DNA of 64,000 bases. Source: Eledone cirrhosa (lineage: Eukaryota). This document shows, one piece after another, positions 1 through 64,000 of the stretch. How positions within the stretch are numbered: position 1 is the first letter of the stretch; each line of letters opens with the position of its first letter. Where the stretch lies: assembly GCA_964016885.1 (NCBI GenBank), contig OZ024743.1:315580001-315644000 (forward strand). Reading direction: 5' to 3'. The notes below the pieces were generated by a model. That model saw only the letters and a program-made list of their open reading frames with translations, searched no databases and was not told the origin of the DNA. A program made the translations under genes and the position numbers.

Positions 1-32
<32 letters not shown>

Positions 33-374
33 GTATACAAATACCAAATACTCCTAGCGATTGCAAGGTAATATTAGTAATCATATTATAACTTCATTAA
101 TTCAGATCTTTACGTTTTCTTTTTGGTCTTTTGTCCTTATATGAATTATCATAACTTCATTTCCATATCTTTGATTTTTAACAACCGAAACAGGTAAAAA
201 CAATATACAATAAACCAATACTTCTCCTTTTTTTGTTCCCTCTAACAGTGTTTTATTTGTGTATAAACAGCTTCGTAGTATAACATTATAAGGAGCAAAA
301 AACATAAAATCTTTTTTAATTTTTCTATGGATTCTTTATCAGTCGAGTAAAGAATACGGAGGCGCCTCTTGTAG

Positions 375-907
375 TTGGTTACATTTTCTTTTAAGTATTT
401 TGTTTATATTTTTCTTGCTTTTGACATTGTTGTTGTCAGTCTTGTTGTTGCTGTTGTTGTTGTGTTGTTGCTGTTGTTGTTGTGTTACTTTGTTGCTGTT
501 GCTGTTGTTGTTGTTACTTTGTTGTTGTTGCCTGTTGTTGATGTCGTTGTTGTTGATATTGTCACTAATGGAGTTGTAGATGATGCTGTTAACGTTATTT
601 TTGCTGTTGTTGTTGACGTTGTTGTTGTTGATGTTGCTGTTGTTGACGTTGTTGTTGATGTTGCTGTTGTTGTTTTGTTGACGTTGTTGCCGTTATTGTT
701 GTTGACGTTGTTATTGTTGATGTGGTTCTTGTTGATGTTGTGTTTTTTTGGTGATGTTGTTGATGATGTTGTTGCTGTTCTTGTTGATGTTGATGTTGTT
801 CTTGTTGATGTTGTTGCTGTTCTTGTTGATGTTGCTGTTGTTGTTCGGTTGATACAATTGCTAATGTTGTAGTTGTAGATATTGCTGTTGTTGTTATTGT
901 TATTGTT

Positions 908-947
<40 letters not shown>

Positions 948-956
948 AGCTGCTGC

Positions 957-990
<34 letters not shown>

Positions 991-1343
991 GCTGTTGTTG
1001 TTGTTGTTGTTGTTGTTGTTTTTGTCGATGTTGCTACTGTATTGTTACAATAACAATATTACTATTGTTGTTGTTGTTACGTTTTTGCTATTGCAGTTGT
1101 TATTGTTGTTGCCACTTTATTTGTGCTGCTGTTGCTGTTGTTGTTGTTGCAGTTGCTATTGTTGATGTTATTGTTGTTGTTGCTTTTGTTGTTGATGCTG
1201 TTCTTGCTATTTATGGTGTTATTGTAGCTGTTGTTGTTGTTGTTGTTAATGATCCTATTGTTGGTGTTGTTCTTGTTATTATTTTAGCTGTTACTGTTGT
1301 TGTTCTTTTTGTTGTTTGTGGTGGTGGTGGTGGTGGTGTTGCT

Positions 1344-1382
<39 letters not shown>

Positions 1383-1530
1383 GCTGTTGTTCTTGTTACA
1401 CCTGCCATTTCTCTTGTTCCTGTTGTCGTTGCAGTTGTTACTGTTGTTGGTGTGGTTGCTATGGTTGCTGTCATTGCTGTGGATGCTGTGGTTGCTGTCA
1501 TTGCTGTTGTCGTTGTTGTTCTTGTATATT
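375..1530. repeat. Degenerate (GTT)n / (GCT,GAT,GTT) low-complexity tract
   Basis: Long imperfect GTT trinucleotide run; the poly-V/L/C ORFs are artefacts of it. Confidence 0.95.
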
Positions 1531-1836
1531 AGGGTGTTCTATCCTTGAGAGATAATAAAATTTACTTTTGGTGGATTTCAGAGATAACAGAATTAATTGA
1601 GGAATTCTTTAAGAAGACAAATATTGACATTCTGACATTTAGAATTATCTATGGAACTAGAGACGATATTACCAGCAGCCATTATCATTGATCTTGTTAG
1701 GTTTCCTTACACCCTTAAGGTTGATAGAACATTTCGTTTATTAATTATACCTTGAATATATACATATATAAAGTACACGCACACCTGTATGCATATATGT
1801 GTACATGTATTTATACATATATATATATATATGTGT

Positions 1837-1910
<74 letters not shown>

Positions 1911-2141
1911 CATACATACATGCATGAAAATATATTTACACAGGGAATTATATGCATTTATTCAAACATTACGTGCATAGATAAATGCATACATATAATA
2001 TACCCTGTAAGCGGAACATTAAATATGTACAAGACATTCCTAAAATTTAACGTTCGAAACATCGGGGTTTTTATCGAAATTTCAGCTAAAATGGAGTTTT
2101 GCTTCTTTGATAGAAACTCCTTCTTTACAAGAATTGAAAAA

Positions 2142-2291
2142 GGTATGGCTGAGCGGTTAAGGAATTCGCTTCGCAACCAATTTGTTCTGGGTTCGGGTTC
2201 CACTGCGTGAAATCCTGAGCAACAGTCTTCTACTATTACCTCAGGTTTTCAAACACCCTGTGAGTGGAACTTTTGATAGACGTAAAGCTGC

Positions 2292-2332
<41 letters not shown>

Positions 2333-2575
2333 ATATTGGCGGTAATGCATAGCAAACTGGCGTATAACCTCTATATATATATATAGGGGTTGCATGCGCG
2401 AATATGTGTATGAATGTGTAAGGGCGGGGCATTGTGTTCGTGATTATGTCGCGTAACAATGGTTCAACAAAAGAATTTCGATAAACTAAGTACAAGACAT
2501 AACAAAATGTGTACTGGAGTCGATATGGTCGATTGACATAACATGACCGTGGTCTAATGACTAAAAGATGAAAAA
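2142..2575 (+). mobile_element. tRNA-derived SINE (octopus-type), interrupted by (AT)n
   Basis: A-box-like TGGCTGAGCGGTTAAG, B-box-like GGTTCGGGTTCC (~2190), then a body GTCTTCTACTATTACCTCAGG...GTGAGTGGA; a degenerate 3' half follows the AT tract. Confidence 0.65.
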
Positions 2576-2704
2576 AAAGAAAAGAACACATACATAAAAG
2601 ATGGCTTTTGATTCGCTCACGAGTATGACGGCTTTTTGTGGTCCACCTTCTTCCATTTAAAGATGCTGTGCAACCCCAACATGGGAATCCATGCATAATT
2701 ATAA

Positions 2705-3113
2705 ACATACATACATACATACATACATACATACATACATACATTGCTTTTATGCCTGTGCTTATTGCGCCACTAGGATATGTTAGTAACTGCCTCAGTA
2801 CAAATCTTGAGAAGCTGGGCTTCACAGAAACAGAAAGAACACGACTAGGTAGGAAATTATAAGTACAATCCATTAATGGAACAGTAAAATTATATAAACC
2901 TTCCAAAACTTCTGTATCTAATAACTGTATATACACTTGTACAGATACAAAGCATATACACATGCACGCATATAACTCAAAATATCCACATCCACACATA
3001 CAATAACACCCATACCAGTACACACATGCAGGCAGACATGCATACATAACTACCTAGTTGATGTGTAAATTCGAGTCAAAGAGGAGTCTTGTATCTATGT
3101 TAGAAAATGACTT

Positions 3114-3180
<67 letters not shown>

Positions 3181-3229
3181 GTGAAATTATAAAACCGGTA
3201 GAATATACATACATACATACATACATACA

Positions 3230-3262
<33 letters not shown>

Positions 3263-3955
3263 GGTGGCTGCCAACTCGTTTTCAAGTACGGCCACTACTT
3301 TATATCCATGTAGGAGAACCCCTACCGATCCGCTGAACGAGTGTGACTTTTTAGTCCAGCCAGCGACTTAAAAACTCTGGTACAAACACTACACTTGTGA
3401 CAATTATTGACACATAGTGCTGAGCCCATGGTACCATGTGACGACAAGTGCAGAGAGATCTCCTGATATAAAGCAATGCCTGTGCCGTGAAGCTTTTATA
3501 GTGAGCAAAGGCACTGCACAAAGCCTGTCCCACTCTCTTAACCAAGATGATATTTACGAAAAAGAAGAACAAGTCAACATCATTGGATACCATCAGGGTT
3601 GCAGGTGTTATATCAGAGTTTTCCTTCTCCTAGAATTCTGCCTTGACAAAGACTAAGGGGTCATCTCTCCCGGTGATTTTGGATGGCCATTGACTCTTAA
3701 GAGCACTTTTGCCCTTTGACAGGTTTTGTTTTTATTCCTGCAGGATGTCCAAAGTCACCCTCCTCACCAAGAAACCTTGGTGGGGTTGCCAGTTTAGTCG
3801 CCAACGACCCGACCATGAGACAGGTTGTACTGGGATACATGTTACCAGTAGCACCAACTGGTGACCTGACCATACATACATACATACATACATACATACA
3901 TACATACATACATACATACATACATACATACATACATACATACATACATACATAC
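2705..3955. repeat. Cluster of (ACAT)n and (CT)n microsatellites
   Basis: (ACAT)n at ~2705-2745, 3205-3260 and 3872-3955; (CT)n at ~3116-3177. Confidence 0.9.
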
Positions 3956-4429
3956 ATTCTTTTACAACCTTGCCACCAGGAGGGTGGCCGGTCAAAAATA
4001 TACTCGAAATTAAGAGAAAGAGAGAACATACAGTAAAAATGTGCAAGATTTTCCTCGATGATTCACGATTGTCCAATGTTCATTTTTAATTATAAAGCAT
4101 GGAAATAAATATTTCATCTCTATTTTAGGAGATCCAATTTTTATAATGAAACAGAAATATATATCTGGCGGTGAATATATTCATATATCATAAAGATGCT
4201 TATATTAACATATATATATATATAAATACATAATCGGAGAAGGCTAATAGCGATACATATATTGAAATAGATGTTAATATAGCTTTCACATGAAACCTGC
4301 AATTAACGATATACATATACATGTTTGTATGAATATATATATATATGTGTGTGAGTGTGTGAGTGTGTGTGTGTGTGTATGTGTGTGAGTGTGCGTGCGC
4401 GTGTGTACGTGTGTGTGTGTGTGCGTGCT

Positions 4430-4460
<31 letters not shown>

Positions 4461-4690
4461 TTATAGATATACATTAATGATGCATGTGAATATGCCAGCA
4501 GACGTGCATTTACTTATGTATGTACGTATGCGCGCCCGTGCATGTGTGTGCGTGTGTGTTAGTAGTAATTTTATCTATGTGTTTATTATATATCACAGTT
4601 GCCTCTCTTATTTAAACAGAAATTATTAAATCATGTTTGTAACAGATAGCAACGGTTATAGTTTTATATTAGTAATATTTTGTTATTATT

Positions 4691-5235
4691 ATGGTAGATT
4701 GGCAGTATCGGTAGAGGGTCGGACGCCATGCTTTCCAGCATAGAGTTACGGCCCTTTCCATTCTGAGTTCAAATTCCACCGAGGTTAACTTTGCCTTTCA
4801 TCCTTACTGGGTCGATGAAATAAAGTACCAGTAATGTGCTGGCCTTGTGCCAAAAGTAGAAACAATTATTACTAAACTTTGAGGGCGATGGATTGTCAGT
4901 ATCGGTATAGCGTCGGACAACATGCTTTGTGGCATAGAGTTACCTCCCTTTAAGTTGTGGGTTCAAATCTCGCCGAGGTTAGCTTTGCCTTTCATCCTTA
5001 CGAAGTCGCCAAAATAAGGTACCGGTAACGCACTGGGGTCAGTTTAATCGACTTTACCCTCCCCAAAATATTTGGCCTTGTACCTAAATCAGAAACTATT
5101 AATTACTAAGCTTTGCCTTTCATCCTTACGAAGTCGACAAAATAAGGTACCGGTAACGCACCGGGATCAAATTAATCGACTTTCCCCTCCCATCAAAATT
5201 GTTGGCTTTAGTTCTAAATCAGAAACTATTATTAC
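4691..5235 (+). mobile_element. Three tandem copies of a tRNA-derived SINE (two full, one 5'-truncated)
   Basis: Copies at ~4691-4870, ~4881-5105 and ~5109-5235 share TTTGCCTTTCATCCTT, AAATAA(A/G)GTACC and a tail GGCCTTGT...AGAAAC(A/T)ATTAT; the two full copies also have B box GTTCAAAT. Confidence 0.85.
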
Positions 5236-5509
5236 AAACATTAGTCATATTCTTATTGCGAGATGTCACTGCATTACCAAAATACAATTCTGTGTGGCTT
5301 GGTCCAGTGTTTATTTTGGTGTTACTTTTTCTTTCGCATTGAATATTCTTCGAAATATATTTGTAGTTACTAGTAATAAATGCTATTTTCTTTATCTTGT
5401 GTATTGTATATTTGTAAATCTTGGGATTTGGTTATATATCTATCTGTCTGCCGCTTTATCATTCTCGGATATCTAATATTATACGGATTGTTTTATCATT
5501 CTTATTCAG

Positions 5510-5755
5510 TCTATTTCTATTTCTATTTGGATAATTTCACAATTTCCTTCATAGACATATTGTCGACTGTGAGGATTGATACACGAATTAGAGGGCATTT
5601 CCTTTATTTGTTGTGGGATTTGACAATAATATTTGGTCGGTTGGCTTTGATCTCCCCGTTTGGATGTATTGGAATATCAGAGAGTATGGTTGCCTTTTCT
5701 GGTATATGCCTGTACCACCTCATTTTTGTCGGTGTTTAGTAATGTCATTTCCAAC
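5510..5755 (-). mobile_element. R4/Dong-like non-LTR retrotransposon fragment (restriction-like endonuclease region)
   Basis: Minus-strand translation with frameshifts gives WYRHIPEKATILSDIPIHPNGEIKANRPNIIVK...DNMSMKEIVKLSK, matching the WYEH..ILWD..I.ANRPD..K..KY pattern. Confidence 0.65.
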
Positions 5756-5779
5756 ACTGCTCTGCCTCTATTATATATA

Positions 5780-6572
5780 TGAGATGTGTCAGAAAAGAAA
5801 CAGGAGTGGGGTCACGCAAAAATATATTTCAAATCCAAACTACAAACTACAAGTTTTCCCTTTCGAAATAACCCCACTTGAGTCCAACGCACTTTCTTAT
5901 CCTTTTCCACCACCCATCCCGGGATTCTCCTCAGTTCCGTCGTCGCGGCTCTCTTGACTGCTTCACCGTCCGAAAATCGGGTCCCTTGACGCATCACCGA
6001 TGATAACTCTCCCCAGCAAGTCTGGTTCTGTTTCAAGATGCTCGAGGATGTTCTGACACACATGCGTGCGGCGCTCCTTCTGGTCATCGTTCAGCAATTT
6101 CGGCACCATCTTTGTGCAGATCTTCCACATACCCAAATCGTTGGTGATAGTATTCCAAAGGTCGTCGCAGTTCGTGCCCAGCTCACTTGCGATCCGTCGA
6201 ACAGTCAGTTGAAGATGACCACGCACCATTTACCTCACGCACTCAACGCTGGTCTCAGTCCTGCTTGTTAATAACTTACCGCTCCTGGGGTAATTTTCCA
6301 CGTACTCGCATCCGTCTTTGAACCTTTTGTGCCACTCGACCACCCGTGAGCACCCGTGAGCCGTATTCCAAGTGCTTCTGACGGTGTTTTCCCCAGCCGG
6401 ACAAGAAACTTCAGATTGGTTCGTTGCTCTGTGCCCATCGATTGACGACCTAAAATAGAGGAGCTTTTAACAAAAGCTCGTGAAAAGCATACAATGATTA
6501 GAGAGGGCTGAGATTGCAGTTATATATTCCCCGAATATTACGTCACTAAGTCCTGTTACTTTTCTGACACAG

Positions 6573-6576
<4 letters not shown>
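5780..6576 (-). mobile_element. Internally deleted mariner DNA transposon
   Basis: 28-bp TIRs TGAGATGTGTCAGAAAAGAAACAGGAGT vs TGAGCTGTGTCAGAAAAGTAACAGGACT, with TA flanks. Transposase remnants: MGTEQRTNLKFLVRLGKTPSEA (ATG 6438), LGMWKICTKMVPKLLNDDQKERR...RVIIGD, then a jump to the C-terminal RFSDGEAVKRAATTELRRIP. The catalytic middle is missing. Confidence 0.9.
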
Positions 6577-6634
<58 letters not shown>

Positions 6635-6780
6635 AAGGGTTGACGGACCCGGCATATTTATCAATGCCAGTACCGGTTGTATCTCAGCGCACTCAATGGG
6701 AAATGTAAGATACATTACCAGAGTATACACATAGTTATTTGCCTCAACACATCACACGTAAAACGGGTGCTTATAAGGTT

Positions 6781-6890
6781 CCCGGACTCGAGTTTCTGCA
6801 GCACTAATGCAGCAGTAAGGTGCACTGCACCATCTGTCTGCATATATTATACAACAATGCACAATCGGCGTATGCGGCTTCATCAGCGGG
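6781..6890 (-). ncRNA. Type I hammerhead ribozyme with long stem II
   Basis: Minus strand: CCCG-CTGATGA-[~85 nt]-GAAAC-TCGA-GTC-CGGG; 4-bp stem I, palindromic stem III ACTCGAGT, GUC site. Confidence 0.75.
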
Positions 6891-7200
6891 TAGGGCCTAA
6901 TCAATAACCAATCGATCGACATAATCCAAACACCGGCCTGTGCCGGTCATGACTGTTTGTGACAACCGACACGGTAAAGCGATTAACTGGCAACCGATAA
7001 GACTCTATCTCTCAACTAGCCACTGATTTACAAATTTTACGCGGGGACGAGAAGCTAAAAAGAATCCATCTATTAGTTCCTGTCAGAAGCCCACACCCAA
7101 CATGTCTCACACACAAATTATCAAGGGGTGAAAAGATGGCTATTAGAAATAACAGTTCACTTCAATACTTATATATATAGTAATAATAATAATATATATA

Positions 7201-7255
<55 letters not shown>

Positions 7256-7368
7256 ATAATAATAAACGTGAAAACTAAAATCCAAAGAGATTTTTTTTTT
7301 TAGTTTCAGAAGATCCCGTTAAGGATCAAAGCAGCGGTTCTTTGTTTAAACTTTAATCTGTTATTTTA

Positions 7369-7445
<77 letters not shown>

Positions 7446-7550
7446 TATTGAAGTTTCCGTTGAAAATTGAAAAAGTCATAGGAGTGAAGAGTGCTCTATG
7501 TAAGTTACAGAGCTAAATTTAATGTATAATAAACAATACAATATAATTAC

Positions 7551-7616
7551 CTCATTACCAGAGGTTTCCCGAATAAGACGAATACAAGAAACGTCCTCAT
7601 TCGTTCGTCAGACAAA
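7551..7616 (-). ncRNA. Type I hammerhead ribozyme, possibly an inverted pseudo-LTR of the adjacent PLE
   Basis: Minus strand: TTTGT-CTGACGA-ACGAATGAGGACG...CGTCTTATTCGG-GAAAC-CTCTG-GTA-ATGAG; good stem II, weak GU-rich stem I. Confidence 0.65.
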
Positions 7617-7744
7617 GCAATTTAAAACATAGTGAAATATTTGAAAAATTTCCTCAAGAAAGGCAAAAGTTTAACGGGCAAAAAAAATATATAAATAAAA
7701 GTAATAAAAGTACTCTAACCCTTTTCAATCTAAACTATCTCACG

Positions 7745-9580
7745 ATATTTCAATATTCAAATCTTCTAAAAATAAGTTCATTTTCTCTGACAAAACTAAA
7801 AACTTATACGAAGTTAATATTAACTTACATGACCAACTCTTAACAGATACCAGCACCTCTAAATACCAAATAGCTAATATAAAAACCTATAATACTATTA
7901 ATAAGGAAGCTAAAGCATTAGCTAGTTTTTTTTAAATAGACAATAGAACAGAAAAACTTGCTAAACGTAATCCCTATATCACCCTCAAAGATCACAAACC
8001 TGATTTGATTAATGGTCCTAGTTGTAGATTAATCAGCCCTGCTAAGACTGAAATCGGTCTTGCTAGCAAAAAAATATTAAATAATATAAACAAACATATT
8101 AGAAGTAAGTCTGAATTACTCCAATGGATAAATAGCTCTTCCGTAGTACATTGGTTTAATAATATTAAAGATAAAAATAGTTCTAGATTCACCCAATCTG
8201 ACATTGTAGACTTCTACCCGTCTATTACTCACCCTCTTTTAACGAAAGCATTAAATTTCGCTAGAAAGTTGATCAATATTTCTGATATTGAAGAGAATGT
8301 CATTTTGCATGCTAGAAACACTTTACTATTTACTAATAATGACACTTGGGTAAAAAAATCTAACCCAGAGAACTCATTCGATGTCTCAATGGGTTCTTTT
8401 GACAGTGCTGATGTGAGTGATTTAGTCGACCTATTCCTCATACACACACTTAAAGAGAAATTCCCTAACCATACCTTTGGGCTTTATCGCGACGATGGTC
8501 TAATACTTTCCCATACCACTATAGGCCATAACTTAGATAGATTCAGGAAAGACATAATAAAAACCTTCGCTAGTTTTAATCTTAAAATTACCATTGACAC
8601 TAACCTTTCTAATGTTAATTTTCTAGATATAAACCTAGATCTGCCTACTTCTTCTTATAAACCGTACCATAAACATAATGAGAATTTAAAATATATAAAT
8701 AAAGGCTCTTGCCATCCTCCTATAGTTTTTTAAAATCTTATCCCTAATATTAGCCGTAGGATCTCCACCCTCTCTTCCTCAGACGCTATTTTCAATAAGG
8801 CATCCCCCTACTATAATAAAGCCCTTCAAAATAGCGGATTTAGCGAACCGATTAAGTACATACCCAACAATACTAACTCCTTTAAACATAATAATAGGAA
8901 AAGAAAAATAATCTGGTTCACACCCCCTACTCTTTAGCAGTTAAAACTAATGTAGGCAAAACATTCCTAGAGCTCTTAGATAAACATTTCCCTAGAACAC
9001 ATAGATACTATAAGATAGAAACTGTGTCAAAATCAGCTACTCCTGCAGTCCCCCTATTAAATCTTATATCCTCAACAAGAAAATACCCAGAGAACATCAA
9101 AATTGCTCCTGTAGAGTCAAAAATGAATGCGCATTACAAGGTAAATGCAACACCAAAGCCATTGTATATGCGGCTAAAGTGAAAACCACCAGCAACAACC
9201 TACCAGCCACCAGCGAACGATGTGTGGGTATGACACAAGACAAATTCAAAATGCGTTATTACTCACATGTCGCATCTTTCCGACATCCGGAAAAAAGATT
9301 TACAACAGCTCTGGCTAGCAGAATATGGGATTTGAAAGACCAAGGTATCCAATATAAATTAGATTGGTCAATTTTGAACCAATCTAAAGAATATGCAAGA
9401 GGAACAGCAAGATGCGCACTCTGCATAAGTGAAAAATATTGTATTTTACAGAAACTTAAATCACCAAAAACCTTCCTAAATGCAAACACAGAAATTTTCA
9501 CCAGTTGCCCACACATGAAATCACACTTGCTTTCTAGCTCATATAAACTTAACTCACTTTCAGATACTTATCCTCCATAA
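7745..9580 (+). mobile_element. Penelope-like retroelement (Naiad-like), 5'-truncated and frameshifted
   Basis: RT motifs PYITLKDHK, DIVDFYPSI, FDVSMGSFDSADV, GLYRDDGL, NFLDINLDL, SCHPP; KIIWF, SYSC, CSCRVKNECALQGKC; GIY-YIG-type VGMTQDKFKMRYYSH...CALCISEK...CPH. Confidence 0.9.
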
Positions 9581-10389
9581 ACTTTTGTTCTTCACTTTCC
9601 TTAATTTACCTTCTTTACAGACTTCTCTTTCCGATTTACTTTTATTTTTATTTTTATTTTTAACTTTATTTTTACTTCACATCCACCAGTGACCCCCAGC
9701 CCCTGATTTTTGATTCACTTACTTTATGTCTTCACAATTTTACATATTTTACTTCCCCCTTTTCTTTCACTACCTGATATTATTACATGTTACTTGCGTT
9801 TTCAACTCCAGAATATTCTGCTGTCCCTCAGCCGCTTTTATGTATGTTTACTTGCGTATAATTTGTACTCATTTATTCATACGGGTGGTTTTTATATTGT
9901 ATGTATGCGTGTAAGTGCGCATGTTTGTGTATACGTGTTTGTATATATGTATACGAATACATTCGTATGTGCGCGTGTATGTGTATATGTGTGTGTGTGT
10001 ATGTGTGTTTTTATATCTATGTTTTTATATCTCTGAATTTCGCTTGCCTATTTCTTTGCTATTCAATCTTTTCGGCTATTGGCTAAATACGATTTCATGT
10101 CTTGCCATCTCTTTTAGAATGGCATTTTGGAGATCTGTTTTCAATTTGAATTTTATCTTCCAGCATTTCTGCTGTCCATTCTTCTTTTTCAATCTATTCT
10201 TAGCTATCTCTCAATCCAGCCTCTCTTTCTTAATTTCTTGGCTTACTTGAAGACAAGTATTTTATTGAGGAGGGGACGGTGATCACTTAAACTTTAACTA
10301 CAATATACTTCAGCAATGCTTTTATACTCACTGCCTCCGTCTCTCTCGCTCTCCGCATCTCTCACTATTATAAGCAAATTCGGGCCCAT

Positions 10390-10700
10390 GCTCTAGCCGC
10401 CCTGCGGTTCGGGTGGACAGAATAGAGAAGGTGTTTCCCCGAAGAGTGGAGAGGGAAACGCGTTGGAAGAGCCTTTCCCACTTGTGAGGCACACACCTGC
10501 GGGTAGCCAACTCCGTGTCGATAATGGCGAATATGGAGATGGTCCTAGAGCCAAGGATACGAGAAGTCTCCATTGCTACAGGCTCGACCGCAAACATGTC
10601 GGAGAACGACTGATATTTGGAGAGTTTACCCTCCTCGGCCCGAAGTGCAGCAGAGCCTGGATTAGTGCAGACTGCATTAGAAGATTCCTACCACCAAAAC
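10390..10700 (-). mobile_element. CRE-like non-LTR retrotransposon 3' fragment
   Basis: PGSAALRAEEGKLSKY...EPVAMETS...LFQRVSLSTLRGNTFSIL matches the C-terminal RLE motif (K..KY..P.A.ET..QR.S...RGN) of CRE-clade elements. Confidence 0.7.
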
Positions 10701-10910
10701 ATGTGAATAGTGAATTTATGCAATTAGAAATCTATCATAAACTAACATCTGTAGGACTACAAAAATATCGAATGGACTATAATGAAGAGTTAATAAGTAG
10801 TAAGAACAAAGCAAATAACAGCTGTCGCCTTTAACGGAAACATCTATGTTGTAAGCATATGAATTAAGTCCTGAAGAAAGACGTAGGCACTGTCCTTCTC
10901 TCTCCCTCTT

Positions 10911-10947
<37 letters not shown>

Positions 10948-11300
10948 GACTTAATAGTAAAAACCCCAATAACTGTCTAGCATCGTGTCTTATTCCCAAT
11001 TAAGACGATGGAAGAGGTTTAAGTTATCAGTTTAAGAAGTAAACAGCCGATTTTACGAGTTCAGCGACTCGTGTATCGATTTTCTTCTTCAGCTACCCAC
11101 ATTTCACATCACATTTAGAACTTTACAACAATTTTTATGTCCAATAGAAAATAATCAATAATTTAAATATTTATAAATACCATCTTGAATAAGATGTGCA
11201 CAGGCTGGGCAATATATTGTCATTTAGTTAATATTGTTGTTTTAGCCATAGCGTATAAGGCCATGCTAGAGCATCAGATACAGTATACACTACAGAATAA

Positions 11301-11488
11301 TAATTGTTTCTATTTTTGGTACAAGGCCAGCAATTAACCAGTGCATTACTGGTACTTTATTTTATCGACCCCGTAAGGATGAAAGGCAAAGTTAACCTCG
11401 GCGAAATTTGAACTCAGATCGTAAAGGGACGTAACTACGCTGGAAAGCATGTCTGACCCTCTACCAATACTGCCAATTCACCGACCCT
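11301..11488 (-). mobile_element. tRNA-derived SINE (same family as 4691)
   Basis: Reverse complement of the 4691-4870 copy (GGATGAAAGGCAAAGTTAACCTCGG..TTTGAACTC). Confidence 0.85.
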
Positions 11489-11603
11489 ACAGAATAATAA
11501 TAAAACGAATTACAGGATGGTTTGTTGTAAACGGATGTTCAATTATACGTACGGGATTCGGTCGTATCAGCAATCAATACAGCGTGGTATATATATATAT
11601 ATC

Positions 11604-12264
11604 AAAGGTATATATTGAGTTAGAAACTCAAAATAGTCTCTTACAATAAAATAGCTCAAGGAAAGAGATTTTTCCGAGCAGTGTATTATAATTGAATATA
11701 AAAGAGAGATAAACACAGACATATACATATATGTGTTCAAATCGTAAGGGACAAGATTCGCTAAGGTGAAAAAGATGCTAACTATGGACAATAGGGTTTG
11801 CCAGACTCAATTTAAGAATAAATCAAGAAAATAAATACAAACCGGAATTGTGGTAACTACCAAATCACCCAGACAGCGTCTGGCGATGCTGTTTCGCAAT
11901 CCAATTGTGAAGAGATTTACCAATTTTTATTGCTCATCAGTAGGTGAAAAATTAGTAAACTCCTCACTTCTAAGTATATCAGAAAACTGAATAGTGTGCA
12001 TATATACAATAAAGCACGTGGTATCAGAACCTAACGTGTCTCACAAACTCATACCACTAAAATAGCAGCCAAGTTTACTCGACATTTAAATTAGCTCAAC
12101 AAATTAACGGAGGCGAATATATAAAAGGTATATATTGAGTTAGAAACTCATACTAGTCTCTTACAATAAAATAGCTCTAGGAAAGAGATTTTTCCGAGCC
12201 ATGTATTATAATTGAATATAAAAGAGAGATAAACACAGACATATACATATATATGTTCAGATCG
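11604..12264 (-). mobile_element. Non-coding HHR mini-element, 520-bp period with ~140-bp terminal direct repeat (retrozyme-like)
   Basis: Direct repeat 11604-11744 / 12124-12264 with a central HHR; no recognisable ORF; starts next to (TA)n. Confidence 0.7.
11866..11946 (-). ncRNA. Canonical type I hammerhead ribozyme
   Basis: Minus strand: CACCTA-CTGATGA-GCAAT...ATTGC-GAAACAGC-ATCGCCAGAC-GCTGTC-TGGGTG; all three stems pair, intact core, GUC site. Confidence 0.88.
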
Positions 12265-12370
12265 AGAGCCACAGCAGACAACTGAAGAGAGGATCTATCC
12301 TTTGTATTTTCCTTATATTTCAAAACACTTATTTTTAGTAACCTCACAGTACCTTGTCCCTTCTAAATAA

Positions 12371-12440
<70 letters not shown>

Positions 12441-12442
<2 letters not shown>

Positions 12443-13125
12443 GGCTAAAAAATTATTGTCATTTTGCCAAAAAAACACAGTAGTGTTGATCATATATTTT
12501 TTAATTTTTAATTTCTAAATTGTAATGTAATGCTCAGAAGTATTTTTCTTAGAGCTTAATATTTGTAAATGACTACTAAACTGAAATTATCTGCTCCTAC
12601 GGTCGAGCTGAATTCATAATCACATATTCACGGCTGTTATTTCTAGCGCCATGGATATGAGCCAGAATGCTGAGAAGGTCGTGTGCAAAAGCACATGTAT
12701 TAGGCTTGCGACAGATCAGTCTTAAGATACTATCTTAGGAGAAGTGATTTTAATTTCTGGGTGCCTACCGTTGATCACAGAAAATTGATTACTCCACTAA
12801 TAATTATTTTATAAATAGTTGTTCCGTAATTAATTAATTATTTCATTAGTATAACATCCCTTGTGAAACAGGTTTATGTTTTGAAGTTCTGCCCGATCTG
12901 CTGAAAAGGTTTGAATTTTGAAATTTAAACTTGTCTAGGCACCAGGCAGTCGCCATTTTACGTCTGTAAGTATAGATTTAATATTTAAAATTCTCTAGAT
13001 CGATACAGACGGACTATATGTACTTGAATTAAGGTATTTCTATCTGGCTAAAAAATTATTGTCATTTTGCAAAAAAAACACAGTAGTGTTGATCATATAT
13101 TTTTTAATTTTTAATTTCTAAATTG

Positions 13126-13129
<4 letters not shown>
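12441..13129. repeat. 603-bp-period unit with 86-bp terminal direct repeats inside (TA)n
   Basis: 12441-12526 repeated nearly identically at 13044-13129; pure (TA)n on both sides. Confidence 0.8.
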
Positions 13130-13175
<46 letters not shown>

Positions 13176-13259
13176 AAATAGTAAAAAGGAAAAGAAATTC
13201 AGTAGAAAATGCTGGAGAGATTTTTTCACTATAATATCAAAACATTTATTTATAAAGTG

Positions 13260-14800
13260 GGTATTTCCGCATTTAATAGGGGTACCTGTTTCAGCGTTAT
13301 ATCCTTTTTCAACTGCGGATATGCATAATGCAGTTCAGTTGCATATTTATACGAATAATAAAAAGGGGAAGAAAAATTATTAGTTTTTGCATACATATTT
13401 AGAGAGGAGAGTTCATATCTCTGTCCGTGGCTGTCCTTCGTTCTCAGAGAACTCTAGTGTTGCATTGAATCTGGTATATCGCATGTGTCCGCTGGCACAT
13501 ACCTGTATCACGGATAGAGTAGTTATTCAGCGAGCATTAATTTTTGTTGTCTCTGGATTGATTTCTTCGACAGGTATCTACGCAGTGAAGAGCCGGTGTG
13601 TGCTAATTGTATGTCCAGTTCTTCTTTGTGTATAGCTCTGTGGATAGCTCTGCGGATAGCTGTGGTTATGCTTTCGCTGAAATATGGTAGAAGCAGGTGT
13701 TAGAGGAGCTCTTATACCTGCGGCGTCTTCGATTCTTAAGTCGATTCAATGTGGATGCTGGGCATGCGTTCGTCTTCAGTACATCTATAAAGTGTGCAGT
13801 ATGGGTGATATGGTGGTCTGTCTTGTTACATTTATTCCGGATACGCGTAAGTTCATTTCTTATGTATCCGGTTTTAGCACCAAGGGGATGGGCTGATCTA
13901 TAATGCACAAACAGGTCTCTGCTGGCAGCTTTCCTATAGCAGTTTGTGTATATAGTACCTTCTTTTGTTACTTTAAGTTGGAAGTCCAGCAGAGTCAAGG
14001 AACCATTTTTATCTGGGTGTTCTGTGGTAAATAGTATGTTGTATCTGTGTTTTAAAATGCCGTAGATGTTATGTCTGCCTGTTCACGGAATGATGGGAGG
14101 ATGAGTATATCATCTATATATCGGAGGAAGAAAATACTGGAGCCACAGGTGTTGTGTTCTCGACGTTCCAGTTGGTTCATATAGGTGATTGCTAGAAAGC
14201 CTGAAAGACTCGGCTCCATGGGTGGGCCTGTTGTTTATTTGTATGTGTGGTGGTGGAAAGTGAAATATGTATTTTTTACGATGACGGATAGAAGCTGATG
14301 TATCTCTTGTGGAGTGAGTTCGAAGCAGTATATGCTGTATGAAATGATGCAGTCGATCACTAGGTTGACCGCTGGATGAGCGAGTACTGTCGTGTAGAGC
14401 CAGACAATGTCGAGCCTAAAGGCATATCTGTTGAGTCTAAGTTGGTTAGGTTCTAATTGATGTAATCTTTGTATGTCTTCGTCGGAGCTGCTGACATGTC
14501 CAGGAAAAGTAGCAAGCATAGGCTTGAGGGTCTGGGAGAGGAACCAGGAGATTTTATAGAGGGGACCTTCTATACTCGAGACAATTGGTCTAATCTGTAG
14601 ATTAACACTGGTTTTGTGGGTTTTAATGAGGTGGTAGAACGTTGGTAATCAGCTGTTTCTGGTGTGAGGTTGTTTTTATATTTGTTTGGGAGTTGTCTAC
14701 GTCTGCAGATATCCGAGTATGTGTTGGTTAATTGCCGACACTTCAGTATGCAGAGTAAAGCACTCGACGAGTGCACAGGTGGATCTGTTTACTCCGGAGT
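13260..14800 (-). mobile_element. Degenerate Penelope-like retroelement
   Basis: IVKNTYFTFHHHTYK, PPME/YMNQLE, RYIDDI, LLDFQL..YTNCYRKAASRDLFVHYRSAHP..IRNELTRI, and a Cys linker MCQRTHAIYQIQCN; many stops and frameshifts. Confidence 0.85.
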
Positions 14801-14808
14801 ATATTTAA

Positions 14809-14941
14809 AAACAAGAAGTGTAAGTCAACAGATTAAAATTAACTTCGTTTATTCATAGTCGCTCTTATATATATTTCGGTAATAACATTGACTATGAATA
14901 AACGAAGTTAATTTTAATCTGTTGACTTACACTTCTTGTTT
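14809..14941. repeat. Perfect 52-bp inverted repeat (29-bp spacer)
   Basis: 14809-14860 is the exact reverse complement of 14890-14941. Confidence 0.9.
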
Positions 14942-15157
14942 ATATATATATATATATATATATATAAACGGCAGGAGCTCAACCATAGTGGCAGACACTC
15001 ATTATAAAACCTACACTCCACTTTCTTAAGTATCGAGTACTAAGCTGAACAATGGACATACTAGTCTAAACTGGTATCTCCCTATGTCTCTCTTCCTCCC
15101 CCTCTCTCTCTTTTCTCTGTCTCACTCGCTCTGTCTCTCCTTCTCTGTCTCTCTCAT

Positions 15158-15204
<47 letters not shown>

Positions 15205-15751
15205 TTACATGCACTCACATATACTCACACACACACACACATATACGCACGCACACATACACGTGCACACACATACATACACACATATACTCATACATAC
15301 GCACACATCATTTAACCATCCAATGTACAGACAGGAATAAATCCTGTTAAAAAATCTTTATCTGAGTTATTCTCACACTGTGTTCCTATATTTAAATAGC
15401 AAACACTAATGACATTTTATCTCGATTTCATCATGTCTGCAGAATTGTGATGAAACCACTTTCATTTGTTCTCAGTGGTAGTTATCACTTTTTTCCTTGC
15501 TTACATCTTCATTTTATTTCTTTGTATGTTTATTTTTGGTTATCTTCATTGTTCTTTCTCTTCTATTTGCGTATGAGACTGCTGTTATCTTAAGCTGTTG
15601 TCGTTCGTCTGATCAGGATCAGTGATCAGTGGTCAGTTTCCAGGGCCCACTGCGAAGAGGTCGATAACTTGAGCTCCTCATGATTGTTGATATCTATTGT
15701 ATTCTGTTGAGTCTCAAATCCATCTTTGACAGTGAATGCATGACTTATTGC

Positions 15752-15840
15752 TAGATAGACAGACATATAGATAAATAATTAGATGGATAGACAGACATAT
15801 AGATAGATAGATAAATAGATAGATAGATAGATAGATAGAT
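15752..15840. repeat. (GATA)n tract, 3' flank of Tx1-like element A
   Basis: Imperfect GATA/GACA repeats directly abutting the element's 3' end. Confidence 0.9.
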
Positions 15841-16072
15841 AAATTTCTATTTATTTGCCACGAGGGCACAAAAGAAGGGGACATTTACACAGTGGGGGAG
15901 TTTACATAAATCGAGTAAAGAAAAAGGAATAACAATAATAATATAACAATAAAAAGTCCTCAAAAGGGAGGGGGCGTGTTGGGGATTGCACATACCCCCG
16001 AAAAGTGTGCAACTCTTTTCGCGGGGGAAGCCCAGAGAGGAGGCGCTCCCCCTTTCCTCTTCACTTCTTCAC

Positions 16073-19000
16073 CTACAGAACAATGTAGAGAGAAGGCCCA
16101 TTTACACGGGCCATTCTCGCTTCTTTCACCCACCTTTCATAAAACTGTCTGGGACCAAGCACTTCTCTCTCCATCCTGATTCTTCTTCCGAAGTGGTATC
16201 GGAAGAAGTAAACCAGGTGATGGCCGGAGAGAAAGTCACCCGACCTCAGACCTTTCAGGCGCGTCCACCACACAACCTCTTTCATCATGGCTATTACGCA
16301 CAGAAAGACCGCCTCTGCTTCATTTCTGAAGGGAGGAGGCGGCTTGATGTTCACCACAGACTCGGCGGTTAATCGAATCGGCGCCACACGCGACAGCAGT
16401 CGTTCGACGTAGCCCCACAGATCGGCAACGCCCGGGCAGTGTACCAGTGCATGCGCAACGGTTTCCTCGTCGCGCACGCATCTGGGACAGATCTTTTTCG
16501 CGGGATCCCTGCCCGGGCGCCCGTGTCTGTAGAGCTTTTCTCGAACGGGCAGAGCCCCCCGGTAACACTGCCAGGCTAGGGACCTCTGGAAGTTGTCCAT
16601 GGGTCCCGGGCCGAAAGTTCTACCGAACAGGCTGGCCAGTTCGTCCTCCTCCATGCCTAGCGACTCTCCAAGGGTGTCGTCGCCCCTGCTAGCCACCAAC
16701 CCTCTATAGAATGTCGAGGTGGATTCTCCACTGACAGTCGGGTCCGCTTGCCAGATAGCCGTGAGCGCCTGGGCACACTCAGTGTGCCAGTTGCCCAGTT
16801 TTCTCGGTCTTTGCTTCACCCAGGATTGCAGTTCGGTGAGCGAGACGAGCTGTGGGAAGGCTCGCCTCACAAACGGGGCCCACACCGGCTGACCGTTGAG
16901 GAATACCTGTAGATGCCGTAGCCTCAATGCGTGCCTACGCATCAACAGCCACGGCATACCCAGCCCTCCTTTCGAAGGGTGCTGGCAGCAGATGGATCTC
17001 CTCACCATGGGAGGCCGCTTCTTCCAGAGGAACTGGAAGAGCATGCGTTCTATGATGGTGAGCTTTTCCTTGGGGCAAGGCACGACGGTCAGGCGGTAGT
17101 AGATGACGGACGCTATGTAAGCGTTCGTCACCTCCGCCCGACCTTTCAGTGATAGTTTGCACTTGGCCCACTTCTGGGTCAGCGCAAACACCCTGCTCGT
17201 CACCTCGCCCCAATTCTTCTCCACCTGGAGGTCCGGTCCGAACCAGACCCCGAGCAGCTTCACCGGGCCCTCCGTCCACCGCCCGACGACACCGTCTAAC
17301 GGCATCGGTTTGCCCCTCCACGTTCCGAGTTGCAAACCGACTGACTTGTCCTGGTTCAGCTTAGCCCCCGTCAGCCTTTCGTATTCCTCCAGTAGGGTGG
17401 CGATCGCCCCGATTTCCGAGGCGTCCGCCACCATTACTGTTACGTCGTCGGCATAGGCCGAGACCGCTTTGTGCAATCCCGGTTCCAGGGGTATGCCCCG
17501 CAGCAACTCCAACTTCCGCAGCAGTGGCTCGAGAGTCAATACGTACAGAAGGGAGGAGAGGGGGCACCCCTGTCTGATGGATCGGGTGATTTGAAACGGC
17601 TCCGAGAGGTAGCCGTTTACTTTAATCCTAGAGTAGATGTTGCCACTGTGCATGGCAGAAATCCAGCCCCTGAAAACGGGTCCGAAGCCCGCCGCCGCTA
17701 GCACCGCATCCAGGTAACCATGGTCGACCCTATCGAACGCCTTAGATTGATCCAAGTTGATCAGGGCCCCACCAAAGCCGGGTTCGTAGCCAACCCTCTC
17801 TATGATGTATCGCATGAGGTGGAGGTTGTCGTGAATGGACCTGGACGGGATAGCGCATGTCTGCGCGTCTCCCACCAAACCACCCACCACAAGCGCCAAC
17901 CTCTTCGCCAACACCTTGGCCAAAATCTGTAACTCTGCATTCAGCAGAGTTATGGGCCTAAAGTTACTTAAGTCGTCCCCCTTGCTCTCGTCCTTCCTCA
18001 CTAGCGTGACCACGCCCTTGGTCACAGAACAGGGAATTCTCCCGTTCTGTTGCCAGTTGCAATAGACAGCCTCGAGGAGTTCGGAGAACAAGACCGGCAT
18101 AGCTAAATAAAGTTCGTATGGTAGACCATCGAGACCCGGGGATTTGCGTCTGCTGCATTGGCTGAGCGCTTCCCCGATTTCAGTGGCTGTGATTGGCCCT
18201 TCGCAGCACTCCGCTTCGCCGCTCGAAAGACGCGGTAGACCGTCGAGGTATGGACCGAAGTCCACATCCCCGTCCGGCCCCCCGCCACCTCCGAACAGTC
18301 GAGCAAAGTGCCTTTGAAAGGTCTCGCACATTCGCTCAGGTTCAAGGATCACCCGTCCATCCTGGTCTCGCAAAGACCGAATGGTGGATTTAATCCCACT
18401 CTTGGCTTCTGTCACGCGGGCCCAGCTAACAGCTTTGGTCCCCTCGTTTCCTAAAGCACGTATTTTACTTCGGACAACGCAGCCTTCGTGCTTCGCGTCA
18501 AAGAACTGGCTCAATGCCGTTCTCGTCGCTAACACTCTGGCTACGTCTCCGCTCCTAATCGCCTCTTCTAGTTTATCTGTTAACTCCCTTTCCCTCCTAT
18601 TTCTATTCGCCGCTAGTTCCTTACTGTAACCTATCGAACTTACTCTAATCTCTCTCTTTAGAGATATCCACCACCTACTGTTGACGATCGCTCCCGTCAA
18701 CCGCATCTTAACTAAGCTACTAATCCGGTTTCTGTAATCTTTCTTTGTCGGTAAGGACAAGTTCATCTTCCAGTAACCGGGACCCTGTCTATGCGTTCTA
18801 TCAAGGTTGACCACGCAGGTCACTAATTTGTGATCTGAATAGCCAACCATGATCAGTTCTGGACAACTAAATACGTCCCTATCCTTACTCCTAACCAAAA
18901 ACCTATCTAGGTACGATCTAGATTGTCCACTGCGGTTTGCCCAGGTCCAGGTTGGCGCAGTTGGACAATCTAGTCGAAATCTATCGACCAGGTCGAATCG

Positions 19001-19502
19001 ATCGAGTAACCCCTTGAGGCTGCTACACCCCCCTCTATCGGGACATGCCCCTGCATAGTCCCAACGCGCATCTAGGATTCCATTCCAGTCCCCCACTAAA
19101 AGCAGGGAACGCGACGTTCCTAGAAAAGTCTCCAGACGTTGGAAGAAGTCGGCTCTCTCCGCCCCGAAGGGAGCATAAAGACCGACCAGTCTGAAAGCCC
19201 CGCCTTCACCACCTCCGACGTCCAGCACCAGTAATCGACCCCCCGGGTCCGAGTGAACAATCTGTACGTCGAGAGTCAGACGTTTATCCAGCAGTACGGC
19301 AACTCCCCCCCCCGCCTCCGGGTTGACAGAGAGATGCGTGCATCTCAAAGTCATCGAAGGCGGGCGCCAGCTGTCTCACGCTGCTGATCCGACTCTCGCA
19401 AACAACCATCACATCTATACTTTGTGACCTGAGGTCACTTAGAAGCTTTGCTTGCTTCCAAGCTGAGCTCAGGCCACGCGCGTTCAAACAGCCAACTCTC
19501 AA
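16073..19502 (-). CDS. ORF2: APE endonuclease + reverse transcriptase + C-terminal Cys/His motif; one +1 frameshift in a G9 run (19305-19313)
   Basis: CLNARGL, LYAP, GDWN, YLDRF, SDH, PGYWKMN, SPGLDG, FRPITLLN, DQSKAFDRVDH, RQGCPLS, YADD, GGLG, CPRC..ETVAHALVHC. Confidence 0.93.
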
Positions 19503-19507
19503 TTGAT

Positions 19508-21343
19508 CTATTTTGGTGTTGAAAGTGAAGAAAGAAAAGCACTTACCTCTCCGGGTTGCGTAATTTCCATGGCATCAGGTGTGTTGGGTGGAGGGATGTT
19601 TTGTGGTGGTGTGGGGGTACACGTGTGTGGTGGGGTTGGGGTATTTGGAGTTGTGTCAGGGAGAGGGGCGGTTATGGGGAAATCTTTCAAGAGGACGCGA
19701 TTCAACGGTTTTAAACAGGGGGGGCTCACGTCCCGTCTAAATTGTTCTTTTAAGGAACGATAAAGGTCCAGAGGGACCTTTATCATTTTTAAATGGGTGA
19801 AGTTCTCTGTTGAGATAAAGTTTGGCCCTTCGGTCTGCACCATAGGGTTATTGTTTATTAATTTAACCAGTTTTTTGTTTTCTTTATTTATATATGTGTA
19901 TTGCAACGTCTTTTTTTGTGATGCTGTCAATGTTTCGGAGAGGGGAGGCGCAGATTTATTTTTGTTTGTTGAGGGTGGGGTGTTTTTGATTGGAGTTGGT
20001 GTTTGTGTGTGGGTTATTTGTGGTGTGCTGGGTGTGTGTTTTCTTTTTTTTCTTTTAACTTGTCTGAAGGCTTCTCCTCCTTCTTCTTCAGAAGTTGGGG
20101 GAAACTCTTCAGCGCTAGGTGGGAGGGACGTGTTGTGTGGTTGTTTTTTTTTTGCGGGAGGGGTAGATTTGTTACTGTTTTTTTTATTATTTGTTTGGAA
20201 TGGGTTTTGTGGTGGTGGTGGTGGTAATGTTTGTGTCGTGCTTGTGGTTGGTAATGGTGGTGGTGATGTTTGTGTTGTGGTTGGTGGTGGTGATTTTTGT
20301 GTCGTGCTTGTGTTTGGTGCTGGTGGTGGTGATGTTTGTGTTGTGTTTGTGGTTGGTGGTGTCTGTATTTTGTTTGCTGTGTGTGGTATTAGTGTATTTT
20401 TGGAGGTGGGTGGTGCTGGTGTACTGTTTGTGGTGGGTGTGGGCAATAGTCCTTTTTGGGGGATACGTTTCGGGCAGTTAGCCTTAACGTGTCCCCTTTC
20501 CATGCATAAATAGCATGCTGGTCTTCTCCCCTCTACAATTATGTCTATTGGGGTAAGGTCATCCAGCCAGATGCGATCCGGGATTTGTGCTATTCTTTCG
20601 GGCCTCATTTGGACTAGTATGTCGAGGCCCATTCCCAGGAACGCATCTCCAGTTGCCTTCCCCATTGACAGCATAGTGTCTTCGCCCATATCAATGAAGC
20701 CAGCAATAGCCCACCAGAAGTCCATTGTGGGCAGCATTGTTTTTACTTTTACCCTCTGTGTTCTTCTACCCATGTAGGAGGGGTAGAAGCTATATGTTGT
20801 CGACGAGAGTGGGCTTAGGGAAAGCTGAACCGCCGTTTCTTTGTCTCTTGTTAGGACCGAAATGCTGCCATAGAGTCGGTCCTTTCGTATGAAGAGAATA
20901 TTCTTCATATAGTCTTTTAGGACTAACTCTATTTCCATTTGGCTGGGCTGTGCTGGCTTTCTTGACTGGTTTAGTATAGTTCTGTATATAACTGTGTTTT
21001 CTGCTCTGGCTTTCTTGAATTCTGGGGGGGAGTTAATGGAAAACATTCCGTTTTCCCCCAAAACAATATGTTTCTTTGCTTCGGCCAGTTTTTCTCTGGC
21101 GGCAGTTAGGTCAATTGGTGTGTATGTAATGGATTGCTTTGTTTTCTGGGCGAAAGTTGCCCTGTCGTTATTTGTATTATTTTCTGTTTGTTTGTTTTCT
21201 GTTTGCTCATTTTCCTTAACATTTGTTTTTTCATTTTGTTTGTTTGTTTCAATGTCTAATTTTGTTGTAATTATTTTTTGTTCTTCAGACTTGGGGGGCG
21301 TGGCAGAGCTAATGGCAGACATGTCTGCCATCTTTTCCGCCAT
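19508..21343 (-). CDS. ORF1: gag-like nucleic-acid-binding protein with zinc knuckle and Pro/Thr-rich region
   Basis: Open ~611 aa from ATG 21343; EGRRPACYLCMERGHVKANC (CX2CX4HX4C); homologous to the ORF1 remnant of copy B. Confidence 0.88.
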   Translation of the reverse strand: MAEKMADMSAISSATPPKSEEQKIITTKLDIETNKQNEKTNVKENEQTENKQTENNTNNDRATFAQKTKQSITYTPIDLTAAREKLAEAKKHIVLGENGMFSINSPPEFKKARAENTVIYRTILNQSRKPAQPSQMEIELVLKDYMKNILFIRKDRLYGSISVLTRDKETAVQLSLSPLSSTTYSFYPSYMGRRTQRVKVKTMLPTMDFWWAIAGFIDMGEDTMLSMGKATGDAFLGMGLDILVQMRPERIAQIPDRIWLDDLTPIDIIVEGRRPACYLCMERGHVKANCPKRIPQKGLLPTPTTNSTPAPPTSKNTLIPHTANKIQTPPTTNTTQTSPPPAPNTSTTQKSPPPTTTQTSPPPLPTTSTTQTLPPPPPQNPFQTNNKKNSNKSTPPAKKKQPHNTSLPPSAEEFPPTSEEEGGEAFRQVKRKKRKHTPSTPQITHTQTPTPIKNTPPSTNKNKSAPPLSETLTASQKKTLQYTYINKENKKLVKLINNNPMVQTEGPNFISTENFTHLKMIKVPLDLYRSLKEQFRRDVSPPCLKPLNRVLLKDFPITAPLPDTTPNTPTPPHTCTPTPPQNIPPPNTPDAMEITQPGEVSAFLSSLSTPK

Positions 21344-21570
21344 GCTGCCAAGAAAGAAATTTTTCGGCAAAAATAGATATTTATTTTACCCCCTAAAAAG
21401 GGGGTAAATGCAAAAATGTTTCCCTAAATAACAGGGGTTAGTGTTCCAAATGTGTTGCACTAAAAAATTTATCCGGTACTTACAATAGTAAGGGTAAATC
21501 CCGATGGAATAGCGGAGCCGATGCGAAGCGTGTCTTACTCTATCAAGATAGATAGATAGATAGATAGATA

Positions 21571-24500
21571 AATTTATTTATTTATTTGCCACAAGGGCGC
21601 ACAAGAAAAGGGGACAATACAAAGACACATGCCGGAGATTTTACATACAGTTGTGTAAAAATATTATTAAAACAAACAAATTTAACAATCCAAATCCCCA
21701 GTAGGGGGGAGGCACCACAAATGGGTTGTTTAATACCCCATCGATAGAACAACCCTCAACTTCAGGAGCGTGTTGTGCAAGTGATCCTTTCTTCCTTTTG
21801 CACTGTTCTTCAACCTACATGTTTATATACAGAGAAGGCCCAATCACTCGACCCATTTTTGCTACATTCACCCACCTTTCAGTAAATTTACTGGGATGCA
21901 TTGCTTCTCTCGCCAATCTGACTCTCCTTCTAAAGTGGTACCTAAAGAATGGAATGAGTTGTTGTCTGGAGAGAAAGGCATCTGTCCTCAGTCCTCTCAA
22001 TCTCGTCCACCATATAACCTCTTTCACCATAGCAACAATACAGAGGAAAACCGCCTCTCTTTCGTTTTTGAAAAAAGTTGGCGGTTTGATCCTTACTATG
22101 GACTCGGCAGTCAACTGGATTTGTCTCATACGCGACAGCAGTTGTTCTGCGTAGTTCCACAAGTCAGTTACGCCCGGGCAGTGTACTATTGCGTGCAAGA
22201 GGGTTTCAATGTCCGGCTCGCATCTTGAACACGTCCTCTTGGAAGGATCCCTGTCGGGGCGTCCGTACCTGTAGATCTTGTCTCGAACTGGTAGAGCTCC
22301 TCGGTAGCACTGCCAGGCCAGGGACCTCTGGAATTTGTCCATAGGTCCCGGGCGGAAAGTCCTACACAAGCAGACTGGCAGCTCATCGTCTCCTACGCCC
22401 AGAGTCTCTCTGTGCGCGTCGTTGCCCTTGTAACGTACTAACCCTCTATAGAATGACGAAGTGGAGTCTCCACTGATTGCTGTGCCCGCTTGACAGAGGA
22501 ATGTGAGCGCCTGAGCACATACAATGTGCCAGGCGCCCATCTTCTTCGGTCTCCGCTTGACCCAGGACTGCAGCTCCGTCACCGAGACAAGTTGCGGGAA
22601 GGCCTGTCTCAATAACGGTGCCCACACCGGTTGGTCAGTGAGGAATACCTGGAGATGCCGTAGCCTCAGCGCATGTTGCGCATTATCAGCTTTCCGTTGA
22701 AAGGGTGCTGACAGCAGACGGATCTCGTCACCAGTGGAGCCTGCTTCTTCCAAAAGAACTGGAAGAGCACGCGTTCCATCTTGGTGAGGTGTTCACCGGG
22801 ACATGGCATGACGGTTAAGCGGTAGTAGATGACGGACGCTATGAAAGTGTTCGCCACCTCCGCTCGGCCTTTCAAGGATAGTTTGCACTCTGTCCACTTC
22901 TGGGTGAGCGCATATACCTTGGCCGTGACCTCGTTCCAGTTTTTCTCCACCTGGAGGTCCGGACCGAACCAGACCCCGAGCAATTTCACCGGTCCTTCCG
23001 TCCAGCGTCCGACGACGCTGTCAGACGGCAACGGTTTTCCTCTCCACGTTCCGAGTTGCCATCCGACAGACTTGTCCGGATTCAGCTTTGCTCCTGTGAG
23101 CCTTTCGTATTCCTGCAGTAAGTTGCCGATCGCCCCGATTTCCGAAGTTTTCGACACCATTACTGTCATGTCGTCGGCAGTCCCGTTTCAAAACAGGATG
23201 CCCGCAGTAGTGGCTCTCGAATCAGTAGGTACAGAATGGAGGAGACAGGGCATCCCAGTCGAATGGAACACGTGATTTCGAACGGCTCCAATAGGTAGCC
23301 GTTCACCTTGACCGTCGAGTAGATGTTGGTGTGCATTGCTTTGATCCAGCCTCTGAAGACGGGTCCGAAACCGGCTGCCTTGAGAACAGCTTCCAAGTAT
23401 CGATGGTCAACCCTATCGAACGCCTTAGACTGATCTAAATTGATCAGAGCCCGACCAAAACCTGGTTTAGACGCCATCCTCTTTATGATGTATCGCATGA
23501 GGTGGAGGTTGTCGTGTATGGATCTGATCGGGATTGCACACGTTTGCGGTTTCCCTATCAGGTTCTCGACGACAAGCGTTAAAGATTTTGGCCAAGAGTT
23601 GGGCCTAAAGTTGCTTAGTTCGTCCCCCTTGTTCTCGTCTTTCCTGATCAGCGTTACTACGCCCCTTCCTGGAAAACTGGAAACTCTTCCGTTCTGCTGC
23701 CAGAGAACAAGTCCGGCATGCGTATGTAAAACTCATCGGGTAGACCATCTAGACCGGGTGATATGCGTCCCGTATCTCAGTGGTTGTGATCGGTCTTTCG
23801 CAGAACTCGGCGTCCATGCTCGAGAGTTGCGGCAGGCCGTCGAGATATGAACCGAAGTCCATTGCCCCGTTCTGCTCGAACAGTTGTGCAAAGTGCCGCT
23901 GAAAGGTTGTGCACATACGCTTGGAGCCAAGTAGCACGCGTCCGTTTTGGTCTTTCAAAGACCGAATCGTGGACTTGTTGCCACTTTTCGCCTCTGCCAC
24001 TCGAGCCCAGCTAACATCTTTTGCTCCGTCGTTTCCGAGAGCACGTAATTTACTTCTGACCACGCAGCCTTCGTGTTTCGCATCGAAGAACTGGTCTAGT
24101 GCGGTTCTCGTTGCTAGCACTCTAGCTGCGTTGGCACTCCTAAGTGCTTCCTCTACTCTGGATACTAGTTATGTTTCTGTTTTGTTTTTCTCTAAGGCTA
24201 GTTCTTTGCTAAAAGCTATCGATTCTACTCTAACTGCTCTCTTGAAAGAGTACCATCTATTGTTGACGATGGCTCCCGTCAACTGTTGCTTAACTAATCT
24301 ACTTACCCGTTCACTGTAGGTTTTACGGGTCGCTAACGACATGTTCAGCTTCCAATATCCGGTTCCTTGTCTATGTGTTCTATCATGGTTGACTATGCAG
24401 GTGACTAGTTTGTGGTCTGAATAGGCAACCATGAACATTTGTGAACAGCTTAACATCTTCTTGTCTCTCTCTCTCTAATAAAGAACCTATCTAAATACGA

Positions 24501-26900
24501 TCTAGATGTTCCGCTGAGGATTGTTCATGTCCACTGTGGCGCAGTCGGGAAATCTAGTCTATACCTATCGGCCAACTGGAAATGGCCGATTAAATTTTTG
24601 AGGCTGTTGCAGCCCCCTCTACTGAGAGATGTTCCTACATAGTCCCATCGTGCGTCTAGGATAACATTCCAGTCCCCCACTCAAAGCAAGGAGCGAGACG
24701 TTCCCAGAAAAGACTCTAGACGCTTAAAGAAGTCTGGCCGCGATTGCCCAGTCGGGGCATAAACGGCCACCAGTCTTAAGGCTCCACCTCCAACACTGTT
24801 CACGTCTAGGACTACCAGTCTACCCTCCGGGTCCAAGTGTACTTGCTGTATTTCGAGGTTCAGTTTTTTCGAAACATGACAGCCACTCCCCCTCCACCTC
24901 CTGGCTGACAGAGAGATGCGTAGATCTCAAAGTCATTGAAGATGGGGGTTAGTTGCAGCCTGTTGTGGATCCTGGACTCGCTGATGGCTATCACATCCAT
25001 ATCGTGTGACCTAAGGTCGTTTAAAATTGGCCGTTTCCAGGGCATCCCTAGGCCACGCACATCCACACTTCCAACTCGTAAATTAGCCATGTTGGTGGAG
25101 AAGAGTTGGCGAAAAGGACGAACAGATGCACTTAACTTTTCGTTTCCTGGAGATTGGGTTGTTCAATCTCCACTTGGGTGTTGCTGGGGTGTTGGGTGGG
25201 GTTGGGAAACGTTTCAATAGGACGCGGTTTATGGGTTTTGGCAGGGGTTTCCGACGTCCTGCGAAAATTGTTCCTTTAGTTTCTGGTAGGTTTCCATCGA
25301 AACCCCTATTAATTTAGGTGTGCTGTAGAATCTGACTTGACAAAGATTTCCCCTCAGTTTCTACTTTGGGGTCTTGGGAGATGACCTCCATCAGGATTTT
25401 GTTGTTTGTGTTAATGTATGTGTATTGTTGTTTGTTTGTTTTTTTGTTGTGTTGTCTTGGTTTTTTGTTCATTTTGTAGTTTTCTTTTTCTTGTGGGCAT
25501 TTGTATTTGAGGTTATGTTGGTGTTTGTTTTGCAGGTAGGGGGAGGGTGATTGTGGTGGTGCCTGTGTTGTTGTTTGTGTTGGTGTTTGTGTTGGCGATT
25601 GGTGTTTTTTTTTTTGGCTTGCGGTGTCTCTTTTTTTTGTTTTTTTATTTTCGAGGCTCTCCTTCATCTTCACTTGGGGATAGAGAAGTAGCCTCGTCTG
25701 ACGATGAATCGTCATCAGGGGCGTGTGGGAGCGGTATGTTGTGTGGTGATTGTGGTAGTGTTGGGTGGAGTGGGATGGGTGGGACTGTGTTTTTCAGGGG
25801 AATAGTTTGTGTTTTTCTATTGTTTGTGGTTGAGCAGTTGTTTGTTTTTGTGTGTTTGCTTGTTTTGCGTGTTGTTGTTGTTGTGGTTTTTGTTTTGTTG
25901 TTGGTAAAAGTACATTTTAGGGGGGTTGGTGTTTGTTCGTAAGAGGGGTACAGGAGGCCTTTAAATGTGATTGCTGCGCATCTAAAACAATGTGGCCTCC
26001 CTCCTTCTGCTGAAATGTGTATATAGTGTGTATTGTCTACTGGCACTCTTTCTGGTATCTTGGAAATTCTGTCCGGTTTCATTTGGACCAAAATGTCCAA
26101 GCTTGTGCCGTTCCAGGTGTTTCTTGTAGATTTTTGAATCGACAGTATTGTGTCTTCATCCTCCTCCAAGTACCCTGCCAGAATCCACCAGATGTTAATG
26201 TTGGGTGGTATGTTGGAAATGTTTATTTTTTGTGTCCTTTTCCCCATGTATGTAGAGAAAAAGTGTGTGTGGCAGAGGTGACCGGGGTCACTGATTATTT
26301 TTTCGCAAGGGCCTCACTTTTGAAGAGTACCGAAATGCTTCCATATAGTTTAGCCCTTTGTATGAAGTGTATGTGTGGCATTGCCTCTTTCAAGACGATT
26401 TCAATTTGGCCTTGAGTAAGGAAAGTCGTTTTTTTTTGTGTGTTCGAAATCGTGCGAAAAATCACAGTCCTTCGAATTGTGTCGGCTTTGTGGCGGAGAG
26501 GTGATTTTAAATCCTCCCTTTTCCTCGTAGGTAACATATTTTTTCCCTTCATTGATCATTTCCTTCGCATTGGAAATATCGATATTTGTAAAACTTAATT
26601 TGCTTATTGTGGCAAAAGATTTTTTATGATTGCTGTTGTTGTTGTTGTCATTGTTGTCATTGTTGTTGTTGTTGTTTTTGTTGTCTCAATTGCTTGATTT
26701 GTGGTTGTGGAGTTCATTTGTGAAGTGTTTTTTTCTTGTTCAATATTTTTTTGTGTCGTTTGTGTTTCCATACTTTTTTTTCATATGATTTTTCTAGGTC
26801 ACTATTCCCTGTTGTCATAGTGATATTCATTTCAACTCTCCCATTTCCACCTACGGCGGGAAACACTTCAATTTTATGATTCATAATTAAAAAAACAATT
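21571..26900 (-). mobile_element. Degenerate, roughly full-length Tx1-like retrotransposon, copy B
   Basis: ORF2 fragments 21815-25090 (MANLRVGS.., SDH, FFDAKHEGC, DQSKAFDRVDH, CSRC..H..HC) and ORF1 fragments 25314-26552 (GGRPHCFRC, LYGSISVL); many indels; 5' boundary approximate; (GATA)n at both ends. Confidence 0.92.
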
Positions 26901-26984
26901 CCTTATAAATTCTTTTTAAATTAAATTTTCGCCTCTGATGGGCGAAAAATTCAATGACCCACCCACTGACAATTCAGTCGGCAG

Positions 26985-27001
26985 ACAGATAGACTGACAG
27001 G

Positions 27002-27082
<81 letters not shown>
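26985..27082. repeat. (GATA)n microsatellite
   Basis: About 20 perfect GATA units between copies B and C. Confidence 0.95.
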
Positions 27083-27083
<1 letters not shown>

Positions 27084-27384
27084 TCTTTCTTTATTTGCCA
27101 CAGGGGCGTACAAAAATGGGACATTACAAGACGTGACGGCGGGGGTTTTACATAAAATCTTTAACAATGATAAATAACCATAAACTATATAAAAATTAAA
27201 CAATTGAAATCCCCATTAGGGGAGGGGTAACGCTACTGCGGGGTTGTTTTACACCCCGTGGATAGAACAACCTTCAACACCAAGAACAGGTTTTGTAGGT
27301 GTTCCCATCTTCCCTCTGTTAATCTTCCTCAACATACAGGTTTATATACAGAGAAAGCCCATTCACCCGGGTCATTTTCGCCCA
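27083..27384 (-). mobile_element. 5'-truncated Tx1-like copy C (~300 bp)
   Basis: AKMTRVNGLSLYINL (ORF2 end) plus 3' tail GCCCCTGTGGCAAATAAAGAAA; GATA repeats on both sides. Confidence 0.88.
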
Positions 27385-27396
27385 GATAGATAGATA

Positions 27397-27820
27397 AATT
27401 TCTTTATTAGCCACAAGGGCACAAAAGAAGGGGACAAATACAAATGGGGAGTTTACATACAGGTATATGAAAATAAAACTATTAATACAATAACAAATAA
27501 CAATTGAAATCTCCAATAGGGGGGAGGTGTTACACAGGGGTTGTACACACCCCGAAAAAATGTACAACCCTCATCTCCAGGAGCACCAAGAGTGAGTACT
27601 CCCTTCCTCTCTTCCTCTTTTTCCTCAACCTACAGGCTTATAGAGAGAGAAGGCCCAACCTCTCGGGCCATCTTTGCCACATTCACCCACCTTTTATAAA
27701 ATTTGCTGGGGTACAGCACCTCTCTCTCCATCCTGATTCTTCTTCCAAAATGATATTTGAAAAAACGAATCAGTTGTTCGCCGGAGAGAAAGGGGTCTGA
27801 CCTCAGCCCTTTTAAGCCCA
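27397..27820 (-). mobile_element. 5'-truncated Tx1-like copy D (~420 bp)
   Basis: Homologous to 15841-16260; flanked by GATAGATAGATA (27385-27396) and GATAGATAGATAGACAGATA (27821-27840). Confidence 0.88.
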
Positions 27821-27944
27821 GATAGATAGATAGACAGATATGTATAGCTTGTTATTTCATATCACAGTTCATCTTATCAACTAAACATACAATCAGGTCC
27901 CCACCACCACCATCATCACAACACTACCACACGGATGCGCCCAC

Positions 27945-28195
27945 GCTGATACTGCTGTTGCTGATACTGCTGTTGCTGATACTGCTGTTGCTGATACTGC
28001 TGATGTTACTGCTGCTGGTGTTGGTGATACCGTTGCTGTTGTTGCCGCTTTCGTTAATGCTACTGATGTTGCTATTGCTGCTTCTGTTGTCACTGTTGCT
28101 GGTGTAACTGCTGCTACCACTAGTGTTGATGCTATTACTACTACTGTTGATGCTGCTGGTATACTCAGTTTTGCTGCTATTGCTGTTGCTGCATT
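27945..28195. repeat. GCT/GTT/GAT low-complexity tract with 15-bp units (GCTGATACTGCTGTT)
   Basis: Visible tandem units. Confidence 0.8.
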
Positions 28196-28716
28196 TTAAC
28201 CAAGCTTCGACATATTAAACAAATATACCAGACCATTCTATCCAATGGTTGTTTGGTTGACCAGCTCCCAACGTCTCGGGCCTATGTGTAATAAATATAT
28301 ATAATGGTAGAACCTCTCCCGTATTTGATTGATCTGCTCACATTATCTTGTGTCCTACGTTAATCCCTTATAATATATATTTAAAATAGTAGAGCCTCTT
28401 CCGTATAAGGTTGACCTACTCCTAACATTTTTGACATTTTGTTAAGCACTCAAAATAAATATTTTAAAAAGATATCAGAATAATTAAAATTCAAACTGAT
28501 TCCATGGTCTTATGTGATCAAGGCCCGCAAGAGATCAAAGACATTTCCTTCTCTGGTATAAATGAAGGAGTATATATCATTCACACAAGGTAATGGCATG
28601 CTAGGGTCGAGCTTTCCCCAGACCAGACAATATGCATCACATTTTCACAACTACAATCTCTATCCATCACTCTATATTTTTTTATCTATCAACCTATCTA
28701 TGTATCTATCTACATA

Positions 28717-29078
28717 TAGTGTTCCACCGGCATTCGCGGTCCCGACATTCCCTGTTCCAGTTATTCGCGGATTGTTCCTTAGAACTAATAATTATTCGTG
28801 GAAACCACCGCATATTTGTGGAATCGTAAATATCTTCCTCGGTCTTTTATTGCTATTTTGTGGCAATATATATTTTTTAACGCTCAGTTATTAATAACAA
28901 TATACCGTATTTGCCGGCCTATTGCACGCCCCTTCGCATAAGACACTCCCTCTTTTTATATTGTTTTACGTTATATTTTCATGTTTATAGGCGTATTCAT
29001 GGACCACGTCCAATATTCGCAGTTTTGCGCTTGTCGCGGGTGCTCTAGGAACGTAACACCGCGAATACCGGGGTACTA

Positions 29079-29081
<3 letters not shown>
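28717..29081. mobile_element. pogo/Tigger-like MITE
   Basis: Imperfect ~24-bp TIRs TAGTGTTCCACCGGCATTCGCGGT vs CAGTAGTACCCCGGTATTCGCGGT; TA flanks. Confidence 0.65.
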
Positions 29082-29147
<66 letters not shown>

Positions 29148-29201
29148 AGGTATAAACCCGACCGCGGCGCCAATCGGTTTCGGCTTCTGAAATTTCTTGT
29201 T

Positions 29202-29400
29202 TCCTATATAGCCTCACACTACCACACGTTATCTAAAGGTTCTCTGTCATCTCCACTCCATAACTCAACATATCATATATCCATACCCAGCTTCTCTCAT
29301 TGTTATTTATGATAGCTGGCACCAACTTCTACTGATAAAATTCTCATTCTTTATTTATTTTATTCAATTATTATCAGTATTGTTTGAGTTTTTCCTTTTC
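29202..29400 (+). repeat. Dispersed ~200-bp repeat (second copy at ~33741-33940)
   Basis: CCTATA(T/C)AGCCTCACAC..CACACGTTATCTAAAG...ATTCAATTATTATC is present twice; family unknown. Confidence 0.8.
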
Positions 29401-29737
29401 CTTCAGTTTTGTTACTATTTCTTGCCGAGTGTCTTCCTGACACCTGGGGCAGAGTAACTCACTGCATACAGTGGTGAGCCAGAAAATAAGTACACCAGAT
29501 TATTCACATTACACTGTTATAAGTATATAATTTGCTTTATACAGGTGTACATTATACAAATTATATTTATTATTATTTTTTTTATGATTTGAAACGTCCT
29601 TTGAGTTCTGCTTCTTTCCAAATCATTGCGAGTGTTAACCTAAGGCAAAATTTGATAATACACATATTTTACAATCAATTGTCACACAAAGATGCCACAA
29701 GGGCACAAACAACAGTAAATGTCCTAGCAAAGTTTTT

Positions 29738-30060
29738 TTAATTGATAATGCTCTTCTTAGGACATGGGCAGTACCAGTAAGCACTATTTTCTGTATCTCT
29801 TGCAGCGATGGCTTTCCAGGTATCTGGTTCAAATATTTTCCAGTACCCTTTTTTATCACAATTATATAAGATCTGTTGGCTTTGATTGCTCTGTCAGTAT
29901 TCACAGAGAAATGCTAGAGGTTTGTCGCGTTCTCAACTCCTGTTACTGCTTCTGGGTGATGGTTGCAGGATTTTCCTTGCATTTTCTGACCATAAAACCA
30001 CATTACTCAGTAGTGTAAGTATTGCCCCACTCTACCATAACTAGTTTTATATTCCTGGGG
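29738..30060 (-). mobile_element. R4/Dong-like non-LTR retrotransposon 3' fragment
   Basis: NTDRAIKANR...IKKGTGKYLNQIPGKPSLQEIQKIVLTGTAHVLRRALS, typical of RLE-type C-termini. Confidence 0.75.
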
Positions 30061-30092
30061 GGGGGGGGGGGCTAATACCTTCTTCTTGTTGT

Positions 30093-30142
<50 letters not shown>

Positions 30143-30189
30143 GTAGTAGTAGTAGTAACATTCGTAACGCTTTTGCTCTATTAGATGTT

Positions 30190-30435
30190 ATACCGACACT
30201 ATACCAAAAGAGCGAGCCACATCCAATGGCCACAGGCCCTTTGAGTCATTCCTTTTCCTTCAACATTCTAACTCCCCCCTTAGAATCCTTCCTGTTTTTA
30301 GCAAGGCTGTTTTCTGCAACAGCCCTGTCATGATGGTAATTCATAGCTTCTCAAGCCATGCATCTAACCATTTACTGACTGTTCCCAGTGCGCCAACCAC
30401 AATCGGTACCACTTCTACGTGTATGATTCTCCATA
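30190..30435 (-). mobile_element. Second R4/Dong-like 3' fragment
   Basis: VEVVPIVVGALGTVSKWLDAWLEKL...LLQKTALLKTGRILR; adjacent (CTA)n/(TAG)n tract. Confidence 0.7.
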
Positions 30436-30453
30436 TATATTCATATCCATATA

Positions 30454-30495
<42 letters not shown>

Positions 30496-30499
30496 TATT

Positions 30500-30540
<41 letters not shown>

Positions 30541-30544
<4 letters not shown>

Positions 30545-32544
30545 TTGAGAGGTTTTTTATATGAAATCGTGTGTCGAAACAAATATTGTTATACTTGGGG
30601 AGGGTCATATTTATGTAATATTGCCAGAATTAATAACAGAACACACTCATTGTTTGGTTGGTTTTCACTTTTCGCTTTTGTGTCTTTTATATCGGTAATC
30701 TAATTTATTCGGTCCTCAATGTTGCCATTGACTGACCGATGGTCAAAAATAATACAGATACAATATAGATACAAACATATATATAGTTTATCAAAGTTCT
30801 TTCGTTGCACATCTGCAACATCGTCAGTTGTGCTATTGTTTCCTCCCGTTACACTGTATGTCTACGCCATTTTTATTTAGTCTGTCTATATATTTATTTA
30901 TTTATTTGTTTATTTTATTTTGTCTTCTTTGCGCATGCGTTTGCGTGTGTGTATAGTGTTTTGTTTGATGTGTGTTCGTGATTGGGTGACTAGTGTGTGT
31001 TTATATGTGTTTGTTGTTATTGTGCTTGTGTATGAATTTATTTATTTATTTATCTATTTATTTATTTATTTATTTATTTATACTTCTCTTAGGTCAGTGT
31101 TGTTTGTTTGGGTGTTGTTGTTATTCCATTCATTCTTTCTATTTAGTCTTGGCCTTCTAAGTTCTATTTCACTGGCCTCTCTGATTTGCCTATCTGCTGG
31201 GTCATTTCTATGTTTAGATATTATTCTAATTTCTATGTTGTCTATGTTACCGTTGTGTTGTTGTCTGGCATGTTCGTATAGTACTGACCCGTTCTTTCGA
31301 CCCCAGTGTTGGTCTATCCTTTAACCTATGCTACGAGCTGTCTCGCCTATGTATGTTGTTGTCATGTTTCTGCAAGTACCCTCTGTACATCTTATGCTAT
31401 AGACTACGTTTCTAGTTTTACAGTTTATCCGGGGGTTTACCTTACATATGATACATTTCCTATTGGTACAGTGGGTTTTCTTAAAAGGGTAGGTTTTGCT
31501 GATCAGGGATTTTATGGTGGCTCCTGGCTTTTCTACCACCTTAATCTTTAAGAGGGTCTTTCTCAGGGCCTTTCTACACTGGTTAGCTAATTTCCCTCCA
31601 GGGGTAGCGTCCACAAACATGACACGCTGGTATCTCTGGTTGTCGTACCATGAGGTGGCTTTCCCTATCTTATGTCTAGCCCTATCTAAGCTATTCCATA
31701 ATTTGCTCCTGTATAATGGGCAAATTCCTTTCATGTCCAGTTCTATGAGGGTCTTATACTTCTCCATGGCTCCTTCGTATACTCTGACTCTGTCTCTTTG
31801 GTTGTAGCCAGACAACTGCATACGGTTGATGAAGTGTTGGATGTGTCTTTCCATTTCTGTTGGGTTGCACATGCGGGACACATTCATCATCACTCGTACC
31901 AAATCTGCGAGCAGAATATTAAACTTAGCACTACTGGACATTGCTGAGTTTTTGAGTATCAGGTATTTGGAGGGCATGGGTTTAGCATAGTGTGAGTGGA
32001 GAATTTGGGCTCTCTCGTCTATAGTGTTAATTCAGAGTTCCGTGTCCAATACAGGTAGTCTATTGTTAGGGTGTTTGGAAGAGAAGTCGATAGTTACAGT
32101 TATACTCTGGTGTATGGAATTAGCTATGTGCTGGATGCTTTCCATTGTGCTACATTCTAAATCAAACTTGTTAGTACTCTCTAGTGGGGATGTTCTTATA
32201 ACTATATTGATATCGTCTACGTAACGACAGTACATGATGAGGTCTATGGAGCTCTCATTAAGGAGATCTTTAAGTCTCCTTTCCCACCATACCATGAAAA
32301 GGTTGGCAACATCACCAGCTATGCTGACGCCAATGGCGGCTCCCTCATTTCGGTCAGTCAATGGCAACATTGAGGACCGAATAAAGTAGATTACCGATAT
32401 AAAAAACACAGAAGCGAAAAGCGAAAACTAACCAAACAGTGAGTGTGTTCTGTTATTAATTCTGGCAATATTACACAAATATGACCCTCCCCAAGTATAA
32501 CAATATTTGTTTCGACACACGATTTCATATAAAAAACCTCGCAA

Positions 32545-32548
<4 letters not shown>
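30541..32548 (-). mobile_element. 5'-truncated Penelope-like element with inverted pseudo-LTR
   Basis: RT GAAIGVSIAGDVANLFM, RYVDDI, LPVLD; GIY-YIG CKTRNVVYSIRC..YIGETARS; ~200-bp inverted repeat 30541-30739 / 32350-32548; (TA)n flanks. Confidence 0.92.
30790..30832 (-). ncRNA. Minimal hammerhead ribozyme in the PLE 3' region (probably decayed)
   Basis: Minus strand: CAA-CTGACGA-TGTTGCA-GATG-TGCAAC-GAAAG-AACTTTG; strong stem II, imperfect stems I and III. Confidence 0.6.
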
Positions 32549-32584
<36 letters not shown>

Positions 32585-33165
32585 AGTAATAATAATAAAA
32601 TTGAAGACTAAAATCCAAAGAGGGCTCGATAAGGAAAATATATATCAAATATATAAGAACCGTGGAGCAAATATTTATTAAAATAACAGATTAAAGTTTA
32701 AGCAGAGAATAGCTGCTTTCACCCTTAACGGGATCTTCTGAAACTAAAAAAGTCAATCTGTAAACGCAGAACTGGATATTTCAAAAAACGTTGCAACCGG
32801 AGGAAGACAGGAAGACGATACTTTGGTTCGTGGTAACGTTCGCTGGCAAAGACAAAGGGGGTAAATATATAGAAAAATAATGATTTCTTTCATTTCTTTT
32901 TCTATATATTTACCCCATATTGTTTTACTTATTGTTTCGACTTCCTCCCCCTCCTCTCCTCCTAGTATCTTCTTTGACCTCCTGCCCAGCTGTAGTTGGC
33001 ACTATCAACGCAGGACTGGGTTTCCTCCACCACCTCTCCCTCTTTCTTCTACTGGCAGGTTCAGCTACCCCTTCCCACCACAAATTGCCATGATAGAATT
33101 ATTATGTCTCAACAACAAACTTTTGACCAATCCTTGTGACAATCACTTTTACCATATATGGAATT

Positions 33166-33261
33166 ACCCCTCGAGAAGCTCGGCTATTCAAATACCAGGA
33201 TAAAAATGTTCATTTAGTCCAGAATTAGCCGTCGAAACGGCTTGAGCTCAGCCGTCGGGGT
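33166..33261 (+). ncRNA. Degenerate hammerhead-like motif (3' half repeated at ~44526-44553)
   Basis: ACCCC...CGGCTATTC..GAATTAGCCG-TC-GAAACGGC-TTGAGCTCA-GCCGTC-GGGGT; stems I-III pair but the CUGANGA box is mutated. Confidence 0.5.
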
Positions 33262-33273
33262 CCTACTCGTTCC

Positions 33274-33686
<413 letters not shown>

Positions 33687-34111
33687 CATTCTCCTCCCTT
33701 CCCACCTTCCCATTCAATTCCCCCCATTGCACTTTTGTTTCCTATACAGCCTCACACCACCACACGTTATCTAAAGCTTCTCTGTCATCTCCACTCTATA
33801 ACTCAACATATCATATAGCCATACCCAGCTTCTCCCATTGTTATTTATTATAGCTGCCACCATTCTTCTACTGATAAAATTCTCATTCTTTATTTATTTT
33901 ATTCAATTATTATCATTATTGTTGTTATGGGGTTTTTCCTTTGTTTCCTTTTTTTTTTTGTTACATTATTTGTTTTCGTTTCTTTTTTTACACGCAGAAG
34001 CCCATATTTGTACCGTCCTGAACCGTCCTGCATCGCTCTGTGCCGTCTTTAATGTAGTTTTTGTAAACCCTTTGTGTTTAAAGAAATCATTATTATTTTA
34101 GTAGTAGTAGT

Positions 34112-34764
34112 GCGACGAAACTATTCTGCACGCACTCGTCTAGTGTCCGTGCATAACTGACTTGCGGAGTTATGTCGAACAGCTGTTTTCGCGTGTAGAA
34201 CGGATCCGGCTATCGACCGAGTCCATAGTGAAGATCGACCCGCCGCATTCTGTTTGCCAGGAAGGGCAGGCAATTTTCCTCTGTCTGGTGGCAGTAGCGA
34301 AAGAGGTTGTATGGTGGAGCTGGTTGAAAGGACTCAAGACACACAATTATCTCTTTGGCCAATCTCTCATCAACCTTTTCAAGTTTCACTTGGAAAGGAT
34401 GGTGAGGCGGGGAGAGAGAAGTGCTGCACCCCAGTACATTTGCTGAAAGGTGGGTGAATGTGGCGAGAATGGCCCGTGTGAGTGGGCCTACTCTGATCAT
34501 GCGCCTGTAGGTGGGTAAATGTGAGGAGGAGAGGGGTGCCTTTCCCGGGTGCTCTCGAAGCGTCGGGTCGTTCAGGATTGGTGGCGTACCTGAGTGAACC
34601 CTGGGTGGTCATACCCCCTATTGGGGAATTTTCCATGTTGTATTTTTATTGTAATTTTGTTATTGTTACTTATATTCTTTACACGTTGTATATGTAAACC
34701 ACCACTGTCCCTGCCTTTTGTATTGTCTCCTATATGTCAGCCCTTGTGGCCAATAAATGAAACT
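34112..34764 (+). mobile_element. 5'-truncated Tx1-like copy E in a (TAT)/(TAG)n site
   Basis: DETILHALV, LRSYVEQLFSRVERIRLSTESIVKIDPP, VAKEVVWW; tail GCCCTTGTGGCCAATAAATGAAAC; TATTATTT(T)AGTAGTAGTAGT on both flanks (TSD-like). Confidence 0.88.
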
Positions 34765-34770
34765 ATTATT

Positions 34771-34828
<58 letters not shown>

Positions 34829-34840
34829 TGCTGTTATTGT

Positions 34841-35070
34841 TGTGGATTAGCAGAATCATTAGAGAATCGGACAAAATGCTCGGCGGCATTTGTTCTGGCT
34901 CTTTGTGTACTGAGTTCAAATCCCATCATGGTCCACTTTTCCTTTCATACTTCCCGAGTCGATAAAATAAAGTATCATTGAAGACCTGGGGGTGGTGTCA
35001 TTGATTTATCCGCCACTCCACCTACAGCGAATTACTGGCATTCTACCTAAACCTGCAATGCTTATTGTTA
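34841..35070 (+). mobile_element. Degenerate tRNA-derived SINE (4691 family)
   Basis: GCAGAATCATTAG..GAGTTCAAATCC..CCTTTCAT..GTCGATAAAATAAAGTA. Confidence 0.75.
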
Positions 35071-35239
35071 TTCCCATAATCAAACACCCCATCAAATATT
35101 AGCATTCAAAAAACATTCATTTACCAAGCATCCATTAAGCCATACCAGCCAACTCTACTCGTATTTCTTCGACGCTAATCTATAAGGTATATCATTATAT
35201 ACTGTGTATATACATACAGACACATTCACACACACGCAC

Positions 35240-35321
<82 letters not shown>

Positions 35322-35383
35322 ATATATATATACACATATATATATGTATGTACATATATATATATACATATATATATACACAT

Positions 35384-35430
<47 letters not shown>

Positions 35431-35725
35431 TATGCATGTATACGTACATACATATATGTATACAGACGTACAGTAGCATGCACATATATATATATATATA
35501 CATATATATATACATATGCATACAGGTACACATACATATATGCACGTATCAGTTTAGCGGCGCTTATTATAACGTCGCTTTGTTCGTTTGTAAACAAACT
35601 GAACAGCCTGAATTGGTATGCCTGACCGATTTAACTCACTCAATATGCAAATTAGGCTGCTCAGCCGTTAATTTTCATAAGGAAAGTATATACTTTCGAA
35701 CGTTCAACTATCTGGCAGATGGGTA

Positions 35726-35774
35726 AACGGTGCTGATGATAGCTAGCTAACAAGCTTGAAACTAGTACATCGTT
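35726..35774 (+). ncRNA. Type I hammerhead ribozyme, unit 1
   Basis: AACGGTG-CTGATGA-TAGCT..AGCTT-GAAAC-TA-GTA-CATCGTT; 7-bp stem I, palindromic stem III ACTAGT; predicted cut after 35767. Confidence 0.88.
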
Positions 35775-36197
35775 CCTGTGTCAGTGTTGAACAAAAAGGT
35801 GACGTGGTTGCCTTAACACCGTATGGCATAAATTCAGGCTGTTCAGTTTGTTTACAAACGAACAAAGCGACGTTATAATAAGCGCCGCTAAACTGATACG
35901 TGCATATATGTATGTGTACCTGTATGCATATGTATATATGTATATATATATATATATGTGCATGCTACTGTACGTCTGTATACATATATGTATGTACGTA
36001 TACATGCATACTTACATTTAAGTAAGTGCCATACTAAGAGTGAGAAATGAAATTTCGTTTTCATTTTGTTTCAATTTATCCTTTTCGGTATGCCTGACCG
36101 ATTTAACTCACTCAATATGCAAATTAGGCTGCTCAGCCGTTAATTTTCATAAGGAAAGTATATACTTTCGAACGTTCAACTATCTGGCAGATGGGTA

Positions 36198-36246
36198 AAC
36201 GGTGCTGATGATAGCTAGCTAACAAGCTTGAAACTAGTACATCGTT
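36198..36246 (+). ncRNA. Type I hammerhead ribozyme, unit 2
   Basis: Identical to unit 1; predicted cut after 36239. Confidence 0.88.
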
Positions 36247-36675
36247 CCTGTGTCAGTGTTGAACAAAAAGGTGACGTGGTTGCCTTAACACCGTATGGCA
36301 TAAATTCAGGCTGTTCAGTTTGTTTACAAACGAACAAAGCGACGTTATAATAAGCGCCGCTAAACTGATACGTGCATATATGTATGTGTACCTGTATGCA
36401 TATGTATATATATATATGTATATATATATATAAATGTGCATGCTACTGTACGTCTGTATACATATATGTATGTACGTATACATGCATACTTACATTTAAG
36501 TAAGTGCCATACTAAGAGTGAGAAATGAAATTTCGTTTTCATTTTGTTTCAATTTATCCTTTTCGGTATGCCTGACCGATTTAACTCACTCAATATGCAA
36601 ATTAGGCTGCTCAGCCGTTAATTTTCATAAGGAAAGTATATACTTTCGAACGTTCAACTATCTGGCAGATGGGTA

Positions 36676-36724
36676 AACGGTGCTGATGATAGCTAGCTAA
36701 CAAGCTTGAAACTAGTACATCGTT
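36676..36724 (+). ncRNA. Type I hammerhead ribozyme, unit 3
   Basis: Identical to unit 1; predicted cut after 36717. Confidence 0.88.
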
Positions 36725-37151
36725 CCTGTGTCAGTGTTGAACAAAAAGGTGACGTGGTTGCCTTAACACCGTATGGCATAAATTCAGGCTGTTCAGTTTG
36801 TTTACAAACGAACAAAGCGACGTTATAATAAGCGCCGCTAAACTGATACGTGCATATATGTATGTGTACCTGTATGCATATGTATATATATATGTATATA
36901 TATATATATATGTGCATGCTACTGTACGTCTGTATACATATATGTATGTACGTATACATGCATACTTACATTTAAGTAAGTGCCATACTAAGAGTGAGAA
37001 ATGAAATTTCGTTTTCATTTTGTTTCAATTTATCCTTTTCGGTATGCCTGACCGATTTAACTCACTCAATATGCAAATTAGGCTGCTCAGCTGTTAATTT
37101 TCATAAGGAAAGTATATACTTTCGAACGTTCAACTATCTGGCAGATGGGTA

Positions 37152-37196
37152 AACGGTGCTGATGATAGCTAACAAGCTTGAAACTAGTACATCGTT
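37152..37196 (+). ncRNA. Type I hammerhead ribozyme, unit 4
   Basis: Stem II AGCT-AACA-AGCT, 4 nt shorter than in units 1-3; predicted cut after 37189. Confidence 0.88.
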
Positions 37197-37629
37197 CCTG
37201 TGTCAGTGTTGAACAAAAAGGTGACGTGGTTGCCTTAACACCGTATGGCATAAATTCAGGCTGTTCAGTTTGTTTACAAACGAACAAAGCGACGTTATAA
37301 TAAGCGCCGCTAAACTGATACGTGCATATATGTATGTGTACCTGTATGCATATGTATATATATATGTATATATATATATATATATATATGTGCATGCTAC
37401 TGTACGTCTGTATACATATATGTATGTACGTATACATGCATACTTACATTTAAGTAAGTGCCATACTAAGAGTGAGAAATGAAATTTCGTTTTCATTTTG
37501 TTTCAATTTATCCTTTTCGGTATGCCTGGCCGATTTAACTCACTCAATATGCAAATTAGGCTGCTCAGCCGTTAATTTTCATAAGGAAAGTATATACTTT
37601 CGAACGTTCAACTATCTGGCAGATGGGTA

Positions 37630-37674
37630 AACGGTGCTGATGATAGCTAACAAGCTTGAAACTAGTACATCGTT
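37630..37674 (+). ncRNA. Type I hammerhead ribozyme, unit 5
   Basis: As unit 4; predicted cut after 37667. Confidence 0.88.
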
Positions 37675-37973
37675 CCTGTGTCAGTGTTGAACAAAAAGGT
37701 GACGTGGTTGCCTTAACACCGTATGGCATAAATTCAGGCTGTTCAGTTTGTTTACAAACGAACAAAGCGACGTTATAATAAGCGCCGCTAAACTGATACG
37801 TGCATATATGTATGTGTACCTGTATGCATATGTATATATATATGTATATATATATATATGTGCATGCTACTGTACGTCTGTATACATATATGTATGTACG
37901 TATACATGCATACTTACATTTAAGTAAGTGCCATACTAAGAGTGAGAAATGAAATTTCGTTTTCATTTTGTTT

Positions 37974-38006
<33 letters not shown>

Positions 38007-38144
38007 CAGTGCTGGTTAATCATGCAATCAACCGACTTGGGCGTGATCAGACGTAAGTACTCTACGTCGTGGGTACCATAAGGTATTAACTAAATGATCT
38101 CAGACGCAGTGTCGATATTGTAAAACAAAGAGGGAGACAACAGT

Positions 38145-38195
38145 ATCACGTATACATCTTCAGTTTATTTAATGAACTGAAGATGTATACGTGAT
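38145..38195. repeat. Perfect 21-bp inverted repeat
   Basis: ATCACGTATACATCTTCAGTT / AACTGAAGATGTATACGTGAT. Confidence 0.9.
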
Positions 38196-38220
38196 GCCTT
38201 CTCTCTTCATGCATGTGTAT

Positions 38221-38270
<50 letters not shown>

Positions 38271-38272
38271 TG

Positions 38273-38324
<52 letters not shown>

Positions 38325-38327
<3 letters not shown>

Positions 38328-39130
38328 TATACTAAGCATGTCCAGAGAGTTATTTGTTAATATATATACATCATCTCTACTCCCAATCAGCATAATTAAC
38401 CACACAAAAAATCAATTAGACAAGGATATAAAAATAAAAGGAATCTATGAAGAAACAGCAAATAAATACGCCACAGCAGCGTCTTCGCATCCATCCGCTA
38501 TAGAATATTTACCCAACATTTCAACAGCACGTGGAAATTAATTAAATATACGGTCAGCCATACATAATTAGGTAAAAATTAATGTTAGAAATGCTTATAT
38601 ACATACCAGGATTAAATCACTAAATCTCGACCCTAGGGTTTCGCTCACTTTTGAGATACCTTATTAAGGATAATACTCGAGTTTAGAGCTCTTCAGGGGA
38701 CAAACTCGCTAGGACATATTATTTTCCGAAGTGGCCCCCGCCAAACACGAATTCAAAATGGTTGAGAACTGTGACGTGGCAGTGGTCAAGTCAGGAATGG
38801 TGTGATTGGTTGCTTATGGCGAGTGGGTTGGTTGCTAGAAAGCGCAGCAGCCCAATATCGCCCAAATTGTATCTCAACCTTATGGGAGATTATTAAATAT
38901 AAATATTTACACATACACCAATTAAAAAAAATCACAGGTATATATGTGTTTTGGCAACTATTCATGATGTGGCTCAATGAAGAATTAATAAATTAAATAA
39001 TCAGAGCAAAATACTATAGAGTAAAGCATGTCCAGAGAATTATTTGATAATATATATACACCACCTCTACTCCCAATCAGCATAATTAACCACACAAAAA
39101 ATCAATTAGACCAGGCTATAAGAATAAAAG
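38325..39130 (-). mobile_element. Non-coding HHR mini-element, 690-bp period with ~107-bp terminal direct repeat
   Basis: 38334-38440 repeated at 39024-39130; internal HHR; (TA)n flanks. Confidence 0.7.
38625..38700 (-). ncRNA. Type I hammerhead ribozyme
   Basis: Minus strand: TCCC-CTGAAGA-GCTC...GAGC-GAAAC-CCTAGG-GTC-GAGA; palindromic stem III ACCCTAGGGT, GUC site. Confidence 0.8.
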
Positions 39131-39651
39131 TATAAAAGTAAAATATATATATATATATAAACTGGGCTGGACATGAGCAATCATATCTAAGTGATTTAAT
39201 TTACAACAAAACTAAACAAATCAGCAATAAGAATCTCCGGAATAAACCCATCGTTATTTATAGTTTAGTTACTTTCAATAATTCCTACTGAATTCACTGG
39301 ACCAAAATGGACTGCCGTAAAACTATATGCCAGGTTATGGCACATTCTGTTTAAACGCTGTTCATACAACTTCCGGGATCTTCTTACATAATGGCCGCTG
39401 TGAAGCTATCTGCCAGGCAATGGCGCGTACTGTTTAAACGCTGCTCATACAACTTCCGGTATCTTCTTACTTAATCATTCTGATATGGAAATGCACGTAA
39501 AGATCTTTTAAGCTACCGTGACTACAGATAATGTATATAGGAAAAATTATCCGCTAAAAAGAAATTAAGAAATTATCTTTTGAGTTTCAGAATAGAAAGT
39601 AGTTAAAAGGTTTGGCTAGATTTCTCTTCTTTAGCTATATATTTCTTTTCA

Positions 39652-39724
<73 letters not shown>

Positions 39725-40379
39725 ATACATGTAAGCACACCCAATACGTAAATATATATATAAGCACACATTCACGTATATACAGACCTACAAACACATA
39801 TATACACTTATACAGTCTCATGAACACACGCATGGACACATACACCTGTCCACATACACATGCACGAATATATGCCCACACAAACACTCATATTCACATA
39901 TACACACATATAGACACACAGACAGATATGTGATATGAAGTGTTTCAAGAATTTAATAAAAGATCATTCCTCTCTGTAGGGGTAATTAGATCTGTAGCAA
40001 GGGAAAAGAGTGCATTACTGGAATACGTTACATAGACACCGGAAGGAATGATAAACAAAATAGTTTTAGGTGGAATGTGAACCGACGAACGCGAGACATT
40101 GGCCGACGTTTTTGTTTGTTTATTTTATTCTTTTAATCCTTTAAAATTTGTTATTGAGGTCTTCAGTTTATACAAAGAACAGAGACAGATAGATATGCGG
40201 TCCCTGCAGTGTTTCCTACTACGGCATTAAGTGAAATTTGTTGAAATGAGTACTCAATTCTATATAGCAGAGCATGATATATTTATGTCAAGAAATTGAT
40301 TTACTATTCATGGTCTCATTTTCACATCCTTGTTGATATCGGGTCTTACGAATCCATCAAGAGCCATTGTCCTGTTTGT

Positions 40380-40489
<110 letters not shown>

Positions 40490-40527
40490 ACGAAGTATTT
40501 CTAGTTTTGTAGAAGACATTTCTATAT

Positions 40528-40562
<35 letters not shown>

Positions 40563-40652
40563 TCTAACCACTATATATATATATTGGCGCCCGACAGACT
40601 GGTCGGTCAAGGTGATCAACGTGATATATATTTACACACACGCACGCACGCA

Positions 40653-40745
<93 letters not shown>

Positions 40746-40799
40746 CAAACAAGACAATGGCCCTTAGCTTTTGATGCAGTCGTTGCCAGGACACACATT

Positions 40800-40915
40800 T
40801 GAGAGTCGCTCCGGGTAAAGCCGATACTTCTCCGAATTGAGAAATCACAACTCCGGTACTATGGGCATGTGGCTAGAATGACGTCAGGAAAGAATCACTG
40901 GCTAGATTTTACGAA
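40800..40915 (+). mobile_element. Short LINE (RTE-like) C-terminal fragment
   Basis: LLRIEKSQLRYYGHVARM resembles the QLRWFGHVxRM motif. Confidence 0.5.
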
Positions 40916-41748
40916 CAATATATATATATATTGCATTTCTGACGACTGAAGTAGCAATATATGAGTATATATCTATACACTCAAATGTACACATGAATGC
41001 ATAGATGTACACACATATAAATAAAAAAGGAGAGCACTTGAACAGAGTGATAGAGATAGAAATAAAAATAGAGATAGAGATTTAGAGACATAGACAGAGA
41101 TAGAGAGAGGGAGAGTGAAAACTTTCCTATCATGTAAAGTCACAAATGGGTTATTACTTTACAGCGAGCAACAAAAACATCCAAAGCCAAAACCACAACC
41201 CTTTCCGCACAAGACGCCCCACCCTACATCAGCACCACCAAACTTACTTTTCCCATAAAATGGTATAATGTGTTTTAGTTTCATTGCCACGTAGTATATT
41301 AAGTGATACCTCCATTACATTAAATAGGACGTGTTGGCACAATAAACAAATATTTCTCACAAATTTAGTACGAAAGGTTCTGCTCAAAGACTAAAACCTT
41401 GTTATATTATTGTTTAATTTACTAAAACTGTTTCACTTTTGTTGTCGCTGTTGTTGTTGTTACTGCTGTTGATTTTGTTGTCGTTGTTGCTGTTGTTGTA
41501 GATAGTGTTTTTGTTGGAAAGCATGTTGGTGTTTGTTGTCGTTGCTGCTGTTGGTGGTGGTGTTTGTGCTGTTGTTGGTGTTTGTGTTGTTGGTGGTGGT
41601 GATGATGGTTTCCATAAAACGTGACTAATATCTGAATAGATTTTTGTTTTTCAAAGATATATCTTAGAAAAAATAGACATTGAAAACTATTTCCCTATTG
41701 GGGAGAAACTTAATGCTTTTGTTTATAAATGTCTGCATCATATATATA

Positions 41749-41781
<33 letters not shown>

Positions 41782-41921
41782 ATATGTGTGTGTGTTTGTG
41801 TGTGTGTACATAATTATATATGTGCGCATGCATGTATGTATATGCATGTATATGTATGTCTGTCTGCATATATATATGTGTGTGCGTGTACGTTTTTTGT
41901 GTGTGGATGAGTGTATGTGTA

Positions 41922-41955
<34 letters not shown>

Positions 41956-42519
41956 GTGTGTGTGTGTGGTAAAACTGAGAGAGAATAGTTAACACTTTTC
42001 AAAAGCCTCATTAAAACAATTTACAACATTTTACATTATTTTAGCAAATTTTGTTTATTTTATTATACTTTGATTTCTGCCTTCCTTCCTTCCTTCTTCC
42101 TTCTTTTCTTCCTTTATTCCACCTCCACCGTCGCTCTGTTTTATACCACCACTACCTCTACCACTACTACCACTAACGCCACCACCTTACTTTATTTCAT
42201 CCTCAAAACCAAATCAATTATAGAGAGATAAAATATATAGTTTTATCCTTTTGAGAGTGTCAGAATGGCAAATGGACATATCTTGTCCTGTATAAAACTA
42301 CTTCCGTTTCTTCTGGAAATTATCAAAGCTTTCCAAAAGCCAAAAAATTCTATGGATATTTTTCAACGTATCAAATAAAAGCCAATCAGCCATTGCGAAC
42401 GACTATAATCATTGATCAACGAAATGTCTTTTTATGTGGATAACTAGAACGAGGATTCAATCAGAGTTGCTTTGCTTGTTGTTTTCAGATGTAGTTCAGG
42501 TAGTTTTCCGATTTGTTGT

Positions 42520-43140
42520 TGTGATGGTGTTGCTGGTGGTGGTGCTGGTTCTGGTGATGGTGCTTGTAGTAGTGGCGGTAGTACTGCTGGTTGTGGTAGC
42601 GGTGCTGGTTCTGGTGATGGTGCTTGTAGTAGTGGCGGTAGTACTGCTGGTTGTGGTGGTGGTGCTGGTTCTGGTGATGGTGCTTGTAGTAGTGGCGGTA
42701 GTACTGCTGGTTGTGGTGGCGGTGCTGGTTGTGGTGATGGTGCTTGTAGTAGTGGCGGTAGTACTGCTGGTTGTGGTGGCGGTGCTGGTTCTGGTGATGG
42801 TGCTTGTAGTAGTGGCGGTAGTACTGCTGGTTGTGGTGGCGGTGCTGGTTCTGGTGATGGTGCTTGTAGTAGTGGCGGTAGTACTGCTGGTTGTGGTGGC
42901 GGTGCTGGTTGTGGTGATGGTGCTTGTAGTAGTGGCGGTAGTACTGCTGGTTGTGGTGGCGGTGCTGGTTGTGGTGATGGTGCTTGTAGTAGTGGCGGTA
43001 GTACTGCTGGTTGTGGTGGCGGTGCTGGTTCTGGTGATGGTGCTTGTAGTAGTGGCGGTAGTACTGCTGGTTGTGGTGGCGGTGCTGGTTCTGGTGATGG
43101 TGCTTGTAGGAGTGGCGGTAGTACTGCTGGTTGTGGTGGC
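42520..43140. repeat. 60-bp minisatellite, ~10 copies
   Basis: Unit GGTGCTGGTTCTGGTGATGGTGCTTGTAGTAGTGGCGGTAGTACTGCTGGTTGTGGTGGC; continues as GGT/GCT low complexity to ~43600. Confidence 0.97.
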
Positions 43141-43476
43141 GCTGCTGCTGCTGGTGGTGCTGGTGTTGCTGCTGGGGGTGTTGGTGGTGGTGTGCTTGTG
43201 GTAGTGGTGGTGGTGGTGGTGGTGGTGGTCGTCGTCGTCGTCGTCGTGGTTGTAGTAATGCTGGTGATGGTGCTGGTGCTGGTGCTCGTAGTGCTAGTGG
43301 TGGTGGTGGTGGTGGTGGTGCTGGAGCTGGTGATGCTGCTGGTGGTGGTGGTGGTGGTGCTTGTGGTAGTGGGGGTGGTGGTCGTCGTCGTCGTGGTTGT
43401 AGTAATGCTGGTGCTGGTGCTTGTAGTGCTAGTGGTGGTGGAGGTGGTGCTTGTGGTGGTGGTGCTGGAGCTGGTG

Positions 43477-43517
<41 letters not shown>

Positions 43518-43855
43518 GGTGGTGCTGGTGCTGGTGTGCTGGTAGTGGTGGCTGTGCTGGTTGTGGTGGTGTTCTTCTACTTATTGTTGTTGTTGTTATT
43601 GCTGTGTCATGGTGTTTCTATTTACTTCGTGCTATTCAGACAGAAAACGTATCAGTTATAAATTGGTGTTAATTGAAAGACTTCAGTTCAAAGGTAAGCA
43701 ACAGTAGCTGATATAAACCATTATCGATTTAAAAGAATCCATTAATTTATCGAAGAGTAAGTAATGACGTGCTGAACATGGAAGGATCCATACACACATA
43801 CACACACACATACATATACACACACACACACACATATATATATACATATTTACAC

Positions 43856-43912
<57 letters not shown>

Positions 43913-43978
43913 TACATATATATATACAGTATATATATATATATCTACATATATATACATATATACATATATATACAG

Positions 43979-44030
<52 letters not shown>

Positions 44031-44178
44031 TACATATATATACATACACACACATATTTATATATATATTTTTTTTTCTTTAGAAATACGAAATTCCAAT
44101 ACATATCTGTATACAGCTATGGTCGAAGATAAATTCTAATTCTAAATATATATGCATATATATATATATATATATATA

Positions 44179-44232
<54 letters not shown>

Positions 44233-44458
44233 GACCTGAACAGAGCTGGTATTTCTCCAAGAAAACTTATTTCATTTCTGCCACAGCACAATCTGCTTTA
44301 TCTTTTTATTCTCTAATTTCTTCTGTTTACTTATGAAGAACTAACCCCCGAAAAGTTGACTCTTTTCCTTTTCCCTACTTTATCATGCGTAAAACTAATA
44401 ATATATTTCTTCATTGTACTGTCTCGTTTGTTTTGTTATTTCTGTTGACTGTTTCTGC
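44233..44458 (+). mobile_element. Decayed solo PLE pseudo-LTR
   Basis: ATGAAGA..CCCGAAAAGTTGAC...GCGTAAAACTAATAA...GTACTGTCTC parallels the 49447-49550 pLTR (CTGAAGA..CCCGAAACGTC...GCGTGAATCTAATAA..GTACTGCCTC). Confidence 0.5.
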
Positions 44459-45040
44459 ATATATATATATATATATTGATGGAGAGAGAGAGACAGAGAA
44501 AGGGGGGGAGTTCGGATCTAGCTAACGAAACGGCCGGGGCTCAGCCGTCGGGGTCCTGACTCTTTTCCTATATATATATATATATATATGACTTGCACCA
44601 TTTCCGTACATGCGCAACTAAGCACCTTACACGAACCCACCTCACCTACAGACACACCACGCATCGCCTTCTTTTAACCATACACACACACAAGCACACA
44701 CACGCACATCTACACATATACCCACACTTCACCCCACACCGCCTCCGGATTTGACACGTTCTCATCTCATCCCATCCGGCCCCCTCCATCCACACACATC
44801 CAGACATACACACCAACTCCCATACAGGGACTATACACGCACAGACTTATACTCCACCCCAACACACAAACAATGTTTTTTCAAAACCTACATTCACATA
44901 GACTCGCCTCCTTCCAGACTCTCGAACTTACATCTACACATATACACACACCTTACCTTCCGTTATCCCTACCCGGACTCCGATTTTCTTGCTTCGACCA
45001 CCCCACCCCCCTCTTTTTCTTGCAGAAGCAGTGTTAGGAT

Positions 45041-45302
45041 ATTTAGCACCCTTGTCAAGCTCTACAATATGTACATGGGAATTTAACACCTTAGTCTAGA
45101 CATACAATGTGTACCTTGGTATTTAGCACCACAGACTAGCCCTACAATGTGTACCTGGGCATTTAGCACCACAGACTAGCCCTACAATGTGTACCTGGGC
45201 ATTTAGCACCACAGACTAGCCCTACAATATGTACCTGGGCATTTAATTACAGGCTATCCCTACAATAAGTGTCTGGGTATTTAGCACCTTAGTCTAGCTC
45301 TA
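45041..45302. repeat. 40-bp minisatellite, ~6.5 copies
   Basis: Unit ATTTAGCACCACAGACTAGCCCTACAATGTGTACCTGGGC. Confidence 0.93.
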
Positions 45303-45853
45303 AAACGAGTAACTACTTCTTATCTTATGCATCCCATTCTCTCAAAGAAAATAAATTCAACTTACAGTTTGGTAAGCTGACAAACTTAACTGTTGACAAA
45401 TCTTTCTCTGATCAAACTAAGAAAATTACTAAATCTGTATTTTCCACTACACAGTCCACATACACCTACGTGAAAGTATAATACAGCTCATAACACCATA
45501 CAGTTTTCATCGCAGCTTGCGGCAAAATGATTAGTGGTTCATCTATTGATCGCAGAAATGATAACATATTTAATTTGGTGATAAAAGTTTATATAAAATT
45601 GTGGTCATTTAAGGTTCAGTAACTTCTGAATCTGACCCCTCGGTGGCAGTTTTGCTCGCTATAATGGTGTCGCAGGTTTTGAACCTTTGTAATGTCGTGG
45701 AAGTAAAATATGTAGAGCAACAGGCTACGAGATCTGTCTAAATAAACTATCACATTCGCTGTGGCATTAAGTATTTTTTCTCCCGTTTGATAAAAACAGC
45801 ATATACATACATACATACGCGCACATACATGCCCACATACACACACACACGTA

Positions 45854-45898
<45 letters not shown>

Positions 45899-45903
<5 letters not shown>

Positions 45904-48558
45904 CACCATACCCCCTGACCTCCCCCTCTCCGCACCTGAGCGCTCACTCCTTAGTAGAGGCCTTCGCTTCATACCCCACACTCCGCTCAGCGACGAGTTC
46001 CGCACCCGAACGGAAGTCGAGCGATTCGTGCGACGCACTAAGCTACAGGCACATTTCGGTCAAACGCCACCGGCTCCGGACGCCCCAGACCCGTTTCTCG
46101 CCCTGGGCCGACGACCATCTTCTTGGACGCCGGCCCCAGGGCAATTTAGCACCCTGGACGCCTTCGTCGAAACCAGCCGTAGCGCAGTAAATCGTTTCGA
46201 CTTCCGCCACCGTTCCAAACGGCACAACATCTCACGGGGCGAACTCCTCGCTCTCCGCTCCCTCCGTAGCCGAGATGACATCGTCATCAAACCGGCGGAC
46301 AAGGGAGGCGCCGTGGTGGTGTCGCGCGCGGACCTCTACAAGGCCGAAGCCCTCAGGCAGCTCTGTAACCCCCTCTTTTACCGCCCTCTACCCTCCGATC
46401 CCACCCCCCTCTACCAACAGCAAGTCTCCTCCACCATCAAAGACCTTATCGCCTCCTCCCTCCTCCCCCCACCGCTTCCCACCTCATCGTCCGCACACCC
46501 CGCACCCCCACCATCTACTTCCTCCCCAAACTGCACAAACCCGACAACCCCGGCCGTCCCATCGTCTCCGCTTGCAACTGCCCCACCGAACTCATCTCCG
46601 CCTTTCTCGACTCCCTCCTCGCCCCCCTTGTCACCACCCTCCCCTCCCACATCTCTGACACCAACCACGCCCTGCGCCTTTTCGACTCCTTCACCTACCT
46701 ACCCGGCCCTCAGCCATTCCTCTTCACCCTAGACATCAAGTCCCTCTATACCGTCATCCCCCACGCCGACGGCCTTCGCGCCCTCAAACACTACCTCGAC
46801 CTTCGCCCCTCCCCCATTCCCTCCACCCCCACCCTCCTTCGCCTCGCCGAGCTGGTCCTCACCCTAAATTGTTTCTCCTTCTCGGGTGAGTTTTACCAAC
46901 AGGTCACGGGGGTAGCCATGGGCACAAGAATGGGCCCGAACTATGCCAACCTTTTTGTTGGCCATGTTGAGGCCCAAATCTTTGCCCAGTACACCGGCCC
47001 CACGCCCGAACTGTACGGTCGTTACATTGACGACTGTATCGGAGCCACGACCCTCACCCGAGTACAGCTCGACTCCTTTCTCTCCTTCTTCTGCTCCTTC
47101 CACCCCTCCCTCCACTTCACCACCTCTATCTCCACCACCCACGTCCACTTCTTGGACATCTCCGTCGCCTTCGACCCCTCCCACCACTCCCTCGTCACCT
47201 CCGCCTTCTTCAAACCCACCGACTCCCACTCTTACCTCGACTTCACCTCTTCCCACCCCACCCACACTAAACTCTCCATTCCCTACTCCCAACTTCTCAG
47301 GATCCGCCGCCTCTGTAGCCGAGATGCTGACTTCGAGTCCCAAGCCCTTTCCCTAGTCAGCCATTTCATCCGCAGAGGTTACCCCCCCTCTCTCGTCCAC
47401 ACCGCTCTCACCCGCGCCCGTGCTATCTCCCGCTCTACCACCCTCACCCCACGCCACCGCACACCCACCCACCGTCTCCCCTTCCCCATCACCTACCACC
47501 CCTCCACCGCACCATCCGCCGCCTCTTCCGACACCTCCAGTCCGACCCCTCCACCTCCCACATCTTCCCAACCCCACCACTCCCCTCCTTCATACGCGCA
47601 CGCAATCTCCGCACCCTCCTCGTCCACAGCTCCCTACCCCCCAACCCACGCTCCGTTCCCCCCCCCCGGTTCCTTCCCCTGTTCTAGGCCCCGCTGCAAC
47701 ACCTGTCCCCACATCACCAACACCACCACCTTCCAGGGTCCCAACGGCCACCCTCTCTCGGTCCGGCATGCCTTCCGCTGCACCTCCTCCAACCTAGTCT
47801 ACGGACTTCGTTGCACGAGGTGCAGCGCGACTTATGTCGGACAGACGGGACGCCGCCTGGAGGACCGAGTCACGGAGCACCTCCGGGACATTCGTCTCGG
47901 GGGCAGTTCCCCCATCGTCCGCCACTTTGGTGGCCCTGGACACTCCACACACCATCTCACAGTCTGTGGTCTACTCCAGTGCCACGGAACACCCGCCCAT
48001 CGCCTCACGGTCGAACAACGTACTATCTTCATCTTACAGACCCCCCCCCCCCGGCCTGAACTCCCCACCCTTATTCCTTTAGCGTTCGACCGCCCCCTTC
48101 CCCCACTTATCCCCCACTAACACCACTAACACACCCCTCCTTTTCACCGCCCACCCCACACTAACAATACTAACACCCCCACTCCACCCCTCATCTAACC
48201 ACCCTTCCCCAACTAACATACTAACATCCCTTCCCTCCCCTCTTCTCCTCCTCCCCCCTCCTTATCACACGCACACATTTACACCACCCACCCCACACGC
48301 AACTAACATCACTAACACCCTCCAACCCCACGCACACGTACCCACACACCCTCGTACACCACCAACTCTACACACCCTACCCCCACTAACCCCCACTCAC
48401 ACCTGCATTCCACCCCTCCCCACCTCCCGTCTACTAACACCCACTAACACCTCCTCACCAAACTACACACACACCAGTACACCACACTCCCTCCATAGAA
48501 CCACACACACCCTTCTCTCCCCACTCCACACTCACACATCCCACTAACACCCCTACTA

Positions 48559-48605
<47 letters not shown>

Positions 48606-49560
48606 CCTCACTCCAACTCTCACACCTACCCATCCTCGCCTCCCTACCATTCCGCTGACTGCTGCTATGCCCTTCCGACCACTGTCTCAGCACCCACTGA
48701 CCACAGCACTTCCACTGCTGACCACTTCCTGTTGCGCGCGCACCCCACATCTCTCCTCTTCCGACCACCGCTTCTTGGATTACCCACACGCGTTTTGACT
48801 TCCAACCAAAATCTCCATACATCCGTGTAACTTACCACTTTTCAACCATCCTCTAACACCATCACCTATATAACTCACCCACACACACATCCCAAAACAA
48901 ATTTTTTTATCCACACGCCACCCACACCCACAACACGCTTAAACCACCACACACACGTGCTTCCCACCACATATTTACACCCTCAGCCCCCTGATTCCTC
49001 TCCCCCCACCCCCTATCCACACACGCACAGACCCTCCGACACACAAAAACACCCCCCACACACACCTTCCTGAACATGCAACCCCGTTCTTCCCCCAACC
49101 CTCACTTTCACATACACACACACACACACACGCACACCTAACCACACACACCACCTTCAGCCCTCCCCGCTCGGACACCCCGTCTCCCTCTCCCCACTCC
49201 ACCCGCCTCCACCTCTACTCACCCCACACCCTTCCACCACCTGTTACCCCCCTTTTAATTTCAGTTTATTTTGATCATGCCTTTATTTTTAAATGTTCTC
49301 ATTCCTTGTATTTTGATCATGCTTTATTTTTATTTATTATTTATTATATTTTTGTCTTTATTTGTTAATTTTTAATTTTTCATTCGCACCGTTTCCTTTC
49401 GCTATATGTCTCTCCACCACTCCCCTACACACCTTTTGAACTCTTACCTGAAGAAGGGCTTATGCCCGAAACGTCGTCCTCCACCTACCCCCCACTCTCC
49501 TGAGCGTGAATCTAATAAACATTTGTCGTACTGCCTCTCTGTTCTGTCCCTGTTCAATTT
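45899..49560 (+). mobile_element. Penelope-like element (Neptune-like), RT + Cys linker + GIY-YIG, with 3' pseudo-LTR
   Basis: LLSRGLRFIP, IKPADKGGAVV, YFLPKLHKPDNPGRPIVS, DIKSLYTVIPH, GVAMGTRMGPNYANLF, RYIDD, FLDI, KPTD, SIPYSQLLRIRRLCS, PCSRPRCNTC, CTSSNLVYGLRC..YVGQTGR..EH; frameshifts near 46465 and 47510; (TA)n flanks. Confidence 0.93.
49444..49480 (+). ncRNA. Minimal hammerhead ribozyme of the PLE pseudo-LTR
   Basis: CTGAAGA-AGGGC-TTAT-GCCC-GAAAC-GTC; stem III reduced to the palindrome ACGT; stem I not evident. Confidence 0.72.
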
Positions 49561-49692
49561 TTTATTATATATATATATATACATGTATATATATATACAA
49601 TTCAAGGAATGACAAGACAAACGCAGAGATGCAAAAATACACACACACGCACGCACACATACACGCGCTCACACACACACATACACAGGCAC

Positions 49693-49723
<31 letters not shown>

Positions 49724-50294
49724 TGTATATATGACTCGCTATAAAATGTTTCCAACGAAAACACAATGCCTGCTGTTTGAGACACATTCATCTAATGATG
49801 ATCAAGCGAAATAAAAGAATGCATATATACATATATAGAGAGAAGAAGAAGAAAAAGAAGAAGAAAAAGAAGAAGAAGAAAGATGAATATTAAAAAGAAA
49901 GATTTCTAACCCTTTCTGAAACGACATTGTTAAATTATTGAATATCGTTTGTTGGAGTGCAGCGAAGATATTTGATTAATTCTGTCTGTTAGTTCTTTGC
50001 TTATGTAGACAGCCTTATTGACTTCTGTACTTCCTTTTATGGTAGAAAGATATTAGATTTCACAGACGATAGAGAAGCAACACACAGTCAATGGTTATGG
50101 TTCCTCCAACGGTTTCCACGATGAGCATTCAGTTGTTTGACAAACTAAACTTCCAACTCGTAAATTAATGTGTAAGTGGTTGATTATTCCATAGACACGT
50201 GTACACTTAATGCAATTGGCAAGATGAATCAATGTTTTATGTTGGAATGATATTAAATATTTCAATGGCGATTTATTTATTCTTTTGTGAAGAC

Positions 50295-50615
50295 TCGTGC
50301 TATAGTGGTAAGGATGTATGGCATACGATGGTAAGATTATGTGTTCGGTTCTCAGTAATGCGTAGTGTTCTTAAGAGTGTCATTTTATTTTATGTTAAAA
50401 CAGTCCACTCAACTGGAACATCTGAATTTTACCTGTATTTCAAGGTAAGTACCGACCTAGTCACATACTGTTTCACACTGAATCTCCCTAAGAACTGTGT
50501 TGAGTTTACACATGTCATCCGAATGCTTAGTCACTTGAACTTTCATTTCACAAGCAAGATGTTCTGTTGATCAAACGACTGCAACACTCACCGTCGAAAC
50601 TGACGTAGTGCCAAC
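50295..50615 (+). mobile_element. Degenerate tRNA-derived SINE (second family); an inverted tail fragment lies at ~50075-50230
   Basis: TAGTGGTAAGG..GTTCGGTTC head, CAGTCCACTCAACTGG body, GAATCTCCCTAAGAACT tail. Confidence 0.55.
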
Positions 50616-51042
50616 ACACATTCACACATACACAGACACATATATACACACACATACACAATTCTATTCTTTAGCTGGTTTCAGAGATTCGACTGCCGCC
50701 ATAGTGTGGTAGAGTTTTAAAAGTATTTTAGTCAATCATTAATTATATATTTAGTTTTATATTCACTTATCTTTCTATATCTTATTTTATGTTTCTTAAC
50801 TGTAAGAAGTACAAGATACTACCTGTAGTTTGTCATGGCTTACTAACTCCATACGGACATTTAAATTGATTAAATAAATAAATAAATAAATATATAACGT
50901 CCCCTAGTACTTATATATTGAATTACAGCTACTGTCAATCTTACGAACTTTCAAACATTTCCAATAATATCAGAAGTTCTGATACGTAACACCTATCCAA
51001 CATGCACCGAAGTGGGATCGAACCCAGGACGTATTGATTGCG

Positions 51043-51240
51043 AAAGTAACTTCATAATTCGGTCAGGCTTGAACCCAATAACAATAGCAATTACAATAAT
51101 TGTTTCTACTTTTGGCACAAGGCCAGCAATTATTCCAGTGTATTACTGGTACTTTGGAATAATTGTGCTAAAAGTAGAAACAATTATTGTAATTGCTATT
51201 GTTATTGGGTTCAAGCCTGACCGAATTATGAAGTTACTTT
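51043..51240. repeat. Near-perfect ~78-bp inverted repeat with inner hairpin
   Basis: 51043-51120 vs 51163-51240 (1 mismatch); inner AATTATTCCA/TGGAATAATT. Confidence 0.92.
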
Positions 51241-51249
51241 AGCAATTAC

Positions 51250-51468
51250 AATAATGGTGTCTAATATAGGCACAAGTCCAACAATTTTGGGGGCGGGGGA
51301 ATGTTGATTAAATTGACACCATTGCGTTACTGGTTCTTTATTTTATCGAACTTGTAAGGATGAAAGGCAAAGCTAACCTCAGCGGGATTTGAACTCAAAA
51401 TGTAAAAATCTCGTAAGTCGCAAAACATGGTGACCGACGCTCTGCCGATACTGGCAGTCCACCACCCT
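51250..51468 (-). mobile_element. tRNA-derived SINE (4691 family)
   Basis: AAGGATGAAAGGCAAAGCTAACCTCAGCGGGATTTGAACTC. Confidence 0.8.
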
Positions 51469-51794
51469 AAGAGCAATAACAATAATAGTAGAGCAACAGT
51501 TGAATTGAACTGTTTCTTTTGTTTTACCTGTCTACAGTGTGTGAAGATTGTTGAAGCCGCAATGTGAATGCACCTTTCTTTGCTTTTTACATAGCTGGTT
51601 TAAACGAAGATGGGGATATAGAGCGGAAAAATCGATTCAGTATTTGTCTGGCACTTTATTTATCGACCTCAAAAGAAGGAAAGGTAGGATTTGAACATAG
51701 TGCTCTGAGTGTCAGAATAAATACTGACTGCATAACATTCTTCCCAACACCTTAATACTCTCCCAATTGGCCGCCTTTACGTTGGACTATATTA

Positions 51795-52030
51795 GCGACC
51801 TAGTGATAAGGGTGTTAGACTTACGATCATAATGTCTTGGGTTCGGTTCCTGGACTGGGTTATGTGTTGTGTTATTGAGCAAAACAATTTATTTTATGTG
51901 GCTCCAGTATACTCAGCTAAAAGTGAGTACCAGCAATACCTGCGGTGGACAGGCGTCCTGTCCGGAGAGGAATCATGTATTTTCTATCGCTTTATGCCGC
52001 GGAAACCGGGATAAGCACCTGCCTCGAGAA
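51795..52030 (+). mobile_element. tRNA-derived SINE (second family)
   Basis: CTAGTGATAAGGGTG..GGGTTCGGTTCC..TTGAGCAAAACA..CCAGTATACTCAGCT..GTGAGTACC. Confidence 0.6.
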
Positions 52031-52652
52031 TGACTTTAAACTTTTAGATGGGGAAATGGGGAAATAGTTTGAGAAGATATCATCGCAGTGGCATCGAACG
52101 CCGGATTTATGGCTGGGAAACGAACGACTTAGCTATTTTGCTTTATAGAATAACAAGAGCAAAGCCAGTTGAACTAAAGTGTTCAGTTAGAATACATATA
52201 TATATATATAAGTGGTTGATGTTGAAATAATTTGAGAGAACATTAACTATATTTTATATTTTATTAAAGTGACAAGTCTTGCAAATAGTTGAATAATTTA
52301 CATTCACGGCAGCCAGACGATACTCGCTGAACTGTAGAATTATGGTTTAAATCATTTCACTAGTTCTATTGGATATGGGGATGGGGTGCAGTTTTAGTTT
52401 CTAGTATCTATGGTGGTGGTAGTGGTAGTGCTGGGACTGGTGGTGGAAGTGGCTGAGGTGATCGGTGGTGGCGATAGTTGTGGTGACATTGGTGATGGTG
52501 TTGTTTTTGTCGTTGACGCCGCCGTCGTCGCTGTTAATATTGCTGTTAATGTTGCAGTTGTCGTTTTGTAATTATTATTGTCACTTTTGTGGCTTCCACT
52601 ATTTCAGAAGTTCTCAAATTGATAAATTCGTCCCAACATTTTTATATATTAA

Positions 52653-54150
52653 CTAGCAGATTTACCCGGCGTTGCTTGAGGTTTGAAATTATGCTAAGAA
52701 TATAGAGCTAGGAAGTAAAAGAAGAACATTATTTGTCCCAACCTGTCAAAATAAGCAGAAGTCTTCAATAATTAATGCAAACGAATATTTAGTGCAATCT
52801 TTGTACACATAAAACTATGCTGATAATGAAGGAAAACACTGAACAGGATGTAGTTATACAAATGATTAAAGACAATACACGTTGCAAATCTGTGAAAAAC
52901 AGGCAGTTTTGCTAAAGTACAAAAAGTTGTAATGAAAGCAGAGTTGTATACAAACAAAAAGACAATGAGAGTAGAATAACAGAAAATCTATTCTTTGAAA
53001 GCATCCTTTGCTGTGTATGGTTAAATGTTTAACTTATAATCCAAAATATCCTGCATGACATATTCATTGGTATGTTTTGTAATGAGTAAGGTGAAGTCAA
53101 GGCAGAGCTGTAATAAGTTTTTTTGTTAACACTAAAGCACTTCAGGATAGACGATATTCCTTGTTTTTCTTTTCGGAACAAACGCAAAGAGATTATCTCG
53201 ACTGCCAACTCGTGAGCAGGGAACGTAGAATTGTCCGTGCGAAAAGCAAGTTTCATCCAAGTGAATTCCAGCGACGGACAGAGTTTGACCTTGCGACTTG
53301 TTTATGGACATCGCAAAGGCAACACGAAGGGGAAATAGGGTTCGGCGAAAGGAGAAGGGAGTATCCACGCCTGATGTAGTCAGGCTAATTTTTGTTATTA
53401 TTACATCCTCGCCTTTACCATATCCGGATAGAATGGTAGCGTCAATACTAACTGGAGACAGTTTTTTAACCACAATGCGTGTACCATTGCATAGGTTTGG
53501 AGGAGTGATATTTCTCAGCAAAATAACTGGCGTTTCCTCTTTCAGAACCAATGTATTAGGAGGTAAACCAGGAGGATTTAAAGAATTTAGAAATTCAACT
53601 GGATAATTGACCGCATCCTGTGGATCACATACAGTATCAAGAGATTTATATATCCATGGACATCCAGGAAGAAGCTGAAGAAGCTGATCATTAATACAGC
53701 TAACCGTGATATTTTGGGATGCAAGAATGGCTCTTTCACATAGCCAATCAAGATTCGTATAGTTATCACGCAAGTTCAGGAATACACTTGCCTTGAGATC
53801 ATCGACAGTTTCAACTACATTGCAGATGTGATCAATTGCTATGTGTCCATCTGTATCCATAACATCACTGCAATCCCGTATGTCTTGCAAAGGTTATCTC
53901 CCTTTTTAATAAGGATTGTCAATAAAGTTTGTTATCTCCCTTGCATCAATTTTTCTACCGATAATTTTGATATCGATGTTTTATTGCTCAACATGGGTCG
54001 ATTTGAAAAATGTTTGTGATGTGACAATGTTAGCTACCTGTGCAACGTGCACAGACAATTTGGTCAAATTCTGTTGGTAATTGTGAAATCCTTAAGCATG
54101 CAAAGTTGTACACAGACATACACACATCCTCGCTTTTATATATATAAAGA
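52653..54150 (-). mobile_element. Internally deleted Helitron with both termini
   Basis: Minus strand begins A|TCTTTATATATATAAAAG and ends GCAACGCCGGGTAAATCTG-CTAG|T, the canonical TC...CTAG in an AT site; carries the helicase C-terminus. Confidence 0.9.
53132..53890 (-). pseudogene. PIF1-like helicase C-terminal part of Helitron RepHel
   Basis: WLCERAILA, YPVEFLNSLNPPGLPP, LLRNITPPNLCNGTR, FPLRVAFAMSINKSQGQTL, FSHGQFYV..SRV, TRNIVYPEVL. Confidence 0.92.
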
Positions 54151-54234
54151 TGAGAAAACAAAATAGAGTTTTTGATAGAACGGAAGTATCAGACTTGTTT
54201 AACATATACATACTCTAGATAAATGAGAGAATGG

Positions 54235-55210
54235 TTTACTTCCTGGGGGGGGGGGGTCTTTACCGAGATGACAGACCAGTCATTCTCATCGACTTCAACC
54301 CCAGCAACATAGACATCGTACGAAAGGGTCTCATACATTTTCTCAAAGAATTAGGTTTCAAATATAACCATCCAAACATTACCCACAAGTACGAACTTTT
54401 GGGATGTAAATTTCAACCTGGAGAAACCAAACGATACACCCCACTACACAAATAGACAATCTAACCAACCGAGGGCTGCTATAAACAATTCGGTTAAAAA
54501 CATATTCCTGTGAATCACCTGCATCTCGACTAATGAACTATTTTTTAGCAAACATGCCCATACTATAATGCAGCCCTAGATTAGAGTAGATTCAATGCTA
54601 AATTAATTTACCACCCCACAACCAATAGAGAACCCAGCAGGCACTGCTGTACCGAGACATTAGTTTGTTCAACCCACCATTCAAGGCCGAGGTCGCCACA
54701 TCAATAACTAAGATATTCTTTACACTTCTTAAAGACAAAGCAGTTCACTCTGTAACACTCTTATCAGAATATATTCAACAGAAACACTGTTACACTTTCT
54801 TACAGTGTTACCGCTAACTTCGATTCAAATAACACTTCTTCAAACCGAGCGAAACTCAACTCCATCGTAACACACACATACACCAAATAGCAAGAAAAAT
54901 ATTATATATATATATGCAACGTTATAACAAACCACTCCAACAAACCATACATTGGTCTTATGACTTGTGAATTGAAAACAGGATTTACCAGCATCAGGAC
55001 AGTTTTCGAAACCCAACTCGGAAAATGCCACGATATCTTCGACCGATACGTGAAAAATTACACCTTTCAATTTGCAATGGTCTATCCTGACCAAACCGTT
55101 CGCCGTGCAACTTCTGCTCCGAGGAAACCATAAACATACTGTTCTTTAATGGAAAGCTACTCAACAAGAAGACCGAACTCGTTACATTGTGTAGACACAG
55201 GATATATAAA
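54235..55210 (+). mobile_element. Highly decayed Naiad-like PLE fragment
   Basis: GLYRDD, NFLDVNFNL, YYNAAL, FNPPF, IFNRNTVTLSYS, PYIGL, LQWSIL, CNFCSEE, LLNKKTELVTLCRH in shifting frames, colinear with 7745-9580. Confidence 0.75.
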
Positions 55211-55383
55211 ACTATAAAATATACTTTAACTTTAAACCCTCACATGGCCTCAGAGGATAAGAACATTTGCTACTATTAGGCATACATACACTACTAACTT
55301 CAGTAACACATACCAGTTATAAGGCACAAATAAGCACAAGGCGTACTGAACACACAACATCACGAACGGCACCTGAGTGAAAG

Positions 55384-55770
55384 CTATACAGATATAACCG
55401 TAGTAGGCTCCCATAATAAAAGTGTTGTAGTAGATTCGTTACCTCTTATGACACCTGACAAGGAGGGTGTGGCTAATAAGCGAAAGGTTACCGTAGAGAA
55501 TTTTGTTCGTGAATTTTGATATTCTTTTATCCTTCTTAGCATTCGTATGTAGCAACCATCTAAAGATTTCGTGATAGATATTGTCTCAGACCATGATTCA
55601 CAGGAATTCAATAAGATTGATTCCACTGTAGCTTTGAATAATCTAACATATATTTTTGTGATTATGATAGATTTCCACACCATATCTAGCGAGTTTACAG
55701 CAGACCATGGTTGTGCTATCCTGTTGTTTATATCATTTGACGAGTTGATATATGCGCAAGGCTATTTGAA

Positions 55771-55772
<2 letters not shown>
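55384..55772 (-). mobile_element. RTE-like LINE RT C-terminal fragment
   Basis: DINNRIAQPWSAVNSLDMVWKS..RLFKATVESILLNSCESW..LDGCYIRMLRRI. Confidence 0.75.
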
Positions 55773-55831
<59 letters not shown>

Positions 55832-56084
55832 AAAAAGACGATCGACTTTCGTCAAATCGGACCGAGGGAACAATGTTTCCGTTGGTCTTTCCAATTGCTA
55901 ATACTATCTATCAGTCGCAACTCCAGGTAGAAGGAGCATATATATATATCATAAATCATGTCTTTAGAATTATTAGATAAAATATATACCATTTCCTCTC
56001 CATTTCTATCTATGACTTTATGTTTATGTATATGTAAATCTTTATATTATATATATATATCTGTGTGTGTACAGGTAATCGTGT

Positions 56085-56125
56085 CCGAGCTGAAGATCCG
56101 CATAAGGTGAAACAATTGTTCTCGG
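56085..56125 (+). ncRNA. Solo minimal type I hammerhead ribozyme
   Basis: CCGAG-CTGAAGA-TCC-GCATAA-GGT-GAAAC-AATT-GTT-CTCGG; 5-bp stem I, palindromic stem III ACAATTGT. Confidence 0.72.
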
Positions 56126-56422
56126 TATGCTGAACTAACTGTTGTGTTACTACTTCTACGTCACATGGACTGAGTGCTCTACCACTACGGATATTACCAG
56201 TGTTCTACCTCTCTCTCTCTCTATATATATATATATAATATGGGTATATGTATGTATAAATACATACATACAGACAGACATATACCCACATCCTATTGTT
56301 AGTCTACTCTAACGCTTACATTTATGTCAACCTTCCAACTATACTGTTCCTTATACCTCCTCCACCTTCTTTTCTACTGTCTTTCCTTCTCTAAATAATT
56401 TATCTATCTATGTATCTAACTA

Positions 56423-56509
<87 letters not shown>

Positions 56510-56514
<5 letters not shown>

Positions 56515-57071
56515 TGTATGTATAGTATATTTGGCAATATACGGGGAGTGCGTGGCTCTGATGATCGCCAACAGCGTTAAACAGACTGTTAGCTTCTCTC
56601 CCTTCTTTCGCCGAAAGGAAGTAAGTGGCATAGTCGCTATTTTAAAACCGATAGCGTATGGTCTTCAAAATGTTTTTAATTAAACATACGGTATATTGCC
56701 AAATATACTATACATACATTCATGTACACATCGCTATTTCAGAGCACCAATCCTAATACCTAATTTTTGCTGGACCGGCAATCGCTCTGTAAAATCAGCT
56801 CCTGATTATTACTGGAATTCCATAAGAATCCAGCTTCTATAATTTTCGGCGAAAGCGAGGAGTGCGTGGCTCTGATGATCGTCAACAGCGGGAAACAGTC
56901 TGTCAGCTTCTCTCCCTTCTTTCGCCGAAAAGAAGTAAGTGACATAGTCACTACTTTAAAACCGATAGCGTATGGTCTTCAAAATGTTTTTAATTAAACA
57001 TACGATATATTGCCAAATATACTATACATACATTCATGTATACATCGCTATTTCAGAGCACCAATCTTAAT
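56510..57071 (+). mobile_element. Retrozyme-like partial dimer, 314-bp period, with inverted 5' segment
   Basis: 56545-56757 repeated at 56859-57071; 56510-56542 is the reverse complement of ~56691-56723; one HHR per unit; (TA)n flanks. Confidence 0.85.
56843..56931 (+). ncRNA. Type I hammerhead ribozyme with extended stem I
   Basis: TTTTCGGCGAAAG..GGAG..GGCT-CTGATGA-TCGT-CAACA-GCGG-GAAACAG-T-CTGTC-AGCT..CTCC..CTTTCGCCGAAAA; predicted cut after 56904. The upstream copy (CTGATGA at 56558) has GAAA mutated to TAAA. Confidence 0.85.
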
Positions 57072-57189
57072 ATATATATAAATATTTATATCTAGCTCTA
57101 TCTCTCTCTCAAATCAATTTTCTTCATTTTGCTACAACTATTACTCTCATTTCTTCATCCCTCTCCTCCACATTTTACTCTAATTCCTC

Positions 57190-59700
57190 TACACCACCAT
57201 CATCACCACAACCACCACCTTCATCACAATCGTCACCACCACACCACCACCACCTTTATCACAATCAACACCACCATCGTCACCACCACACCACCACCAC
57301 CACCTTTATCACAATCAACACCACCATCATCACCACCATCACCACAACAACCACCACGACAAGCACAACCAACAACACCACCACCACTTTCAACACCACT
57401 ACCACCTTCACCACCACTACCACCAACATCACTACCACCACCATAACAACGGCATTTATACATTCGCATTTTCCTCATCACATTTCTGTCTCCTTTTCAC
57501 TCCCTTTCGCTCTATTTCTCTCTCACTCTCTATGTATCTATCTATCTACCTCTACCTTACTCTCTCTCCCCCTTTCCCCCACCTTTCTCTCATCTCTCTC
57601 CCCCTCTCTCTATGTGTGTGTCTCTGTTTAGCTCCTACTAAATCCTCCAGCCACCACCATCAACAATATTATTCCACAACCACCACCATCACCACCACTG
57701 CAACCACTACACCACCACCAACTCAACCATCACCACCATCTGCATTGACAACACCACCTCCACTACCACCACCATCTACATTAACAACACCACCTCCAAT
57801 ACCACCACCACCACCACCACAATCATGTCCACTATCACCAAGAATACCTTCCCCACCACCAGCATCAACAATATTACCTCCACCACCATCATCAACAACC
57901 TACCTTCACCACCACCAGCACCATCAACAACACTGCTTTCACCACCACCACGTCCACCTCCATCACCACAACCTTCACCACCACCACCAATAGCACCAGC
58001 TTCACCACCTCCACCACCACCACCACATCGACCACCACCAGCTCCACCACCACCATCACAGGCTCCACTACCACCACCAACACATCCACCACCACCACCA
58101 CCACCAGCTCCACTACCACCACCACCAGCTCCACTACCACCACCACCAGCTCCACCACCACCACCAACAACAACAACAACACCAACCTACTTTCACCGCC
58201 ACCACCACCAATACCTCCACCACCACGACCACACCCACCACCACCAGCTCCACTACCACCACCAACAACAACAACAACAACACGAACCTACCCACACCAC
58301 CACCGCCACCAACACCTCCACCACCACCACATCCACCGCCATCACCAGCTCCCCCACCTCCACTACCACCACATTCACCAACAGCACCACATCCACTACC
58401 TCCACCACCACCACCAACAGCACCACCTCCACCACCTCCACCGACACCACCACCAACACCTCCACCACCACCACATCCAACACCACCACCACCACCAACA
58501 CACCCACCAACGCACCACATCCACCACCTCAACCGCCACCACTACCGCCACATTCACCAGCAGCTATACCACCACCACCACATTCACCAACAGCTCTACC
58601 GCCGCCACCACATCCACCAACAGCTCTACCACCACCACCACCACCTCCACCACCACCACTACCACCACCACCACCTCCACCACCACCACTACCACCACCA
58701 CCACCACCAACAGCACCATCTCCACCACCTCCACCGCCACCACCACCAACACCTCCACCACCACCACATCCACCACCACCATACCACCACACCCACCAAC
58801 GCCCCACATCCACCACCTCAACCGCCACCACTACCGCCACATTCACCAACAGCTCTACCGCCGCCACCACATTCACCAACAGCCCTACCACCACCATCAC
58901 CACCATCACCACCTCCACCACCATACACTTCTATCTATACAGTTATCTCTGCCATTTTCTCTTTCATTTTCACCTACTCCTAAACTTCTCATCTATAACC
59001 ACACACACATTCACACATACTACTGTTTTACATACATCTACAAACGCACACCCACATACCACTATCACATACACACATACATGCATAACTATCACCTTCA
59101 CATATACTAATGTCTTTACATACACATCAAACCCCCACGCACACAAGCATACCACTATCACCTTCACACATACTAATGTCTTAACAAACGCACTCATACA
59201 AACAGACACACATACACACATACACATGTCTTTACAAACACACACACATGCGCACAACACATACACACATACAAATCTCCTTACAAACGCACTCGTATAC
59301 ACAGACACACATGCACATACTCATGCACACACCACTATCACATACACATATACTAATGTCTTTACAAATGCACACATACAGAGACACACATATACACACG
59401 CATGCATACACCACCCAACACTATCACATTCACATATAACAATGTCTTTACAAATGCACACATATACACAGGCACACATACACATACACATGCACACACA
59501 CCAATATCACATACATACACACATACAAATGTCTTTACAAATACACACACTCTCCACTATCACATACACACATACAAATGACATTACAAATACACACACT
59601 CACCACTATCACATACACACATACTAATGTCTTTACAAATGCACTCACACACCACTACCACATACACACATAGTAATGTCGTTACAAATGCACACATATA
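57190..59700. repeat. (CAC)n and (CA)-rich low-complexity tracts
   Basis: Degenerate ACC runs at 57190-57445 and 57650-58925; CA-rich block with recurring TAATGTCTTTACAAA at 59000-59700. Confidence 0.9.
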
Positions 59701-59889
59701 CCCATACAGGAGAGTGAATGAGAGTTGTTTTGACACACACAAACGCAAACAAACCACACACACACACAAACACACACACACCACATACACTACAGCATAC
59801 GCTCACCACAAAACACGCCGCCACCACTACAGCATGCACTACCATCTCAGTATACACCGCCACGTCATCATACACCACCACCTTAGAAC

Positions 59890-62800
59890 ACACACCACCA
59901 CCACCTTAGAACACACACCACCACATCACACCACCACCACATCACATACACCACCACCACATCACACCACCACCACATCACATACACCACCACCACATCA
60001 CACTACCACCACCACATCACACCACCACCACATCACACTACCACCACATCACATACACCACCACCACATCACACCACCAGCACATCACATACACCACCAC
60101 CACATCACACCACCACCACATCACATACACCACCACCACATCACACTACCACCACATCACACCACCACCACATCACATACACCACCACCACATCACACCA
60201 CCACCACATCACACTACAACCACCACATCACACCACCACTACATCACACCACCACCACATCACATACACCACTACATCACACCACCACCACATCACACTA
60301 CCACCACCACATCACACCATCACCACATCACACCACCACCACATCACACCATCACCACATCACATACAGCACCACCACGTCACACCACCACCACATCACA
60401 TACATCACCACCACATCACACCACCACCACATCACATGCACCACCACCACATCACACTACCACCACATCACATACACCACCACCACATCACACCACCACC
60501 ACATCACATACACCACCACCACATCACACCACCACCACATCACATACACCACCACCACATCACACCACCACCACATCACATACACCACCACCACATCACA
60601 TACACCACCACATCACACCACCACCACATCACATACACCACCACCACATCACACTACCACCACATCACATACACCACCACCACATCACACCACCACCACA
60701 TCACATACACCACCACCACATCACACCACCACCACATCACATACACCACCACCACATCACACCACCACCACATCACATACACCACCACCACATCACACCA
60801 CCACCACATCACATACACCACCACCACATCACACCATCACCACATCACACCACCACCACATCACACCATCACCACATCACATACACCACCACCACATCAC
60901 ACCACCACCACATCACATACACCACCACCACATCACACCATCACCACATCACACCACCACCACATCACACCATCACCACATCACATACACCACCACCACA
61001 TCACATACACCACCACCACATCACATACACCACCACCACATCACATACACCAGCACCACATCACATACACCACCACATCACACCACCACCACATCACATA
61101 CACCACCACCACATCACACTACCACCACATCACATACACCACCACCACATCACACCACCACCACATCACGTACACCACCACATCACACCACCACCACATC
61201 ACATACACCACCACCACATCACACCATCACCACATCACATACACCACCACCACATCACACTACCACCACATCACACTACCACCACATCACATACACCACC
61301 ACCACATCACACCACCACCACATCACACTACCACCACATCACACCACCACCACATCACATACACCACCACCACATCACACTACCACCACATCACACTACC
61401 ACCACATCACACTACCACCACATCACACTACCACCACATCACACCACCACCACATCACATACACCACCACCACATCACACTACCACCACATCACATACAC
61501 CACCACCACATCACACTACCACCACATCACATACACCACCACCACATTACACTACCACCACATCACATACACCACCACCACATCACACCACCACCACATC
61601 ACACTACCACCACATCACACCACCACCACATCACACTACCACCACATCACACCACCACCACATCACATACACCACCACCACATCACACTACCACCACATC
61701 ACACTACCACCACATCACACTACCACCACATCACACTACCACCACATCACACCACCACCACATCACATACACCACCACCACATCACACTACCACCACATC
61801 ACACTACCACCACATCACACTACCACCATATCACACCACCACCACATCACATACACCACCACCACATCACACCACCACCACATCACACTACCAACACATC
61901 ACACCACCACCACATCACATACACCACCACCACATCACACTACCACCACATCACACTACCACCACATCACACCACCACCACATCACATACACCACCACCA
62001 CATCACACCAGCACCACATCACATACACCACCACCACATCACACTACCACCACATCACATACACCACCTCCACATCACACCACCACCACATCACATACAC
62101 CACCACCACATCACACCACCACCACATCACATACACCACCACCACATCACACCACCACCACATCACATACACCACCACCACATCACACCACCACCACATC
62201 ACATACACCACCACCACATCACACCACCACCACATCACATACACCACCACCACATCACATACACCACCACCACATCACATACACCACCACCACATCACAC
62301 TACCACCACATCACACTACCACCACATCACACCACCACCACATCACATACACCACCACCACATCACACTACCACCACATCACACTACCACCACATCACAC
62401 TACCACCACATCACACTACCACCACATCACACTACCACCACATCACACTACCACCACATCACACCACCACCACATCACATACACCACCACCACATCACAC
62501 TACCACCACATCACACCACCACCACATCACACCACCACCACATCACATACACCACCACCACGTCACACTACCACCACATCACACTACCACCACATCACGT
62601 ACACCACCACCACATCACACTACCACCACATCACATACACCACCACCACATCACACTACCACCACATCACATACACCACCACATTACACCACCACCACAT
62701 CACATACACCACCACCACATCACATACACCACCACCACATCACATACACCACCACCACATCACATACACCACCACCACATCACATACACCACCACCACAT

Positions 62801-64000
62801 CACATACACCACCACCACATCACATACACCACCACCACATCACACCACCACCACATCACATACACCACCACATCACACCACCACATCACATACACCACCA
62901 CCACATCACATACACCACCACCACATCACACCACCACCACATCATATACACCACCACCACATCACACCACCACCACATCACGTACACCACCACCACATCA
63001 GACCACCACCACATCACACTACCACCACATCACACCACCACCACATCACACTACCACCACATCACACTACCACCACATCACACCACCACCACATCACATA
63101 CACCACCACCACATCACATACACCACCACCACATCACACCACCACCACATCACATACACCACCACATCACACCACCACCACATCACATACACCACCACCA
63201 CATCACATAAACCACCACCACATCACACCACCACCACATCACGTACACCACCACCACATCACACCACCACCACATCACACTACCACCACATCACACCACC
63301 ACCACATCACACTACCACCACATCACACCACCACCACATCACGTACACCACCACCACATCACATACACCACCACCACATCACATACACCACCACATCACA
63401 CCACCACCACATCACACCACCACCACATCACATACACCACCACCCCATCACACTACCACCACATCACACTACCACCACATCACACCACCACCACATCACA
63501 CTAACACCACATCACATACACCACCACCACATCACACTACCACCACATCACGTACACCACCACCACATCACACTACCACCACATCACATACACCACCACC
63601 ACATCACACTACCACCACATCACATACACCACCACCACATCACACTACCACCACATCACATACACCACCACATCACACCACCACCACATCACATTCACCA
63701 CCACCACATCACACCACCACCACATCACACCACCACCACATCACGTACACCACCACCACATCACACCACCACCACATCACATACACCACCACCACATCAC
63801 ACCACCACCACATCACACCACCACTACATCACATACACCACCACCACATCACACTACCACCACATCACAGACACCACCACCACATCACACTACCACCACA
63901 TCACATACACCACCACCACATCACACCACCACCACATCACATACACCACCACCACATCACACCACGACCACATCACACCACCACCACATCACATACACCA
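59890..64000. repeat. Satellite of 13-20-bp units ACC(ACC)nACATCAC(AT/ACT), running off the window end
   Basis: More than 4 kb of variants of ACCACCACCACATCACATAC. Confidence 0.97.

Follow-up and report, generated by a model that had tools for sequence, protein, structure and literature searches.

Which enzyme moves the retrozymes of animals, and whether it copies circles or linear multimers, are the questions on which a repeat family bears that we met in Eledone cirrhosa, as an array of five hammerhead-bearing units in a stretch of 64,000 nucleotides (contig OZ024743.1, positions 315,580,001 to 315,644,000; called the window from here on, in which all positions below are counted). A link between retrozymes and Penelope-like elements (PLEs) was proposed in 2020 and has since found support, through co-occurrence and trees, in work on vertebrates, three insects and a coral (10.64898/2026.07.22.740005); the available text of that work lists the mechanism of mobilisation as future work, and that of a review of 2020 states that no repeat motif points to an autonomous partner (PMC7761336). 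We consider it likely that the array is a non-autonomous, hammerhead-bearing tandem retroelement of the non-LTR retrozyme type that was inserted by the protein of a PLE.

An initial annotation, made from the letters of the window, had described a five-copy tandem array of a non-coding unit of about 475 bp, with an inverted piece of about 187 bp ahead of it and the whole sitting in (TA)n, all of which was borne out (Table 1). The five units of 472–478 bp lie head to tail between 35615 and 37977, the fifth being 11 nt short, and TRF returned a period of 478, 5.0 copies and 98% matches. The units had been called near-identical, which holds apart from differences within the TA tract and, elsewhere in the unit, two substitutions and a 4-nt indel. 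Their GC is 0.35–0.36, and their alignment gives a layout that is not LTR-like. No frame with reverse transcriptase (RT) and GIY-YIG was found in the array, and a 135-aa frame on the minus strand (37565–37972), the one frame of the array that was scanned, had no Pfam match.

Table 1. Features of the array and its flanks, in window coordinates.
Positions	Strand	Feature	Method
35242..35427	.	Microsatellite target on the left, a (TA)n/(CA)n composite that finishes with a pure TA run	
35428..35614	-	187-nt inverted piece, 5'-truncated, corresponding in reverse complement to unit columns 217-411	alignment
35615..35622	+	Inversion junction: two extra G, then TATGCC	
35615..36086	+	Unit 1, 472 bp; A at position 11 (A11), TAGC duplication	
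35645..35652	+	Octamer ATGCAAAT, present in every unit at position 31-38; may be a promoter element, or just an arm of a predicted hairpin	
35726..35774	+	Type I hammerhead, unit 1; predicted cut after 35767; loop 2 enlarged	descriptor, fold
36087..36564	+	Unit 2, 478 bp; A11, TAGC duplication	
36198..36246	+	Type I hammerhead, unit 2; predicted cut after 36239; loop 2 enlarged	descriptor
36565..37040	+	Unit 3, 476 bp; A11, TAGC duplication	
36676..36724	+	Type I hammerhead, unit 3; predicted cut after 36717; loop 2 enlarged	descriptor
37041..37518	+	Unit 4, 478 bp; A11, private T at position 52, without the duplication	
37152..37196	+	Type I hammerhead, unit 4; predicted cut after 37189	descriptor, weak Rfam match
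37519..37977	+	Unit 5, 459 bp, final 11 nt missing; G11, without the duplication	
37630..37674	+	Type I hammerhead, unit 5; predicted cut after 37667	descriptor, fold
37794..37906	+	TA-rich, microsatellite-derived long hairpin (coordinates of unit 5, found in every unit)	
37916..37977	+	One-sided 62-nt tail with two small predicted hairpins	
37978..38004	.	Right (TA)n target	

A type I descriptor found the hammerhead core and three helices in all five units, and the cut sites predicted earlier, with the monomers of 472, 478, 472 and 478 nt that they would release, agreed exactly. In the 64-kb window the descriptor returned eight motifs, the five of the array and three others, and in 30 of 30 block-shuffled windows none. 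Helix I (AACGGUG/CAUCGUU) is prolonged on its outer side, beyond a UAA internal loop, by a long irregular stem. The four pairs of helix II rest on a mismatch, U·U at 10.1/11.1, that the initial annotation does not mention; helix III (ACUAGU) has at most 2 bp around a 2-nt loop and is in effect one pair closed by the palindromic CUAG. The four extra bases of the TAGC duplication lie in loop 2 of units 1–3, where they should disturb the loop contact. The ribozyme had been called intact, which is right for the catalytic core; because of the U·U mismatch at helix II, the minimal helix III and, in units 1–3, the duplication, weak cleavage is predicted, and the ribozyme, though real, looks weak. The search with Infernal and Rfam Hammerhead_1 that had been suggested as a check gave no match, nothing in the window reaching the gathering score, and Hammerhead_HH9 matched units 4 and 5 only, with 18.5 bits against a cut-off of 52 (E = 1, or E = 0.023 in a 161-nt search). 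The miRNA matches returned by the Rfam search of the window are noise from the TA repeats. The ribozyme pattern was matched by no viral contig and at four places in metagenome contigs, for which BLAST showed no relation to the unit.

The layout is the canonical metazoan type I motif, which is described as tending to need a dimer (PMC4209133). Two retrozymes from the axolotl show what its peculiarities may cost (PMC7229834): HHR_Amex1, which as here has a 1-bp helix III with a palindromic loop, cleaves 6% per hour as a monomer, and HHR_Amex2, which as here has U·U at the base of helix II, cleaves 22% per hour, both doing better as dimers. Each of the two has one weakening feature, whereas the ribozyme of the array combines both, and does so in an invertebrate; efficient cleavage as a monomer is ascribed to most invertebrate type I motifs (PMC7761336). 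The architecture makes cleavage in dimeric form between adjacent units, as put forward in the initial annotation, plausible. When a three-unit transcript is folded, however, helix I forms within its own unit (p = 0.81) and the palindromes of different units do not pair (p = 0.0), so that this dimer is not predicted at equilibrium. The swapped dimer folds with −21 kcal/mol, compared with −15 kcal/mol for two monomers without helix III, and competes with co-folds of −21.7 and −28.7 kcal/mol. Among predicted frog dimers, one of nine cleaved (10.64898/2026.07.22.740005).

The family to which the array belongs was sought with unit 5 and its right flank as query, positions 37815–38012 being masked, in 4 of the 24 listed sequencing runs. 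In run X1, probably from the same species, 3540 of 17.1 million contigs matched the stretch and were 85–100% alike, 903 of them at least 99% and 237 less than 90%. The repeat is thus multi-copy and not a lone duplication at a single locus, a case that the initial annotation had kept in view; the number counts variant contigs rather than dispersed loci. Summed depth in X1 was 0.2–1.9 million over the unmasked unit compared with 10–32 over pieces of the flank, a difference that is not a copy number, since overlapping contigs inflate it, and that on a cautious reading indicates a high-copy family with thousands of copies. Over the 31 nt from the start of the core to the cut, only the free core position 7 and one base of loop 2 vary at 5% or more in X1, and the core positions of the ribozyme look conserved in the family. 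One X1 contig holds a variant of the head-to-tail junction (loose end at 37510), and in a loose-end consensus of 13 contigs the hairpin that follows the ribozyme is preserved, as read by eye, by other base pairs (AGCAAC/GTTGCT). Placed on the minimum-energy fold, which mispairs the ribozyme, 11 of 19 family variants are unpaired, one keeps its pair and seven break one.

In X10 (organism A, another sample, 88 million letters) an A at 37634, which turns a wobble of helix I into an A-U pair, makes up 76% of the depth, compared with 0.8% in X1, and the depth peaks over 37628–37723. The spectrum resembles that of an RNA library dominated by a rare subfamily, which in a run of unrecorded library type is at most a hint, contigs showing neither strand nor ends nor circles. 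None of the listed runs that hold words of the unit is on record as RNA. Words of unit 1 were found in 20 of the 24 listed runs, under 15 labels. Run X4 (organism B) gave one contig of 470 nt, with a depth of 7.1, two other letters and a 6-nt gap, a form that accounts for 8% of the depth in X1. Because a resident family would give many contigs, the simplest reading is trace carry-over, and horizontal transfer between species is not supported. The raw reads of X24 (organism D) held none in 12.8 million, which at about 1/100 of the run is too small a share to serve as a test. That the RNA also travels between species, an extension of the reading in which the RNA is circular, prompted by its words in runs under 14 other labels, is a remote prospect.

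By its sequence features the array is a putative non-LTR retrozyme. Like the metazoan members of this class (PMC7229834; 10.64898/2026.07.22.740005), it is built of non-coding tandem units with a type I hammerhead in each, has a GC below 50% and a high copy number, and lies in a genome with PLEs. The units are longer than the 170–400 nt of PMC7229834 and within the 51–972 nt of 10.64898/2026.07.22.740005; five of them are typical, 75% of the families in the latter work having at most seven. An internal TA-rich hairpin sets the array apart, and the available text of the two sources describes no inverted piece, tail, microsatellite target or cephalopod. Circles are reported for the retrozymes of PMC7229834, whereas the array is known from DNA sequence alone. 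In the literature we found neither a hammerhead repeat from a cephalopod, which repeat databases and the supplements of the two sources could list, nor a report of an inversion-plus-tail scar on a retrozyme array. The class is known already; this particular family we did not find described.

The ends of the array point to the enzyme. The inverted piece is equal, letter for letter, to the copy in unit 3 (36781–36967). Within the unit, GGCATA stands just before the point where the inverted piece ends; the TATGCC at the junction is its complement, which gives a microhomology of 6 nt; at least 6 nt are offered by 2 of 476 unit positions, and the one used is among them. On the right, the array stops 310 nt beyond the last cut, in a register other than that of the cut site, and the 62-nt tail is the stretch of unit that separates this right end from where the inverted piece starts. 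With (TA)n on both flanks, no target-site duplication can be read.

The published footprint of PLEs comprises partial tandems, an inverted 5'-truncated copy, a tail of 30–40 bp at one end and microsatellite targets, a CX2-5CxxC finger being proposed to mediate the target bias (10.1101/2021.04.23.441226). A PLE protein has been reported to cut and extend both strands and to initiate inside the RNA, at two nearby sites that have no homology to the target and whose intervening sequence forms the tail; in vitro, cleavage by the ribozyme is not needed and uncut RNA is the main substrate (PMC11167929). The ends of the array match this footprint, apart from a tail that at 62 nt is longer than the usual 30–40, and the scar reads as the joining, 3' end to 3' end, of two cDNAs whose primers lay on opposite strands. 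With insertions of Neptune, Naiad and Poseidon the array shares the tandem copies, the inverted 5'-truncated piece, the one-sided tail and the microsatellite target; it differs from them in the tail length, in having no frame and in a canonical instead of a minimal hammerhead. By simple arithmetic, the chance that two priming sites chosen independently in a 475-nt unit lie no more than 62 nt apart is about 13%, and one locus therefore gives PLE priming modest support.

A Neptune-like PLE lies 8 kb from the array, at about 45898–49566, also in (TA)n. Broken by a frameshift, it has an RT and a CX4CX2C finger, together with a domain that resembles GIY-YIG at E = 0.004, short of the Pfam threshold, and it shows that PLE-type enzymes existed in this genome. 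It carries its own minimal hammerhead core at 49448. A second PLE-like element at 7370–9600 abuts (TA)n as well. Between the unit or the tail and these two PLEs no significant similarity was found, the best local score being reached by 36% of shuffles, and a 3' end shared by the unit with the neighbouring PLE or with the second hammerhead element was not above shuffles either. Non-autonomous Chlamys elements (MRC1; Chlamydomonas), which are head-to-tail PLE derivatives, generally share their 3' end with the autonomous partner (10.1101/2021.04.23.441226), whereas no such sharing was found here with the two PLEs of the window. The window also holds a LINE frame (16073–19375) whose closest named relative is from Argonauta hians (67% identity). 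Positions 34830–35070 resemble what we take to be an octopus SINE, and an octopod host is likely on these grounds.

Could the unit be the terminal repeat (pLTR) of an autonomous PLE, and the array its truncated tandem leftovers rather than a member of an independent retrozyme family? PLE insertions do form tandem and inverted ends of this kind (10.1101/2021.04.23.441226), and 24 of 57 frog retrozyme families match PLE terminal repeats, 21 of 22 matched elements being PLEs (10.64898/2026.07.22.740005). We consider this origin quite unlikely. The five units break at one common point, a variant copy has the same head-to-tail junction, and the loose ends listed in X1 (12, with 100 more in existence) include no frame-like sequence. 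The ribozyme has canonical proportions (helix I of 6–7 bp, helix II of 4 bp), unlike the core at 49448, which is of the minimal PLE type with a helix II of 7–8 bp, a helix I of 4–5 bp and no helix III (PMC4209133).

For the retrozyme inserted by a PLE protein we propose the following course. At its start stands a family with many variant copies, whose arrays would be transcribed from the plus strand, the weak ribozyme leaving uncut multimers, monomers and perhaps circles. The endonuclease of a PLE would then cleave a (TA)n tract on both strands, and each 3' end so made would prime reverse transcription at an internal site of the RNA. Judged from the ends of the array, these two sites would lie 62 nt apart, the copy on the bottom strand running for about five units and that on the top strand for 187 nt. 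The two copies would have been joined via the 6-nt microhomology, of which the scar is seen, leaving the inverted piece and the one-sided tail. The array consists of two homogeneous blocks, which suggests that the template was not a single monomer.

A candidate internal promoter for the transcription step is a lead. The snRNA-type promoter of newt satellite 2 includes an octamer. The octamer of the unit, upstream of the ribozyme, recalls it as a candidate; noticed after the fact, it is present in 2.7% of 5000 shuffles. An snRNA-type promoter in the newt satellite and a Pol III promoter in a schistosome satellite are on record (PMC2220036), and retrozymes have been described as seemingly without promoters (PMC7761336). 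With the Schistosoma hammerhead satellite the array shares a hammerhead repeat and A-box- and B-box-like words, which stand at tRNA spacing in the unit; here the match is loose (9.1% of 5000 shuffles, likewise noticed after the fact), and T runs lie inside the unit. A TATA-like palindrome occupies unit positions 68–83. A tRNA origin of the unit was considered as well, and ARAGORN found nothing.

The nature of the template can be approached through the markers that distinguish the units (Table 1). These markers divide the array into two uniform blocks, whose single boundary lies in unit 4, somewhere from its position 12 to its position 125. Neither A11 nor the TAGC duplication is listed at 5% or more among the variants of X1, and the divergent loose-end consensus has G at position 11; going by the absent row and this one consensus, unit 5 probably carries the common state at both markers. 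The initial annotation had seen a young retrozyme copied by rolling reverse transcription of one circle by a PLE RT. The young multi-copy repeat and the PLE-type ends stand; one monomeric circular RNA, copied round five times, is very unlikely. Such a circle would suit the close likeness of the units, the ends that do not share the register of the cut site and a circular monomer fold with z between −6 and −9, and circles have been shown for retrozymes of coral, mussel and axolotl (PMC7229834). It is disfavoured because unit 5 lacks A11 and the TAGC duplication common to other units, so that identical errors would have to be repeated, in four units and in three, unless both markers arose after the insertion. 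Nor do the permuted ends need a circle, because the PLE protein initiates inside the RNA and uses uncut RNA in vitro (PMC11167929). Unit positions 1–280, without the TA hairpin, give just z −2.7, and much of the predicted circular-fold signal comes from this hairpin.

Three templates are then left to compare. A multimer read from a mixed source array is slightly favoured, at somewhat less than an even chance, because of the weak ribozyme and the preference for uncut RNA in vitro. A short insertion that later grew by unequal crossing-over is only a little less likely. A single change from one template to a second within unit 4, both of them possibly circles, is somewhat unlikely. Spelled out, a PLE would have primed from both strands of the (TA)n at two fixed sites on a circle made by the ribozyme, rolled for about 1.75 turns, switched inside unit 4 to a second, rare circle and gone on for three more turns, a sequence of events that we regard as unlikely.

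MITE- and Helentron-like elements have inverted repeats near their ends and an internal microsatellite. The array, with 187-bp inverted repeats near both ends and a microsatellite inside, resembles them, and its block structure is compatible with unequal crossing-over, so that it could be a DNA-level repeat of that sort, or a satellite spread by rolling circle of DNA, in which the hammerhead is a passenger. This is highly improbable: the inverted repeat derives from the unit itself, does not reach the right end and is joined by microhomology, no family-wide strand-changing joint is listed in the X1 contigs (37815–38012 masked), and the core positions look conserved. An assembly artefact, either a collapsed or expanded repeat or a fold-back chimera, is hardly conceivable: assemblers are indeed troubled by tandem and inverted structures (10.1101/2021.04.23.441226), the lengths of the TA tracts vary between units and none of the listed contigs spans the junctions, but ordered markers distinguish the units, the inversion is offset and joined by microhomology rather than a hairpin fold-back, and unit and flank are both present in run X1.

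The array is of value as a test case for the movement of retrozymes, not as a new class, and the surprise is moderate. A young high-copy family with a PLE scar and ordered unit markers makes both of the questions asked at the outset addressable from one assembly: end registers and tails across copies inform on the enzyme, and the order of markers within arrays on the template. The switch between two circles, if true, would be direct genomic evidence that retrozyme circles are the template of retrotransposition and PLEs the enzyme.

The second non-coding hammerhead element of the window carries 148-bp direct repeats, 520 bp apart and 95% alike, which flank its type I motif. Helix I of this motif has 7 bp and helix III is genuine; in the predicted minimum-energy fold of the element the ribozyme is not formed. 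The Neptune-like Penelope-like element (PLE), which has a very high C content, carries a reverse transcriptase (RT) region, a CX4CX2C finger and a GIY-YIG-like domain. RT-like and GIY-YIG-like motifs were also recognised by eye in the second, PLE-like set of frames, which gave no match in Pfam; beside these frames an inverted copy of 7373-7454 is present at 7159-7251.

The open LINE frame has its best named match (67%) in Argonauta hians, and the Pif1 helicase 2B fragment is probably the remnant of a Helitron. In the palindrome next to the array CTGAAGA is found on both strands.

Features of the window other than the hammerhead array (window positions)
Feature	Position	Strand	Remarks
PLE-like frame set, second	about 7370-9600	plus	broken; adjoins (TA)n
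Second non-coding hammerhead element	11597-12366	minus	sits in (TA)n; unrelated to array unit
Type I hammerhead core of second element	11940-11872	minus	single motif
LINE frame, open, 1100 aa	16073-19375	minus	endonuclease, RT, zf-RVT
Accompanies the LINE frame	19508-21385		
Broken LINE copies	21815-24474 and 34113-34536		
Near-perfect palindrome, 51 bp	38145-38195		immediately right of array
Neptune-like PLE	about 45898-49566	plus	5'-truncated, frameshifted; inside (TA)n
Minimal hammerhead core	49448		within Neptune-like PLE
Pif1 helicase 2B domain fragment	53132-53893	minus	
C-rich tandem repeat, 36 bp, 118 copies	59852-64000		>4 kb, reaches window end

Words of the array unit were also found in sequencing runs X4-X9 and X11-X20 under 14 other labels, including one wastewater metagenome, and are probably carry-over there. 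Run X4 (organism B) yielded one unit-length contig only, with a depth of 7.1.

Run X10, from another sample (organism A), was compared over 37508-38200, and the variant spectrum of the unit was unlike that in X1, a run probably from the same species as the window. In X10, the library type of which is not on record, A at 37634 amounted to 76% vs 0.8% in X1 and C at 37641 to 93% vs 36%. At 37577 and 37579 (unit positions 59 and 61), A and G account for roughly 50% of the depth of the family; this variant abolishes a T4 run and creates a second word resembling the octamer of the unit, a possible promoter element, and it could be relevant to Pol III read-through or to the hairpin.
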